Assembly (NCBI GenBank): GCA_029262335.1
Contig: JAJCZQ010000017.1
Span: 4,033-68,032 of the forward strand
DNA length: 64,000 nucleotides
DNA from: Deltaproteobacteria bacterium
GTDB lineage: Bacteria > Desulfobacterota_D > UBA1144 > Nemesobacterales > JAJCZQ01
Reading direction: 5' to 3'
Shown here: positions 1 to 64,000 of the stretch, in pieces
Layout of the letters: every line of letters starts with the position of its first letter
Position numbering within the stretch: the first letter of the stretch is position 1
Made by a program: the position numbers and the translations under genes
The notes under the pieces: generated by a model
Told to the model about the DNA's origin: nothing
Databases searched by the model: none
The model's input: the letters and a program-made list of their open reading frames with translations, nothing else

Positions 1-1
1 G

Positions 2-165
2 ATCGGCAAGCCTGTAAGCACTGAAAATACTAAAGTAAAATTCCAGATGGACAAAAAACACCCGCTTTATAAACTGAAGCCAAAAAAAGTTGACTGGGCA
101 GTCTGGATACAGGGAAGTTTTGTATACCCGCAGTACCAGGTAATTCATGAAACAGCTAAAAAATA
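2..165 (+). CDS. 3' end of an upstream gene, hypothetical protein (partial)
   Basis: Open frame runs from the window edge to TAA at 163-165 and is followed by a hairpin terminator. No recognisable motif. Confidence 0.3.
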
Positions 166-185
166 ATGTATTTGAACATATTAAA

Positions 186-216
186 AGCCCGGCTGGAAAC
201 CCGGGCTTTTTTATTT
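186..216. terminator. Bidirectional rho-independent terminator
   Basis: AGCCCGG-ctggaaa-CCGGGCT followed by a T-run, with an A-run on the other side. Lies between convergent genes. Confidence 0.7.
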
Positions 217-222
217 TAGATA

Positions 223-579
223 TTATTTCCCGGGAAGTTTCTTTTTCCTGTCATTCTCGTCCAGGTTTACCAGGGTAATATTTGTCTCAAATATAAGTTT
301 TTTTTCATCTTCCCGAAGGTTGCTGTATACAACAACATGATACTGGACCGATGTGGTTCCAACATTTACTTTTTCAAGTTCAAATTCAAGTATCAGGCCT
401 TCTTTTACATTTGCTTTAAAAGAAACTTCATCCATTCCAACAGTAACGAGTTTGCATTTGGGATAATCAAGGCTTGCTGCAATCCAGGCGTATTCGTCTG
501 CCCATTTGAGGAGATTTCCTCCAAATATGTGGCCAAACTGGTTTAAATGTTCGGGCATTACAAGTTTGTAACTTTTCAC
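223..579 (-). CDS. Acyl-CoA thioesterase, hotdog fold (YciA/4HBT-like)
   Basis: N-terminal MPEHLNQFGHIFGGNLLKWADE motif typical of hotdog thioesterases. Length 118 aa. Confidence 0.75.
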   Translation of the reverse strand: MKSYKLVMPEHLNQFGHIFGGNLLKWADEYAWIAASLDYPKCKLVTVGMDEVSFKANVKEGLILEFELEKVNVGTTSVQYHVVVYSNLREDEKKLIFETNITLVNLDENDRKKKLPGK

Positions 580-1007
580 TGGTCCTCCGGCGGTGTTATC
601 TTATACCCTTCTTCCTGCCACTGTTTTATTCCGCCAAACTGGTAGATATGCTGGAATCCAAGTTCAGCCATAATGTCTGAAGAAGCAACTGCTCTTCTTC
701 CAGAGCGGCAATAAACGGCATAAGTCTTATTTTTATCCAGCTTACTGATATTGTCTTTAAAATCATCAGCCTCGTAGTCGATATTTACTGCATTTTGAAT
801 ATGGCCGGTATTAAATTCACGAGGGGTCCGTACATCGAGTATTACAAAATCAGGGTTGTTTTTATTCTTATCGATAAGTTCAGAACCTTCTTTTATATTA
901 AGGTTCTTTACAGTTGTTATGTCAGGCGGGACATCTTTGCAGCCAAGTAAAACAGTTAAGGTGAATAAGGATATAACTAATAATCTTGTTTTCTTCATAA
1001 TAAGCAT
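576..1007 (-). CDS. Rhodanese-domain lipoprotein (sulfurtransferase)
   Basis: Signal peptide with lipobox LLGC. CRSGRR active-site loop (Cx2GxR) characteristic of rhodanese. Confidence 0.8.
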   Translation of the reverse strand: MLIMKKTRLLVISLFTLTVLLGCKDVPPDITTVKNLNIKEGSELIDKNKNNPDFVILDVRTPREFNTGHIQNAVNIDYEADDFKDNISKLDKNKTYAVYCRSGRRAVASSDIMAELGFQHIYQFGGIKQWQEEGYKITPPEDQ

Positions 1008-1124
1008 AATATAGTCATTTTAAAAAAATTTAAAAACCACCGAAGGGTTTTTCATCCTGTGTCGTATAAATATATAAAAGCTAAGGCCAAACGCTTAAAA
1101 TAAATAATTTTCGGAGGCAATACT

Positions 1125-1559
1125 ATGAATAAGAATTTAATACTCGCAACAGCACTATTTGCAACAATCGGATTTTCAATGTCGGTAATAGGATATCCGC
1201 TCCAAAAGCTCGAATCGTTTTCCAAATTACCGCAGGACAAACAAACACTTGTTGTTGAAACTATGGACACAGTCCGTACTGAAAACAAGGAGTTGAGACA
1301 GCAGGCTAAAGAGATAAAGAAGGCTATGAAAGGTGTGTTGACAGCCCCTGAGTTTGATGCAAATGCGTACCAGGCTTATGCTGACCAGTACCAGGCCTTA
1401 AAGGTTCAGATGATGGTAGCCAAGACCGGTGCAATAAAGGACTTGGCTTCACAGATGAATCAGCAGGAAAGGGAAGTACTGTTGGAAATTATGCCAAAAG
1501 GTAAAAAAGGACATGGTAAATACCATGGAGAAAAAAGAAGTGAAAGAACTATACAGTAA
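1125..1559 (+). CDS. Periplasmic Spy/CpxP/ZraP-like (LTxxQ family) protein
   Basis: Signal peptide, helical and Q/K-rich. LTAPEFDANAYQ and KDLASQMNQQEREVLLEI resemble LTxxQ-family periplasmic chaperones. Paralogous to 2621..3106. Confidence 0.55.
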   Translation: MNKNLILATALFATIGFSMSVIGYPLQKLESFSKLPQDKQTLVVETMDTVRTENKELRQQAKEIKKAMKGVLTAPEFDANAYQAYADQYQALKVQMMVAKTGAIKDLASQMNQQEREVLLEIMPKGKKGHGKYHGEKRSERTIQ

Positions 1560-1650
1560 CAGCAATATCAGGCAGGCGGATTCAATATCCGTCTGTCTTT
1601 TTAATATTTTTACCCCTTCAATTATTTCCCAGGCAGTTAATATTTCATCA

Positions 1651-2202
1651 ATGCCGAGTGAACTTACTGATCCACAGCTTCTAAAATTAATTCAGGACGG
1701 AGACAAATCCGCATTTACAGAGCTTGTAAACCGTCACGCAAACAGGTTTTACAGGATATCGTTCAGGTTTCTTAATAACAGGGACAATTCGGAAGATATA
1801 GTACAGGATGCATTTTTAAAACTATGGAACAATACAGGTCTCTGGAAGTCCGATTTTGATGCAAAGTTTACCACCTGGTTTTCAAGGATCATCATAAATC
1901 TTTGCCTTGATTTAAAAAAGAAAAACAAAAGCAGTCTTGAGATCGATGATATGCAAATTTCGGGAGGCGGCGAAACACCTGATCAGGCAGTGTCAACAAG
2001 GCAAAGTAATGAAATATTGAACAGATACCTTGAGGAGCTTCCCGACAGGCAGCAGACTGCTATAAATCTTTGTTTTTACGAGGGCTTCAGTAACAGGGAA
2101 GCAGCAGAGATTATGGAGATTAATATTAAAGCATTAGAGTCACTGCTTATGAGGGCAAAGGCCAGTTTAAGGGAAAAACTTGTGAGCGAGGAGGGCGTTT
2201 AG
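1651..2202 (+). CDS. RNA polymerase ECF-type sigma-70 factor
   Basis: The GDKSAFTELVNRHANRFYRISFRFLNNRDNSEDIVQDAFLKLW block matches sigma-70 region 2, and there is a C-terminal region-4 HTH. An internal ATG at 1651 was chosen over the overlapping 1513 extension. Confidence 0.85.
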   Translation: MPSELTDPQLLKLIQDGDKSAFTELVNRHANRFYRISFRFLNNRDNSEDIVQDAFLKLWNNTGLWKSDFDAKFTTWFSRIIINLCLDLKKKNKSSLEIDDMQISGGGETPDQAVSTRQSNEILNRYLEELPDRQQTAINLCFYEGFSNREAAEIMEINIKALESLLMRAKASLREKLVSEEGV

Positions 2203-2628
2203 ATGGACAGGGAACAGTTTATTGAAAATTTACAACTATACGGGGCTGATATTGAAAAATGGCCTGAGGCAATAAGGCAGCAGGCATTAACAGCTTACCG
2301 GAATGTCCCTGAGATTAAGGGCCTGGTTGAAAGTGAAAAAGGTTTTGAATCGATGCTATTGGAAAGGGCCGTAGATGAACCAAGCTCAGATTTTGAAAGA
2401 AGAATAACTCTTTCGGCTAAGCCAAAGATAGAAAAAGAAGAAAAAGCTTCAGTATTCAGCAGTATTTTTGATCTGATAAGTATCCCAAAACCTGCCTTAA
2501 CAATGGCATTCTTACTGCTTTTTGGTTTTTCTCTTGGTTTTTTCTACGATACATACGCTGATACTGGTGAAGATAACATAGATCTTAGTGAATATATAAC
2601 TTTTGATGAGGGGGAGTATTATGAGTAA
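2203..2628 (+). CDS. Putative anti-sigma factor (single-pass membrane protein)
   Basis: Start immediately follows the sigma factor stop. One TM helix (LTMAFLLLFGFSLGFFY). The call is by position only. Confidence 0.45.
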   Translation: MDREQFIENLQLYGADIEKWPEAIRQQALTAYRNVPEIKGLVESEKGFESMLLERAVDEPSSDFERRITLSAKPKIEKEEKASVFSSIFDLISIPKPALTMAFLLLFGFSLGFFYDTYADTGEDNIDLSEYITFDEGEYYE

Positions 2629-3106
2629 AAAAATAAAGACTGTTCTTACCGTTTCGATAATCCTGAATGTATTGCTGCTGGGTGTTTTAATCGGAATGTC
2701 GGCTGATGATTATAAAGACCATAGAAACAAACGGGCAGAATTTCGCAGTGCAGTTGATAAACTTCCTGCTGAAAAATCCAAATTGGTCAAAAAAACCATG
2801 AGGGGCCTTCATAAAGAGACCAGGAAAATCAGAAATGAAGTAAAAAAAACCAGGAAAAATATTAATAAAATAATCAGTGCTCCCGAATTTGATGAATCAG
2901 CATATGATAAAGAGATTGAAAACCTTCAAAGACTACAGTCTGAAATAATGCTCAAATTCGGAAAGGTCACAAAAGAACTAGCAGTCCAGCTGGAACAGGA
3001 CGAAAGGAAAGTAATTGCCGAATTGCTGAAGAAAAGGACCTTTAAACACCAGAGGCATGATGGACCAAAACCCCCAAAGGGGCTTGACCAGCCGCCGTCA
3101 TTTTAA
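2621..3106 (+). CDS. Periplasmic Spy/CpxP-like (LTxxQ family) protein, paralog
   Basis: ISAPEFDESAYDKEIENLQ...LEQDERKVIAELL parallels the 1125..1559 product. Signal peptide present. GAGGGGGA RBS lies before the ATG at 2621. Confidence 0.55.
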   Translation: MSKKIKTVLTVSIILNVLLLGVLIGMSADDYKDHRNKRAEFRSAVDKLPAEKSKLVKKTMRGLHKETRKIRNEVKKTRKNINKIISAPEFDESAYDKEIENLQRLQSEIMLKFGKVTKELAVQLEQDERKVIAELLKKRTFKHQRHDGPKPPKGLDQPPSF

Positions 3107-3161
3107 TAATTACCATACAGGCCCGGAGGGTACAGGGCCCATATAGCAATTACCTTCATAC

Positions 3162-3398
3162 CTATTTCAGATCATTAATAGCTGCACCAAAATTTATATG
3201 ATAGGTGTTATCCCCTATTACAAGCGCCGGTACTGACTGAACACCACTTGATTCGGCTTCGCCGATCCTTCCGCTTTGTTCACCAAGATGGACCATTTCC
3301 ACTTCATACTTTTCCTGGTCAAGGGAGTTGGCCAGCCCCTGTTCTGCGTCAACACATACCGGGCATCCGGCATGATAAAAAATAGCCTTGGTTTTCAT
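3162..3398 (-). CDS. Glutaredoxin/thioredoxin-fold small protein (CPVC motif)
   Basis: 78 aa with a CPVC dithiol motif near the N-terminus. Confidence 0.55.
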   Translation of the reverse strand: MKTKAIFYHAGCPVCVDAEQGLANSLDQEKYEVEMVHLGEQSGRIGEAESSGVQSVPALVIGDNTYHINFGAAINDLK

Positions 3399-3471
3399 AA
3401 AACAAGACCTCCTTATTTATTATAGTATCGACTCAATACTAACAATAAAAAAATAATTTGTCAAGAATGTT

Positions 3472-4053
3472 TTGATCCGATACTATTTTGCTATGAGCCT
3501 GACAAATATTCTCAATCTTGTGGACAGTATAGGTAATTTACTTAGGTCTGAAGAGAAAAAATTCCTTCAGCCGCTGGGCCTTCAGCCTATTCACCTTCAT
3601 GTGCTTATGTATCTGTCCATGTGTAACAAATATAGTAATAATCCCGCAGCTTTAACTAAATATCTGGGTAACACCAAGGGTACTACTTCACAGAGTATTA
3701 ATGTACTTGAATCAAAGGGATACCTTGTTAAACAAAAGAGTAAGAAGGATAAAAGAATCGTTAAGCTTTATCTGACAGAACAGGCAACAGAGATCATAAA
3801 AAAACTTTCTTTTGAGGATTCTGAAGACTTTTTTAATGACAGGAGTATGGAAATAACAGAGAATGTATTAACAAATATCCTTAAATCACTACAGCTTTCA
3901 AACCAGAGTATGACCTTCGGTATATGTAAAACATGCGACTTTTTTATAGACGAGGGGGACGGGTTCAGATGCGGGTTGACTGAAGAAGTGCTGTTTGATT
4001 ATGAGATAGATCTTGTATGCCAGGAGCACGAGTCCGAGCTCCAGGATATCTAA
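3472..4053 (+). CDS. MarR-family-like transcriptional regulator with C-terminal Cys-cluster domain
   Basis: Winged-helix region (HLHVLMYL...SQSINVLESKGYLVKQKSKKDKRIVKLYLTE). C-terminal CKTCDFF...RCGL...VCQEHE. Confidence 0.6.
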   Translation: MIRYYFAMSLTNILNLVDSIGNLLRSEEKKFLQPLGLQPIHLHVLMYLSMCNKYSNNPAALTKYLGNTKGTTSQSINVLESKGYLVKQKSKKDKRIVKLYLTEQATEIIKKLSFEDSEDFFNDRSMEITENVLTNILKSLQLSNQSMTFGICKTCDFFIDEGDGFRCGLTEEVLFDYEIDLVCQEHESELQDI

Positions 4054-4054
4054 C

Positions 4055-4414
4055 CTATTCGCTAACCCAGCTTTTTGCTTCATCTATGTCTTCAAAGGAA
4101 AAACATTTGATTTCTATACTGCCAAACAGTTTATCAGAAAACTCACCGAGTCTTTTAACCCAGGTCTTATCGGTAACGACTGCTTTTTTATCAAATTTTC
4201 CAAAATTCTTGACTCCAAATTTGAGGTCTTTGAAAAAAGCTTCCAGCGATATACCTTCGAAGTTTTCCATTTCAACATAAACACTGAGTTTTTCGGAATT
4301 TTTAAACTTTTCTTTGGCAAGTTTAGCTGTTTTCTCTATATCCTCTGTGCTGATCCTGCCTTTGATAGCCACACCAAGGATTTTTTCATTATCAAAATCA
4401 ATTATTTCAATCAT
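4055..4414 (-). CDS. STAS/SpoIIAA-like domain protein
   Basis: 119 aa. Pattern resembles STAS-type (DUF3478-like) small proteins. Weak recognition. Confidence 0.45.
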   Translation of the reverse strand: MIEIIDFDNEKILGVAIKGRISTEDIEKTAKLAKEKFKNSEKLSVYVEMENFEGISLEAFFKDLKFGVKNFGKFDKKAVVTDKTWVKRLGEFSDKLFGSIEIKCFSFEDIDEAKSWVSE

Positions 4415-4632
4415 AGTACTTATAGTATAAACACTTAATAACCATTAAGTATTAAATTATTTTTATCCGTTGCATACTTTAAAACCTTCTATATTCTAAA
4501 CAATAAAATCGATTTGCTGATCTTTAACAATAGAATAATTACTACATGTTGCCAGTCAGGGGTTTATTAACATCCTTGTCTAAATTTCCATAAGGGCGGT
4601 TGGAGGAAATCTTATACAGGGAGGTGATAAAT

Positions 4633-4926
4633 ATGAAGAATTTTATAGTTCTTTCAGTACTGGTCTATACTCTTAGTCTTTCATTGCCGCAGTCAGGCCC
4701 GGGCCATATGTCATTATATGAGTCCACCGAAATCGAAAACCGTATAAATTCGGATTTCGAGATTCAGGCTGTGCAAATGGAACTGATGAGTTTTTATACG
4801 GACCCGGATTCATACAAGATGGTTCCATCTTACAGTCCGGTAATCGGTAATTACAGTCAGAAAAAGCCGGATAATAGTAATCTTGAAGTATTCGGCGTTA
4901 AAATACCTACAGAAAATCTTAAATGA
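4633..4926 (+). CDS. Small secreted hypothetical protein
   Basis: GGAGGTGA RBS, ATG at 4633, N-terminal signal peptide. Followed by a strong terminator. Confidence 0.4.
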   Translation: MKNFIVLSVLVYTLSLSLPQSGPGHMSLYESTEIENRINSDFEIQAVQMELMSFYTDPDSYKMVPSYSPVIGNYSQKKPDNSNLEVFGVKIPTENLK

Positions 4927-4950
4927 TATCCGGATGGCGGATTAATACTG

Positions 4951-4986
4951 CCCGGGCAAAGCATATTATGCTTTGTCCGGGTTTTA
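4951..4986 (+). terminator. Rho-independent terminator
   Basis: CCCGGGCAAAGCAT-att-ATGCTTTGTCCGGG followed by TTTT. Confidence 0.8.
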
Positions 4987-5069
4987 TAAATTTCTTTTAT
5001 TTAGGTTATCTCAGCCTATACTAAATATTATTAAATTTTATTAAGGGAAAGATTTTTAAGAAAACTTAA

Positions 5070-7751
5070 ATGAGAATATTCACAGGACTTATAATCGTTG
5101 TTGTTATTATTGGCGCACTAATGGCTTTTGCGTTATTTAACCTAAGCAGCCTTGTTAATAAGAATAAGGGAGTTGTTATTTCAAAGATTGAATCCAGTAT
5201 CGACAGGAAAATAGAGGTCGGCGAGATAGGTGTAAGCATATTTGGCGGGCTTGGACTTTCGCTGGATAATTTTAAAATAGAAGACGACAGGGCATTTTCT
5301 CAGGGTAACTTTGTAGAAGCATCGCAGCTGATTGTAAATGTTAAGTTTCTTCCGCTCCTTAAAAAAGATTTCCAGGTCAAAAAATTTACACTCGATGACC
5401 CCGTGATAAACCTGATAAGAAGTAAAAACGGGACATATAATTTTTCAAGCCTTATAAAAGAATCTGAAAAAGAAACAGATGAAGACGGAAAGGAGTCTTC
5501 ATATTTTATTGGTATTGCTGATATTACAAACGGAACGCTAAACTACGAAGACAGGAAAGACAACACTAAAATCCAGGTTACAAATATTGATTTCAGTTCA
5601 GAGGGGATTGAAAAAAATAAACCCGTTAATTTTGAACTCGCAATGGCGGTTCTGTCCAAAGGCCAGAACATTAAAATAGAGGGTACTGTTGGGCCGGAAG
5701 ACCAGGCAGGAGGTTTTGAAAACGCACCGGTTGACCTTTCGGTGGATATTGATTCGGTAAATTTTGCCGATCTTAATAAAAACTTTCCACAGATTAAAGG
5801 ATTACTGCCCGAGGGCCTTGGGCTAAACGGGCCTCTTAAAACAAGTTTTAAAGCAAAGGGTACAGGATCAAAATTAGAGATAAATGATTTAAACCTTAAA
5901 GGTGCCGTATTTGGTTCAGGGGAGCAGAACCTGCACATAAGCGGCAATGCTGGCCCGGTAGGGTCTGCAGCAAAGGGAAATGTAAAACTTGATCTCAATT
6001 TTTCCCTTGATCCAGTGGAGTTTCAAAATCTTAAGAACTTTAAGCAGATTGGAGATTCAATTCCGAAAGAACTCAGCGGTGAAGGGCCGATTAAGTTAAA
6101 TGGAAAAATCAGCGGTACACCGGAGAATCTTTCACTCTCTTCTGTGGTATTTAACGCTACAGATACCAAACTTACCTACGGTGATTTATTTGCAAAAGAT
6201 AAAGGTACACCTTTTACTGTCAGTACTGATACCGAAATTGGTAAATCCGATATTAAATTCACTAAATTAAACATACTGCTGAATAAACTCGAAACTGATA
6301 TTAAGGGGACTATGGGCCTTGGGGATAAAAACAGTTTTGACCTTTCAATTATTTCAAATAACGCTGACCTTGGATCGCTGGCTGATAACCTTTCTTCGCT
6401 TAAAGACTATAAAGTAAACGGCAGCCTGGATGTTGATATTAATTTAAAAGGCACGAGCGATGACCCCAAAATTTTTGGTACTGCAAAGCTCATTAATGTA
6501 GGAGCAAGTCCGGAAGGACTGGTAAAACCGGTTACCGGGATAAACGGTACTGTTAATTTTACGGGAAACGGTGCTACGCTGGATAAAACTGAGATTGATA
6601 TAGGCGGCTCCAGAATGTATGTTGAAGCAAATCTTACGGATTTTTCTCCGCTTACAGGTTCCTATGACCTTACAGCAGACGAAATTCATCTTTCCGATTT
6701 TTCAAAAAATGCAACAAAGGGTGAAGTCTTTAAAGACGTAAATATCGCCGGGAACATAGACGCCGACGGGACCCAGACTGCTGATATCAGCTCCAGTAAC
6801 GGGAAAATCTCAAAGGTGAACTACAAAAAACTAAACGGCAAAGCCACATTAAAAGACGGTGTTGTTGATTTTAATGATTTTAAATTTGATTTTCTAAATG
6901 CCAAGTTCAAATCAAACGGCACTTTTGACCTGAGCGGTGATGTACCCAAATTCCAGATGGACACCGACCTTACCGGGGTAAGTGTAACTGAGCTGGCAAA
7001 GACATTTCTTAATCCTACCGAGTATCCGCTTGTGGGAGTTTCAACCATAAAACTTGCCTTTAAAGGCATTGGTAAGGGTTGGGAAGAAATAAGTAAAACA
7101 CTCGAGGGTAAGGGTAGTGTAGAGATCAATGAAGGCGGGATCAAAAACGTAAATATTGCAGACAGTGTAGTTGGTGGGATTACAGGGGTCCCCGGCCTTA
7201 CTAACTTTATCTCCGCCGATACCAAGGAAAAATACCCATCGGTGTTTAAAAGCAAAGACACAAATTTTTATAATTTTAAAACGCCTATAAGTATAAAAGA
7301 CGGCAAAGTAAATATGGACAACATTAATATAAGTGCAAAGGACTGCAGGATAAACGGCAAGGGTTACGTGGGCCTCGATGGGTCTATGGATATGAATGGT
7401 GTTGTCGCACTTTCGGGTGATATGTCCGATAACCTTGTTGAACAAAAAGACCTTGTTAAGTACCTAAAAAATAACAAAGGAAATATAGAGATTCCATTTA
7501 AAATGGACGAGTCCATGACACCCCAGCCTGATATGGACTATCTGCAAAACTCTTTCCAGAGGGCCGCGAAAGACAAGTCAAAAGAAGAGCTTAAGAAAAA
7601 GATTATTGAAAGCCTAAGCAGTAACGATGAAGACGAAGAAGAAGCCGAGGGCCAGAACCTTGCGCCGGGTGAAAAACCAAAACCCAAAGAGAAAAAAGAT
7701 GGCCTCGACAGTCTTATAGATGAAGGGTTGGATAAGGTGTTTGGGTTTTAG
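5070..7751 (+). CDS. AsmA-family outer-membrane biogenesis protein
   Basis: 893 aa. N-terminal TM anchor, long repetitive beta-rich body with GT..N.T... repeats, C-terminal AsmA-like region and acidic K/E tail. Confidence 0.75.
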   Translation: MRIFTGLIIVVVIIGALMAFALFNLSSLVNKNKGVVISKIESSIDRKIEVGEIGVSIFGGLGLSLDNFKIEDDRAFSQGNFVEASQLIVNVKFLPLLKKDFQVKKFTLDDPVINLIRSKNGTYNFSSLIKESEKETDEDGKESSYFIGIADITNGTLNYEDRKDNTKIQVTNIDFSSEGIEKNKPVNFELAMAVLSKGQNIKIEGTVGPEDQAGGFENAPVDLSVDIDSVNFADLNKNFPQIKGLLPEGLGLNGPLKTSFKAKGTGSKLEINDLNLKGAVFGSGEQNLHISGNAGPVGSAAKGNVKLDLNFSLDPVEFQNLKNFKQIGDSIPKELSGEGPIKLNGKISGTPENLSLSSVVFNATDTKLTYGDLFAKDKGTPFTVSTDTEIGKSDIKFTKLNILLNKLETDIKGTMGLGDKNSFDLSIISNNADLGSLADNLSSLKDYKVNGSLDVDINLKGTSDDPKIFGTAKLINVGASPEGLVKPVTGINGTVNFTGNGATLDKTEIDIGGSRMYVEANLTDFSPLTGSYDLTADEIHLSDFSKNATKGEVFKDVNIAGNIDADGTQTADISSSNGKISKVNYKKLNGKATLKDGVVDFNDFKFDFLNAKFKSNGTFDLSGDVPKFQMDTDLTGVSVTELAKTFLNPTEYPLVGVSTIKLAFKGIGKGWEEISKTLEGKGSVEINEGGIKNVNIADSVVGGITGVPGLTNFISADTKEKYPSVFKSKDTNFYNFKTPISIKDGKVNMDNINISAKDCRINGKGYVGLDGSMDMNGVVALSGDMSDNLVEQKDLVKYLKNNKGNIEIPFKMDESMTPQPDMDYLQNSFQRAAKDKSKEELKKKIIESLSSNDEDEEEAEGQNLAPGEKPKPKEKKDGLDSLIDEGLDKVFGF

Positions 7752-7772
7752 GAATGTCTGGAAAGATATAAG

Positions 7773-7809
7773 AAAAGGGAGCAAAGAATAATTTCAATGC
7801 TCCCTTTTG
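7773..7809. terminator. Conserved family-B hairpin terminator, copy 1, bidirectional
   Basis: AAAAGGGAGCA-aagaataatttcaa-TGCTCCCTTTT. Shared by the convergent AsmA and paralog-1 genes. Confidence 0.8.
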
Positions 7810-7845
7810 ATTAAATTGTTTTTAATTTACTAAACTAGGCCTGGT

Positions 7846-8847
7846 TTATGATGGATCGATGTCGAAAAAGTTGTCAGTAAAGAATGAATCAAATGAACCT
7901 CTTCCATTGCCGTTGTTAAGTCCTACATAGCCAAAAGCAGCATCTGTTTCTTCACCTATGTTCTCAATTGTTAATATAACTTCACCCTCAGGAATGATGT
8001 TGCCCGGGCAAAGAAGTTCCCCACCTTTACTGTTTGGAATAACGTTGTTGATACCATATTCATACCTTGCTACTGAAGCAGAGGAACGTTCAAATATAAA
8101 TCCACCCTGACTAGCTTGAGTCAGTATTTCCTCTATAAGTGGATTATTCTCATCTACACATGAAAAAACAACGTCACGGCATGAAAAAAGAACCTCGTTG
8201 TTATTGATAATATCAACATCTACAGCAACCCATGTACCAAGTACATTATCAAGGGTTGCTTCAAATATACCTTCACCAACAGAGTCTGTACTAAGAGCGA
8301 TTCCAAATACATCTGAAAGTACTACACCGCTTTCAGAGTTGTAATTAAAGTATGCAGTTGGAAATTGTTCATCAAAAGGGACTCCAACCGAATTGGTAAT
8401 TGCATTGGTCCTGTACTCATAACCAAGGTTGTCATTAATCCTGATATTTCCAATTAATGGCTGAAATATTTCCATGCCTTCATTTACAGGCACAGAAGCG
8501 ACAATTATACCATAGGCATCATCCGGAAGGACTACCCCTGAAGGATTAGTGTCATTTGTTAATATGTTTCTCAGGTTATAAATATGTGTGTCGTTTGGCG
8601 TATAAGCATCAAAAAAGTTGTTCTCGTTACAGAGATTAGCAACATTATAGATCTGTACATGTACTGTCTGACTTGATGAATCTACATTTGTAATCTGGAA
8701 GAAAGACTCCCTGTCCCTCAGGTCAAACGGAACAATTAAAAATATTCCCGCATTGTCTGTTTCCGGAACTATTCCAAAACCGCCGGAAAGAGTATTAGAG
8801 GCAGGAAAAATTAAGGTGATTAATAAGATTAATGTTAATGTTCTCAA
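7846..8847 (-). CDS. Secreted protein, novel paralogous family, member 1
   Basis: Signal peptide. Conserved blocks DLRDRESF, NLCNENNFFD, NDTHIYNLR, GYEYRTN, FSCRDVVFSCVDENNPLIEE, YEYGINNVIPNSKGGELLCPGN, GLNNGNGRGS. TTG start with GGAGG SD. Confidence 0.85.
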   Translation of the reverse strand: MRTLTLILLITLIFPASNTLSGGFGIVPETDNAGIFLIVPFDLRDRESFFQITNVDSSSQTVHVQIYNVANLCNENNFFDAYTPNDTHIYNLRNILTNDTNPSGVVLPDDAYGIIVASVPVNEGMEIFQPLIGNIRINDNLGYEYRTNAITNSVGVPFDEQFPTAYFNYNSESGVVLSDVFGIALSTDSVGEGIFEATLDNVLGTWVAVDVDIINNNEVLFSCRDVVFSCVDENNPLIEEILTQASQGGFIFERSSASVARYEYGINNVIPNSKGGELLCPGNIIPEGEVILTIENIGEETDAAFGYVGLNNGNGRGSFDSFFTDNFFDIDPS

Positions 8848-8973
8848 AATAAAATCCTCCTAAATATTAATTTTGCTTATTTTACAACATTTAAAGTATA
8901 AATACCAGCTTATAGTATATAAAAAAGTAAAGTTTATATATTTGATTTATAGAGATTAAAAGAATTGAGAAAT

Positions 8974-9012
8974 AAAAAAAGGGAGCAAAGAATAATTTCA
9001 ATGCTCCCCTTG
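8974..9012 (-). terminator. Family-B hairpin terminator, copy 2
   Basis: AAAAAAAGGGAGCA-aagaataatttcaa-TGCTCCCCTT, downstream of paralog 2. Confidence 0.75.
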
Positions 9013-9040
9013 ATTAGTGATCTAAGTTTATTTTTTGCTA

Positions 9041-10039
9041 TTACATTTCTTGAAGTATAAAACCATTTTGATAAAAGAATGAATCCATAGACCCTCTTCC
9101 ATTACCATTGTTTAAGCCTACATATCCAAAAAAAGCATCGGTATCATCGCCCTGATTTTCAATTGTTAGAATTACCTCTCCTTCAGGGATTGTATTACCT
9201 GGACAAAGGAGTTCTCCTCCCTTACTGTTTGGAATAACATTGTTTATACCATATTCATAACTTGCAACTGATGCAGAGGAACGTGTGGGAATACCTCCAT
9301 CACTGGCAAGTACAAGTATTTCCTCTATGAGCGGATTGTTTTCATCAACGCAGGAAAACACAACGTCACGGCATGAAAAAAGTACCTCGTTGTTATCGAC
9401 AATATCAACATCTACTGCAACGAATGTACCAAGCACATTATCAAGTGTAGCTTCTGCCTCACTGCCCTCTTCTTCACTTGCTGAAAGGGCGAATCCAAAA
9501 ACATCGGAAAGTACAACTCCACCCTCTGAATTATAGTTAAATGTTAATATTCCAGGTATCTCACTTTCAGGTAAACGGGCAGGGCTGCTTATAATATTGG
9601 ACCTGTATTCATAACCTGAATTATCTGTAATTCTGAAATTGCCGATTAGAGGAGTAGGGGGAATTTCATTAAATTCAACCCCAGCTGATACAAAAACTAT
9701 GCCGTAAGCATCATCGGGCAGCACAACTCCGGAAGGGTTTCCATCATTAGTAAGAATGTCTCTTAAATTATAAACATGTGTGTCGTTTGGTGTATAAACA
9801 TCAAAAAAGTTGTTTTCATTACACAGGTTTGCAACATTATAGATTTGAACATGTATTGTCTGGGAAGCAGAATCCACATTAGTTATCTGTAAAAAGGATT
9901 CTCTGTCTCTCAGGTCAAAAGGCGCAACTGATAAAAAAGACCCGGTGTCTGTTTCGCTTACAACACCTATTCCTCCTGCAATTGAATTGCCTGTAGGGAC
10001 AAACAGTGTTAATAATAAAAGTAAAATAATGGTTCTCAT
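9041..10039 (-). CDS. Secreted protein, novel paralogous family, member 2
   Basis: Same conserved blocks as member 1. Internal ATG at 10039 with GGAGG SD preferred over the 10102 extension. Confidence 0.85.
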   Translation of the reverse strand: MRTIILLLLLTLFVPTGNSIAGGIGVVSETDTGSFLSVAPFDLRDRESFLQITNVDSASQTIHVQIYNVANLCNENNFFDVYTPNDTHVYNLRDILTNDGNPSGVVLPDDAYGIVFVSAGVEFNEIPPTPLIGNFRITDNSGYEYRSNIISSPARLPESEIPGILTFNYNSEGGVVLSDVFGFALSASEEEGSEAEATLDNVLGTFVAVDVDIVDNNEVLFSCRDVVFSCVDENNPLIEEILVLASDGGIPTRSSASVASYEYGINNVIPNSKGGELLCPGNTIPEGEVILTIENQGDDTDAFFGYVGLNNGNGRGSMDSFFYQNGFILQEM

Positions 10040-10130
10040 AAATATCCTCCTAAAAATCAATCCGGTAAAAATAATCTTATTTTTTATATTGTTCAATAGC
10101 ACACATTATATATAAGGTGAATATTGTACA

Positions 10131-10168
10131 AAAAAAGGGAGCAAAGAATAAATTCCATACTCCCTTTC
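10131..10168 (-). terminator. Family-B hairpin terminator, copy 3
   Basis: AAAAAAAGGGAGCA-aagaataaattcca-TACTCCCTTT, one stem mismatch. Confidence 0.65.
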
Positions 10169-10184
10169 TTACTTATGATTTTTT

Positions 10185-11252
10185 TTAGAATTGCCCTATT
10201 TCTTCAGAAAAAATTAAAGCAGGGAAAAACATTGTATCCATTGAACCGCGTCCGTTACCGTTATTTAAACCAATATATCCGTAAAAACCTACAGTATTTT
10301 CTCCACGATTTTCAGGAGTAAGAACTACAACTCCTTCAGAAATTATATTACCGGGGCAAAGGAGTTCTCCTCCTTTACTGTTTGGTATAGCCTCATTAAT
10401 ACCGTATTCAAATCTTGCAACTGAAGCTGATGAACGTGCAAGGGTCTCACTACCTGCGAGTACAAGTATCTCTTCAATCAGGGGGTTGTTTTCATCAACG
10501 CAGGAAAATACAACGTCGCGGCATGAAAACAGGACTTCATTGTTATTAATTATATCCACATCGACTGCAACAAATGATTCAAGGACGTTGTCGAGAGTTG
10601 CTTCAAAAGTAAAAGTTTCATCACCTATGAAGTCATCATCATCATCGCCTATTGCAAACCTATCAGAACTTAATGCTATTCCGAAAACATCTGAAAGTAC
10701 AATTCCGGCCTCAGAGTTAAAATTAAAAGTATTAAAGAACTGTTCAATATTTATAGGTATTATTTGTCCGAAAAAACTCGGTGTGGAAGCAATATTGGTC
10801 CGGTATTCATAACCGGAACTATCTATCATCCTTATATTTCCAATTAGTGGTGTAGTTATGAATTCTGGGTCAATAACTAAAAATGGTATAGGTGCACTAA
10901 TAAACACTATTCCATATGCATCTTCAGGGAGTACTACACCAGAAGGGCTGCCGTCGTTGGTAAGAATGTCCCTTAGGTTGTAAACATGTGTGTCATTTGG
11001 TGTATAAAGGTCGAAAAAATTGTTTTCGTTACAAAGGTTTCCTACGTTATAGATCTGTATATGAAGGTTCTGGCTGGTTGAGTCTATATTAGTCAGCTGA
11101 ATATAAGACTCCCTGTCCCGCAGGTCAAAAGGAGCTGCCAATAGAAAGGACGAGTTGTCAGTCTCTGCCAGGCCAATTGGACCAAGCCCTGCAAAAGAGA
11201 TACCGGCAGGTGTGAAAAGTGTAATTAAAAGCAGTAAAGTTAAAATCCTCAT
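10185..11252 (-). CDS. Secreted protein, novel paralogous family, member 3
   Basis: Same conserved blocks. Poly-Asp variable loop (GDDDDDFIGDE). ATG with GGAGGA SD. Confidence 0.85.
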   Translation of the reverse strand: MRILTLLLLITLFTPAGISFAGLGPIGLAETDNSSFLLAAPFDLRDRESYIQLTNIDSTSQNLHIQIYNVGNLCNENNFFDLYTPNDTHVYNLRDILTNDGSPSGVVLPEDAYGIVFISAPIPFLVIDPEFITTPLIGNIRMIDSSGYEYRTNIASTPSFFGQIIPINIEQFFNTFNFNSEAGIVLSDVFGIALSSDRFAIGDDDDDFIGDETFTFEATLDNVLESFVAVDVDIINNNEVLFSCRDVVFSCVDENNPLIEEILVLAGSETLARSSASVARFEYGINEAIPNSKGGELLCPGNIISEGVVVLTPENRGENTVGFYGYIGLNNGNGRGSMDTMFFPALIFSEEIGQF

Positions 11253-11330
11253 AAATTCCTCCTAATACTTAATTAATATAATTTTACTTCAAATACCTGT
11301 TTTCTGTAATTCACTTGGATGTAGTTACAA

Positions 11331-11362
11331 AAAAAGCAGCAAAGAATAAATTAAGTGCTTCC
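11331..11362. repeat. Degenerate copy 4 of the family-B hairpin (stem eroded)
   Basis: AAAAAAGCAGCAAAGAATAAATTAAGTGCTTCC aligns to copy 3 but retains only a 4-bp stem. No gene is upstream on the minus strand. Confidence 0.5.
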
Positions 11363-11680
11363 TAGTTTAATAATTTTAATATCAGGAAAAGTGCTAAACA
11401 ATCTTTTCTCCCACCCAGTATCCAGTCCAAAATTGAACCAATTAGGTAATTATAAAACCATTTTGACTATATATTCAAGTATGAAATTAACACGCTAAAT
11501 GAATACTGCAATAAGATCTTATATAACATGCTGATATTATTATGTATTATGAAATATATTTATTGGAACATGTAAAAAGTATAAAAGTAGTTTTAAAACT
11601 TTATAAAGTCCCATTCGTATTAATAATTCATCAAAAATAAAATCCTGAATACAGTTTTCAGGTCTATAAGGGGTTTTCAA

Positions 11681-12106
11681 ATGAGGTTTTTATTAATTGC
11701 AGTGTTATTTGTTTTTTCGGCAGTTCCGGTTTTTGCCTGCCAGGTAAATGACTACAACAAGGGTATAAACTCAAGCTTTAATTACGGGGGGGTTGCATAT
11801 AAAACGGTCCTGCCATTTTCGAAACTATCGGAAAGCAAGAATTTTGATATAGAAAGCGGCGATTTTCCGGTAGGTTTTGGCCAGATCATTAAGACTGGAA
11901 AGGGGCTTACTAATAAGGTGGATAGTGAGGCGGTATGGTCAGTAGAATCGGTGGGACTTAATAAATACAACTACAGTAACTGCGTTTACTGGTACTACCA
12001 GATTAATATGCGTTCAAATAATCCTAATAATAACTATCTCTACCTTAATATAGGGGTTAACGGGGAGAAGCCGAATATTTATAAAATCAATGAGGTGCTT
12101 TTATAA
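11681..12106 (+). CDS. Small secreted hypothetical protein
   Basis: Signal peptide (AVPVFACQ). 141 aa, no recognisable motif. Followed by a G/C hairpin terminator. Confidence 0.45.
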   Translation: MRFLLIAVLFVFSAVPVFACQVNDYNKGINSSFNYGGVAYKTVLPFSKLSESKNFDIESGDFPVGFGQIIKTGKGLTNKVDSEAVWSVESVGLNKYNYSNCVYWYYQINMRSNNPNNNYLYLNIGVNGEKPNIYKINEVLL

Positions 12107-12156
12107 ATATGCCTTCATATATTTGAGAGAATTTAACTTTGTGACCCCTGCCCTGG

Positions 12157-12190
12157 CCCTCCCCCTGGAATGGGGAGGGAATTATTGTTT
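12157..12190 (+). terminator. Rho-independent terminator
   Basis: CCCTCCCC-ctggaat-GGGGAGGG followed by a T-rich tail. Confidence 0.65.
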
Positions 12191-12196
12191 TAGGAT

Positions 12197-12360
12197 TTTA
12201 TTATGTCATTCCCGACAATGATCGGGAATCCAGAATAAAAGTCATTGCGAGGAGATCGAAGCAATCTCTTCGTTAAACCGTAGATTCTCACGGTCATTTC
12301 ATTCCCTCAGAATGACTGCTTGTATGTCATTGCGAGGAATGTAGTGACGCGGCAATCCCC
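12197..12360. repeat. Mosaic of short interspersed repeat modules
   Basis: GTCATTCCCGAcaatgaTCGGGAATCCAGAAT and GTCATTGCGAGGA..GCAATC units also occur at 50.70, 51.6 and 53.3-53.5 kb. Confidence 0.7.
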
Positions 12361-12361
12361 C

Positions 12362-12610
12362 GCAAAGAACTTATAGAAAAAACAAACTGATATAATTTGC
12401 AATACTTCATTTTCTTTATCTTGATATAAAGAAAACGAAGCAAAAGAAAGATCAAGGCTGGAAATTTCATACACTAAAAAAACAAATTAAAATCTAAAGC
12501 GTAAAATCCCGCCACAACCCCTTTACGCTTCTTAACGATTTAAATTCATTTTTTCTTAACGTTATTCATTGCAGGCCGTTTATAAAAATTCAAAAAAATT
12601 AATTCCTACA
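12362..12610. repeat. Family-A interspersed structured repeat, copy A1 (5'-truncated)
   Basis: Near-identical to 45.69-45.87 kb and 53.07-53.26 kb. Contains hairpins TTTCTTTATcttgATAAAGAAA and AGCGTAAA-N16-TTTACGCT, and ends ...CATTGCAGGCCGTT. Confidence 0.8.
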
Positions 12611-12625
12611 GATTATTGGAAGGTA

Positions 12626-13210
12626 TTAATTTGAACACCCATTTCCCCCTAATTCTTCAAGATGCAAACTAATCTCAGATTTAATTTCTTCATCATCTTC
12701 CGCTCTTGAACAGGCAATTTGCAAAAGTTCTATAGCTTTTTCACGGCTGCCCGATGCTGAGTACAGCACTGCAAGTGTGTCGAGGGCAAAAGCGGGTGCA
12801 ATCTCGGCAGGGGGCAGGGTTTCTATAAGAACCTCAATCCCTTTATCGAATTCCTTCCCGGTTTCGAGATAGACATTGCCCAGGTTGTTTGCTGCCAGCA
12901 CGTTTTTATTGTCTTTTTTAAGTGCCTTAAGATAGTACTTCCGTGCATCTTTATATTTGCCCTGTTTGAAGTAAACATTCCCGATGTTAATAAGCGGCGT
13001 GACCAGCTCTTCATCTTTTTTGGAAGCGAGTTTGTATTCTTTAATGGCAAGTTTGTATTTTTCTTCCTTCTCATATGCAACGCCCAGATTGTTGTGCTCT
13101 TCTGCAGTTAACGGGTCTTCATAGTTTAATACCGCTGATACATGGGCGCAGCTAATATTCAGGGATATGGACAGAATTAAAAAGAATATCGGTATGGATT
13201 TAATCTTCAT
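12626..13210 (-). CDS. TPR-repeat lipoprotein
   Basis: Lipobox (LNISC). Several TPR units (NNLGVAYEKEEKYKLAIKEYKLA, INIGNVYFKQGKYKDARKYY, NNLGNVY). Confidence 0.7.
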   Translation of the reverse strand: MKIKSIPIFFLILSISLNISCAHVSAVLNYEDPLTAEEHNNLGVAYEKEEKYKLAIKEYKLASKKDEELVTPLINIGNVYFKQGKYKDARKYYLKALKKDNKNVLAANNLGNVYLETGKEFDKGIEVLIETLPPAEIAPAFALDTLAVLYSASGSREKAIELLQIACSRAEDDEEIKSEISLHLEELGGNGCSN

Positions 13211-13754
13211 TATCTATTACCAGCATAAGCCTGTTCATCTTTTCCCACTGTTTATCAAGCTTATCGTAACTTATTGTGTTTCCGTTATTTTTACCATCAT
13301 GGATAAGGAATTGACTGCTGTCCGGGTTGTAACCGTAAACAACATAGTAGTGCTGAACGGGTACACCTAACTTTCCCCTGTCGACAAGAAGGATGACGGG
13401 TTTATTATCGTCTACCAGCCTTGTTAATGTATTCAAATTCCCATTGTCTGTTTTGGATGAAAAACCATTTTCTTCAGCATAATACTTCATGTCTGAAATT
13501 AAAGATCCGTTAAGCTCAGGTGTATATACATTTGCGGCAATTTCATCCTGGTTTGTTTCTTTGCCGTAATATCTGAATACCGAGGTTAATGCCGCAGGGC
13601 CGCATAGCTGGTATTTCTGTTTCACAAATGGGACACCTGTGATTACAGTTCCCGTATTTCCCAGGCTGCTGCTCTCAGGTGCTGTTTTAGTGCAGCTTAA
13701 AAGAACAGCTGAGACAGATAGAAATAACGCAAGTGTAAGGGCAGCGTGTGACAT
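13200..13754 (-). CDS. Secreted papain-like cysteine peptidase, C39-like domain
   Basis: Signal peptide. QKYQLCGPAALTSVFRYYG (catalytic Cys context) and HYYVVYGYNP (His context) resemble the Peptidase_C39-like family. Confidence 0.55.
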   Translation of the reverse strand: MSHAALTLALFLSVSAVLLSCTKTAPESSSLGNTGTVITGVPFVKQKYQLCGPAALTSVFRYYGKETNQDEIAANVYTPELNGSLISDMKYYAEENGFSSKTDNGNLNTLTRLVDDNKPVILLVDRGKLGVPVQHYYVVYGYNPDSSQFLIHDGKNNGNTISYDKLDKQWEKMNRLMLVIDNED

Positions 13755-13783
13755 TACTTGTTGAATGAAGCTTTCAGGCTTTG

Positions 13784-14179
13784 CTACACCCTTTTGTACA
13801 GATAAAGGATTACAAGAACGAGAGCAACTACTACAAGTACCCCGATAACGACCCCAAGGCCATCACCACCCGAAGGGATTCTGTCTGAAAGGGATGTAAT
13901 CTGGTGGACTTCGGCATCACTCATTTTTTCCATCTTTTCCAGTACCTGTTCTTCTGAGAGTCCGTGGCCCATAAGTTTTTCTGCAACAAGCTTGTTTTCA
14001 AGGGCCCTCTTTACTTTAATCTCATCAATGTCACGGGCTGAGACAGTTTTGCCGTCCTCAGTGATATAACGGGAGTCCTGGAATGATGCATTGGCACTGA
14101 TTGATACTAACGAAACAGGTAAAAAGGTAGAGAATATAATTCCTATGATTAAAAATCTGATACCGCGGTTAATTAACAT
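13784..14179 (-). CDS. Small bitopic membrane protein
   Basis: N-terminal signal/TM segment and a C-terminal TM (LGVVIGVLVVVALVLVILYLY) around a charged helical core. Clustered with the C39-like and TPR genes. Confidence 0.4.
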   Translation of the reverse strand: MLINRGIRFLIIGIIFSTFLPVSLVSISANASFQDSRYITEDGKTVSARDIDEIKVKRALENKLVAEKLMGHGLSEEQVLEKMEKMSDAEVHQITSLSDRIPSGGDGLGVVIGVLVVVALVLVILYLYKRV

Positions 14180-14254
14180 TTAAGAGATCCTCCGTGTAAG
14201 AAATAACTAGTTTTATAAGCTAGCATAGTAAAGTTTAATGACAAAGAAATTTTT

Positions 14255-14562
14255 AAATTTTAGTATATTTTTGTTTAGCCGTGATTTTTGGTTCTTTGTA
14301 TCTAGACAAAGAACATAGAGAAATAAACAAACTTACTTATTAGCAATACTTCATTTTCTTTATCTTGATATAAAACTACGGGAAAGCAATAGTACAACTA
14401 CTGAGCTGTATTTAAATTTTTATTTAGAAGAAAGTATTGTACCGAGATAGTTGAAGCTAAACCTAAATATAGATTTAAACTAGCTTCAATGCATGTTCGG
14501 TTTTCTTACCATAGCTATATTCATTGCAGGCCGTATAAAAAATTTAAAAAATTAAATTCCTC
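14255..14562. repeat. Family-A interspersed structured repeat, copy A2 (divergent internal segment)
   Basis: Shares the 5' module (TTTAGTATATTTTTGTTTAGCC...GGTTCTTTGTatctagACAAAGAAC...CTTCATTTTCTTTATCTTGATATAAA) and the 3' end (CATTGCAGGCCGTATAAAAAATT) with A1 and A3. Confidence 0.7.
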
Positions 14563-14623
14563 TCACTGTGAAGGGCAAAGAATTTAGATATCTTTCATAG
14601 TTATTGTATAGTAATCCCTTAAT

Positions 14624-15583
14624 ATGCCTGAAAATATATGCTGTAAAGATTCATCCTCAGATGCGAAGGAACACCTGTACGGTACAGTACCAAAGGTTGA
14701 CCACTGGCTACTCCTGGAATACCCGGAGCACTGGGAAAAAGATTCCCTTGATAAAAGCACAATCCCTGAGGAAGTAAAAGAGGAACTAAATAAGTGCCTT
14801 AAATCATTGGGTAATTCCCGTCTCCAGCTTATACAAAGAGAGCTTCATAAAGAAGGGAAGATAAACTTTTACTATATTAATTCCACGGAGTTTGAACCTA
14901 AAACCTACCATTTTCAGTTCGATAAATACGAAGAACTGCTCGAGCTGGATTTAATAAACCTGATAGAAAATGGCGAAATAAATAACTCGGAAACAGATGA
15001 AAAGATAGCAATTGTATGCACCCATGGGGCGCATGACACGTGCTGCGGTAAATACGGTGTACCGGTATATAATGAGTTAACTAAAGTTGAAGGCATATCG
15101 GCCTGGAGGACCACACATGTTGGTTCGCACAGATTTTCAGCAAACGTCGTAATGCTGCCCGAGGGTATCTATTACGGAAGGGTAAGCCCCGAAAATGTTG
15201 CTGAAATCGCGTGTATTCATTTAAAGGGAGAGATCGCTCTTAATAACTTCAGGGGAAGGTGCTGTTTCAGGCAGGCTGCACAGGTCTCTGACTATTTTCT
15301 CAGAAAACAGCTTGGTGAAAACGGGCTTCAGGTAAATGGAATTTATGAAATAGAGTGGGTTTATGAAAAAGATAGGTACGAATATACTTCTGTTGAATTT
15401 CTGGTCGATAAATTAAATCTTGTTTACAGTGTAAATTCAATGGTCCTAAACAGTGCCATAAAGGTCAGGACTAGCTGTACTGACAGTGAACCTGTATCAA
15501 TGCCCCAGTTTTATTTCTACAGTATTGTCCCCTACACACCTGAGCCGGCAGAAGAGCAGAATGGCCTTGAAAAAAATAGTTAG
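14624..15583 (+). CDS. Sucrase/ferredoxin-like (Suc_Fer-like) family protein
   Basis: CTHGAHDTCCGKYG cysteine motif typical of the thioredoxin-like sucraseferredoxin family. Confidence 0.5.
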   Translation: MPENICCKDSSSDAKEHLYGTVPKVDHWLLLEYPEHWEKDSLDKSTIPEEVKEELNKCLKSLGNSRLQLIQRELHKEGKINFYYINSTEFEPKTYHFQFDKYEELLELDLINLIENGEINNSETDEKIAIVCTHGAHDTCCGKYGVPVYNELTKVEGISAWRTTHVGSHRFSANVVMLPEGIYYGRVSPENVAEIACIHLKGEIALNNFRGRCCFRQAAQVSDYFLRKQLGENGLQVNGIYEIEWVYEKDRYEYTSVEFLVDKLNLVYSVNSMVLNSAIKVRTSCTDSEPVSMPQFYFYSIVPYTPEPAEEQNGLEKNS

Positions 15584-16509
15584 ATATCAAGGAAGTCCAG
15601 AATTCTTCTTGAAAGGGTCTCTGATTTTTCATCATCTGTCATAATTGTATCAGTAACAAACGTGATAATCTCAAGGGAGTTTATAGTTTCGACTTCTCCG
15701 CCGTCTGAGTCATCAAGGACCATTACATCAAGAAAATCTTTGTAGAGTTTAGCAATTTCGGATGACGATGCTTCAAGCCCGAGCCCTCTCATTAACTTGT
15801 CTGCAGGGCCTTTGAGCGGTTTGCCCCCGATAAGCGGACTGATAGCTATTACCTTTGCCGGGCTGTTTACAACGGCTTCCCTTATTCCTTTTACTTCGAG
15901 TATAGGGCCGATGCTGATAATCGGATTGCTTGGGCAGATAATGATAAGGTCAGAATTTGCAAGAGCGTTCAGGACTCCGGGGGATGGTTTTGCATCTTCA
16001 ATACCCCTAAGATTAAGGCCCGTTACCTCCGGCTCCATTCGGCGCTTGATATAGTACTCCTGGAAATGCATTTCGCCTTCATTAGTTTCTATCCATGTTT
16101 CAACTGACTGGTCTGACATTGGCAGTATATTTAAATTACCAAGGCCAAAGGAGGAAGCTGTCAGGTTTGTAATCTCGGTCTTTGATTTGCCGTTAAGAGC
16201 TAGCTCTTTTTTAAAGACCTGGGTTGCAAAATCCCTGTCACCAAGGCCAAACCATGTCTCAATGCCAAAAGATGACAGTGAGTTCAGGACATTCAGGCTG
16301 TCGCCCTTAAGTCCCCAGCCTTTATCAGTATCAATGTTGCCGGAAAGCCTGTATATAATGGTATCAATATCCGGTGAGATATTAAAACCATACAGTTCAA
16401 TGTCATCGGCAGTATTGATAATTAAAGTAAGTTCCTCGTTCGGAACCAGTTTTGTAAGCCCATTTAAAAACTTGGCAGCACCTACTCCGCCGCCCAAAGC
16501 TGTGATCAT
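15580..16509 (-). CDS. CofD/YvcK-family protein (2-phospho-L-lactate transferase-like, UPF0052)
   Basis: N-terminal ITALGGGVGAAKFLNGL glycine-rich motif. Length and pattern match the CofD family. Confidence 0.7.
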   Translation of the reverse strand: MITALGGGVGAAKFLNGLTKLVPNEELTLIINTADDIELYGFNISPDIDTIIYRLSGNIDTDKGWGLKGDSLNVLNSLSSFGIETWFGLGDRDFATQVFKKELALNGKSKTEITNLTASSFGLGNLNILPMSDQSVETWIETNEGEMHFQEYYIKRRMEPEVTGLNLRGIEDAKPSPGVLNALANSDLIIICPSNPIISIGPILEVKGIREAVVNSPAKVIAISPLIGGKPLKGPADKLMRGLGLEASSSEIAKLYKDFLDVMVLDDSDGGEVETINSLEIITFVTDTIMTDDEKSETLSRRILDFLDI

Positions 16510-16673
16510 ATTAATTCCCGGGTCAAAATAAATTTTGGTGAAATTTACTCATCTAACGGGTGATAGTAAAGTTTTATAAATGGGGCGGCAATTTTAATAA
16601 AGATTTCTTTTGCTTGAAACTTTCCAAACATAATATAGATTTGTCCTATTAATTATTAATAAAGAGGAAAAAA

Positions 16674-18278
16674 ATGATCCTAGGATTCTTTGGAGATAAC
16701 ACAAGCTGGCTAAACAGGACAATACTGATACTTATTGCATTATCATTTGTAATGGGTTTCGGATATTTTGGAGTGATTAACCTTACAAATACAGGTGTTT
16801 CAACCGGGACAGCAGCCGAAGTAAACGGTGAAAAGATCCCGCTTGTACAGTTTTATAACGTGAGGGAAAATCTTTACGACCAGTTTGGCGAAGGCCTTCA
16901 AAACATCCCGCCGGAAGCTATGCAGTTCTTTAACGTTCGTGCTCTTCAGCAGCTGGTCGAAGCAAAACTGCTTGCACAAAAGGCGCAGCAGCTTGGATTT
17001 ACTGTTTCGGATGACGAGCTCAGCGAATCAATAAGGACAAACCCTTCTTTTCAGCAGGACGGAAAATTTATAGGCCTCGATAATTACAGAAACCTTATTC
17101 GCCAGGCTTTAAACATGAGTGTGGGGGATTTTGAAAAAGGGTATAAAGAGGAGCTGCTTGTTCAGAAAGTAGTGGAGCTTATAAACAACTCTGCAAAAAT
17201 CACAGACGATGAACTGTTTAACCTTTATAAGGTAGAAAATGAAAATATTAACCTTTACTACATATCTTTTGAGCCGGGTGAGTTCGGTGATTCAGCTGAG
17301 ATAAGTGATGGCGAAATTTCAGAATATTACGACAAAAACAAGGACAAGTTCCTGACAGACGAAGAAAGAAGAATTGATTATATAAAGGTAAACCAGGCTG
17401 ATTTTGAAAAGAACATCCCCATCTCAGACGACGAAGTTGACTCTTATTATAGTTCATACGGTGACGAGTTTAAAGACGAAGAAGGCAATGTAAAGCAGCT
17501 TGCAGATGTTAAGGATGAGATTGTCGGGAACCTAAGGAAAAAAAGAGTAGGCAGTATCTACGACAATTTTGTAAACACTGTTACAAGGAGTGATTCCATA
17601 GACCCACTGGATAAACTGGTTGCAGAGAACACTCTCTCCCCGGCCACCAGCTCAGAATTTTTTACAGCAAAACAGGAAACCGAAGTTTTCCCGATAGAAC
17701 TCAGGAATAAAGCGTTTACTATTAATGCAAATGAGGTCTCGGCATATAATTACCGGGGTGACCTTTGGGTATTTGAAGTTAAAGAAATAAAGGAGCAGTC
17801 ACAAAAATCACTTGATGATGCAAAAGAAGATATAATCTCGACACTAAAGAACGCCAAGGGATCGGAAGCTGCAAAGATAGCTGCCGATGAATCATTAAAG
17901 AAACTGCTTGGCAACAACTCAACCTCATTTAGAAACCTCTCCAAGTCATTTAACCTGGATGTTAAGGAATCAGGACTGTTTACAAGGGCAAAAGCTCCTG
18001 CAGAGCTTAATGTTGAAGATCTGAAACTGGATGCATTTCTGCTTTCAAAATCAAGCCCGACTGCCAAAAAGATCTATAAATCAGGTGACAGTTTTTACAT
18101 TATTTCTTTAAAAGAGAGAAAAGATGTTAGCAAAGAACAGTTTGATCGCGAAAAAGACACAATAATGAACCAGCAGTTATCCAGGCAAAGGGGTGAACTT
18201 CTTTCAGCATGGATAGATACTATCAGGAATGAATCGGAGATTGTGCCGAATCCAAACCTGATTAGTTCAAATAATTAG
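16674..18278 (+). CDS. PpiD/SurA-like periplasmic chaperone, membrane-anchored
   Basis: N-terminal TM, SurA-N-like region (FFNVRALQQLVEAKLLAQKAQQLGFTVSDDEL). No clear rotamase signature. Confidence 0.55.
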   Translation: MILGFFGDNTSWLNRTILILIALSFVMGFGYFGVINLTNTGVSTGTAAEVNGEKIPLVQFYNVRENLYDQFGEGLQNIPPEAMQFFNVRALQQLVEAKLLAQKAQQLGFTVSDDELSESIRTNPSFQQDGKFIGLDNYRNLIRQALNMSVGDFEKGYKEELLVQKVVELINNSAKITDDELFNLYKVENENINLYYISFEPGEFGDSAEISDGEISEYYDKNKDKFLTDEERRIDYIKVNQADFEKNIPISDDEVDSYYSSYGDEFKDEEGNVKQLADVKDEIVGNLRKKRVGSIYDNFVNTVTRSDSIDPLDKLVAENTLSPATSSEFFTAKQETEVFPIELRNKAFTINANEVSAYNYRGDLWVFEVKEIKEQSQKSLDDAKEDIISTLKNAKGSEAAKIAADESLKKLLGNNSTSFRNLSKSFNLDVKESGLFTRAKAPAELNVEDLKLDAFLLSKSSPTAKKIYKSGDSFYIISLKERKDVSKEQFDREKDTIMNQQLSRQRGELLSAWIDTIRNESEIVPNPNLISSNN

Positions 18279-18404
18279 AATATTTTTATGTTTCGTAGCT
18301 TTAAAATCAGGTGAAAAACAGGATTTTCCGGGGAATATTTTTATCCAGGGTGGTATATTTTAATATTTATACAATAGTTTATAAAAAAGTTTTATATTTA
18401 TACT

Positions 18405-20351
18405 GTGAATAGGGCAAACTTGGAATCGCAAAATAACAACTCATTTAGCGGGCAGTTAGACAAAACATCATTACCCTACCTGCTGGTTTACCTGCAAAAT
18501 AGCAGGCAAACCGGTACTTTAGACATTAATTCAAAATACGAAATCTCAATTTTTACGGACCAGGGCAACCCTTATTTTGCCGCCGGGGGCAGCGGGGAAA
18601 CTCTGCTGGGCAAGATACTTTTAAATAAGAACAAGATCACAAAGTATCAGTATGACCGCGCTGTAGAGGAAATAAAAAAAGATAAGGATAAACGAATCGG
18701 TGAAATCCTTGTCAATCTTGGCATGATCACCCCACATGAACTAAACGAATATCTTGATTTGCAGCTCCGGGAGAAAATCCTCGAGACTTTCCTTTATCTT
18801 GAAGGGGATTTTAGTTTCACAGTTGACAATCAAATAAGAAACGATCTTTTTTACTCGAAATTAAATCCCTCCGAATTAATTCACGACGGATTTAACAGAT
18901 ACGTATTTGCAGCAGATACCAACCTGGACCTTCTTGATATTGAAATTAAAAGCAGTTTACAGGAGGAGATCGCCAACCTCGGCCTCGGCCCTAAAGAACT
19001 AAGGCTTGTGCAGCTGCTGGGCCAGAAAAAATCCTTAAGTGAGATAGAATCGTCGGGGCAGTTTAAAAAGGACGATCTTCTGAGGGTAATTTTACTGCTG
19101 GGCCTACATGACAGGATTGAGATAAAAAACATAAAAATTAATGACTTTTTGATTGACCTTTTCAGAAAATTTTTAGTAATGAACCCGCTTCCTAATCCAA
19201 TAGACTCAAACTACACGGTCAGGGAGAGCGAACTTACTGACCCCACCGGGGAAGTACTTTTACTTGATGATGAACTGGAGGCAACTGCAGAGAGAGAAAA
19301 GCTCTACCATAATAATAATGATGAAATAGTAGAGAATAAGGCTGAGGAAGTTTTAATCAACCTGGAAAGTGAAAGTGTCCCTAAAATTGCAGCAGAGCAT
19401 GTTGATATCCCTGCTGAAGAAAAGCCGGAAGAGATGAAATCTATAGAATTAGAACCGGAAGGCGAAGATGATCTGAAAATAAATTCTAATATCGATGGTC
19501 ATTCTTTCCAGGAATCATATGAGGGCACGCAAAAAAGTATTGACATTGAATCCGAAAAAAGCGGTTCAGAAATGAAAGGAGAGCCGTTGGCTCCTGATGA
19601 AGAGCAGCATTCTGAAAAAGACATAATCAATTTTTACGATCATATTCAGAATGAGGAAGACTACTATAAAATACTGAGTATTAAGAAAGATGCCTCGATT
19701 GATGAAGTAAAAGAAGCGTATTTTAAATCTATAAAGAAATTTCATCCCGATGCCAATATGAATTTCCCTGAAGATATAAGAATAAAGGCGGAAAGGATTT
19801 TTACAAAAGTAACCAAGGCATATGAAATCCTGAGTGATGAACACAAAAGGACTACCTTTGATGAGAAAGATGAATTAAGCAAATTCAGGGAACAGGCCAA
19901 CTCTATCTATGAAGCCGAGATAATATATTCCGAAGGAGAAATGCTGCTGAGGCAAAGAAACTTTAAGGAAGCTGAAAAGAAATTTAAAGAAGCTATTCAG
20001 CTAAACCCTGATGAATCGGCATATATTGGAATAAATGCCTGGGCAAAATACCTTGGTGCCCCGGACAAGGAAGTTGTTTACGAGGACGTAAAAAAAGAGC
20101 TTAAAAGTGCAATTGATATGGATACTAACATTGCAGAAAACTATTATTATCTTGCGTCAGTATATAAATTTTCAGAAAACCTCGGCAATGCAGAAAAATA
20201 TTTTGAAATGGCAATACAAAGAGACCCCAATTATATTGAAGCCAAGAGAGAATTAAGACTCCTTCAAAGCCGAAAAGGAAAAAGCCCCGCCCCTAAAAGT
20301 TCTTCCAAAAAAATTGAAAAAAAATTCTGGTCAGGTTTATTTAAGAAATAG
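18405..20351 (+). CDS. DUF4388-like N-domain / J-domain / TPR protein
   Basis: J-domain with HPD (DYYKILSIKKDASIDEVKEAYFKSIKKFHPD). C-terminal TPRs. N-terminal LPYLLVYLQNSRQTGTLD. GTG start. Confidence 0.7.
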   Translation: MNRANLESQNNNSFSGQLDKTSLPYLLVYLQNSRQTGTLDINSKYEISIFTDQGNPYFAAGGSGETLLGKILLNKNKITKYQYDRAVEEIKKDKDKRIGEILVNLGMITPHELNEYLDLQLREKILETFLYLEGDFSFTVDNQIRNDLFYSKLNPSELIHDGFNRYVFAADTNLDLLDIEIKSSLQEEIANLGLGPKELRLVQLLGQKKSLSEIESSGQFKKDDLLRVILLLGLHDRIEIKNIKINDFLIDLFRKFLVMNPLPNPIDSNYTVRESELTDPTGEVLLLDDELEATAEREKLYHNNNDEIVENKAEEVLINLESESVPKIAAEHVDIPAEEKPEEMKSIELEPEGEDDLKINSNIDGHSFQESYEGTQKSIDIESEKSGSEMKGEPLAPDEEQHSEKDIINFYDHIQNEEDYYKILSIKKDASIDEVKEAYFKSIKKFHPDANMNFPEDIRIKAERIFTKVTKAYEILSDEHKRTTFDEKDELSKFREQANSIYEAEIIYSEGEMLLRQRNFKEAEKKFKEAIQLNPDESAYIGINAWAKYLGAPDKEVVYEDVKKELKSAIDMDTNIAENYYYLASVYKFSENLGNAEKYFEMAIQRDPNYIEAKRELRLLQSRKGKSPAPKSSSKKIEKKFWSGLFKK

Positions 20352-20434
20352 CTTTTTTAAACATTGATTCACAGATTTACAGTTCCTTTATTAATTTTGA
20401 GAAGTTTGCAGTCAAATTTTCTTGAACTTAACTT

Positions 20435-23400
20435 ATGCGTATTAAATCATTAGAACTTATAGGATTTAAATCCTTCTACAACAAAACAAAACTTGAGCTA
20501 AGTAACGGCATTAATGCGGTCGTAGGCCCCAATGGCTGCGGCAAGTCCAATATCATTGACGCAATGAGATGGGTACTCGGGGAACAAAACCCCAGGATGC
20601 TCAGGGCGGAAAGCATGGAAGAGCTCATTGCCAACGGCACGGATCTATTAAAGCCGCTTGGTATGGCTGAGGTCTCACTCGTAGTAGAAAACCTGCCGGG
20701 CCTGGGCTTTGAAGAAGTGAATATTAAAAGAAGGTATTACCGTTCCGGTGATAGCGAATACACGATCAACGGAGTTAAGTGCAGGCTCAAGGATATCACA
20801 GAACTTTTTCTTGATACCGGTGCCGGTGCCAGGGGATATTCAATTATTGGCCAGGGTAAGGTTGAAGAGTTTATTACTGCCAAACCTGAAGACAAAAGAA
20901 GGCTGATTGAAGAAGTAGCGGGTGTTGTAAAGTATAAAACAAGAAGAAAAGAGACCCAGAGCAGGATTGAGTCCACAAGGGAAAACCTCAGCAGGGTTTC
21001 CGATATGACAAGGGAAGTATCGAGGCAGATGGAAAGCCTCAGCAGGCAGGCAGAAGAAGCAGAGGAGTATAAAAAACTTACAGAACACCTTAAACTGCTG
21101 GAGTTAAACATACTTCGGTTTCGTTTGAATAAGCTTACAAACGAGAACAACAATCTTGAAACGCAAAAAGCCAAGCTCGGTGTATTAATAAACGAACTAA
21201 GCGAGAAAAGAGAGCAGGGAAGCCAGGCCTTAAGGGACTCCGAGTCTGCAAACAGTAGATTTAATGAAGAAATAAACAGCTTTGAAAATGATATCTATAC
21301 ACTTAAAACAGAAATTAATGAAAAGAATTCATACCAGGAATATGTTAAAAAAGAATCAGCAGGAATTGACGAATATATTAACAGGCTCAAAAAAGAGATC
21401 GCATCAATTGAGTCCGAAAAAAATGAGATAAGAGAGACAGTAGCCAACAAAAGAACTTATCTCCAGCGTAACGAAGAAGAAAAAAAGGGTTTTCAAAACG
21501 AGCTCCAGTCACTTGAAAGTGATTTGGAAAACCTTCGCCAGAAATCCACCAATAATAAAACCGAACTGGATAATACAAAATCCGTACTTTATGAGATTCT
21601 GAATAACTACAGCTCCATAAAAGGTTCTGCGGTAGGTATCGGCAAGGAGCTTGAGGAACTGAAGTCAAGGCGTCTAAGGCTTGATGCAGAAATAGAAAAC
21701 ATTTCGGTCAATGTAAACGATTGTAATACAAGGCTTAGCGGCCTTAAAAATGAGATTGAACAGCTGCAGAATGAAAAAGGCAGTTTCCAGCAAAATAAAG
21801 ACACACTCGTAAATACATACCTTTCCAACAAACGGATGTTTGAAACTGGTATGGAAGAAAATAACAGCATGAGAGAGAGATTAAACGATGCCCTCTCCAA
21901 GATTGAAATACTGAATGATGTTCAGTCCAAATACGAATGGCTCCCCGAAGCTGTAAGGGAATTTCTGGTTGAAAACAAAATTGACGGTGTACTGGGCGTT
22001 GTTTCTGATTTTGTCCAGGTGCCTGAAAATTATGAAAAAGCACTTGAAGCAGCATTAGGCGAGAAATCCAACTGGGTTATTGTAAGAGGCAGTGATGATG
22101 CACTATCTGCAATTGACCTTTTAAAAGGATCTTCATCCGGCCGCGGTACATTCTTCCCTGTTACAAACAGGGACTACCCAAAGTCTTCAGTCCCGGGAAA
22201 CACGAATTATAAAAAAATGAGCGACCTTGTTAATGTAAGGGAAATAGACAGGCAGTTTATTGAATCAATTCTTGACTCAGTCTACGTTGTTTCGAGCCTT
22301 GACGGGGCTATCAAATTAAGGGCCGAGCTTGGTTCCGGAGTATCTGCCGTAACTATGGACGGCAGTTTTGTTGACAGCTATGGTGCTATCTCCGGCGGGT
22401 TTACAACTGGCGGCGTTTTTGAAAGAAAAAGAGAGATTGAAGGCCTTGAAGTACTTTCAGCGGACCTGAAAGAAAAAGTTAGTGTTAATAAAACTAAACT
22501 CGATAACCTCGGGATTGAGATTCAAAAAAACAACAGCGAAATTGAAAACCTCGACAGGGTCCTTCGTGAAAAAGAGTTAAAAGCCGTGGAAATAGACCGC
22601 GACATTTCAAACCTTAAACTTACCATAAAAGAAAACATTGAAAGAAGAGAACGTTTTGAGTCCGAAACAAGGGAAGTTGATGAGCAGATTACATCAAAGA
22701 ATCAGCAGGTAGAGGAGTTTAGCCAAAAACTTACAAATATTGAAAAAGAGAGAGAAGAGCTGGACCAGAGGTTTGCCCGGTTTGAAGATATAGTAAAGAA
22801 CTATGAAAACAGGGAAAAACTTATTGAGCAGGACATTACGGGCCTGAAAGTAAAATCAGCCTCAATCATTGAGACAGAAAGGCTTGTGGAAAGAGAGATA
22901 AACGAACTGCTTGAAAGGGACACCAGGCTTTCCGATAAGATAATTAGTGAAAAAGAAGAGATAAATACCAAGGATAAAGAAAAAGAGGAACTGCTAAGTA
23001 ATGGCCAGGCCTCAAAGGAGCAGGTTGAGACGCTGGGGCAGCAGTTGGTATTTAAGGAAAAAGAACTTCATGAAATTAAGGCAAACCGGGAAAAATCTGC
23101 CGAAAGCCTTATGGACAGCAGACAGGCGATGGAGAATATTGACCAGGAACTAATAAGGTTGAAAGACGATTCTTCCTCCATAGAGATTAAAGCCAACGGG
23201 GTAACACTCGAGATTGTCCATATAAATGAACAGGTACAGAAAATAACAGGTGAAGAAGAAATAAACCTGAGTGATACGGTAGAAGACCAGGGCAGTTTTA
23301 ACCTCGTCGAATCAACCAGGGAGTACAACAAACTCAAAAAACGGGTTGATAGTTTCGGGTTGGTAAATCTGCTTGCACCGGAAGAGTATAAGAAACTCGA

Positions 23401-23953
23401 AGAAAGATTTAATTTCCTTACAGAACAGACTGAGGACCTTGAAAGTGCGCTTGAATCACTGGTAAAGGCGATTAATAAACTGGACAGGGAATCAATTACA
23501 CGATTTAAAGAAGCGTTTGACCTTATAAACAACAGATTTCAGGACATTGTAGGCAAACTGTTTAAAGGCGGAGAAGGTAAGCTCGTAATTACTGACCCCG
23601 AAGATCTTCTTAATACGGGTATTGAGGTCATGGTAAGGCCGGGCGGAAAGAAAATGCAGTCAATCACCCTGCTTTCCGGCGGTGAAAAAGCATTATCGGC
23701 CATTGCATTAATAATATCTGCATGTTTTGTTAAGCCCGTACCATTCCTGTTGCTGGATGAGATTGACGCTCCATTGGATGAAACAAATACCGCAAGGTTT
23801 GCACAGCTTGTGAAAGAGATATCCAGGGATTCCCAGGTTGTGATAATTACACATAATAAGTCCACAATGATGGATGTTGATACACTTGTCGGAATAACGG
23901 CTGGTAAGTCTGTTGCTTCCAAAGTTGTTTCAGTAGAACTAAATGCAGCATAA
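20435..23953 (+). CDS. smc: Chromosome segregation protein SMC
   Basis: Walker A (GPNGCGKSN), long coiled coils, hinge, C-terminal LSGGEKALSAIALI signature and Walker B (LLLDEIDAPLD). 1172 aa. Confidence 0.95.
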   Translation: MRIKSLELIGFKSFYNKTKLELSNGINAVVGPNGCGKSNIIDAMRWVLGEQNPRMLRAESMEELIANGTDLLKPLGMAEVSLVVENLPGLGFEEVNIKRRYYRSGDSEYTINGVKCRLKDITELFLDTGAGARGYSIIGQGKVEEFITAKPEDKRRLIEEVAGVVKYKTRRKETQSRIESTRENLSRVSDMTREVSRQMESLSRQAEEAEEYKKLTEHLKLLELNILRFRLNKLTNENNNLETQKAKLGVLINELSEKREQGSQALRDSESANSRFNEEINSFENDIYTLKTEINEKNSYQEYVKKESAGIDEYINRLKKEIASIESEKNEIRETVANKRTYLQRNEEEKKGFQNELQSLESDLENLRQKSTNNKTELDNTKSVLYEILNNYSSIKGSAVGIGKELEELKSRRLRLDAEIENISVNVNDCNTRLSGLKNEIEQLQNEKGSFQQNKDTLVNTYLSNKRMFETGMEENNSMRERLNDALSKIEILNDVQSKYEWLPEAVREFLVENKIDGVLGVVSDFVQVPENYEKALEAALGEKSNWVIVRGSDDALSAIDLLKGSSSGRGTFFPVTNRDYPKSSVPGNTNYKKMSDLVNVREIDRQFIESILDSVYVVSSLDGAIKLRAELGSGVSAVTMDGSFVDSYGAISGGFTTGGVFERKREIEGLEVLSADLKEKVSVNKTKLDNLGIEIQKNNSEIENLDRVLREKELKAVEIDRDISNLKLTIKENIERRERFESETREVDEQITSKNQQVEEFSQKLTNIEKEREELDQRFARFEDIVKNYENREKLIEQDITGLKVKSASIIETERLVEREINELLERDTRLSDKIISEKEEINTKDKEKEELLSNGQASKEQVETLGQQLVFKEKELHEIKANREKSAESLMDSRQAMENIDQELIRLKDDSSSIEIKANGVTLEIVHINEQVQKITGEEEINLSDTVEDQGSFNLVESTREYNKLKKRVDSFGLVNLLAPEEYKKLEERFNFLTEQTEDLESALESLVKAINKLDRESITRFKEAFDLINNRFQDIVGKLFKGGEGKLVITDPEDLLNTGIEVMVRPGGKKMQSITLLSGGEKALSAIALIISACFVKPVPFLLLDEIDAPLDETNTARFAQLVKEISRDSQVVIITHNKSTMMDVDTLVGITAGKSVASKVVSVELNAA

Positions 23954-24057
23954 TATAATAACCCCTTGTCAAAACCTTCTTCATTATTAAACTGTTATAA
24001 ACATATTTAAGCCTCATACTATTCACTGTTTTTACATTTAACGGAGTATTAATAAAG

Positions 24058-26913
24058 ATGATATCGTTTATTTTAAAGAAAATTGTCGGATCGCAGAACG
24101 AAAGAGAGATAAAGAAATTCCTGGGGATTGTAGAACAGATCAACTCCCTGGAATCCGAGATTATTAAACTGCCGAATGCCGATTTGCAAAGCAAGACAGA
24201 GCAGTTCAAAGAAACAATTAAAAAAGAGGCCGGGCTGGACGGTAACTTCAGGGATGAAAAGTACTTTAATGCACTTCAGGAATCCGTTGAAAAAATACTG
24301 CCGGAGGCATTTGCCGTTGTAAGGGAAGTTGGAAGACGTACCCTCGGGATGAGGCATTTTGATGTGCAGCTCGTGGGGGGGATGGTCCTTCATAATGGCC
24401 GTATTGCCGAGATGAAGACTGGTGAAGGTAAAACACTTGTTGCAGCACTTCCGCTGTATATAAACGGTTTAACGGGATTTGGTGCACACCTTATTACTGT
24501 AAACGATTACCTTGCCGCTAGGGACGCAACCTGGATGGGCTCAATCTATCATTTCCTCGGACTTGATGTTGGGGTCATTAACCACGACGTATCGTATACC
24601 GTGGAATGGGAAGACCCTGAAAGGGCAAATGAGGCAATTGAAAAAAACCTTTCCGTATGGCCAAACGAATATGTAGACCTTGAACTTCCGCCTGAGAAAA
24701 ACTTTGATGTACTTTCTGCTTTTAAAACTACCCTTGTACCATGTTCGAGAAAGGAAGCGTACGGGGCAAATATTTCATACGGCACAAACAACGAGTTCGG
24801 GTTTGATTACCTTAGAGACAATATGAAATTCTCCCTTGATGACTATGTGCAAAGGGACCATTTCTTTTCCATAGTTGATGAGGTCGACAGTATCCTGATA
24901 GATGAAGCGAGGACGCCGCTTATTATTTCCGGCCCTTCCGAAAACTCCACCGAGCTATACTACGATGTGGATAAAGTGGTCAAGGGACTAAAACTGGATG
25001 AAGATTTTACAATAGATGAAAAATCAAAGCAGGTAAATCTGTCTGAAAACGGTACGGAAAAACTGGAAAAACTTTTAAACGTAACCAATTTATATGACCC
25101 AACTAATCTTGAAATGCTCCACCATGTAAACCAGGCACTTAGGGCCCATCACCTCTTTAAGATCGATGTGGACTATATGATCAAGGACGGGATGGTTGTG
25201 ATAGTGGACGAGTTTACCGGAAGACTTATGCCGGGAAGGAGATGGAGCGACGGACTGCACCAGGCCGTGGAAGCAAAGGAAAACGTGGATATCGAAAGTG
25301 AAAACCAGACTCTTGCAACAATCACAATTCAGAACTATTTCAGAATGTACAAAAAGCTTGCCGGTATGACAGGTACTGCAGATACAGAAGCAGCGGAATT
25401 TAAAAACATCTATAAACTTGATGTAAACGTGGTCCCGACTCATAAACCACTTGCGAGAATGGACAACAATGATGCCATATACAAGACTGAAGATGAAAAA
25501 TACAACGCTGTATGCGAGAGCATTCGCGAGTTAAATGATAATGGTGTACCGGTGCTTGTTGGTACTGCTTCAATCGAACAGTCGGAACTTATCAGTAAAT
25601 ATCTTGAGAAACATAAACTTTCACACAACGTGCTTAACGCAAAGCAGCATTCCAGGGAAGCCGAGGTTATTGCACAGGCCGGCAGGATAGGGGCAATCAC
25701 AATTGCTACTAATATGGCTGGTAGGGGTACGGATATCCTGCTTGGAGGAAATCCTGATTTTCTTGTTAAGGATATATTAAAGAAAGACTACAAAGTAGAT
25801 GTGGAAAAAGCTGACCCCCAGCAGTACGAAGAGGCCATGGCAGAAGCACGGGAGATTTGTGATTCGGAAAAATCCAGGGTTATCGAACAGGGCGGGCTTC
25901 ACATCGTAGGGACCTGCAGGCACGAATCCCGAAGGATTGATAATCAGCTCAGGGGTAGGGCAGGAAGACAGGGTGACCCCGGAAATTCCAGGTTCTTTAT
26001 ATCCCTCCAGGACGATTTAATGAGAATTTTTGCTTCTGACAGGATCGCCGGGATTATGGATAAAATGGGCTGGGAAGAAGGCGAGCCCATAGAGCACAAG
26101 ATGATTACCAGATCGATTGAAAATGCACAGAAGAAAGTGGAAGGCAGAAACTTTGATACAAGGAAACACCTTCTTGAATATGATGATGTACTAAACACAC
26201 AAAGGGACGCTGTTTATTCGCTCAGAAAGGAGATACTGCTCGGAGGGGAAACACTTAAAGAGCATTTTTACAGTATTGTAGATGTCTTGATTGACGAACT
26301 TATCACGGACTATCTGCCTGAAAGTATTGAGTCGGATACTGATTTTACAGAATTTAAAGAAGCAATAAACAGGGTGTTCAATATTAATTTTGAGATTGGC
26401 GATGAGATTGGAGATAACCTCAATGCTGAAAATCTTTCTGAGTTTTTAAAGGCAAAGACAAGAGAGTATTATGAACATAAAGAGTCTGAAATAGGTGCCG
26501 ATGTATTAAGGCACGTGGAAAGATACATAATGCTTCAGACGCTCGATTACCTGTGGAAAGACCACCTGCTCAGTATGGACCATTTACGTGAAGGCATCGG
26601 CCTTCGTGGATATGCACAAAAAGACCCGCTCTATGAGTACAAAAAAGAAGGGTTTGATATGTTCTCTTCCATTGTTACAAGGTTTAATGAAGAGGTGTGC
26701 GAAAAGTTGTTTAAAGTACAGCCCGTAAGTGACGTTGATATGAAGCGTATGGAAGAAAAGAGAAAGCAGGAAGAAGAGAAAATGGTACTTGGAAGGGGCG
26801 AAGACCAGGGGGATGAGGTCAAGCAGCCCGTAAGGCGCGGAAAGAAGATCGGAAGGAATGACCCTTGCCCGTGCGGCAGCGGCAAGAAGTACAAGAAATG
26901 CCACGGTAAGTAG
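24058..26913 (+). CDS. secA: Preprotein translocase ATPase SecA
   Basis: KTGEGKT Walker [21 protein letters not shown]-terminal zinc finger [14 protein letters not shown]. 951 aa. Confidence 0.97.
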
Positions 26914-26915
26914 AG

Positions 26916-27863
26916 ATGGATAAAGAGCTAAACGGTATTTCCGAAAAAATAGCTGCTCTTAAAAGCAATATAAAAAATCATATAAAAGGTAAAGACAGTG
27001 TTATTGATAACTGTCTGTGCGCCCTGTTTTCAAACGGCCATGTGCTGATTGAGGATATCCCGGGTGTTGGTAAAACAACACTTGCCCACACACTTGCCCT
27101 TTCAATAAATCTTGAGTTCAACAGGATACAGTTTACAAGTGACCTTCTGCCCTCGGACATTATAGGTGTCTCGGTATATGATCAGAGCACAAAGGAGTTT
27201 GTCTTTAATAAAGGGCCGATATTTGCAAATATTATACTTGCCGATGAAATTAACCGTACTACCCCTAAAACACAGAGTTCACTGCTCGAAGCGATGAATG
27301 AATCAAGTGTCACCGTGGAAGGCAGCAGGTACGATCTTGAACATCCCTTTATGGTAATCGCAACGCAAAACCCTTTTGAATATCATGGGACTTTCCCGCT
27401 TCCTGAAAGCCAGCTGGACAGGTTTGCCATTAAACTGAGCATGGGATACCCGGACAGGGAGAGCGAAAAAATAATTCTCTCCGATAAAAACAGGTCTAAA
27501 CATGAACAAAGAGTATCGCCTGTAATAAGTGCTGAAGAGCTGACCACGATACAGCAGGCTGTGGAAAATGTGCACATTGAAGAAGATGTACTTGATTATC
27601 TCCTCGCAATTGTTGATAAGACAAGAGAAAGTGAGATATTTGAATTGGGGGTAAGCCCAAGAGGTGCTATCATATTAAAGAGACTTGCGATGGCAAGGGC
27701 CGTACTTGAAAACAGAACATACTGCATACCCGATGATATTAAGAAGATGGTTATACCGGCTTTCTCTCACAGGATAGTGCTGAGAAATGCTTCGCAAACG
27801 GGAGCAGGTAAAGAGAGTGAAGCTTTAACAAATTTATTAAGGGAAGTTACAGTACCGGTGTGA
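26916..27863 (+). CDS. MoxR-family AAA+ ATPase
   Basis: GHVLIEDIPGVGKT Walker A, ILLADEINR Walker B, characteristic MoxR length of 315 aa. Confidence 0.9.
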   Translation: MDKELNGISEKIAALKSNIKNHIKGKDSVIDNCLCALFSNGHVLIEDIPGVGKTTLAHTLALSINLEFNRIQFTSDLLPSDIIGVSVYDQSTKEFVFNKGPIFANIILADEINRTTPKTQSSLLEAMNESSVTVEGSRYDLEHPFMVIATQNPFEYHGTFPLPESQLDRFAIKLSMGYPDRESEKIILSDKNRSKHEQRVSPVISAEELTTIQQAVENVHIEEDVLDYLLAIVDKTRESEIFELGVSPRGAIILKRLAMARAVLENRTYCIPDDIKKMVIPAFSHRIVLRNASQTGAGKESEALTNLLREVTVPV

Positions 27864-27870
27864 AATAAAA

Positions 27871-28143
27871 ATGAACAAAGGACCGGAAATAAAAATATAC
27901 CAGGCTAAATCATCGCCATTATTGACAATATTTGTAATATTAATTGTTATAGCGGGGATTTCGCTATTCTTCTTTTTTGGTTTTATAGCCCTTATAGTTG
28001 CGGGCATACTTGCGATAGGGACCTCGCTGTACAGGTTCTTCATTCCAAAAAAACCAGATAAATTTAAAGATTATGACCCAAGGACAGGGACTATAACCCT
28101 CGAAGAAACTGATTACGAAATCACTGATAACGACAAGCAGTAA
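27871..28143 (+). CDS. Small membrane protein
   Basis: Two predicted TM helices. 90 aa. Confidence 0.4.
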   Translation: MNKGPEIKIYQAKSSPLLTIFVILIVIAGISLFFFFGFIALIVAGILAIGTSLYRFFIPKKPDKFKDYDPRTGTITLEETDYEITDNDKQ

Positions 28144-28168
28144 ATTAACCTTCTGATTTTTTCCGATA

Positions 28169-29470
28169 ATGCAGATACCTGTACTCAAAAGAGAGGTTGG
28201 GCCAAAAGGGGCAACAATAATTGGCCTTGGTTCAATGCTTGGGACAGGTGTATATATTGCCCTTGGACTTGCGTCGGGCCTCGTTGGATACTACATTTTC
28301 CTCTCTATTCTTATTGCAGGCGGGCTTGCTATATGCAACGGTTTTTCAAGCGCCCAGCTGGCTGCTAATCATCCGACCAGCGGGGGAAGCTACGAATTCG
28401 GCAGGATACACCTAAGCAAGGAAATAGGTTTTGTTGCAGGATGGGTGTTTATTTTTGCCAAAGGTGCTTCAGCTGCCGCAGCCTCTCTTGCAATAGCCTG
28501 GTATTTGAGATCATATTTCAATATAGAATACGAGCATTTTGATAAACTGCTTCCAGTGGTCACCATTTTTATACTCGGATGCATTATTCAGATGGGACTC
28601 AGGATTACCATAATTGTTAATACGGTAATCGTTTTAATTACGGTTATAACGCTTGTAAGCATAATAGTCTTCGGACTGTTTCTTGCACATAAAACAGGTA
28701 ATGTTCAGTTAACCACACTTCCCATGCATTTTTCGGACACGCAGTTCTTCTCATCATTTCTTTACGCTACTTCAATAGTGTTTGTGGCTTTTACGGGCTA
28801 CAGCAGGATAGCGACAATGGCTGAGGATATGAAGTCACCCGGTACAACAATAAGGTTTGCAATATTCTTTTCAATACTGATAGTGATGTTTTTGTATATC
28901 GGAGTTGCACTCACGGGGCTTTCTGTACTCGGCCCGGACAGTTTTTCTGATTTTTCTGTTAACAACGTTGCACCATTATTCGGCATTGCTGATGGTCTTA
29001 GTTCCAGGTTTTTGATGATTCTTGTTTCAATAGGTGCGGTTACCGCGATGCTTGGGGTTATGCTGAACCTTTTACTTGGAGTTTCAAGGGTCTTTCTTGC
29101 CATGGGAAGAAACGGAGACATGCCCCGGTTCCTTGCCACTATAAAAAATTCAAACCCAATCTACGCAACTATATTTGCATGCATTGTGGTTCTTGCCCTG
29201 ATGCTAATAGGAGATATTAAATCAAACTGGTCACTGAGTGCTTTTAAAGTGCTGGTTTATTATGCTATAACAAACCTTGCGGCATTAAAGCTGAAACCGG
29301 AGGACAGGTTTTTCCCCAGGTGGGTGTCTTACCTCGGGCTTTCGGGATGCCTGCTGCTCGTGGTTTTCTTTGAACACAAGACACTGCTCCAGGGAAGCAA
29401 ACTGATACTTGCAGGTATTATCTGGTTTTATGTCTTCCTTCTAATTAACCGTTTCAGGGTTTCCGGCTAA
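28169..29470 (+). CDS. APC-superfamily amino acid permease
   Basis: About 12 TM segments. Glycine-rich N-terminal helix IIGLGSMLGTGVYIALG typical of APC transporters. Confidence 0.7.
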   Translation: MQIPVLKREVGPKGATIIGLGSMLGTGVYIALGLASGLVGYYIFLSILIAGGLAICNGFSSAQLAANHPTSGGSYEFGRIHLSKEIGFVAGWVFIFAKGASAAAASLAIAWYLRSYFNIEYEHFDKLLPVVTIFILGCIIQMGLRITIIVNTVIVLITVITLVSIIVFGLFLAHKTGNVQLTTLPMHFSDTQFFSSFLYATSIVFVAFTGYSRIATMAEDMKSPGTTIRFAIFFSILIVMFLYIGVALTGLSVLGPDSFSDFSVNNVAPLFGIADGLSSRFLMILVSIGAVTAMLGVMLNLLLGVSRVFLAMGRNGDMPRFLATIKNSNPIYATIFACIVVLALMLIGDIKSNWSLSAFKVLVYYAITNLAALKLKPEDRFFPRWVSYLGLSGCLLLVVFFEHKTLLQGSKLILAGIIWFYVFLLINRFRVSG

Positions 29471-29752
29471 TACTGACTCATGTCTCTTTAGAATATTAAG
29501 GAGCTGTACCGCACCGAGTTCGAGAAGAAGCCAGGCTGTCATAATGGGGAACGAGTCGGGATTGTTTAATTTAAACTGAAAATACAGTCCAAACAGCACT
29601 CCTCCAAAACCGGGGACAATACCAAAAATCCTGATTAGAATCCTGAAAGTACCGAGGGCGTTGGGGTTGTGAACTGCCATCCTCAAAAAAATTACATTTA
29701 AAAACAGTAAAAGTAATGCTGCAGAATATGATCCTATTACGTAGTTGCTCAT
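29441..29752 (-). CDS. Small membrane protein (hypothetical)
   Basis: Three hydrophobic segments. Overlaps the permease 3' end by 30 nt. Uncertain. Confidence 0.35.
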   Translation of the reverse strand: MSNYVIGSYSAALLLLFLNVIFLRMAVHNPNALGTFRILIRIFGIVPGFGGVLFGLYFQFKLNNPDSFPIMTAWLLLELGAVQLLNILKRHESVLAGNPETVN

Positions 29753-30048
29753 GAGTTAAATGCTCCTTCGATTTCACCTGCGAGGTTAAAGTCTTTTTCC
29801 GTAAGGCCGCCGTCACTGTGTGTTGAGAGTGTGATCTTTACCTTGCTGTACTGGATCAGGATGTCGGGGTGGTGGTCGGCTTTTTCTGCAAGTATTGCGA
29901 TCTTGTTTACAAAACCTATTGAAGCTATGAAATTGCTAAGCTTAAAACTCTTTACAATTTCATTGCCGGCCCTTTCCCATCCGTTGAGATTTGCCAGATT
30001 ATTATTGATTTCAGTGTCGTTTAGTAACGCCATATATAACTCCTCCAT
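29749..30048 (-). CDS. Pterin-4a-carbinolamine dehydratase
   Basis: NGWER...EKADHHPDI...Y motif of PCD/DCoH. 99 aa. Confidence 0.85.
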   Translation of the reverse strand: MEELYMALLNDTEINNNLANLNGWERAGNEIVKSFKLSNFIASIGFVNKIAILAEKADHHPDILIQYSKVKITLSTHSDGGLTEKDFNLAGEIEGAFNS

Positions 30049-30105
30049 TCTGTTAGCTATTTCATTATAGTTTAAAATCTGTTTAAATTAAATGGGGAAT
30101 GAAAA

Positions 30106-30603
30106 ATGTTTAATGTATTTATAGGTCTGGGCTCTAACCTTGGCAACAGGACCGAGAACTGCCTTGCAGCTATCGAGCACCTGTCGGACTTTACTATTAT
30201 CAAGTCTGTCTCGTCCTTTTACGAGACAGAACCTGTGGGTAATGAAGACCAGCCGAGGTTTATTAATGCCGTTGCAAAGGTTAATACACTTCTTTCTCCC
30301 CTGAATCTTCTAAACTCTCTTAAGACTGTTGAAAGCCAGCTTGGGCGCGAAAGGAATGAGAAATGGGGCCCAAGGACCATAGACCTCGATATTCTGATAT
30401 ATGAAGATTTTCAGCTGGACTCCCAGGAACTTACAATCCCCCACAAGGAACTTGTAACAAGAAGGTTTATGCTTGAACCGTTATGCGAAATAGAGCCGTG
30501 GCTTGAGCACCCAACTCACAATAAGACCATGAGTACAATCCTCAAAGAGCTTCAGGATGACCGCGAAGTTGTGATTGTCGGTAATTTTTACAAAAACAAT
30601 TAA
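30106..30603 (+). CDS. folK: 2-amino-4-hydroxy-6-hydroxymethyldihydropteridine pyrophosphokinase (HPPK)
   Basis: IGLGSNLGN, ETEPVG, PRTIDLDIL motifs. Confidence 0.9.
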   Translation: MFNVFIGLGSNLGNRTENCLAAIEHLSDFTIIKSVSSFYETEPVGNEDQPRFINAVAKVNTLLSPLNLLNSLKTVESQLGRERNEKWGPRTIDLDILIYEDFQLDSQELTIPHKELVTRRFMLEPLCEIEPWLEHPTHNKTMSTILKELQDDREVVIVGNFYKNN

Positions 30604-30714
30604 CAGTAATCCACAGCTTGTCCACAGCTTTTTAACTAATTATTCACCTGTTAATCCACAATTAATTGCATAATTTTTCTAAAGATGTGCATTCCTTAAT
30701 CAAAACGGCTATTT

Positions 30715-30730
30715 TGGCAGGCAAATTGCA
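30715..30730 (+). promoter_or_regulatory. Sigma-54 (RpoN) -24/-12 promoter element
   Basis: TGGCAG-gcaaa-TTGCA matches the TGGCAC-N5-TTGCA consensus with one mismatch. Lies about 43 nt upstream of the ATG at 30773. Confidence 0.55.
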
Positions 30731-30772
30731 TAGATATTTTAAGTATAGATAAGTTTTTTTAAGGAGAAATGG

Positions 30773-33733
30773 ATGAACCTGATACAATTACCAATACGAA
30801 ATTTATTACTAACTTTATTTACGCTAATCTTCTTTTTAACACTATTTACAATTAACTCTAACTCACAAAGCTGTAATGAAATGAATATACCAATGTGTAC
30901 TGACACCCAGATTGAAAATGATTGTAGTGGGTGTAAAAGTGCAGATCAACAGTACTGCTGTACGGATACAATGGGTTGTAACACTGATTTGACTACAATC
31001 TGTAATCCTCCATGTAATGAAAGTAACATTTGTCAGATGCCTGAAGAATGCACAGGAACCAGCATCCCCGATTGTGCACAGGACTTAACTGATTGTAGTG
31101 TATGTGGTGAAAATGATTTTTGTTGCCCATCCTCAACTGGCGGCACTGCTGCCTGTGGTACAACATTCGATGGTTTATGTAATGGCAATACCTGTACTGA
31201 CCAAAATATATGTAAATATGTGCCGCTTCCCCCTGTACTTGAAAGAGAATTTACATTTATAAATAATTGTAGTGAAACAGTCTGGGTAGGAGCTCTAACC
31301 AACCAGTTTGAAGGCGGTTTCGAACTCACCGGATCCTGCACTATGGATTCTGACTGCATGAATGCCTGTCCTACAATTACAGGAATAAGCAACTGTTCTT
31401 CCTCCTGTTTAAACGGATCATGCACGGTTGAATTTACCGGTAATATTAATACAGCTACTGCAGACAGTATATCAGGAAGGTTCTGGCCAATGACCGGATG
31501 CAGTTTTAATGGTTCTCAGGAATGCGAGGGAACTGACAGGTGCTGTGATACGGGGAGCTGTACTATATCCGGCGGAGGTTTTGGACTTCAGTGCAACAGC
31601 TCCGGGGATTCACCTAACACTGTCGCAGAGTTTACACTTACTTCAGGGGCCAACAATGATTTTTATGATATTAGTTTAATAGACGGATATAACGTGCCGG
31701 TTGAGATGAAGCCTGCCGGAACTGCCGCAGACGCACCGACTGGTTTTGACACTTCTTACTGGTGTGCTAACCCGGGAGGTGTTGAATCAACAATAATTCC
31801 GGAGGTCTGTAACTGGGACACTACTTTCGGTACTGACTGTGCCGGTAACCCTGATTTCAGGACGGTAGGATCACTTCAGACCTGTACTGAGGATTCAGAC
31901 TGTGGTTCAGGAACGTGCAATGTGAGTTCCGGTGTATGCGAATGTAAGGATGATACTGACTGTAATCAAACAGGGAATATATGCGGGGTTCCTGACCCGG
32001 GCTTTACGGGTTTTAAAGCCTGCGGGACTCAGACAGGTTGTACAACGGCAAAAGATATATGCGGCTTGTATTTCGGACAGGGTGAAAAAGGTGATACCTG
32101 CGGACAGGATGAACTTTGCTCAAGTGGTACCTGCCTTGCGCCCAACACTCCGAAAACCTGCATGATGGACAGTGACTGCAATGCTGTTTGTATGAACGGT
32201 ACATGTGAAAATAATAGCAATATAAGCTGTACGCTAGATAGTGAATGCACAGCCAATTGTGTAGATGGGCAATGCTGGAAACCATGCACATTGACAAGTG
32301 ATTGTAATGGTGAGGAAGTATGTGCCGAGGGAGTTTGCCAGTGTATACCTAATGTCTGCAACTCTATGGGTATGTGTACTAATGACGGAGATTCCTGTAC
32401 AACAACTGCAGATTGTACACAGACCTGTGGTGGTTTTTGTACCGAGGGGCCTGCAGATTTTCTTGATTGCAACGAACTTGTAACGACTAATAAACAGGTT
32501 GCATGCTCTGTAGATACGGATTGTCCTGCATTAGTAGGCCTTCCTGCATGTACAACGAATTCCGACTGTCCGGAGAACACTACATGTGAAGATTTTGGTG
32601 CGATGCCGGCTCCGGGACAACCCGAAATTGCAAAAGTATGCAGGCTCACATGTGATACAAATACAGGTTTCTGTTCAGGTCCCACATGTACTGACAACAG
32701 TGACTGTACAGGGATGAGTAACGGTGTAAGCCTGAGCGGAACATTTATGCAGTGTGATACGAGCACCAGTCCAGGCAGCTGCGTTGCAACAAATACAAGC
32801 CTGTATGAAGGTGCCGGTTTAACAGGACAGTCCTGCTATATAAATTATTATGGGGGTTTTGCACCGTCATTATCCTGTAATGGATGCCCGACAGCTTGTG
32901 ATGATCCTCCATGTAATCCGGCACAGGCAGCTAATTCCAAATGGCCTTCACCTGCTACCAATGAGAGTTGTAAAAATACTAATTCGGACTGGGTAAGTGT
33001 TGCGGAACCATTAGTTGAAGGATTCAAGGAAGCATGCCCTTCAGCTTACAGCTTCCCGTTTGACGACCCAACAAGTACTTTCCAGTGTACAAATGATACG
33101 CAGACAAACAGCATGGGGTATGAAATTACTTTTTGTCCCGCGGGAACACCAATACCGCCACCGCCTCCACCTCCGGTAATTGATGATGATACAACGGAAC
33201 CTCCAATAAAAATTAACCCGGGTAGTAACGGGCCGTTTGTTTCGATCGAATTTGATCCCGAACTTGATGGGGGAGGCCAGATTTTTGTAGGCCTTCCGCC
33301 GGGAGTCCTTGCGGAGTTTGCACAGCTGAACCCCGTTGTAGGAGACTGTGAAATAGTAAGCCAGACTGCAAGGGTAACGGACCCAGATGTAATATGCAGG
33401 GTAGATGATTTTCCCGAAAACCTTGATATGCTCATAGAGTTCTGCAAAGAAGCAGATCAGCAGGGTGTTGTTCAGGCCGCTGTTGAGGTACTGAGTGACG
33501 GAATACCCGAAGAAGAATTCAGTAATTTCCTCGACATACTTCTTGATGAGCTGGATTTATGCGCTAGTAATGATGACGATGCAGGTGATGATGGAAGCGG
33601 TGACATTACAACTGGAGATGATACTGGTACCGGTTGTTCGCTGACTCCGGCAGGCAGTGAATCAAACGCCTTGCCTCTACTGCTGTTAATCCCGGCATTT
33701 ATAATTATCAGAAGATTAAGAAATAAAAAGTAG
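30773..33733 (+). CDS. Secreted cysteine-rich thaumatin (PR-5)-like domain protein with C-terminal sorting-signal-like tail
   Basis: Thaumatin blocks: FTFINNCSETVWVGA, GRFWPMTGCSF...CDTGSC...VAEFTL...DFYDISLIDGYNVPVEM, FKEACPSAYSFPFDDPTSTFQC...YEITFCP. Many CTxDSDC modules inserted within domain II. PPPPPPPP linker. C-terminal GCSLTPAG + hydrophobic stretch + RRLRNKK. Confidence 0.8.
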   Translation: MNLIQLPIRNLLLTLFTLIFFLTLFTINSNSQSCNEMNIPMCTDTQIENDCSGCKSADQQYCCTDTMGCNTDLTTICNPPCNESNICQMPEECTGTSIPDCAQDLTDCSVCGENDFCCPSSTGGTAACGTTFDGLCNGNTCTDQNICKYVPLPPVLEREFTFINNCSETVWVGALTNQFEGGFELTGSCTMDSDCMNACPTITGISNCSSSCLNGSCTVEFTGNINTATADSISGRFWPMTGCSFNGSQECEGTDRCCDTGSCTISGGGFGLQCNSSGDSPNTVAEFTLTSGANNDFYDISLIDGYNVPVEMKPAGTAADAPTGFDTSYWCANPGGVESTIIPEVCNWDTTFGTDCAGNPDFRTVGSLQTCTEDSDCGSGTCNVSSGVCECKDDTDCNQTGNICGVPDPGFTGFKACGTQTGCTTAKDICGLYFGQGEKGDTCGQDELCSSGTCLAPNTPKTCMMDSDCNAVCMNGTCENNSNISCTLDSECTANCVDGQCWKPCTLTSDCNGEEVCAEGVCQCIPNVCNSMGMCTNDGDSCTTTADCTQTCGGFCTEGPADFLDCNELVTTNKQVACSVDTDCPALVGLPACTTNSDCPENTTCEDFGAMPAPGQPEIAKVCRLTCDTNTGFCSGPTCTDNSDCTGMSNGVSLSGTFMQCDTSTSPGSCVATNTSLYEGAGLTGQSCYINYYGGFAPSLSCNGCPTACDDPPCNPAQAANSKWPSPATNESCKNTNSDWVSVAEPLVEGFKEACPSAYSFPFDDPTSTFQCTNDTQTNSMGYEITFCPAGTPIPPPPPPPVIDDDTTEPPIKINPGSNGPFVSIEFDPELDGGGQIFVGLPPGVLAEFAQLNPVVGDCEIVSQTARVTDPDVICRVDDFPENLDMLIEFCKEADQQGVVQAAVEVLSDGIPEEEFSNFLDILLDELDLCASNDDDAGDDGSGDITTGDDTGTGCSLTPAGSESNALPLLLLIPAFIIIRRLRNKK

Positions 33734-33735
33734 AA

Positions 33736-33778
33736 TAAAAAAAGGGAGCAATGATTATAGTTCATTGCTCCTTTTTGA
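33736..33778 (+). terminator. Family-B hairpin terminator, copy 5
   Basis: AAAAAAAGGGAGCAATG-attatagtt-CATTGCTCCTTTTT. Confidence 0.75.
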
Positions 33779-33795
33779 GTTTTATCATGTTTTTC

Positions 33796-34092
33796 TTAAC
33801 TCTTATCGCAGTCTGAAAGTTTTTGTGCCACGAGTGAATTTGAAGCGTCTGTAGCAACAAATGGTTTGTAGAAGCATTCTATTTCAGAGTTGTTATTGCT
33901 GAGTTTCTGTACAGCTAATGAATTAGAAGCATCTGTGGCAACAAATGCGTTTGATTCTATACTGGAATTTTCATCCAGCATCTGTACTGCAAGAGAGTTT
34001 GAAGCATCGGTAGCCACGAAAGGTGCTGCATATGAAAATACCGGCATTCCTAGAACAGCAATTAAAGCTAAAATCTTAATATATTTAAACAT
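33796..34092 (-). CDS. Small secreted tandem-repeat protein (3x FVATDASNSLAVQKLS)
   Basis: GGAGG SD, signal peptide MFKYIKILALIAVLGMPVFSYA, then three imperfect roughly 25-aa repeats. Confidence 0.6.
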   Translation of the reverse strand: MFKYIKILALIAVLGMPVFSYAAPFVATDASNSLAVQMLDENSSIESNAFVATDASNSLAVQKLSNNNSEIECFYKPFVATDASNSLVAQKLSDCDKS

Positions 34093-34354
34093 TTTAAAGC
34101 CTCCTGAGTTTTTAGTTACAGTATTATAGTTGCATGTGCAACTATAAGGATTCATAATACTTCAAATTATTTTCAATACCGGAAAATATTCATTAAAAGG
34201 TCTTCAACTCAACTGCTAACTATTTCATATTACTTATTAGAATAAAAACCTGTTATTTCAGAACTTAATTCCCACTAAAATATAAAAATCAGTAGAAACC
34301 GTTAATCCAATAGGCAGACTATGATTTATTGATATCTGTTTTGGAGGACTCAGT

Positions 34355-35458
34355 ATGGCCAGCATTATTAACGATTTTAAAATTGTTGTTTTTATCAGTT
34401 TTATATTAATCGCAATTACATTTTTTAACTGCGGGGGCGATAGTATAGATTCATCCACAAACAGCAGTTCACCGGAACTCAGCAGAATTGACGGACGTGT
34501 TACTGAGGTGCTGGCATTAAAAATAGATGAAAAACAGTCACATTTTGCTGAAATTAAAAATACATTGAGTTTTACCGTGACAGCTACCGCCCAGGGGTCC
34601 TTAGTGGATGGAATTTTAGTTATGGCTATTGGGAATGATTCAAACGGTGAAAAGCTTTTGGACCAGGATACAACAGCCTTTGATGGCAGTTTCAGCCTGT
34701 TTGTCCCGGCCGGGGAAGTTGCTCTGCAGTTTGAAGTTGATAACGAAGTATATGAAAAAGTATTGCAGGTCCCTGAGGAAACCACTGTTGAAATACTGGT
34801 CAGCATAGATAAAGAAGATAAAGTAAACCCGGTTGAAATATCCGGTCCGGATGAAGTTGGCGAAGAGGAAAATACGGAAGATACTATTGATGAAACGGAA
34901 GATAATAGTGAAGACATGAATAATGAAAATGATGTTCCTGAGCCGGAAGATACTAATGACATGCAGGATGAAGATGAGCAGACAGGTAATGATGACGATG
35001 ACAATCAGGGTGATTTTGATCCACCATCTTCGGGAGAAGGGAATATAACTTCGGCAGAATTAGTCTCTTCGGTAAACTCAAGACGGGCCCAGGGGGCAAA
35101 TTGCGGATCCGAAGGGTCATTCGGGCCACAGGGGCCGCTTGGAATAAGTAACTCTCTTGGTGAAGCGGCACTCAGGCATTCAGTAGATATGTCAGAAAAC
35201 AATTTTTTTGAACACCGGGGTTCTGACGGATCAAGCCCTATAGACAGAATGAGGGATGCGGGGTTTGCCGGAAACGGCTGGGGTGAGAATATCTCACGTG
35301 CAAGCTATGAAAGATCAGCCGAGGAAGTAGTAGCAGGCTGGATGACAAGTGACGGGCACTGTTCAAACATTATGACCCCGGGTTTTAATGTCCTGGGTTC
35401 TGCAAAAGCAGCTAACAGCAACTGGGAAAACTGGACACTTAATCTCGGTACTGAGTAA
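34355..35458 (+). CDS. CAP (SCP/PR-1-like, YkwD-type) domain lipoprotein with acidic linker
   Basis: Lipobox FFNCGG. Long D/E-rich linker. C-terminal CAP region (ELVSSVNSRRAQGANCGSEG...EHRGSDGSSPIDRMRDAGF...GENI...AGWMTSDGHCSNIM). Confidence 0.75.
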   Translation: MASIINDFKIVVFISFILIAITFFNCGGDSIDSSTNSSSPELSRIDGRVTEVLALKIDEKQSHFAEIKNTLSFTVTATAQGSLVDGILVMAIGNDSNGEKLLDQDTTAFDGSFSLFVPAGEVALQFEVDNEVYEKVLQVPEETTVEILVSIDKEDKVNPVEISGPDEVGEEENTEDTIDETEDNSEDMNNENDVPEPEDTNDMQDEDEQTGNDDDDNQGDFDPPSSGEGNITSAELVSSVNSRRAQGANCGSEGSFGPQGPLGISNSLGEAALRHSVDMSENNFFEHRGSDGSSPIDRMRDAGFAGNGWGENISRASYERSAEEVVAGWMTSDGHCSNIMTPGFNVLGSAKAANSNWENWTLNLGTE

Positions 35459-35566
35459 ATATAAAATCAGAAGCATTAACTCTGATCTAAACTGAATAGT
35501 TATTCTTAAATTAGTAAAAATAATATATACTTCTAAGGTATTAAAATAGTTTATGGAGGATCATAA

Positions 35567-36556
35567 ATGAGAGTATCATCTTTTTTAATAGCAGTTTCAC
35601 TTTGTTTAAGTTTTACAGTAATTTCAATTCAGGAAAGTTCTTCCCAGGCACTACCTATTGCAGAGTCTGACGCTGCAGGGCCACAGTTGATTGGTTTTTT
35701 TGACCTTAGGGAGAGAGAATCTTTCATGCAGTTAACTAATACCGATAGTGCAGTACAAACAGTACATATTCAGCTTTTCAATGTTAATGACAACTGCAAC
35801 GAAAACAATTTCTTTGATGACTATACCGCTAACGATACACATATATATAATCTGAGAGACATTCAGACTAACGATGGAAACCCACCGGGAGTAGTACTCC
35901 CAGCTGATGCTTATGGAATATTTGTTGCAACTTATGTGAATAAACCAAATGTTATGCAGCCCCCTCTTGCATTAGTAGGAAACCTAAGAGTTATTGACAA
36001 CAGCGGCTACGAATACAGGACAAATCTGCTTAGCTCCCTTGCCTCTGAAATTCAATCAATTTTTGACCCGGTAACCTTCAACTTTAATTCTGAAGCCGGT
36101 GTAACACTTTCAGATGTGATAGGTATTCCACTTGACGATTTAGGTGAATTCGAACTACCTGCTGAAGTGTTTGCAGCTGACGTTACAAATATATGGTTAA
36201 GCTTTGATGTAAATATATTGGATAATATTGAAAATATATTTTCATGCAGGGATATAACATTTGCCTGTGTCAACGATCAGAATCCTTTATTAGAAGAATT
36301 GTTGGCTGCATCACAAACCAGTGTTGCGAGCTTTGAATACGGTATCAACAATGCAATACCTCACAGCAAGGGTGGAGAACTTCTTTGTCCTGGTAATACA
36401 ATATCCGAAGGGGTTGTTACACTAACAAATATTGACGTTGGATTTGAATCACAACCTACTTACTTTATTTTTGTAGGTCTTAACAATGGAAACGGCAGGG
36501 GTAGTCTGGATGTAATCTGGAACGATCAGATACCTGATATGATGGGTGGTGGTTAA
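35567..36556 (+). CDS. Secreted protein, novel paralogous family, member 4
   Basis: FFDLRERESFMQLTN, NDNCNENNFFD, NDTHIYNLRDIQTNDGNPPGVVLP, GYEYRTN, FSCRDITFACVNDQNPLLEE, FEYGINNAIPHSKGGELLCPGN, GLNNGNGRGS. Confidence 0.85.
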   Translation: MRVSSFLIAVSLCLSFTVISIQESSSQALPIAESDAAGPQLIGFFDLRERESFMQLTNTDSAVQTVHIQLFNVNDNCNENNFFDDYTANDTHIYNLRDIQTNDGNPPGVVLPADAYGIFVATYVNKPNVMQPPLALVGNLRVIDNSGYEYRTNLLSSLASEIQSIFDPVTFNFNSEAGVTLSDVIGIPLDDLGEFELPAEVFAADVTNIWLSFDVNILDNIENIFSCRDITFACVNDQNPLLEELLAASQTSVASFEYGINNAIPHSKGGELLCPGNTISEGVVTLTNIDVGFESQPTYFIFVGLNNGNGRGSLDVIWNDQIPDMMGGG

Positions 36557-36571
36557 TAACTAAAAAATCAG

Positions 36572-36612
36572 AAAAAGGGGCAATATTCTTATCATTGCTC
36601 CCCTAATTCTTT
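36572..36612 (+). terminator. Family-B hairpin terminator, copy 6
   Basis: AAAAAGGGGCAAT-attcttatc-ATTGCTCCCC followed by T-rich sequence, with a bulged stem. Confidence 0.6.
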
Positions 36613-36621
36613 TTAGTTTTT

Positions 36622-37476
36622 TTATTTCCCTGCCGAAAGCTTAGCTGACTCGAGTGTGTTCCAGAGCAGCATTGTTATTGTCATTGGGCCTACGCCTCCG
36701 GGTACAGGAGTTATGTATGAAACCTTGTCAGAAAGGTTTGCAAAGTCCACGTCACCTGTGAGCTTGCCTTCTTCGTTCCTGTTTATTCCAACATCAATTA
36801 CAACCGCGCCGTCTTTTACCATGTCTGCTGTAATAAAATTTGCCCTTCCGATAGCAGCCACGAGTATATCAGCACGCCTTGTAACTTCCCCAAGGTCTTT
36901 TGTGCGTGAATGGCATGTTGTTACGGTTGCGTGCCTGTGAAGAAGGAGCATACCTACAGGTTTGCCCACAATGTTGCTTCTTCCAACAACTACAGCCTCT
37001 GCGCCTTTTATTTCAATATTGTAGTAGTCAAGCATCTTGATAATGCCGTAAGGGGTGCAGGAAATAAATCTTGGGTTTCCTTCCACAAGCCTACCTACAT
37101 TTTCAGGATGAAAACCGTCCACGTCTTTAAGGGGGGTTACGTTTCTAAGTATGTTTGTTTCATTTATATGGTCCGGCAGCGGGAGCTGTACGAGTATGCC
37201 GTGAATTTTGTCATCATTGTTTAATTTGTTTACAAGTGCAAGAAGTTCTTCCTCGGTAGTTTCAGCCGGCAGTTTGTGCTCTTCGGAATATATTCCGACC
37301 TTTTCGCATGCTTTTCTTTTATTTCTCACATAGATTTCTGAAGCAGGGTCATCACCAACGAGTACCGCAGCAAGTCCCGGTGTGATACCACTGCTGCTTT
37401 TAAGTTCTTCGACTCCTTTGGCAATTTCCTCGCGTGTATCTTCAGATACTTTTTTACCATCAATTAACTCAGACAT
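36622..37476 (-). CDS. folD: Bifunctional methylenetetrahydrofolate dehydrogenase/cyclohydrolase
   Basis: [33 protein letters not shown] and [15 protein letters not shown] motifs. Confidence 0.92.
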
Positions 37477-37561
37477 ATTAGACAGGCCCTCCTGGATTTA
37501 TTAAGGTTTTAAATATAATTTATTTTTATTTTTTATTCTATATGCTTTAGTAATAAATATT

Positions 37562-38008
37562 ATGAGCAGAATAAATATCCCGCCATTTTATCTTCTGATT
37601 TCAATAATTGCATTATTTGTCCTTAACTATTTAATACCAATTATGGCCCTGTTTTATCCACCATTTAATTATTTTGGGGTAGTTATTATTTTTGTTGGGC
37701 TCGCGGTGATACTTTGGCATGCCGACTATTTTAAAAGACACAATACTCCTATTAAACCATTCGAGCCTTCCACGTTTCTAATCAAAGAGGGGTTGTATAA
37801 ATATAGCCGAAATCCAATTTACCTGTGTATGGGGATAATACTGTTTGGGGGTGCAATGCTGCTCGGGACTCTTTCCCCTTTTGTAGTTGTCCCTGTGTTT
37901 ATTGTTGTAATTGAAAGAAAGTTTATTGTTAAGGAAGAGGGGTTTCTTGAAAATATATTCGGAAATGATTACCTGGAATATAAAAAATCTGTAAGAAGGT
38001 GGCTATAA
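37562..38008 (+). CDS. Isoprenylcysteine carboxyl methyltransferase (ICMT/PEMT)-family membrane protein
   Basis: Multi-TM. YSRNPIYLCMGIILFG and E..F..EE..L motif typical of ICMT-like methyltransferases. Confidence 0.6.
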   Translation: MSRINIPPFYLLISIIALFVLNYLIPIMALFYPPFNYFGVVIIFVGLAVILWHADYFKRHNTPIKPFEPSTFLIKEGLYKYSRNPIYLCMGIILFGGAMLLGTLSPFVVVPVFIVVIERKFIVKEEGFLENIFGNDYLEYKKSVRRWL

Positions 38009-38012
38009 GAGA

Positions 38013-38591
38013 ATGAAAAATAATGCCGGTTTATACTATGTTATTCTTGCTTTATGGCTGGTTGCCGCAGCAGCAGTGGGGCATCTGGGCCTTTTGAATA
38101 AAGTAAGGCCGCCTCTGATAATACCGGCACTGGTACTGCTGCTTGTTGTATTTTATCTCACTGCACCATCTTTCAGAATTTGGCTAAATTCAATCTCTCT
38201 AAATGCTCTGGTATCAATACACCTCATTCGTTTTATAGGATTTTATTTTTTATATCTATACGGAAAAGGACTGCTTCCATATGAATTCGCGGTATACGGA
38301 GGCTGGGGAGATATCGTAGTAGCAGCTCTTGCACTGATTATATTAATTTTAAGTGCCGAGGGAATAATTAAAAATTATAAATATTTTAATAACTGGAACC
38401 TTATAGGCCTGGTAGATATTCTTTTTGTGGTCTCAACTGCAGCAAGGCTGTATAAAGCAGACCCCGCGTCTATGTCAGAGCTTACGCATCTGCCCCTAAG
38501 CCTGCTCCCGACTTTTATTGTGCCTTTAATTATATTTTCACACCTTCTAATATATTTCCGCTTAAGAAAGAAAAGGTTATCTGTGGTTTAG
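38013..38591 (+). CDS. Polytopic membrane protein (hypothetical)
   Basis: About 6 TM segments. No recognised motif. Confidence 0.4.
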   Translation: MKNNAGLYYVILALWLVAAAAVGHLGLLNKVRPPLIIPALVLLLVVFYLTAPSFRIWLNSISLNALVSIHLIRFIGFYFLYLYGKGLLPYEFAVYGGWGDIVVAALALIILILSAEGIIKNYKYFNNWNLIGLVDILFVVSTAARLYKADPASMSELTHLPLSLLPTFIVPLIIFSHLLIYFRLRKKRLSVV

Positions 38592-39263
38592 GTAATACCT
38601 GGAAAGCACTTCGGGGGACCACCCAAAAAAGTAGGCTGTCCTCATCATGCTGATATTAAGTACTGTCTTAAATACACCGCCTCGCTCAAACCTCCTTACG
38701 CTCGTAAGTACATAGTGGTCAATTCTTTTGCCAACTGATATTTCCTTTAATTTTTTGACAAGCTCTACATCTTCCATGATCGGGATGTCCGGGTATCCGC
38801 CTATTTTGTTAAAGTTTTCCCTTTTTACGAAGATGCCGTGGTCCCCGAGCGGTTCCTGTACCAGTTTGGTCCTGTATGAGGCAAGTGTTTCAAGGACCCT
38901 GTAAATAAACTTTGGGGAATCAAGTTTTATGGAAAACCAGCCCCAGTTAAGACTGTTTTCCTTTATCTCTCTTCTGAGCTTATTAATCCCTGTTGCATCA
39001 ATGCTTGTGTCAGCATGCAGGAAAAAAAGATATTCCTTACCTGACTCGCTTGCGCCCCTGTTCATCTGGACGGCCCTTCCCCTTTTGCTTTCCCTGATAA
39101 GGATTACCTCTTTGAACTTCATCACCTTATCAGCTGTATCGTCTTCACTGCCCCCATCGACAACTATTACTTCATCATCAGTTGAAATTAAGGAAAGTAG
39201 TTTACGGATATTATGTTCAATTGTATTTGATTCGTTGTATGTCGGAATTATAAAGGAGATCAT
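38577..39263 (-). CDS. Family 2 glycosyltransferase
   Basis: MISFIIPTYNE start (ATG 39263) preferred over the 39425 extension that overlaps thiD. DGGSEDDT motif. Confidence 0.75.
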   Translation of the reverse strand: MISFIIPTYNESNTIEHNIRKLLSLISTDDEVIVVDGGSEDDTADKVMKFKEVILIRESKRGRAVQMNRGASESGKEYLFFLHADTSIDATGINKLRREIKENSLNWGWFSIKLDSPKFIYRVLETLASYRTKLVQEPLGDHGIFVKRENFNKIGGYPDIPIMEDVELVKKLKEISVGKRIDHYVLTSVRRFERGGVFKTVLNISMMRTAYFFGWSPEVLSRYYLNHR

Positions 39264-39274
39264 TGCTGACTCTT

Positions 39275-40066
39275 TTACCTGTGATGAATTAGCCTTCTCT
39301 CTTTCTTTTTGTACCCAAGTGATTTCCGGAGAGAACCCGATATATATCTCTTGGCAGACCTTACGGCATCTTCCATGCTGTTGCCTTTTGAAAGTCCGGC
39401 ACAAATAGCAGCCGAGAATGTGCATCCGGTCCCGTGAAAATTCATGCTTCTCAGCCTTTTGGCACGAAATTCGATAAATTTCTTTCCATCATAAAGCAGG
39501 TCATTTGAATTAACGGTATCTCTCCGGTGTCCGCCTTTTATCAAAACATACGTACAGCCCAGCTCTCTTAGTTCAATTGCAGCCTGTTTAATTGATTGTA
39601 TTCCGTTTATTGTTTTACCAGTGAGTACTTCAGTCTCATGAATGTTGGGCGTAATTACCAGGCTCTTTGGGATAAGGTCTGATTTTAAGAGGCCGATTGC
39701 GTTTTTATTTAGCAGCAGCGTACCACTTGTAGAAATAATTACGGGGTCAACCACCAAATTTTTGATTTTGTATTTTTTAATCTTATCTGCAACTACTTTT
39801 ATTATCTTTTTATTAGAGAGCATTCCCGTTTTTACTGCATTAAAGCCCATGTCCTTATAAATTGCGTCAATCTGTTTGCCTACAAACTCAGGGGGTATGT
39901 CCTGAATAGCCGTGACTTCATAAATATTTTGAGCAGTAAGAGAGGTTATTACCGACTGTCCGTATACACCCAAAGCGGTAAAAGTTTTAAGGTCGGCCTG
40001 TATACCTGCTCCCCCGCTTGGGTCGGAGCCGGCAATGGTCAAAGCTACTGGCAGATTTGCATTCAC
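39275..40066 (-). CDS. thiD: Hydroxymethylpyrimidine/phosphomethylpyrimidine kinase
   Basis: [19 protein letters not shown] and [10 protein letters not shown] motifs. Confidence 0.9.
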
Positions 40067-40187
40067 AACTTAGATTCTACAAATTGTTTTGCAATTTTAC
40101 AAACCGCGGAATTTTGAATATAATATGAATCCTCTCAATGAGGTTTTGAGGATTATTTTTACTTTAAATTAAAGGAGTATTATTAAG

Positions 40188-40598
40188 ATGAGTGATAATG
40201 CTGAAATTTTCAGACAGGACCTGTTTACTACAGACGACGAAGGAAGGGTAAGGCTTATTGCCGGTTACTCAAAAGATGCCGACAACTATACTTTCCCAAA
40301 ATATCTTGCCGATCCTGTTAGCTTTTCCGATGATGTTGAGGAAAAACTTTTAAGTCCGACAGGTGTTTTACATTCTTTTACAATTGTAAGAAGAAGTATG
40401 CCCGAATTTCCCGTACCTTACGGTTTAGTACTTGTAGATTTTCCTGAAAAAGTAAGAGTTATGGCTCAGGTAGAGTCTGCTGATTTAGAAGGCCTTCAGA
40501 TGGGTGAAGAGATGGCACTTACCACAGGAGTTATTAAAAAGACCTCCGATGGAAGAGATGTTATCTCCTATAAGTTTATTCCCGTCAGAGAACAATAA
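40188..40598 (+). CDS. DUF35-like OB-fold protein (lacks Zn ribbon)
   Basis: YGLVLVDFPEKVRVMAQVE pattern resembles the ChsH2/DUF35 OB-fold C-terminal domain. No Cys residues. Confidence 0.4.
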   Translation: MSDNAEIFRQDLFTTDDEGRVRLIAGYSKDADNYTFPKYLADPVSFSDDVEEKLLSPTGVLHSFTIVRRSMPEFPVPYGLVLVDFPEKVRVMAQVESADLEGLQMGEEMALTTGVIKKTSDGRDVISYKFIPVREQ

Positions 40599-40624
40599 TA
40601 AAAGCTAACTATTTAAAATTATAA

Positions 40625-40652
40625 AAACCTCCTTTCCGGAGGTTTTTTTTTG
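40625..40652 (+). terminator. Rho-independent terminator
   Basis: AAACCTCC-tttcc-GGAGGTTT followed by a T-run. Confidence 0.8.
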
Positions 40653-40702
40653 CCCCTTTTTCCTATTTTCTGGTGTAGACTTATTTCGCTGACAGATATT
40701 AT

Positions 40703-41548
40703 ATGTATACGTTGAACTACATGAGAAGGAAACTTCACTTTATATATATATTCCTGGTACTATTTTCAGTCGTCCCGGCTGAAGGTACTGAGAAAGTAAC
40801 TCTAAATATTAACTACGAGCTTGCCGAGCGGCTCCCCATGTCGGATTTTGATATTTACCTGCTGAGTACTGTTACAGGAAATAAATCCACCGAGAAAGCT
40901 GTAGTAAAAAACCCTATTAATGAACGCATCAAGGCGTATAAACCAGGTGAGATTATAGCTATACTGGAAAATGAAGAGGTAAGGGTTGTAAAGATATTTC
41001 CCTGTATGAGTGTACTGGAACAGGGGGGACGTTATTACAAACTTTACTGTAAATCAAGGATTGTAGACAACAGCTATTTCACAGCTTCATCACTTTCGGG
41101 ATATATTGTCGGGGACTCTAACCAGCTCTTTACTTCCAACGCTTTTAACAAGAGCTTTGATAAGCATATTATACAGGCCTGCAACAAATACGGTGTGGAC
41201 CCCTATCTTGTTAAGGCGGTAATCCGGGCTGAATCCAATTTTGACCCGAATGCAGTTTCCCCTAAAAATGCCAAGGGGCTTATGCAGATAACACCGCCAA
41301 CAGCCAAAGACTATGAAGTAGAAGATGTACTTGACCCGGACTCCAATATTGATGGAGGCGTGAGAATTTTAAAACACCTTATTGAATATTTTGATGGAAA
41401 CGTTGAACTGGCGCTTGCCGGTTACAATGCGGGGAAATACGCAGTTATAAAATATGATAACCAGATACCGCCTTATCCCGAGACCCAGCAGTACGTAGCA
41501 CGGGTATTATCTTTTTATTCGGATATTAAATCTGAAAAGGTAAATTAG
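40703..41548 (+). CDS. Lytic transglycosylase (SLT domain) protein
   Basis: AVIRAESNFDPNAVSPKNAKGLMQITPPTA and AGYNAG motifs of SLT family 1. Confidence 0.85.
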   Translation: MYTLNYMRRKLHFIYIFLVLFSVVPAEGTEKVTLNINYELAERLPMSDFDIYLLSTVTGNKSTEKAVVKNPINERIKAYKPGEIIAILENEEVRVVKIFPCMSVLEQGGRYYKLYCKSRIVDNSYFTASSLSGYIVGDSNQLFTSNAFNKSFDKHIIQACNKYGVDPYLVKAVIRAESNFDPNAVSPKNAKGLMQITPPTAKDYEVEDVLDPDSNIDGGVRILKHLIEYFDGNVELALAGYNAGKYAVIKYDNQIPPYPETQQYVARVLSFYSDIKSEKVN

Positions 41549-41576
41549 GATTTAAGACAAAATATAATATGGCTAA

Positions 41577-44500
41577 ATGGAATTGAAAAAATCCCGTCTA
41601 ATACCACTAATATTTATTATTGTCCTTGTTGTTGCCTATCTTTTCATTGCAAAAATTTATGTGCCCGGACTTGTGAAGAGCGAAATTGCAAAATTCGGTG
41701 AAGAAAGGGGCGTGGCCCTTAGTGTCGGGGGAGCTTCTTTTGGTATATTCAGGGGACTTGTTTTAAGTGATACAAAGCTTGGGGATTCAATATCTGTAGA
41801 CACGATAGAACTGCGGCCATCTTTTCTCGAATTTCTTTCATCCGGGGAACTATTAATAGAAAGTATATTGGTTGACAGGCCCCTGGTCACGGTTGATGAC
41901 AATCTGCCTGAAACTATTATCAGGATTCAAAAAAGTGATGATAAAGAGCCGGGTAGAAATATTGAAATAAGAAATATTGATATAGATGACCTTGTCATTA
42001 AAGCGGGTGGGTCCGAGTACAGTCTTAGCGAGCTTGATATCGAGATGCCGGTGCAGGGGGATGAGGAAGACAGTCTGCAACTTCGCGGAAGACTTGAAAA
42101 TGATTCCTTAAGGCAGGAAGTAAGTTTTATTTCGGATATAGAATTCAGGGATAATAAAAATCTTAAAGTCGACGTTGCATTTACTGATTTAAAAAAGGGT
42201 GATATCACAGGTTTCCTTCGCTTTCCCCATGATCTTTCCATATATATATCAGCAATAGTAGATTACAGTGAGGGGTTAGATTCGAGGGGTAAACTCACAA
42301 TCATTAACAGCCTTGATAAAACCGAAGAAGGTGTAGTTGTCTTTGACCTCTCACATGAAGAAGAAAGTAAAAACCTTGCGATCAATTCTTTAAATGGCAA
42401 TATCGGAGAAGTCCTTAGCCTCGACATGAAAGGGCTGGCGGGAAACCTCCCGGATAACGGCATAGTAAAATTAAACGGAAATCTTAATGTGCCGGAGGCT
42501 TCAGGGCTTGAACCCTGGCTGCCGTTTTTAGACAGTATCAAAATTTCAGGGTCTCTAAACACAGAAAATATATATGTAAAAAAAGAGGGAGATATTACAA
42601 CTGTAATTGCCGGGATAGAATCCGATAATTTTTTACTGGATTTTGGTGAAAACAATAAAATAGCGGCCCGGAACCTAAGCACTAAAGACGGCCTGGAATT
42701 TATCTATACAAATGAGAATGATAAAACCCGTTACGGACTAAAACTCCGGGAAACGGAATACAGTGATTTTATTTATACCGATTACGAATCCTCCGCCGGA
42801 ACTATTAAAAGCCTGGATTTCAATTTCAAAGAGGGTATTTGGGACGTAAAACTCACATCCGGCGGCCCCGGTGTTCTTAACGAATCCCTTGGGGTAATGC
42901 TTAGTGACTACCTGCTTAACCTTGTAATATCGAGTAATGAAGAACTTGAGATCTCCGGAGATATTAAAGGTGTAGACGGAAGTTACGGTGTTTTTAGTCT
43001 CTTAACATTTTTTACAAATTTTAAATATTTAAACAACAAGATTGAGTTTAACAGTGCCAGTGCGGGAATTGAAACATACGGGGATTTTTTTGTGGACTCG
43101 GGGTCACTTTCATTTCCTCCAGTGAGCGGTGGGGAATACCTTCTTGAAATTAAAGATACAAAATTTATATATACAGACCCTGGTATAAATGCCGAAAATA
43201 TTAAGGGGCTTTTTACGATAAAAGCTGCCGGCGAAGGAAGTACAGCTATAGAAGGAAGGATAGTTGCCGAAAATGCCAACGTTTACACCAGTGTTATAAA
43301 GAACCTGAATTTTGATTATTACTCTCTTGGGGACGACTACAAGATAAGCAGTATTACAGGGGGATTTCTGGGCGGCAACCTCGGGGGTAGTCTTGGATTT
43401 AAAACACTTGAGGAGAGTATCTCATTTGAAACTGCCATAAAACTTTCAGGAGTAAAGAACGGCAGCCTCAATGCTGAAGGTGTTAATTTTGATTCAAAAG
43501 GCCATTTTTCTTCCGGGCATTTTAAAGATACAAAGGGAGTCCTTAAGTTTAATGACCTCTTTCTTGGCCAGGGATATACGGAAGTTGACTTTGACGGTGA
43601 GCTGGATTTTACCGTTGACCCTGAAACCATATCGATAGTTAAGGGGTTTATATCTAATGACGAAGGAAAAAGGTTTGAATTTACGGGAGGCCTTAACAAC
43701 TACGCGGAAGAAAAGAGGGATTTTAAACTATTAGCGCCTGAGATCCCGCTGGACTTTCTTATAGATGTTTTTTCCAGCTACCTTCCAGACAGCACTTTTG
43801 TACTTGATGTCGAAGGGGTAGTGTCGGTAGATTTTGATGCATTAAATATTTTAAGCGACGATGAAATATGGAACGGATTAATAAAGATAAAAGATTCAAC
43901 AGTTTCGGCGTTTATCAACAATGCAGATGTTCTTTTGGAAGATGTCGAAGGTTCAATAACAATAAGGGAGATAGACGGAGTTAAAAACAGGCTCGTGGCA
44001 CTGCTGGGTAAAGACCTTACAATTGACAGGTCGGTTTATAAGAAATACCTGGCTGAAGTTAAACAGGAAGCAGACACGGAAACCAGGGACTATCTTAAAA
44101 TCGGCAAACTGCAGTATGGATTTTTTGAGATGAACAACATTGAAGCAAAATTTGAAATGGATAACGACGAATTAAACCTCATCTATCTGAGGTCAGATGT
44201 TTATAACGGCAACATATTTGCGAGCGGGATATTTAATTACGGTGATTCAAAGGAGAACTACAATATAAACCTTTTGTTTTCCAGGCTCAGTCTTAAAAGC
44301 ATATCCGACAGCCTTCCCTCAATGGAGGGCTATATTACGGGCGTTATAGACGGACTGATCTGGTTTTCGGTCGGAAATGGTTATACAACTATTAACGGGC
44401 CTTTTTCATTCTGGGCCAGGGACGGCAAAGGTGAGAAGAGGACAATAGGCCGGGCACTCCTGGAAAAAATCGGAGCAAAGGGCAGATTTTTTACAGGCTC

Positions 44501-44720
44501 TTCAAGGCGGTACGATAAAGGTGAGATTGCGGGATATATAAAAGACGGATTTATAACATTTAAAAAACTTATTATTTCGAATAGAATACTTGGTTATACT
44601 GACTTAAAAATCAAGGTGGACGACAGACAAAACTCGATTACCGTAAAACACCTGTTTTCGGTAATAAGAGAGCTTGCAAGAAGGGCAAGCAGGGGAGATG
44701 TAGAGATTGATTTTCAGTAG
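41577..44720 (+). CDS. YdbH-like AsmA-family giant protein
   Basis: 1047 aa. N-terminal TM anchor, extended beta-rich body. Followed by a YnbE/YdbL-like gene. Confidence 0.7.
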   Translation: MELKKSRLIPLIFIIVLVVAYLFIAKIYVPGLVKSEIAKFGEERGVALSVGGASFGIFRGLVLSDTKLGDSISVDTIELRPSFLEFLSSGELLIESILVDRPLVTVDDNLPETIIRIQKSDDKEPGRNIEIRNIDIDDLVIKAGGSEYSLSELDIEMPVQGDEEDSLQLRGRLENDSLRQEVSFISDIEFRDNKNLKVDVAFTDLKKGDITGFLRFPHDLSIYISAIVDYSEGLDSRGKLTIINSLDKTEEGVVVFDLSHEEESKNLAINSLNGNIGEVLSLDMKGLAGNLPDNGIVKLNGNLNVPEASGLEPWLPFLDSIKISGSLNTENIYVKKEGDITTVIAGIESDNFLLDFGENNKIAARNLSTKDGLEFIYTNENDKTRYGLKLRETEYSDFIYTDYESSAGTIKSLDFNFKEGIWDVKLTSGGPGVLNESLGVMLSDYLLNLVISSNEELEISGDIKGVDGSYGVFSLLTFFTNFKYLNNKIEFNSASAGIETYGDFFVDSGSLSFPPVSGGEYLLEIKDTKFIYTDPGINAENIKGLFTIKAAGEGSTAIEGRIVAENANVYTSVIKNLNFDYYSLGDDYKISSITGGFLGGNLGGSLGFKTLEESISFETAIKLSGVKNGSLNAEGVNFDSKGHFSSGHFKDTKGVLKFNDLFLGQGYTEVDFDGELDFTVDPETISIVKGFISNDEGKRFEFTGGLNNYAEEKRDFKLLAPEIPLDFLIDVFSSYLPDSTFVLDVEGVVSVDFDALNILSDDEIWNGLIKIKDSTVSAFINNADVLLEDVEGSITIREIDGVKNRLVALLGKDLTIDRSVYKKYLAEVKQEADTETRDYLKIGKLQYGFFEMNNIEAKFEMDNDELNLIYLRSDVYNGNIFASGIFNYGDSKENYNINLLFSRLSLKSISDSLPSMEGYITGVIDGLIWFSVGNGYTTINGPFSFWARDGKGEKRTIGRALLEKIGAKGRFFTGSSRRYDKGEIAGYIKDGFITFKKLIISNRILGYTDLKIKVDDRQNSITVKHLFSVIRELARRASRGDVEIDFQ

Positions 44721-44738
44721 AGATAATTTAAGGAGCAA

Positions 44739-45446
44739 ATGATGAGAAATATTACAAATAAACTTAGCTGTTTTTTCTTTTTAATTTTTTCAGTGACCCT
44801 GATTTCATGTGCAACAATTACTGTAAATGTTTATTTCCCTGCAGAAGAGGTAAAGCAGGCTTATACAAATCTTGAAGAAGAGTTTTTACTTGAAGAAATT
44901 CCCGAAAATGAAGATACAACTTCCCCACAGGCACCGCCTCCCCCGGGATCAAGCCTGAGAGAATTTTACGAAGAAGAGCCAACCATTACAGTTACCAAAG
45001 TAGTGCCGCTTACCGGTGAGTTTAACTTTGACCTTATTAATAAAGCTTTTGCCCAGGAAAATATTGCAAGAACAATCGAAGCCGAACTCAAGAAGATGCC
45101 AAATGTTGTTAAAGCATTCCAGGCAAGGTCTGCAAGAAGAGGAAAAGTAAACGCACTACTAAGTTCAAACAAAGTAGGCGAAGGAAATAACGGGATGCTT
45201 GTTGCAAGGGGCGACCTTACTGCAGCTGATAAATCTGTAATGAACGCCGAGAATAAAGACAGGAAAGTTATTATCAAAGGAATGACAGTAGCCATCCTTA
45301 AACTCAACAACCTTGGTGATACTGCCGCTAACGAAAAGAAGGTCTACCCGGAAGCTGCCGAGCAGTTTGCAGCTACCAGGAGAGACGCCTCCAAGTCCGG
45401 CTGGTCAGTACAATTGCCAAACGGGAAATGGGCACGGAAGCGTTAG
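44739..45446 (+). CDS. Fused YnbE-like lipoprotein / YdbL-like (DUF1318) periplasmic protein
   Basis: Lipobox LISC followed by ITVNVYFP, like the YnbE CxxxITINMNV. C-terminal SGWSVQLPNGKWARKR, like the YdbL terminal motif. Confidence 0.5.
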   Translation: MMRNITNKLSCFFFLIFSVTLISCATITVNVYFPAEEVKQAYTNLEEEFLLEEIPENEDTTSPQAPPPPGSSLREFYEEEPTITVTKVVPLTGEFNFDLINKAFAQENIARTIEAELKKMPNVVKAFQARSARRGKVNALLSSNKVGEGNNGMLVARGDLTAADKSVMNAENKDRKVIIKGMTVAILKLNNLGDTAANEKKVYPEAAEQFAATRRDASKSGWSVQLPNGKWARKR

Positions 45447-45596
45447 CATTTCATGCTAAAAACCGGCACTAAGTTAATAGTGCTAAAGAACTATGATAAA
45501 TTAAGAATTTAAAAACTGTTTTTGATCGACATGCAATGAATAGCGTTAAGAATGGCTTTAGGGGTGGGGTGGAATTAAAGACATTTAGTTAAAATA

Positions 45597-45912
45597 TTTA
45601 ATTTTTAGTATATTTTTGTTTAGCCTTGAATTTTGGTTCTTTGTTTCAAGACAAAGAACATAGAAAGATAAATAAAGTTACTTAATAGCTATTCTTCATT
45701 TTCTTTATCTTGATATAAAGAAAACGAAGCAAAAGAAAGATCAAGGCTGGCGATTCATTAACTAAAAAAACAAAATAAAATCTAAAGCGTAAAATCCTGC
45801 CACAACCCCTTTACGCTTCTTACCGATTTTATTTCATTTTTTCTTCACGTTATTCATCGCAGGCCGTTTTATAAAATATTGTGTCATCTCGAACAAATGT
45901 GAGAGATCTATT
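45597..45912. repeat. Family-A interspersed structured repeat, copy A3 (most complete)
   Basis: Contains all modules: GTTCTTTGTttcaagACAAAGAAC hairpin, TTTCTTTATcttgATATAAAGAAA hairpin, AGCGTAAA-N16-TTTACGCT hairpin, ...CATCGCAGGCCGTTTT. Tail GTCATCTCGAACAAATGTGAGAGATCT. Confidence 0.8.
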
Positions 45913-45969
45913 ATGCCTTTTAAACCCTGGTATTTAAACATTCAATTAAATGCTGTACAATAATATTTA

Positions 45970-47424
45970 ATGCCATCATCCAAACATTACCTTACAAAAT
46001 CCAAATTCCTTTCTGGCCTTCAGTGCAGAAAAAAGCTGTGGCTGGGTGTAAACCACCCGGAACTTGCAACTCCCCCTTCTCTGAAACAGCAGTTTATATT
46101 TGACTCGGGCTATGAGTTCGAAGATATAGTAATGAAGAGATACCCGGAAGGGGTGCTTGTAGAGTTCGAGAAACTGGACCGTATGGTTTCCATTACAAAT
46201 GACCTTGTAAATGACAACGCCCCAGTAATTTTCCAGGGGGCTTTTTACCACAAAGGCGTATATGTGATAAGTGATATAATCCGCAAAAATCAGGACGGCA
46301 CCTGGGAACTAAAAGAGATGAAGGCTTCTACGGGGGTAAAAGATGTACATTTCCCTGATCTTGCTATTCAGAAGTATATACTTGAGAACAATGGACTTTA
46401 TGTAAGTGATACCTATGTCATACATATTGATACAAGCGGTAATCTGCCTGACCTGAATTCAATGGTAGGTGTTGAGAAAACTACTGCCAATGTTGCTGAA
46501 TTTAATGTTGGTGAAGTTGTTAATAACTTCCAGGAGCTTATACGTGAAGAAACTGAGCCGGATGTAATGATCGGGGAACACTGCACCAAACCTTATGAAT
46601 GTGAGTTTAAGGATTACTGCTGGAAAGACATTGATGAATATTCAATGCTGAACTTTCCCCGTATGACATGGAAAAAGAAGCTTCAGTTTTATTCCTCTGG
46701 AATCAGGAGTATTAACGAGATACCCCCTGAAACCAAACTCACTGATAATCAGCAGGACTATGTAAACAGGCTTACCAATAAAACAGTTGATATCGATAGT
46801 GAAGCAATAAAGAAAAAACTATCAGAGCTTGAGTACCCGCTTTATTTTTTTGATTTTGAAACTACGCAAAGGGCTATACCCAGGTGGGAGGGAATTCACC
46901 CTTACCAGCAGATACCATTTCAGTGGAGCTGTCATATAATGCAGGAAAATGGTGAAATAACTCATGAAGAGTACCTGCATGATAATGAGTCAGACCCAAG
47001 GTTTGGACTTGCGGAGGCATTAGTAAATACAGTTGGCAATACAGGTTCTGTAATTGCATATAATGCAGTCTTTGAGAGTAATGAATTAAAAAAACTGGCA
47101 GATGCTTTTCCGCAATTTGCTGACAGGCTTCTTTCAATTGAAAGCAGGCTTTGGGACCAGCTGGATATTTTTAGGAAATACTACAAGGACTACAGGTTTG
47201 GCGGTTCAAATTCCATTAAAAGAGTACTTCCTGTAATTGACCCCGAACTCGACCATAAGAACCTGGAACTCTCTTCAGGGGATGAAGCAGATGTTTATTG
47301 GTACATGATGCTGGATGAAACCGACCCCGGGAAAAAGGCAGAGCTTAGAAATACCCTTCTGGAATACTGCAAACTTGATACCTGGGCTATGGTGGTAATC
47401 CATAAACATTTAGACTCGTTGTAA
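45970..47424 (+). CDS. DUF2779-like protein (putative PD-(D/E)XK-type nuclease fold)
   Basis: N-terminal YLTKSKFLSGLQCRKKLWL and FDFETT motifs resemble the DUF2779 family. Confidence 0.45.
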   Translation: MPSSKHYLTKSKFLSGLQCRKKLWLGVNHPELATPPSLKQQFIFDSGYEFEDIVMKRYPEGVLVEFEKLDRMVSITNDLVNDNAPVIFQGAFYHKGVYVISDIIRKNQDGTWELKEMKASTGVKDVHFPDLAIQKYILENNGLYVSDTYVIHIDTSGNLPDLNSMVGVEKTTANVAEFNVGEVVNNFQELIREETEPDVMIGEHCTKPYECEFKDYCWKDIDEYSMLNFPRMTWKKKLQFYSSGIRSINEIPPETKLTDNQQDYVNRLTNKTVDIDSEAIKKKLSELEYPLYFFDFETTQRAIPRWEGIHPYQQIPFQWSCHIMQENGEITHEEYLHDNESDPRFGLAEALVNTVGNTGSVIAYNAVFESNELKKLADAFPQFADRLLSIESRLWDQLDIFRKYYKDYRFGGSNSIKRVLPVIDPELDHKNLELSSGDEADVYWYMMLDETDPGKKAELRNTLLEYCKLDTWAMVVIHKHLDSL

Positions 47425-47688
47425 AATTTTGAGCAACAGTTCAATTATAATTAATTTCTTAAACAATTAAAATAATTGTTTACACCCCTTGTTTTATCAT
47501 TAACCTGTATTCCCTATTACTAATTATTTTTATCCGGAAAACGAGAGTGGAATTTTATCTGCTCTTGCTTAAATACGTTAGTGATTGAGGGATCCTGACA
47601 AATAACAACTAAAGAACGTTCATTAGAAATGGATTTTCCTTTTCTATTAAGAGGGATGGAGGAAATACCTGTATGGAGGTTTTACACG

Positions 47689-49419
47689 ATGAACCATTAT
47701 TTTAGTAAGTTTTTGGCAGCATTAATAATTTTTTCTGTATTATTTATTAGCAGCAGTACTGAGATATTTGCTCAGCAGAATGACTGGGCACGGGACGGTG
47801 AGGGCCGCCGGGATTCAAGTCGACGGATTAATCATGATGATGACCGTCAGAAGAAAGGCGATAAGAGGGATAAGCGCAACAGAGTCCGTAGGGATGAATT
47901 CCGCACTATCGATGGCAGCAGTAACAACCTCGACAACACCGAGATGGGTGCAATATTTACTCCTCTATTAAGGATCGTAAACCCCGCCTATTCAGATGGT
48001 ATTTCAGAACTTGCCGGGGAAGACAGGCTGAGTCCAAGGGAAATAAGTAATATTGTAAACAGTCAGGACGACGTGATATTTAACGAGCTAGGCACTACCG
48101 ATTACCTTTGGCAGTGGGGCCAGTTCCTGGACCATGACATTGACCTTACTGAAATTGCAATCCCCGAGGAAGAAGCAAATATAGAAGTACCTATTGGTGA
48201 TATTTTCTTTGACCCGGAAAGTACAGGTGAAATGATAATTCCTTTCACAAGGTCACTATACGACAGTTCTACAGGAACTGATACCGACAACCCCCGCCAG
48301 CAGTTAAACGAGATTACGGGCTGGATTGATGCTTCAAATGTTTACGGCTCAGAAGAAGAAAGGGCCACAGCATTAAGAACTAATGATGGCACCGGAAAAC
48401 TCAAAACTACTGATGGAAACCTGATGCCGTTTAATCTGGATGGTTTTCCAAATGCAGGTGGGGCTGGTACTGACCTGTTTCTTGCAGGTGATGTAAGGGC
48501 GAACGAACAGGTAGGTCTTACCGCTATGCATACACTTTTTGTAAGGGAACACAACCGCCAGGCGGAAAGAATCGCAGAAGACAATCCGGAACTTTCTGGT
48601 GACCAGATATATGAAAAAGCAAGGGAGATAGTTGCAGCTCAGATGCAGTACATTACCTACAATGAATTTCTACCTGCTCTTCTTGGAGATAGTGCATTAA
48701 AAAGATACAGGCGCTATGACCCTGATATTGATGCCAGTATTGCAAACAGCTTTTCTGCTGCTGCATACAGGTTTGGACACAGTGCTCTAAACCCTTTCCT
48801 TCTACGTGTTGATGCAGAAGGGGTAATGATTGATGCAGGGCATCTGCCGCTCAGGAATGCTTTCTTAGCCCCTAATGAGATTGTGGCAAATGGTATAGAG
48901 CCCATACTAAGGGGGCTCAGCCAGCAGCTTCACCAGAAAATAGATCCTTATGTAATTGATGACGTAAGAAATTTTTTATTCGGTCACCCGGGAAGCGGAG
49001 GGTTTGACCTTGCTTCACTCAATATCCAGAGGGGAAGGGACCACGGCCTGGCATCTTATAACGATACAAGAGAGGCACTTGGACTTGACCGCATAAATTC
49101 CTTTTCAGAAATAAGTTCAGATACCGAAATACAAATCCGGCTTGAAGAAGCATACGGTTCTGTTGAGGATATTGACCTCTGGGTAGGAGGGCTTTCCGAA
49201 GATGCTCTTCAGGGTTCACACCTCGGTGAGACATTCACTACAATAATTACAATCCAGTTTGAAGGTTTAAGAGACGGCGACAGATTCTGGTTTGAGCGCA
49301 GTCTCGGTGAAAGGCAGGCAGACAGGATTAAAAGAACAAGACTCTCTGATATCATTATAAGAAATACCGATATTGAAGAAGGCGAGATTCCAAGAGATGT
49401 ATTCAGAATAGCTAAATAG
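47689..49419 (+). CDS. Animal-type heme peroxidase (peroxidase-cyclooxygenase superfamily), secreted
   Basis: GGAGG SD with ATG 47689 and a signal peptide. WGQFLDHDIDLT (distal His), RDHGLASYN and FWFE motifs. Confidence 0.85.
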   Translation: MNHYFSKFLAALIIFSVLFISSSTEIFAQQNDWARDGEGRRDSSRRINHDDDRQKKGDKRDKRNRVRRDEFRTIDGSSNNLDNTEMGAIFTPLLRIVNPAYSDGISELAGEDRLSPREISNIVNSQDDVIFNELGTTDYLWQWGQFLDHDIDLTEIAIPEEEANIEVPIGDIFFDPESTGEMIIPFTRSLYDSSTGTDTDNPRQQLNEITGWIDASNVYGSEEERATALRTNDGTGKLKTTDGNLMPFNLDGFPNAGGAGTDLFLAGDVRANEQVGLTAMHTLFVREHNRQAERIAEDNPELSGDQIYEKAREIVAAQMQYITYNEFLPALLGDSALKRYRRYDPDIDASIANSFSAAAYRFGHSALNPFLLRVDAEGVMIDAGHLPLRNAFLAPNEIVANGIEPILRGLSQQLHQKIDPYVIDDVRNFLFGHPGSGGFDLASLNIQRGRDHGLASYNDTREALGLDRINSFSEISSDTEIQIRLEEAYGSVEDIDLWVGGLSEDALQGSHLGETFTTIITIQFEGLRDGDRFWFERSLGERQADRIKRTRLSDIIIRNTDIEEGEIPRDVFRIAK

Positions 49420-49434
49420 AATTTAAACTAATTA

Positions 49435-49466
49435 CCCCCTCCCCTCATTTGGAGGGGGGTTATTTT
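49435..49466 (+). terminator. Rho-independent terminator
   Basis: CCCCCTCC-cctcattt-GGAGGGGG followed by TTATTTT. Confidence 0.8.
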
Positions 49467-49637
49467 AACATCCTTTTAATAAAAGACCTGACCCCAGCAT
49501 AGGTATATAATGTTTTCCTGCTCTTAAACTAATAAATCTCAGTAATTATCTGTATTTAATGCTATAGTTAAAAGAAATTATTCAAATAACTTCAATAATA
49601 TTGTATAATTTGATTTAATTCCTTAAAGGAGAAATAA

Positions 49638-50645
49638 ATGAAAAATATAAAAATAATTTCGGTGTTTTTACTTCTTTTGGCTATTACATTTTTTCCGGCC
49701 CAGTCAAAGGCTGGTACTGCTACCCCGTTTAATGCATCCGGGACTGATAGCTCTGCTTTTGACAGTTTAATCTATTTTTTTGACCTGCGAGACAGAGAAA
49801 CATTTATCCAGCTTACATATTTTGAAGAAGTCATTCAGGGGATTTCTGCAAATATACACATTCAGATATTTGATGTTTCAAACAACTGTAACGAAAATAA
49901 TTTCTTTGATGTCTATACACCCAACGATACGCATGTCTACAATATGAGGGATATCCAGACTAACGACGGTAGCCCTTCAGGAGTAGTGCTTCCGGAAGGG
50001 GCTTACGGGATTGTTACAATTATATTTGAACCGGTTATTAATGCTCAGGTCGGTATTGGTATGATCGGAAACATGAGGGTGCTTGATAATAATGGCTACG
50101 AATACAGAACAAATGCTCAGTATTTTTCCAGGGCGGGCGGACCGGGTAGTGGCTCATCACCCGAGGATTTTTATTCCTTTAACTTTAACCAGGAAGCCGG
50201 TGTAACCTTATCTGATGTAATCGGTATTACATTGTCTTCTACTGATACCGAAAATAGCTTTGAATATCTTGCAGATCCTTTAACAGCATTTAATACTTTC
50301 GATATTGATATAATTGACAACAATGAAGTTCCTTTTTCCTGTAGAGACATAATTTTTGCATGTGTCAACCAGGATAGTGTTCTACTCGAACCACTTCTGG
50401 AATTTGCCGGAACTGCAAGTGTGGCGGATTTTGAATATGGAATTAACAATGTAATCCCTCACAGTAAAGGTGGAGAACTTCTCTGTCCTGGCAATGTGAC
50501 AGGTGAAGGTTTTGTTATCTTAAGGCCTGAACTACAGCCAACTACGGAAAGCTTTCGTAGTTTTTATGGTTTTGTTGGATTAAATAACGGCAATGGCAGA
50601 GGCAGCCTTGATTCCTTTTGGCAGTTTTTTGTTCAGCCTACATAA
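49638..50645 (+). CDS. Secreted protein, novel paralogous family, member 5
   Basis: FFDLRDRETFIQLT, NNCNENNFFD, NDTHVYNMRDIQTNDGSPSGVVLP, GYEYRTN, FSCRDIIFACVNQD, FEYGINNVIPHSKGGELLCPGN, GLNNGNGRGS. AAAGGAG SD. Confidence 0.85.
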   Translation: MKNIKIISVFLLLLAITFFPAQSKAGTATPFNASGTDSSAFDSLIYFFDLRDRETFIQLTYFEEVIQGISANIHIQIFDVSNNCNENNFFDVYTPNDTHVYNMRDIQTNDGSPSGVVLPEGAYGIVTIIFEPVINAQVGIGMIGNMRVLDNNGYEYRTNAQYFSRAGGPGSGSSPEDFYSFNFNQEAGVTLSDVIGITLSSTDTENSFEYLADPLTAFNTFDIDIIDNNEVPFSCRDIIFACVNQDSVLLEPLLEFAGTASVADFEYGINNVIPHSKGGELLCPGNVTGEGFVILRPELQPTTESFRSFYGFVGLNNGNGRGSLDSFWQFFVQPT

Positions 50646-50660
50646 AAAAAGTTATGTTTA

Positions 50661-50697
50661 GGGGCAGGGAGTTAACACTTTCTGCCTTTTTTTTCGC
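50661..50697 (+). terminator. Rho-independent terminator
   Basis: GGCAGGGAGttaacactttCTGCC followed by T8. Confidence 0.6.
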
Positions 50698-50830
50698 CCT
50701 ATGTCATTATGTCATTGCGAGGAGCACCGCGACGTGGCAATCTCCGGTTTATCATCCCCTAGTTTTATTGGGAATCCAGAATCCCTTTACAGCAAATCCC
50801 AATCTGGCAAACGTGATTACCGCCTAGTTA
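50698..50830. repeat. Mosaic short-repeat cluster
   Basis: GTCATTGCGAGGAGCACCGCGACGTGGCAATCTCC, GGGAATCCAGAAT and CGTGATTACCGCCTAGTTA modules shared with 12.2, 51.6 and 53.4 kb. Confidence 0.7.
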
Positions 50831-50950
50831 AGTTTTCCTGAATCAAATTCCTTTAAACAAAGAATTGCATTGTTGTATTACATAAATTATAAAATTAATG
50901 TATAGTAAAATTATGCAGTTGTATAAACTAACATATATGTTAGGATTTTA

Positions 50951-51265
50951 ATGTTTATAATAAAAGAATATCTTGATAATAAAGGTAATAGCCCTTTTCA
51001 GTCATGGTTTAATAAATTAAGTGTCCATGCTGCATCAAAAGTAACTATTGCATTAACCAGGTTGGAAAATGGTAATTTGTCCAATGTTAAATCACTAAAA
51101 GGCGGAGTTTTTGAAATAAAGATTAATTATGGCCCTGGTTTTAGAATTTATTATGGTCTTGAGGGAAGAAAAATAATTATAATGCTTTGTGGCGGGACTA
51201 AAAAAAATCAGCAAAAAGATATAAATAAAGCTAAAGATTTATGGAAGATATATAAAGGATTATAA
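50951..51265 (+). CDS. Addiction-module killer protein (HigB/RelE-like, COG3657 type)
   Basis: FQSWFNKL, GNLSNVKSLKGGVFEIKINYGPGFRIYYGLEG..IIMLCGGTKKNQQKDI. Immediately followed by the cognate antidote gene. Confidence 0.8.
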   Translation: MFIIKEYLDNKGNSPFQSWFNKLSVHAASKVTIALTRLENGNLSNVKSLKGGVFEIKINYGPGFRIYYGLEGRKIIIMLCGGTKKNQQKDINKAKDLWKIYKGL

Positions 51266-51266
51266 A

Positions 51267-51581
51267 ATGCCAACCAGAGATTATAAAGAAACAATTCGTG
51301 AGAGAGTAATTAATGACCCGCCCTTCAAAAAGGTCTTATTAGAAGAAGCACTCGTATGCCTTTTGTCCGGTGATGTTGATACAGGTAAAGCAGTATTAAA
51401 AGATTATATAAAGGCAACAACCGGATTTGAAAATCTTTCAAAGAATATTGATAAAAAGCCAGAAAGTTTAATACGAATGCTGGGGCCAAAAGGTAATCCA
51501 ACAGCAAATAATCTTTTTAAAATTATTTCTCATATTCAAAAGAAGGAAAAGTTGAAATTTAAAGTTAGTGTTAGTGACTAA
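51267..51581 (+). CDS. Addiction-module antidote protein (HTH, COG3636 type)
   Basis: Start 1 nt after the toxin stop. HTH region LSKNIDKKPESLIRMLGPKGNPTANNLFKII. Confidence 0.75.
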   Translation: MPTRDYKETIRERVINDPPFKKVLLEEALVCLLSGDVDTGKAVLKDYIKATTGFENLSKNIDKKPESLIRMLGPKGNPTANNLFKIISHIQKKEKLKFKVSVSD

Positions 51582-51790
51582 CTGTTATCCCGTCAACGTG
51601 ATTATCGCCTAGTATCTCTTCCTCCTTGACGGGGGAAGATTAAGATGGGGGTGAACTGTTCACCTGTCATCTCGAAAGAAGAGAGAAATCTTTCTATTAA
51701 TTCTGATCCGGAATCCAGAATTGTGTTGTTGCGAGAAAAAGAGTTACGCAACACCCTTTTTCTTCATTCTTTTAATTTCGGTTTTATAAT
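51582..51790. repeat. Mosaic short-repeat cluster
   Basis: CAACGTGATTATCGCCTAGTAT, GTCATCTCGAAAGAAGAGAGA and CCGGAATCCAGAAT modules. TTGCGAGAAAAAGAGTTACGCAA hairpin. Confidence 0.6.
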
Positions 51791-51796
51791 TATGGA

Positions 51797-52147
51797 ATGA
51801 CCAAAGAAGAAAATCTTATTACAGTATTAAAACAATACAACGACAACGCCAAGCACCTGGCTTTTTTAAACACAGGAGTACTAGCCTTTTTTATAGCATT
51901 TCTTAACAGAATAGAACTTCCAAAGTTAGCAATTGCATTAATGATAATATTACTTTTATTTTCATTAGTACTTTCTTTAATGGTTGTTGGGAGAACATTA
52001 AGGGATATTGAGTTTTTAATTACTAAACAAAAAATTATTGAAGTGGACTTTAAATTAATAAATAAACTCTGGATGTCAGGTGTCTGGTGTTTTATCGGAG
52101 CAATTTATTCTGTAGGAATAATTACTTTGTTTGATTTATTGGATTGA
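51797..52147 (+). CDS. Small 3-TM membrane protein
   Basis: Three hydrophobic helices. 116 aa. Directly upstream of the HNH gene. Confidence 0.45.
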   Translation: MTKEENLITVLKQYNDNAKHLAFLNTGVLAFFIAFLNRIELPKLAIALMIILLLFSLVLSLMVVGRTLRDIEFLITKQKIIEVDFKLINKLWMSGVWCFIGAIYSVGIITLFDLLD

Positions 52148-52153
52148 AAATGT

Positions 52154-52582
52154 GTGCGTTCCCATTACTTGTTTCCTTTATTTTTTTATCATTCCTTTGA
52201 AAAAAATAGAATTAAAGCAAAAGGTTCTAATTTATTCAAAAGAAATGCCGCCGTGGCGAGAGAAAAGTTAAGATTATCAAACTATAAATGTGCAATTGAT
52301 AAAGATCATATTACTTTACTTTGTTTATCAACTGACAAAAACTATGTTGAAGCACATCATTTAATACCAATGAATAAACAAGATGAATTTCAATACAGTA
52401 TTAATGTAGAAGAAAATATTTTTGCTTTATGTCCTAATTGTCATAGGAAAATTCATTACAGATCAATTGAAGATATTTCAAAAATGTTAATAGATTTGCT
52501 AGATAATAAAACTATTATTGTCCTAAAAAAAAGAGGTATTCCTGTTAGTTTACATAAATTATTAAATTATTATTTCTCATGA
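52154..52582 (+). CDS. HNH endonuclease-domain protein
   Basis: CAIDKDH...HHLIP...N...ALCPNCHRKIH, a canonical HNH motif. GTG start, start position uncertain. Confidence 0.65.
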   Translation: MRSHYLFPLFFYHSFEKNRIKAKGSNLFKRNAAVAREKLRLSNYKCAIDKDHITLLCLSTDKNYVEAHHLIPMNKQDEFQYSINVEENIFALCPNCHRKIHYRSIEDISKMLIDLLDNKTIIVLKKRGIPVSLHKLLNYYFS

Positions 52583-52640
52583 GTCCAAAAATTTACAATA
52601 TTCCTTGAACAATAAACGGGCTGTTCCCAATTAATTTTAA

Positions 52641-53003
52641 CTATCCCTCAACATCTGTAATATCTATAGCAATACCACCAACTGAATTGGGGTGGCCTTC
52701 GACATTCACTGGGAATTTGTGGTCGATGAAGGTTAGTTCTCCTTCAGGGGTTTGGACTTTTAGTTTATATGTAATAGGTTTTCCAGCTTCTTTGACACTT
52801 AGATCCATTTTTCTGAAACCGTCGGCTGCTTCTTTAGAATGGTAGTCATAGTCAGTTTTTCCGATAACTTCTTCCGGTTTTTTACCTGCAACGCTTGCGC
52901 CTCTTTTGTTTACCATTAAAAAACGTCCTTCTTCGTCTTTTAGGTAGATTACAGCTTCTGAGCTGTCGATGAATTTTCTTAGTAGTTCTGCTTCGGTTGA
53001 CAT
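52641..53003 (-). CDS. Stand-alone PAS-domain protein
   Basis: EAVIYLKDEEGRFLMVNKRGASVAGKKPEEVIGKTDYD, typical PAS fold sequence. 120 aa. Confidence 0.6.
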   Translation of the reverse strand: MSTEAELLRKFIDSSEAVIYLKDEEGRFLMVNKRGASVAGKKPEEVIGKTDYDYHSKEAADGFRKMDLSVKEAGKPITYKLKVQTPEGELTFIDHKFPVNVEGHPNSVGGIAIDITDVEG

Positions 53004-53063
53004 GGTGGATCCCCCTTTATTTATTTATATAACAAGATTAACTTCAATCTTGTTTGATATAAA

Positions 53064-53292
53064 GAATAATTACCTTCATTTTCTTTATCTTGATACAAAG
53101 AAAACGAAGCAAAAAAAAGATCAAGGCTAGGCGATTCATTAACTAAAAAAACAAAATAAAATCTAAAGCGTAAAATCCCGCCACATCCCCTTTAACGCTT
53201 CTTTACGATTTTATTTCATTTTTTCTTAACGTTATTCATCGCAGGCCGTTATGAAAAGAAAGATCTCTCACATTTGTTCGAGATGACAAAGG
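53064..53292. repeat. Family-A interspersed structured repeat, copy A4
   Basis: Over 90% identical to the A1/A3 core. Its tail AGATCTCTCACATTTGTTCGAGATGAC is the reverse complement of the A3 tail. Confidence 0.8.
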
Positions 53293-53520
53293 AACTGGAT
53301 TCCGGATCAATCTTCTGTCAGATTGGATCTCTTTCCGAAATAAAAATTTCAATAGAGTTAGTTAGTAGTATTGATTACTTTCCATAGTTCTAGTCGGGAA
53401 TGACAAAGAGGGATTGCCGCGCTTGTAGACCGTAGAACTACTGGGAAACATTACCTAATTATAAAATTGAAATTACTAATTTAACATTTGTCACTGAATG
53501 CTACAGTTAGGCTCGCAATG
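53293..53520. repeat. Mosaic short-repeat cluster
   Basis: TCGGGAATGACAAAGAGGGATTGCCGCG and CTCGCAATGAC modules, the reverse complement of GTCATTGCGAG. Confidence 0.55.
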
Positions 53521-53524
53521 ACAG

Positions 53525-54889
53525 TTAGGAAAATTGGGATTTGGCCTGCTCTAACTTACCTTCAATTAGGGAGCGGATTTCGGAGAGGCGGGCTTCAGAT
53601 TCGGCTTCGAAGCGGAGAACCAACGCGGGTTGGGTGTTGGATGCTCTTATAAGTCCCCAACCGTCCGGGAAGTTTACCCTTACGCCGTCAATATCTATTA
53701 CATCATAGTCTGCTCTAAACATATTGGTGACTGTTTCAACAAGCTGGAATTTTGTAGCTTCATCGCAGTCAACTCTGATCTCAGGAGTGGAGAATGTTTT
53801 TGGTACATCCGAGAGTAACTCTGATACTTTTTTTCCGGATTTGGATATTATTTCCAAAAGCCTTAACGCTGCATAAAAGGCATCGTCGTAACCATAAAAT
53901 CTGTCATTAAAAAACATATGCCCGCTCATTTCACCTGCAAGCTCTGCATTAGTTTCCTTTATCTTACTCTTAATAAGGGAATGTCCTGTCTTCCACATAA
54001 TGGCATTACCACCTGCTTTTTCTACTCCTAAAAATAAGTTAGAAGAGCATTTTACATCACCTATAATAGTGGCTCCGGGTTTATCTTCTAATACACTAAG
54101 AGCATAGATAAGCACAAGCATATCACCCCAGATTATTGTCCCGTTTTCATCTACAACTCCTACCCTGTCGCCGTCACCGTCAAAGGCTATTCCTACTTCA
54201 CATTTATTTTCAATTACAGCTTTTTGCAAATCTACTAAATTCTCTTCTACAGTCGGGTCAGGGTGATGGTTCGGGAAAGTACCGTCAGGCTCTGAATAAA
54301 GCTCTGTTAATGAAAAGCCCATTTCCTTTAGAGTCTGCGGGCCGACAAGCCCTACCATTCCGTTGCCGCAGTCTACTGCTATGTTCATGCCGGGGCGGAT
54401 ATGTACTGCGCCCTTCATATAGTTAACGTATTCTTCTGTTATAGACTGATCTGTTACAGTGCCTTCACCTGTTTCAAAGTCGTCTGCTTCTATCATCTTT
54501 CTAAGGCCCTGAATGCCCTGGCCGAAAATAGAATCTCTGTTTATTGAGAGTTTAAGTCCGTTATAGTCGCCCGGGTTATGGCTTGCGGTCAGCATTACGC
54601 CGCCGTCTACTTCCATATTAAAGAGGGAAAAATAAAGAATTGGAGTTGATACAATTCCGATATTGATAACATTTACTCCGGTCGAGGTAATACCTTTTAT
54701 TAATGACTCAGATAGAGAAGGCGAACTTAATCTGCAGTCTCTTCCAAGTGAGATAGTTCTTCCTTTATCCCGTTTGATAAGAGTCCCGTATGCTTTTCCG
54801 ATCAGCTCTACATGTTCTTCTGTGAGGTCGGTCCCGTAGATGCCCCTGATATCGTATTCCCTGAAAATGTCCGGATTAATCTTTGCCAT
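53525..54889 (-). CDS. Phosphomannomutase/phosphoglucomutase (alpha-D-phosphohexomutase)
   Basis: TASHNP active-site Ser loop, GDGDRVGVVDENG Mg-binding loop, GEMSGH sugar-binding loop. Confidence 0.9.
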   Translation of the reverse strand: MAKINPDIFREYDIRGIYGTDLTEEHVELIGKAYGTLIKRDKGRTISLGRDCRLSSPSLSESLIKGITSTGVNVINIGIVSTPILYFSLFNMEVDGGVMLTASHNPGDYNGLKLSINRDSIFGQGIQGLRKMIEADDFETGEGTVTDQSITEEYVNYMKGAVHIRPGMNIAVDCGNGMVGLVGPQTLKEMGFSLTELYSEPDGTFPNHHPDPTVEENLVDLQKAVIENKCEVGIAFDGDGDRVGVVDENGTIIWGDMLVLIYALSVLEDKPGATIIGDVKCSSNLFLGVEKAGGNAIMWKTGHSLIKSKIKETNAELAGEMSGHMFFNDRFYGYDDAFYAALRLLEIISKSGKKVSELLSDVPKTFSTPEIRVDCDEATKFQLVETVTNMFRADYDVIDIDGVRVNFPDGWGLIRASNTQPALVLRFEAESEARLSEIRSLIEGKLEQAKSQFS

Positions 54890-55000
54890 ATCTCTTCCTT
54901 TATTATTTAATAATTAAAATCGGTTTTAAGTATAATGAACCTCTGATAAATCTAAAGTATTTTATTGACTTTAAGTCCCTACATTTTATCCTTTCTACCC

Positions 55001-56482
55001 ATGATTTTTCCGGCGCTCGATGAATTTAAAACTAAGCTTAAAAACGGCAACCTGGTTCCGGTCTGGGAAGAGATTCTTGCGGACTTTGACACCCCCGTTT
55101 CTGCTTTTAAAAAGATAGAGTCGGGAGACCATTCTTTCCTCTTTGAAAGCGTCGAGGGCGGTGAAAAATGGGCGCAGTATAGCTTCATCGGCTCTGATGT
55201 TTCAGTAGTGTTCAGGTCGAAGGGCGAAAACATAGAGATAATTGAAGACGGTATTCTCACAAAACTTTCCGGCAACCCGATAGACGAGCTCAGAAAGCTG
55301 TTATCGCGTTATAACCCGGTTGAAACGCCAGAGCTTCCGAGATTTCACGGAGGTGCGCTTGGTTATTTCACTTATGACATAGTGCGTTTTGTTGAAAAAC
55401 TGCCCGAAGACACAGAAGATGATCTTAATCTATGGGACTCTTACTATGTGATCACGGATTCGCTGGTAATTTTCGATAATATAAATAATAAAATAAAGAT
55501 TATCGCAAATGCCTATGTACCGGAAGGTGCGGACGCGGAAGCAGAGTATAAAAAAGCCACAGACAAAATTGCCGAGATTAAAAACAGGCTCAAAAGCCCT
55601 CTTGCGGACAATCGCCACTACGATTCAAACGGCAGTGACAGTACCGAAGTGGAACTAAACTCAAATTTTGAAAAAGAGGCATATCAGGAAGCAGTACTTA
55701 AAACAAAGGAATACATTAAAGCAGGCGACATAATACAGGCGGTAATAGCGCAGAGGTGGAACACGGAACTCACCGTAGACACTTTTGACCTTTACAGGTC
55801 GCTCCGGGTACTTAACCCGTCTCCATATATGTTTTATCTGAAACTTGAAGACCAGCTCCTTGTCGGATCATCACCTGAGGTAATGGTAAGGACTGAGGGA
55901 GACCGAGTTGAGAGCAGGCCGATTGCAGGGACAAGGCCGAGGGGAAAGACCGAAGACGAAGACAACGGCCTCGCTGATGAACTGCTTGCCGACCCAAAAG
56001 AATGCGCGGAGCACATAATGCTTGTGGATCTTGCACGAAATGATCTAGGCAGGATAGCTGAAGTCGGATCGGTAGTAGTAGATGAGCTTATGACAATAGA
56101 GCGCTACTCACATGTGATGCATATCGTATCAAATGTGATAGCAAAACTTGCGCCTGATAAGGACGCTTTTGATGTTATAAAGGCTACTTTTCCTGCAGGG
56201 ACTTTATCGGGAGCGCCAAAAGTAAGAGCGATGGAGATTATAGAAGAGACCGAGCCCAACAGAAGAGGGGCTTACGGCGGAGCGGTAGGGTACTTTAGCT
56301 ATTCCGGTAATTCCGACACTTGCATTACCATAAGGACTTTTGTTATAAAGAACAATAAGATATATATTCAGGCAGGGGCAGGTATTGTTGCTGATTCAGA
56401 TCCCGAGACTGAGTATTTTGAAACGGTAAATAAGGTAAAGGCGCTCGTAAAGGCAGTTGAGCTTGCCAAGGGCGGATTATAA
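55001..56482 (+). CDS. Anthranilate synthase / aminodeoxychorismate synthase component I
   Basis: Chorismate-binding C-terminal domain (LVDLARNDLGRI, GAYGGAVGYFS, AGAGIVADSDPE). ATG 55001 chosen. A TrpG/PabA-like gene follows. Confidence 0.85.
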   Translation: MIFPALDEFKTKLKNGNLVPVWEEILADFDTPVSAFKKIESGDHSFLFESVEGGEKWAQYSFIGSDVSVVFRSKGENIEIIEDGILTKLSGNPIDELRKLLSRYNPVETPELPRFHGGALGYFTYDIVRFVEKLPEDTEDDLNLWDSYYVITDSLVIFDNINNKIKIIANAYVPEGADAEAEYKKATDKIAEIKNRLKSPLADNRHYDSNGSDSTEVELNSNFEKEAYQEAVLKTKEYIKAGDIIQAVIAQRWNTELTVDTFDLYRSLRVLNPSPYMFYLKLEDQLLVGSSPEVMVRTEGDRVESRPIAGTRPRGKTEDEDNGLADELLADPKECAEHIMLVDLARNDLGRIAEVGSVVVDELMTIERYSHVMHIVSNVIAKLAPDKDAFDVIKATFPAGTLSGAPKVRAMEIIEETEPNRRGAYGGAVGYFSYSGNSDTCITIRTFVIKNNKIYIQAGAGIVADSDPETEYFETVNKVKALVKAVELAKGGL

Positions 56483-56485
56483 TCA

Positions 56486-57061
56486 ATGATACTGATGATC
56501 GACAACTACGATTCGTTTACTTACAACCTTGTTCACTACTTAGGTGAGCTCGGGGAAAAAGTAACCACGATCAGAAACGACGATATTACTCTTGATGAGA
56601 TAAACAGCCTCGACCCTGAGATAATAGTCATATCTCCCGGTCCCTGTACTCCCAAAGATGCCGGGCTTTCAATCGAAATTATAAAGGAATATGCAGGTAA
56701 AAAGCCAATACTAGGCGTTTGCCTTGGCCATCAGTCGATAGCCGATGCCTACGGAGCTGATATAATAAGGGCCGAAAGACTTCTTCACGGCAAGACCTCC
56801 GAGATATTTCATAACAACACCGGGATATTTGAGGGCATTCCAAACCCTTTTGAAGCAACACGTTATCATTCATTAATAATAGACAAAGAAACGCTTTCCG
56901 ATGATTTTGAAATCACAGCATGGACAAAGGAAGACGAGATAATGGGGATCCGTCATAAGAAGTTACTTATTGAGGGTGTGCAGTTTCACCCCGAATCCGT
57001 GCTAACCACATACGGAAAGGATATACTTAACAACTTTTTAAAGCTGGCCAAAGCCGCTTAA
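56486..57061 (+). CDS. Glutamine amidotransferase, anthranilate/aminodeoxychorismate synthase component II
   Basis: ILGVCLGHQ catalytic Cys, HPES His motif. 191 aa. Confidence 0.9.
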   Translation: MILMIDNYDSFTYNLVHYLGELGEKVTTIRNDDITLDEINSLDPEIIVISPGPCTPKDAGLSIEIIKEYAGKKPILGVCLGHQSIADAYGADIIRAERLLHGKTSEIFHNNTGIFEGIPNPFEATRYHSLIIDKETLSDDFEITAWTKEDEIMGIRHKKLLIEGVQFHPESVLTTYGKDILNNFLKLAKAA

Positions 57062-57085
57062 ATTATATTAATAGAGGATGGAGAA

Positions 57086-58810
57086 ATGAAATTACTGTTC
57101 AGACCAAGAGACCCTGAATTCATAGGAAAGGGTTCACTACCCTTCGGTACATTTGACGACACAGAGCAGTGGGAGCCTATATATAAATGCCTTGAAAAAG
57201 GTGCAGTAGAGTTTCCAAAGAAAAAACTTTTCAGCGTTGCGGACCGCGACGGAAATATTAATGAAAGCTATACATGGGGTGAGTCCAACGCATGGGCCAA
57301 CAGGATCGCCCACGGCCTGATTGCAGAATGCGGAGTAAAAAAAGGAAACACAGTCGGCATATATATGCTTAACTCCTCGGAGTTTGTTGTTTCCATACTG
57401 GCTATTCACAAGGTGGGCGGAGTGCAGGTCCCGGTCAATAAAGACGAGATGGGTGAAAGGCTTGCCTATATTTTGAACTACTCTGACCAGGAAGTGCTTA
57501 TTTCAGACGGCGAGAGTTTTAAACTGCTGGAAGATATAAAAGACGACCTTGAGAACCTAAAATATATATTCGTAGCAAAATCAGAGGGCAACCTTCCTGA
57601 AAAACTTGGAAACATTGAAGTGCGCTCTTTTGATTACTTTGATAAGTTTGATTCCTCTGACCCAAATGTGCCGGTTGCTGCGGCAGATGCGGAAAGATGT
57701 ATGTTTACCTCGGGAACTACCGGTATGCCAAAAGGTGTGTCTCGTAATCACGGAGGGGTGGTTTTAACCGTCCGCGGGTATATCCAGATGCACGGAATAA
57801 GAAATCATGACGTATTAATGTCTGTTTTATCGCTCTCTCATGCCAATGCCCAGGTTATGTGCCTTTTTGCTTCAATAGGCTCAGGGGCAGAATGCGTGTT
57901 TTATCCGAGGTTTTCTGCTTCTAATTTCTGGAAGTGGTGTACCGAGTCGGGGGCCACTACAACCAATATGCTGGGCTCGGTATCAGAATATGTATGGGCG
58001 GCTCCGGAAAGCGAATATGACCAGAAACATAATATAAGGACAATACTTGCTGGCCCTGCACCAAAGAACAAACCGGAATTTGAAAAAAGATTTAAAACAA
58101 GGGTTCTTGATGGTTACGGATCAACGGAGATGGGTATGGTTTTCTGGCAGTACCCAGAAGATTTCAGGCCCGCATCATCCGGATTTGTATGTGAAGGCTA
58201 TGTTGTAGAGATAAGAGACCCGGAAGATACAGACAAATTAGTTACCGCCGCATGGAACAGGGACTTAGACGAAGTGCCTCCCGAAGAGACAAAGGGGCTG
58301 CTTTTTATAAAGCCGCTTATACCAAACACAACTCTGAATGAATACTTCAAAGACGAAAAACGTACGGCCGAGGCTTTTGATTCCGAAGGGTTCTTTAACT
58401 CCGACGACCTCTTTATAAGAGGAATAGACGACAGGTACTACTTCCAGGGGCGCTACAGCCGTATCCGCGTATCAGGCGAGAACGTAGACCCGAACGCTGT
58501 TGCCAACTACTCTGCACAGTACCCGCAGATCCAGGACGCAGTGGCTGTCGGAATAAGGCTTCCTAATATCTCAGACGATGAGATTAAACTCAACATCACA
58601 CTTAAAGACGGCGGGGAGTTTGACCATATTGAGTTTTGCAAATGGATGGCTGAGAAAGTGCCCGTTTATATGATCCCGAGATTTATAGAGATGTATGAGG
58701 AGTTTCCATTAACGTCTACAGAAAAGTTCAATGTGGGTCTTATGAAAGAGCTGAACGACAACACTTGGGACCGGAACGAATCGGGTATTAAATTTAAAAC
58801 AAGAAAGTAA
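57086..58810 (+). CDS. AMP-dependent synthetase/ligase (acyl-CoA synthetase-like)
   Basis: MFTSGTTGMPKGV AMP-binding motif. DGYGSTE motif. Confidence 0.85.
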   Translation: MKLLFRPRDPEFIGKGSLPFGTFDDTEQWEPIYKCLEKGAVEFPKKKLFSVADRDGNINESYTWGESNAWANRIAHGLIAECGVKKGNTVGIYMLNSSEFVVSILAIHKVGGVQVPVNKDEMGERLAYILNYSDQEVLISDGESFKLLEDIKDDLENLKYIFVAKSEGNLPEKLGNIEVRSFDYFDKFDSSDPNVPVAAADAERCMFTSGTTGMPKGVSRNHGGVVLTVRGYIQMHGIRNHDVLMSVLSLSHANAQVMCLFASIGSGAECVFYPRFSASNFWKWCTESGATTTNMLGSVSEYVWAAPESEYDQKHNIRTILAGPAPKNKPEFEKRFKTRVLDGYGSTEMGMVFWQYPEDFRPASSGFVCEGYVVEIRDPEDTDKLVTAAWNRDLDEVPPEETKGLLFIKPLIPNTTLNEYFKDEKRTAEAFDSEGFFNSDDLFIRGIDDRYYFQGRYSRIRVSGENVDPNAVANYSAQYPQIQDAVAVGIRLPNISDDEIKLNITLKDGGEFDHIEFCKWMAEKVPVYMIPRFIEMYEEFPLTSTEKFNVGLMKELNDNTWDRNESGIKFKTRK

Positions 58811-58811
58811 T

Positions 58812-59750
58812 CTAAAGAAGGATGTACATAAACCCGAAGTAAGAGCACAGAAGAAGTGCCCCTTCAACACGTGAAATCCTGGAGCCAATCTTCATTACAG
58901 GATAGATCAGGATACTTAGTACGATCATAACCGGAAAATCTAACTTTAACGCCTCAGGGTTTATTGTGATTGGGTGAATCAGTGCTACAAGACCGAGGAT
59001 CCCGAGATTAAAGATATTACTTCCAACAACATTCCCCACAATAATTTCATGTTCGTTTTTAAGGGCAGAAAATATCGCAGTTGAAAGCTCGGGGAGAGAA
59101 GTCCCGATTGCTATTATTGTCACGCCTATAACAAGCTCGCTGAGCCCGAACATCCTTGCAAACTCAATGCCGCTGCTTACGGTCAGCCTTGCACCTAAGA
59201 TAAGAAAGAATAGCCCGGCTGTGAGCATGACGAGCTGGATAATGGGTTTTTTTGAAGAGCCGTTATTTTCGCCGTTTTCAATCTTATCGTTTTTATAACT
59301 GTAGTAGGAATAAAAGATTAATACCGGAAGCATCAGAAAAACTATAAGTCCTTCGGCCCGGCCAATGTAGTGGTTGAGTGCAATAATAAAAACCAGTATT
59401 GTAAGCAAAATCATAAAGGGAGTCTGCACTCTTGTGATGGACTGATGAATACTGATAGGTTTTATAACAGCAGCAACGCCGAGTATTAGGGCAATGTTGG
59501 CAATGTTACTCCCTACGATATTACCGACTGTAATATCGCTTGCCCCCTGGAGGGCCGCCGTAAGGCATACAACAAACTCCGGAGCGGAAGTGCCGAAAGC
59601 AACAACCGTGAGGCCAATTATAACGGGGCTTATACCAAGGTCTTTTGCAAAACGTGATGCACCCCTTACGAGTAATTCACCACCTGCGATAAGGCCCGTG
59701 ATACCGATAATAAAATAGAGAACATTAAGCATTAAAGATGTAGTTGGCAT
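58812..59750 (-). CDS. Ca2+/Na+ antiporter (CaCA/YrbG family)
   Basis: Two alpha-repeat motifs GTSAPE and GTSLPE. About 10 TM segments. ATG 59750 chosen. Confidence 0.8.
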   Translation of the reverse strand: MPTTSLMLNVLYFIIGITGLIAGGELLVRGASRFAKDLGISPVIIGLTVVAFGTSAPEFVVCLTAALQGASDITVGNIVGSNIANIALILGVAAVIKPISIHQSITRVQTPFMILLTILVFIIALNHYIGRAEGLIVFLMLPVLIFYSYYSYKNDKIENGENNGSSKKPIIQLVMLTAGLFFLILGARLTVSSGIEFARMFGLSELVIGVTIIAIGTSLPELSTAIFSALKNEHEIIVGNVVGSNIFNLGILGLVALIHPITINPEALKLDFPVMIVLSILIYPVMKIGSRISRVEGALLLCSYFGFMYILL

Positions 59751-59996
59751 ATGAGTTGTCCGGCGAGATAGAAATAATAATTGCAATAATTTTTTATAGC
59801 AAATGATTTTATACCAGATAGATTTATTTGCTATTTTAAAAATCACATTAAGCTGTTGAAATTGTTTCGTTTTTGATATAAATTAACTGTTCGCTGTAAA
59901 AGGCGATGAGGTTTGGAACAACTCTCTTACTTTTGTTTCAAAAAATACAAATTAGTTTTAAAAACTTGAGAATAGTTCTGTACGAGGAGGAGTAAT

Positions 59997-61718
59997 ATGC
60001 GTTTATTATTTAAGCCACGTGATGCAAAATATACTGGCGACGGAGACCTGCCATTCGGTAAGTTAGAAGATACACAGGAATGGAAACCGGTCACAAACTT
60101 TTTAGAACAGGGAGCCGAAATGTTCCCGGACAAACCGATGTTTAAGGTCGGTGACAGGGACGGGAAGATCGTAGGTTCCTGGACCTATAAAGAAACCAAT
60201 GAATGGGCAAACAAAGTTGCCAACTCACTCATAAATGATTTTGGAATCAAGAAGGGTGACAAAGTTGGTATGTATATGCTTAACCGCGAGGAATATGTTG
60301 TCTCCATTATCGGGATACATAAAACCGGCGGAGTTCAGGTGCCAATTAATAAAGATGAAAAAGGTGAAAGGCTCGCTTACGTAATCAACTACTCAGAGAT
60401 GAGGGCCCTTATCGTAGATGAAGGCAGTATAGATTTTATGGAAGAGATTGCAGGAGACCTTGAGAATCTCGAAGTAATTATTATCACATCAGACGATGTA
60501 CCGGAAAAAATCGGAAATATTAAAGTTCTTCCATTTTCAGCTTTTGATAATGGAAGTGATGCTAACCCGGGTGTTGATGTATCAACATCAGACATGGAAA
60601 GATGTATGTTTACATCCGGTACTACCGGAATGCCAAAAGGTGTTGCACGTGATCATGGCGGTGTTGTCATGACAGTACGTACATACCTTCAGCAGCAGGG
60701 CATAAGAAGTGAAGATACACTTATGAGCGTACTTTCACTTGGACATGCGAATGCACAGGTTATGGCTCTTTTCAGCGCTATGGGCGCAGGGGCAACTGCA
60801 GTATTTTTTCCAAGATTTTCAGCATCCAACTTCTGGAAATGGGCAGCCGACTGCGGCGCTACATGTGTGAACATGCTAGGGGCTGTTGCAGAGTATCTTT
60901 GGGCAGCACCTGACAGTGAGTGGGACAAAAAACACAATGTAAGAATTATGCTTGGATCACCTGCACCAAGAAATCTGCTGGATTTTCAGGACAGATTTAA
61001 TGTAAGGGTGATAGATGGATACGGATCAACAGAGATGGGTATGGTACTTTGGAAAGACCCTGAAGACCACAGACCAGGATCATCCGGATTCCCAATGGAA
61101 GGATACTACACAGAACTTAGAAACCCTGAGGACATTGACCAGGTAGTAAGGCCTTTCTGGGACCCAACCGGCGACATTACACCACCGGACGATGCAAAAG
61201 GGCTTCTATTTATTAAGCCTCTTGTACCAAACACAACACTAAATGAATACTTTAAAGACGAAAGAAGGACAAGAGAAGCATTCGATGACGACGGTTTCTT
61301 TAACTCAGATGACATCTTTGCACGCGGAATCGATGGCAGATACTACTTTGTCGGAAGGTTCAGCAGAATCAGGGTGTCAGGTGAAAACGTTGACCCCGTA
61401 GCAGTTCAGGACGTTGCTAATGAGTATGATGCATTACAGGAAGCAATAGCAGTTGGAATCAGGCTTCCAAACGTATCAGATGATGAGATTAAACTCTGCG
61501 TAACTCTTAAATCGGGAGCTACATTTGACCCGGTTGAGTTCAGCCACTGGATGGCAGAAAAAGTGATGGTGGCAATGGTACCAAGATTCATAGAGATCTA
61601 TGAAGACGGGTTCCCTGTGACTGCAACCCAAAAAGTAAAAGTTGCCGAAATCAAAGAGATTACGGACAAGACCTGGGACAGAAACAAAGCCGGAGTCAAA
61701 TTCAGCGCAAGAAAATAA
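59997..61718 (+). CDS. AMP-dependent synthetase/ligase, paralog of 57086..58810
   Basis: MFTSGTTGMPKGV, DGYGSTEMGMV. Collinear similarity to the upstream ligase along its whole length. Confidence 0.85.
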   Translation: MRLLFKPRDAKYTGDGDLPFGKLEDTQEWKPVTNFLEQGAEMFPDKPMFKVGDRDGKIVGSWTYKETNEWANKVANSLINDFGIKKGDKVGMYMLNREEYVVSIIGIHKTGGVQVPINKDEKGERLAYVINYSEMRALIVDEGSIDFMEEIAGDLENLEVIIITSDDVPEKIGNIKVLPFSAFDNGSDANPGVDVSTSDMERCMFTSGTTGMPKGVARDHGGVVMTVRTYLQQQGIRSEDTLMSVLSLGHANAQVMALFSAMGAGATAVFFPRFSASNFWKWAADCGATCVNMLGAVAEYLWAAPDSEWDKKHNVRIMLGSPAPRNLLDFQDRFNVRVIDGYGSTEMGMVLWKDPEDHRPGSSGFPMEGYYTELRNPEDIDQVVRPFWDPTGDITPPDDAKGLLFIKPLVPNTTLNEYFKDERRTREAFDDDGFFNSDDIFARGIDGRYYFVGRFSRIRVSGENVDPVAVQDVANEYDALQEAIAVGIRLPNVSDDEIKLCVTLKSGATFDPVEFSHWMAEKVMVAMVPRFIEIYEDGFPVTATQKVKVAEIKEITDKTWDRNKAGVKFSARK

Positions 61719-62183
61719 GTGAATGTAAAATCAGACGAACAGTTTATGCAGCTGGCTCTCGGGGAAGCCCGGGAAGCCAGCAGTATAGATGAAGTACCCG
61801 TCGGCGCAGTCATAGTAAACGCCGATGGCCAAATCCTTTCCAAAGCACACAACCTTAGAGAATCCACACAAAATCCTGTAGCACATGCAGAGATAGTTGC
61901 GATCGAAGCGGCCTGCAAAAAAACCGGCAGCTGGCGGTTAAATGAATGCACACTGTATGTAACACTCGAGCCCTGTGTGATGTGTATGGGTGCGGTTATT
62001 AATTCCAGAATTAAAAGAGTTGTATTTGGGGCTGCTGATACCAAAACCGGTGCGGTTATAAGCAATTACGGAATAGGCCTTGATGACACACTTAACCATA
62101 AACCTGAAATAACGCGTTCTGTATTAGAAGAAGAATGCAGCCAGATCTTAAAAAAGTTTTTTGAGCAGCTTAGAAACAGATAA
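61719..62183 (+). CDS. tadA: tRNA-specific adenosine deaminase
   Basis: HAEIVAIE and PCVMCMGA zinc-binding CDA motifs. GTG start, or ATG at 61746. Confidence 0.88.
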   Translation: MNVKSDEQFMQLALGEAREASSIDEVPVGAVIVNADGQILSKAHNLRESTQNPVAHAEIVAIEAACKKTGSWRLNECTLYVTLEPCVMCMGAVINSRIKRVVFGAADTKTGAVISNYGIGLDDTLNHKPEITRSVLEEECSQILKKFFEQLRNR

Positions 62184-62249
62184 CTGCTTCCGGAAAATAA
62201 TCACAGATGTTATTATGAACTGATATATACCTGCCACATTACAGCATTA

Positions 62250-63197
62250 ATGGAGATCCCGATGAACAGAAAATATATGATATTTTATTCAGCCTTTTTA
62301 TTAATTTTCGCTCTTTCCTGCAAAGACAGGTCCGCAGAACCGGAGATTATCGAATATGAGATAAAGAACAAGCCCGGCTTTACACTAAAAATAACGGACC
62401 AGGGCAGTGAACCCAGAAAACTGCTGCAGTTTAAGTACAAAGAGGGTTATACACAAATCAGGAAAATGGTAATGAAGATGGATGTTCAGATGACTATGAA
62501 CGGCAACACCTCTCCCCTGGTTAGTTCACCCCCGGTTATTATGCCAATAATCAGCACGGTAGAAAAAGTGGGTGAGAACGGTGTAGCTAAAATTAAGTAT
62601 GAAATAAAAGATATAACAGTGGGAGATGACCCAAATGCCAACGCTGAACTTGTAGACAGGCTTAAAGAGCAGTACAGCAAGATAAAAAGTATCTCCTGCA
62701 CAAGTGAATTCGACCCTTCAGGCACCAGTACCAGGCCCGAGTGTGAGTTTGATGGTGATGCCGCACTTAATATTGTCCAGTACATAGACCAGATGATGGA
62801 AAACTCCGGTAACAATATCTTTATTCCAACATATCCTGTAGGGGTAGGTGCAAAATGGGAGATATCCAGCCCAAGTATGGAATCAGGGGGGATTGTGGTC
62901 TCTTATAAATCTGTTCAGGAGCTTGTTAAACTTGAGGGGGATATTGCTGAAATTGACTCTGTTCTGACCCAGACTGCAGCAGAGCAGGAGGTAAAGTTTC
63001 CGGGGACCGATTTTAACACAAAGATTGAATCATTTAATGCAGACGGAACCGGTAAGATGGAGATTAACTTTAATGAACTTTTACCAATTGGGGATGCAAA
63101 TTCTAAAGCTGAAATTACAACTATCATACAGCTCCCGGATTCTAATGATAATAAAGTAATTACCGAAATGGATATGAATATAAAATTTACTGATTAA
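62250..63197 (+). CDS. Hypothetical lipoprotein
   Basis: Lipobox FALSCKD. 315 aa, no recognised domain. Confidence 0.45.
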   Translation: MEIPMNRKYMIFYSAFLLIFALSCKDRSAEPEIIEYEIKNKPGFTLKITDQGSEPRKLLQFKYKEGYTQIRKMVMKMDVQMTMNGNTSPLVSSPPVIMPIISTVEKVGENGVAKIKYEIKDITVGDDPNANAELVDRLKEQYSKIKSISCTSEFDPSGTSTRPECEFDGDAALNIVQYIDQMMENSGNNIFIPTYPVGVGAKWEISSPSMESGGIVVSYKSVQELVKLEGDIAEIDSVLTQTAAEQEVKFPGTDFNTKIESFNADGTGKMEINFNELLPIGDANSKAEITTIIQLPDSNDNKVITEMDMNIKFTD

Positions 63198-63387
63198 TTT
63201 TAAAATACTTTATTATTTACTCAATATTTCTATGCAATATCTTGCATAGCATCCCGTATAATGTCATATCTTCTCGAAATTGCAAAGTAAAGCATGGTCT
63301 TTATTAATGGAATTTCCCTTATTAGTGAATAAGAATGGCATTAATATTGCATAATACATTATATAATCGATTTTTTCAGGGGAATAA

Positions 63388-64000
63388 AATGTTAATTGAA
63401 CAGAATATATATACTGATGCTAACGGCTGGGTTAAAAAGGGGGTCAATTTAGATAAATCGGCTGACCTTGTTTACGTATTCGGATCAAGAGAAAAACTTG
63501 AGGAAAGTGATCTTACCGACTATCTATTTAGACTTTATCCGGATTCGGAGTTTATAGGATGTTCTACTTCGGGCGAGATAAGCGGAATAAATGTAATTGA
63601 CGACAGTATAGTTGCTACAGCCATAAAATTTGAAAATACTGATGTAAAAAGTGCCTACACAACTGTTTCAGGCAAAGATGACAGTTTTAATGCAGGAAAA
63701 AGACTCGGAGGGTTGTTTCAGTCTGAAGGGCTCCGTCATCTTTTTGTATTGTCCGAGGGAATAAATATCAACGGTGATGAACTGGTCAGGGGTTTAAAAG
63801 AAAATCTTCCCGACTATGTAAATGTAACCGGCGGTTTGTCAGGGGACGCGGACAGATTTGAAAAAACAGTTGTATTAACAAAAGACAAGGTAGATTACAA
63901 GCTTGTAACCGCTGTAGGTTTTTATGGGGAAAATATAAAAATTGGTTTCGGTTCACTAGGTGGTTGGGACAGCTTCGGGCCTGAAAGGCTTATAACAAAA
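63388..64000 (+). CDS. FIST-domain signal-transduction protein (5' partial, runs off window)
   Basis: ATG 63388. DLVYVFGS...GCSTSGEISG...HLFVLSEGININGDELV pattern of the FIST N domain. Not in the supplied ORF track because it has no stop in the window. Confidence 0.55.

Follow-up and report, generated by a model that had tools for sequence, protein, structure and literature searches.

A predicted Sec-exported, lactoperoxidase-like heme peroxidase in a deltaproteobacterial genome, and its secreted neighbour

Introduction

Among the marks of the peroxidase-cyclooxygenase superfamily are a catalytic arginine and an ester-forming glutamate in the pattern -X-R-X-X-E-X-, and a proximal histidine that is hydrogen-bonded to an asparagine (PMC4420034). 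The physiological role of its bacterial members is still largely unknown (PMC4420034). LspPOX, from Lyngbya sp. PCC 8106, is the reference bacterial member of Family 6, the "peroxidockerins" (PMC4420034, PMC5787809). It oxidises iodide, thiocyanate and bromide but not chloride, and it forms two ester bonds (PMC5787809, PMC10204396). DdPoxA is placed in the same family (PMC5787809). RbMPO, from Rhodopirellula baltica, oxidises halides and kills E. coli, and it reportedly accepts chloride (PMC10204396). CyanoPOX is the "bacterial lactoperoxidase" of Cyanobacterium sp. TDX16 (PDB 8S6C; PMC11776367). Its substrates are iodide, guaiacol, ABTS and 2,6-DMP (PMC11776367). Bacterial enzymes of this type are already known, both by their biochemistry (LspPOX, RbMPO, CyanoPOX) and by a crystal structure.

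Here we describe one more intact bacterial lactoperoxidase-like enzyme, from an uncultured bacterium of a poorly studied lineage. Its gene lies in the window, the 64-kb stretch of DNA that was analysed. We consider it very probable that the reading frame at 47689..49419 is monocistronic and encodes a Sec-exported, Ca-binding heme b peroxidase of the peroxidase-cyclooxygenase superfamily. The predicted enzyme would fall among the short bacterial proteins that resemble LspPOX, CyanoPOX and RbMPO.

Catalytic domain and active-site residues

The initial annotation proposed a secreted animal-type heme peroxidase, and a Pfam scan upholds this. The match to PF03098 spans the entire profile (positions 1-530 of 530), with E 1.1e-159 and a score of 532.8 bits, where the cut-off is 25. 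The signatures of the superfamily were located as well. They are WGQFLDHD at residues 143-150, RDHGLASYN at 450-458 and the proximal YRFGHS at 360-365. The gene, the domain and the functional residues are the following.

47689..49419, + strand: peroxidase coding sequence, 576 aa plus stop (open reading frame, PF03098)
47899..49404, + strand: An_peroxidase domain PF03098, residues 71-572 (full profile match)
48121..48138, + strand: distal motif Q145-F-L-D148-H149-D150, with the distal Gln, the ester-forming Asp, the distal His and a Ca ligand
48316..48336, + strand: Ca-binding loop T210-G-W212-I-D214-A-S216, corresponding to CyanoPOX Thr140/Trp142/Asp144/Ser146 (PMC11776367)
48496..48510, + strand: R270-A-N-E273-Q274, with the distal Arg, the ester-forming Glu and a Gln at the MPO Met243 position
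48778..48780, + strand: proximal heme ligand His364 (alignment with MPO and CyanoPOX)
49021..49032, + strand: N445-I-Q-R448, with the Asn predicted to hydrogen-bond to the proximal His and an Arg for propionate binding, corresponding to CyanoPOX Asn376/Arg379 (PMC11776367)

On the distal side, the motif aligns with WGQLLDHD of MPO and with Asp80/His81/Asp82 of CyanoPOX (PMC11776367). VRANEQ lies opposite TRSSEM of MPO, and R270 and E273 correspond to Arg199 and Glu202 of CyanoPOX (PMC11776367). On the proximal side, YRFGHS aligns with FRYGHT of MPO, and His364 is the equivalent of CyanoPOX His294. The alignment with CyanoPOX predicts a bond between His364 and Asn445. The predicted partners of the heme propionates are Asp152, Arg361 and Arg448. 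Likewise, D150, T210, W212, D214 and S216 align with all five ligand residues of the conserved Ca site of CyanoPOX, which has a second, non-conserved Ca site besides. In the mammalian enzymes, the equivalents of Asp148 and Glu273 make ester bonds to heme.

Every heme-pocket and conserved Ca-site residue named for CyanoPOX (PMC11776367) is present in the window protein and invariant in 29 homologs. This holds for the distal motif, for His364 and for N445-I-Q-R448. The distal His, the proximal His, the Asp and the Glu expected to bind heme are all kept.

One position separates the protein from MPO. Gln274 stands opposite MPO Met243, and Gln is invariant there in the 29 homologs. The sulfonium-forming Met of a myeloperoxidase-type chlorinating peroxidase is absent, and Gln274 is in its place. 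With the MPO-specific Met replaced by Gln, the enzyme is predicted to be LPO/LspPOX-like and not MPO-like. For the same reason, MPO-like chemistry is not predicted from the sequence.

Relatives and distribution

CyanoPOX is the best solved match in a PDB search, with 546.7 bits. DdPoxA (343), MPO (254), LPO (224) and DUOX1 (204) follow, and alpha-oxidase (80) and COX (47) are at the low end. The match to CyanoPOX 8S6C (E 5.9e-163) joins residues 71-564 to residues 3-499, with about 55% identity (269 of 491 aligned). CyanoPOX and DdPoxA outscore the Family 1, 7 and 4 proteins in this comparison, which is made of solved structures and has no Family 5 protein among them. To our knowledge, no Family 5 structure exists.

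Bacterial members had been called sporadic at first. This was overstated. At an E-value of 1e-20 or lower, the matches exceed 8000 protein clusters. Species-representative genomes of many phyla contain at least 595 stretches that match. The labels among the 595 stretches include Thermodesulfobacteriota, Acidobacteriota, Gamma- and Alphaproteobacteria, Myxococcota and Planctomycetota. Verrucomicrobiota, Nitrospinaceae, Nitrospirales, Sumerlaeota and cyanobacteria are also present. It means that the family is far commoner among environmental bacteria than "sporadic" implies. The NCBI name for the homologs is "peroxidase family protein".

A database search found a protein identical to the window peroxidase in both NCBI and Logan. 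We compared the locus with the relatives L082 (86%) and L083 (71%), and with others at 69% and 63%. SecA relatives carrying the Thermodesulfobacteriota label are 67-79% identical to the host SecA.

The mature peroxidase has a mass of about 61 kDa, its predicted pI is 4.6, and it contains no cysteine. The Pfam scan found no dockerin or other additional domain in the window protein. Dockerin repeats are confined to long members. NCBIfam gave no match to a C-terminal sorting domain or to a named peroxidase family in the window protein, in P0003 or in P0089. Some close homologs bear sorting-like C-terminal tails, which the window protein lacks.

Predicted export signal and N-terminal linker

Two segments precede the catalytic domain.

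47689..47772, + strand: Sec-type signal peptide, residues 1-28 (predicted from sequence features)
47773..47898, + strand: charged linker, probably disordered, residues 29-70 (charge content, pLDDT)

The predicted signal peptide, MNHYFSKFLAALIIFSVLFISSSTEIFA, is followed by QQ. Its n-region is basic, its core is hydrophobic, and the cleavage-type site has I-F-A before the Q. No lipobox Cys was found within residues 1-28. In most aligned homologs, a hydrophobic core ends in "AQ" at the aligned position (consensus of alignment A1). The signal peptide proposed earlier is borne out by these sequence features and by the homologs.

The same proposal included a highly charged N-terminal region of about 100 aa. 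The charge was confirmed, but the length was not. The region is a 42-aa linker (residues 29-70), and the whole part before the domain totals 70 aa with the signal peptide included. Residues 30-70 (41 aa) are 63% D/E/K/R, with a net charge of +4. Model pLDDT is below 50 across residues 21-79. The linker holds SSRRINH, the local version of the family motif [VI]-S-P-x-R-x-I. In many homologs, this motif is found 23-33 residues ahead of the domain start, as a conserved N-terminal peptide. An AlphaFold model of the peroxidase, made to see if the N-terminal motif docks on the domain, was uninformative (mean pLDDT 64.7).

Gene start, transcription unit and upstream region

The reading frame at 47689..49419 is real, and the strong Shine-Dalgarno sequence described for it is present. 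Three elements flank the gene.

47580..47599, + strand: conserved non-coding block AGTGATTGAGGGATCCTGAC, about 90 nt 5' of the start codon (cross-relative alignment)
47675..47679, + strand: Shine-Dalgarno GGAGG, 9 nt 5' of the ATG (read from the sequence)
49435..49465, + strand: predicted intrinsic terminator, CCCCCTCC-loop-GGAGGGGG, then TTATTTT

The mechanical open reading frame spans 47629..49419, and the ATG at 47689 is 20 codons inside it. We rejected the longer frame from 47629, as it carries stop codons in L082 and L083. The ATG at 47689 is the better start for this reason, and also because of the position of GGAGG and the conservation of GGAGGTTTTACAC-ATG. This block is invariant in the window, L082 and L083 (three-way alignment).

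The gap 5' of the gene is 264 bp long. At the other end, the terminator stem has 8 pairs, 7 of them G-C, and L082 has a hairpin of differing sequence at the equivalent position. Given the upstream gap and the terminator, the peroxidase appears to form its own transcription unit. The gene is predicted to be monocistronic, with its own terminator. Its GC3 is 0.39, like that of nearby genes, so we found no compositional signal of a recent horizontal transfer.

The block AGTGATTGAGGGATCCTGAC is identical in L082. In L083 it keeps 18 of 20 bases, although the remaining intergenic sequence and the upstream gene are different there. The block is unique in the window, and 0 matches are expected by chance. 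Its possible roles are a regulator site or a segment of a promoter.

Other regulatory elements were considered for the upstream region. A cis-regulatory RNA in the conserved 5' region was unsupported (fold z -1.08; covariation -0.77 kcal/mol over three sequences), and no Rfam match was found in that region. A sigma-54 promoter (TGG-N10-TGC, 47548-47563) was rejected, since the TGG is not conserved in L082. Likewise, a neighbour cluster taken for "sigma-54 activators" really contains OmpR-type response regulators, joined through receiver-domain similarity.

Among 85 other loci, about 33 have a two-component system or an ECF sigma factor next to the peroxidase gene. These regulator neighbours hint at an inducible extracytoplasmic role.

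The neighbouring secreted family

The gene downstream of the peroxidase was named paralog 5, and its putative promoter lies outside the peroxidase unit.

49581..49609, + strand: putative promoter TTCAAA-17-TATAAT of the paralog-5 gene, 10/12 consensus matches
49638..50645, + strand: gene of the secreted protein "paralog 5", which shares 51-53% identity with four other open reading frames of the window

The peroxidase gene is directly upstream of this gene, one of five paralogs in the window, and the position given by the initial annotation is confirmed. Paralog 5 has no Pfam or NCBIfam match. Its model is all-beta (pLDDT 81.7). The fold search gave no PDB match at E<=0.001, and only generic beta-sandwiches such as TM1070 (1NC7) and CBM-like folds appeared. 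The term "extracellular" is fair for the peroxidase and for paralog 5, since each has its own signal peptide.

The proximity of the two genes had been read as a link between the paralog family and oxidative chemistry. We found no support for this link. The 218 bp between the genes contain a G+C-rich terminator hairpin with a T-run, then the promoter-like site, whose L082 equivalent is TTTAAA-17-TATAAT. Besides the window, the adjacency is seen in L082 only. The family is not beside the peroxidase in the 71%, 69% and 63% relatives. In the 71% relative, the gene downstream of the peroxidase begins MSFQWNEEKREENLIKHGVDF and is outside the family. At greater distance, no family member lies within 10 kb of the peroxidase at any of 80 loci. 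A peroxidase occurs within 10 kb at just 1 of 71 loci of the family. In a close and fully syntenic relative, what lies between DUF2779 and the ortholog of paralog 5 is another member of the family and no peroxidase.

The size of the family also matters. The window has 5 copies, a single 296-kb contig has at least 11, and such a huge expansion makes a chance neighbour likely. By a count of gene positions, about 12% of the window genes outside the family adjoin one of its members. The adjacency of the peroxidase and paralog 5 looks like an accident of gene order, with no functional link. An apparent functional clue for the expanded secreted family is now removed.

Proposed function and alternatives

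The exported enzyme would take up heme and Ca2+, as its characterised relatives suggest. Reaction with H2O2 would then give compound I. An autocatalytic covalent linkage of the heme may follow, with two ester bonds expected by analogy with LspPOX. Judging from relatives of no more than about 55% identity, compound I would turn iodide, thiocyanate and probably bromide into hypohalous or hypothiocyanous acids. From the same relatives, chloride should be a poor substrate or none, and one-electron phenolic donors would also be oxidised. The lack of chlorination is not certain, because chloride use is reported for the bacterial homolog RbMPO (PMC10204396). By analogy, the likely role is to convert periplasmic or extracellular H2O2 into short-lived antimicrobial or halogenating oxidants, which would remove H2O2 too. 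No dedicated partner, H2O2 source or regulator is indicated within the window.

The enzyme could instead be purely a periplasmic scavenger of H2O2 (a peroxidase or pseudo-catalase) against oxidative stress, with a halide oxidation that has no biological role. Catalase and classical peroxidase side activities exist in relatives (PMC10204396). The regulators in the 33 or so loci mentioned above are an OmpR-type response regulator/histidine kinase pair or an ECF sigma factor, and one relative has its peroxidase between Metal_resist and ECF sigma genes. Both arrangements resemble envelope-stress regulons. Nevertheless, we find this exclusive role unlikely. The Gln-His-Arg distal pocket of halogenation type and both ester residues are invariant across the family, and such pocket and ester-bond features correlate with halide oxidation in the superfamily (PMC5787809). 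The characterised bacterial members are efficient on iodide, thiocyanate or bromide (PMC11776367, PMC10204396). Moreover, scavenging and the production of halide oxidants are compatible with each other. A fatty-acid oxygenase of the cyclooxygenase or alpha-dioxygenase type is extremely improbable. It belongs to the same superfamily, and weak matches to alpha-oxidase and COX were obtained. However, these reach 80 and 47 bits against 547 for CyanoPOX. In the window protein, the ester-forming Asp and Glu are present, and so is the proximal His-Asn pair, which is missing from Family 4 (PMC4420034).

Cooperation between the peroxidase and the neighbouring beta-sandwich family, for example by cross-linking or oxidising these proteins in an extracellular layer, is quite improbable. 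Peroxidasin and ovoperoxidase act on matrix proteins in such fashion. Both proteins of the window have signal peptides, and the 86% relative retains the adjacency. In addition, the related contig k141_316689 carries a distinct copy of the peroxidase (P0089, 66% identical), with four family members at a distance of 2.4-9 kb. However, these four genes are encoded on the other strand, and two unrelated genes intervene. The terminator and the separate promoter-like site divide the two window genes, and L082 keeps both. The three more distant relatives and the 80 distant loci have no neighbouring family member, 1 of the 71 family loci has a peroxidase, and the copy numbers given above favour a chance neighbour. 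No structural match of the family model hints at a redox or matrix function. In a more specific form, the secreted peroxidase of this lineage would cross-link the expanded, Cys-containing two-beta-sandwich family into an extracellular coat, or would activate it oxidatively. We hold this form to be highly improbable. If it were true, the association would recur in two arrangements, adjacent in the window and L082, and 2.4-9 kb away in k141_316689. We prefer to read the gene as a self-standing peroxidase of the bacterial lactoperoxidase type.

Comparison with characterised peroxidases

Mammalian lactoperoxidase, eosinophil peroxidase and myeloperoxidase (Family 1) share the fold family and the catalytic residues with the window protein. 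The scores against them are far lower than that of CyanoPOX, at 220-254 bits. The mammalian chains carry insertions, and the window protein is shorter. It also differs in having no disulfides, no mammalian-type propeptide processing sites and no sulfonium Met.

RbMPO is a bacterial PF03098 enzyme like the window protein, and the Pirellulaceae homologs are about 55% identical to the latter. However, RbMPO reportedly uses chloride, and in the window protein a Gln takes the place of MPO Met243. LspPOX and the window protein are both short bacterial enzymes with both ester-forming residues. We infer their relation through CyanoPOX and DdPoxA.

The closest solved system, CyanoPOX, differs from the window protein at both ends. 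It has a C-terminal PEP-CTERM sorting motif (PMC11776367), whereas the window protein stops right past the domain. The 42-aa charged linker with SSRRINH is without counterpart in the CyanoPOX construct, where chain residue 3 corresponds to query residue 71. Between these ends, the two proteins have in common the domain length, the absence of disulfides, the heme-pocket residues and the conserved Ca site. Likewise, CyanoPOX has Gln, not Met, after the ester-forming Glu.

Identification of the peroxidase and its gene

The sequence supports the identification of the 576-residue product of 47689..49419 (+) as a PF03098 heme peroxidase, an enzyme of a well-known kind already characterised structurally and biochemically. 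As the initial annotation had expected, PF03098 matches over its entire profile (residues 71-572, E 1.1e-159, 532.8 bits against a cut-off of 25). The Pfam scan gave no second domain, and the NCBIfam scan no model. The first rank in the PDB search was CyanoPOX, the 'bacterial lactoperoxidase' of Cyanobacterium sp. TDX16 (PMC11776367).

PDB search with the peroxidase
CyanoPOX (8S6C), rank 1: 546.7 bits, E 5.9e-163
Dictyostelium DdPoxA (6ERC): 343 bits
Myeloperoxidase (MPO): about 254 bits
Lactoperoxidase: about 224 bits
DUOX1: 204 bits
Fatty-acid alpha-oxidase: 80 bits
Cyclooxygenases: at most 47 bits

Features at the peroxidase gene
47580-47599: non-coding block AGTGATTGAGGGATCCTGAC, 20 nt, upstream of the gene
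47629..49419 (+): mechanical ORF
47689..49419 (+): accepted coding sequence, ATG 20 codons into the mechanical ORF, 576 aa
47812-47832: SSRRINH (residues 42-48), local form of [VI]-S-P-x-R-x-I

The start at 47689, also that of the initial annotation, was accepted for three reasons. GGAGG lies at 47675-47679, 9 nt before the ATG. The GGAGGTTTTACAC-ATG block is kept in L082 and L083, two relatives' loci with peroxidases 86% and 71% identical to this one. Likewise, in both relatives the frame of the upstream ATG (47629), which we rejected, is broken by stop codons. The GC3 of the gene is the same as in neighbouring genes. Antisense ORFs of 60-80 aa within it, such as 48342-48584 (-), are not genes; their tblastn matches, which turn up in nearly every peroxidase locus, are explained by their position opposite the most conserved part of the gene.

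The signal peptide that had been proposed is borne out by the sequence features. It is of the Sec type (MNHYFSKFLAALIIFSVLFISSSTEIFA|QQ), and a hydrophobic core with a terminal 'AQ' occupies the aligned position in most aligned homologs. The protein contains no cysteine and is therefore no lipoprotein. A charged linker of 42 residues (29-70) follows, with 63% D/E/K/R in residues 30-70; the previous estimate of about 100 residues was too long.

The AGTGATTGAGGGATCCTGAC block occurs once in the window. It is kept in L082 and L083, even though L083 otherwise differs in the spacer and the upstream gene. It has no Rfam match and no clear RNA structure. In many homologs (L002-L089) the linker peptide [VI]-S-P-x-R-x-I precedes the PF03098 domain by 23-33 residues. 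Its carriers include many proteobacterial, acidobacterial and Thermodesulfobacteriota proteins; the planctomycete, myxococcal and cyanobacterial homologs lack it. The peptide may act as a propeptide or in docking, and the region it lies in is predicted to be disordered.

Distribution and regulators in other lineages

NCBI and Logan already contain the identical protein, which lies on a 148-kb contig there. At E<=1e-20 it matches more than 8000 protein clusters; the best 120 of these are 55-100% identical, and several are named 'peroxidase family protein' by their sources. A scan of one genome per species gave at least 600 pattern matches, at least 595 of them confirmed. Labels among the matches listed comprise Thermodesulfobacteriota, Acidobacteriota, Gamma- and Alphaproteobacteria, Myxococcota, Planctomycetota, Verrucomicrobiota, Nitrospinaceae, Nitrospirales, Sumerlaeota and cyanobacteria. 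Describing bacterial members as sporadic thus understated their spread.

We clustered the neighbours of 85 homologous peroxidase loci. An OmpR-type response regulator and histidine kinase pair is beside the peroxidase in 18-21 of them. In 12 loci an ECF sigma factor is encoded no more than about 6 kb away, mostly immediately upstream. Together, the two arrangements account for 33 of the 85 loci (within L004-L080), and one relative has the peroxidase gene between Metal_resist and ECF sigma genes. This suggests a dedicated, inducible regulation in other lineages. Neither the pair nor an ECF sigma gene is near the peroxidase in the window.

Genomic neighbourhood and the paralog family

The window is ordinary chromosome, with SMC, SecA, MoxR, FolD, HPPK, TrpE/G and PGM. 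The closest named SecA relatives are 67-79% identical and labelled Thermodesulfobacteriota.

Paralogs and neighbouring genes in the window
7846-8847, 9041-10102 and 10185-11252 (-): paralog family members
30773-33733 (+): thaumatin-domain protein, 986 aa, by paralog 4
34355-35458 (+): CAP-domain (cysteine-rich secretory) protein, 367 aa, by paralog 4
35567-36556 (+): paralog 4
41577-45446 (+): AsmA-like protein, 1047 aa, then DUF1318 protein
45970-47424 (+): DUF2779 protein, directly upstream of the peroxidase
49638-50645 (+): paralog 5
50951-51581 (+): two 104-aa ORFs, one base between them

The thaumatin and CAP families are named in Pfam after eukaryotic proteins. L083 and the related locus L091 both keep the AsmA-like/DUF1318 pair upstream of the slot of the peroxidase or family member; we take the pair to resemble the E. 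coli ydbH-ynbE-ydbL arrangement. The DUF2779 protein has weak Cas4-like and RNase H-like matches; its gene is found in L082 and L091 and is missing at the same position in L083. The 104-aa ORFs are probably a toxin-antitoxin pair, since their counterparts in L091 include one that weakly matches Gp49 (HigB-like toxin).

The five paralogs belong to a large secreted family without annotation; about 998 homologs are detectable, and neither the Pfam nor the NCBIfam scan gave a model. They share 51-53% mutual identity. Four cysteines are invariant in the family, as are several motifs (FDLRDRE, CNENNFFD, GYEYRTN, FSCRD, GELLCPGN, GLNNGNGRGS). The AlphaFold model of paralog 5 is all-beta and confident (pLDDT 81.7); the fold search gave no PDB match at E<=0.001.

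Paralog 5 is indeed the next ORF downstream of the peroxidase, and this adjacency had been read as linking the family to oxidative chemistry. A functional link seems very improbable to us. The 218-bp spacer contains a terminator (8-pair stem with 7 G-C pairs, T-run) and a promoter-like TTCAAA-17-TATAAT. L082 has, at the same places, a hairpin of different sequence and TTTAAA-17-TATAAT. Among the relatives compared, the adjacency occurs only in L082. The gene downstream in L083 begins MSFQWNEEKREENLIKHGVDF... and is outside the family, the relatives at 69% and 63% peroxidase identity have different neighbours, and no family member lies within 10 kb of the peroxidase at any of 80 more distant loci. 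Conversely, the 71 family loci examined (L093-L163, 861 kb) hold one peroxidase.

The sole point in favour comes from contig k141_316689, where P0089, a peroxidase 66% identical, is 2.4-9 kb from four family members. These are on the other strand, and P0089 is about 130 kb from the syntenic slot. This contig, with a SecA 91% identical to that of the window, keeps the order ThiD-SLT-AsmA-like-DUF1318-DUF2779-[slot]-paralog-5 ortholog-...-Gp49-like pair, and another family member fills the slot instead of a peroxidase. The argument from proximity is weakened by the strong expansion of the family (5 copies in the 64-kb window, at least 11 on one 296-kb contig, tandem runs up to six). By our own count from window gene positions, roughly one in eight non-family genes adjoins a family member by position alone. 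We find no support for a connection between the peroxidase and the family next to it.

Catalytic residues and comparison with characterised peroxidases

The peroxidase and CyanoPOX share about 55% identity (269 of 491 aligned positions). In the 8S6C alignment, each residue named in PMC11776367 has a counterpart.

Residues of CyanoPOX and their counterparts in the peroxidase
Distal His: His81, H149
Ester-forming Asp: Asp80, D148
Ca ligand: Asp82, D150
Heme propionate partner: Asp84, D152
Distal Arg: Arg199, R270
Ester-forming Glu: Glu202, E273
Propionate partner: Arg291, R361
Proximal His: His294, H364
Proximal-side residue: Leu372, L441
Hydrogen-bond partner of proximal His: Asn376, N445
Propionate partner: Arg379, R448
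Ca ligands: Thr140, Trp142, Asp144, Ser146; T210, W212, D214, S216

These heme-pocket and Ca-site residues are invariant across an alignment of 29 homologs (57-86% identical to the query). The heme-binding residues of the initial annotation (distal and proximal His, Asp and Glu) are all retained. RANEQ faces RSSEM of human MPO, so that Gln274 takes the place of the MPO-specific sulfonium Met243 (PMC10204396 for what D94, E242 and M243 do in MPO).

The sequence combines an export signal, the full catalytic and Ca-binding set and both ester-forming residues, without the sulfonium Met. By analogy with characterised relatives, the exported enzyme would bind heme b and Ca2+. H2O2 would give compound I and could, by autocatalysis, join the heme to Asp and Glu. 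Compound I would oxidise I-, SCN- and probably Br-, plus phenolic donors. As a probable biological role, we favour the making of oxidants outside the cytoplasm, coupled there to the removal of H2O2.

Some close homologs, P0003 (L083:1871-3706) and P0089 (L089:10001-11599) among them, have a sorting-like C-terminal tail of G-C-[ST]-L, a hydrophobic helix and RRRK, in this order. No NCBIfam sorting-domain model matches the window peroxidase, P0003 or P0089. The C-terminus of CyanoPOX is a PEP-CTERM (PMC11776367), whereas the window peroxidase has no tail.

The heme-Asp/Glu linkage was observed in LspPOX; untreated CyanoPOX crystals did not show it, though both residues are present in that enzyme (PMC5787809, PMC11776367). 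CyanoPOX uses KI (kcat 885 s-1), guaiacol, ABTS and 2,6-DMP. LspPOX prefers I- > SCN- > Br- and does not take Cl-. RbMPO takes Cl- as well and kills E. coli (PMC11776367, PMC10204396). The Gln at the position of MPO Met243 is a feature that the window peroxidase shares with LPO, EPO and the LspPOX type.
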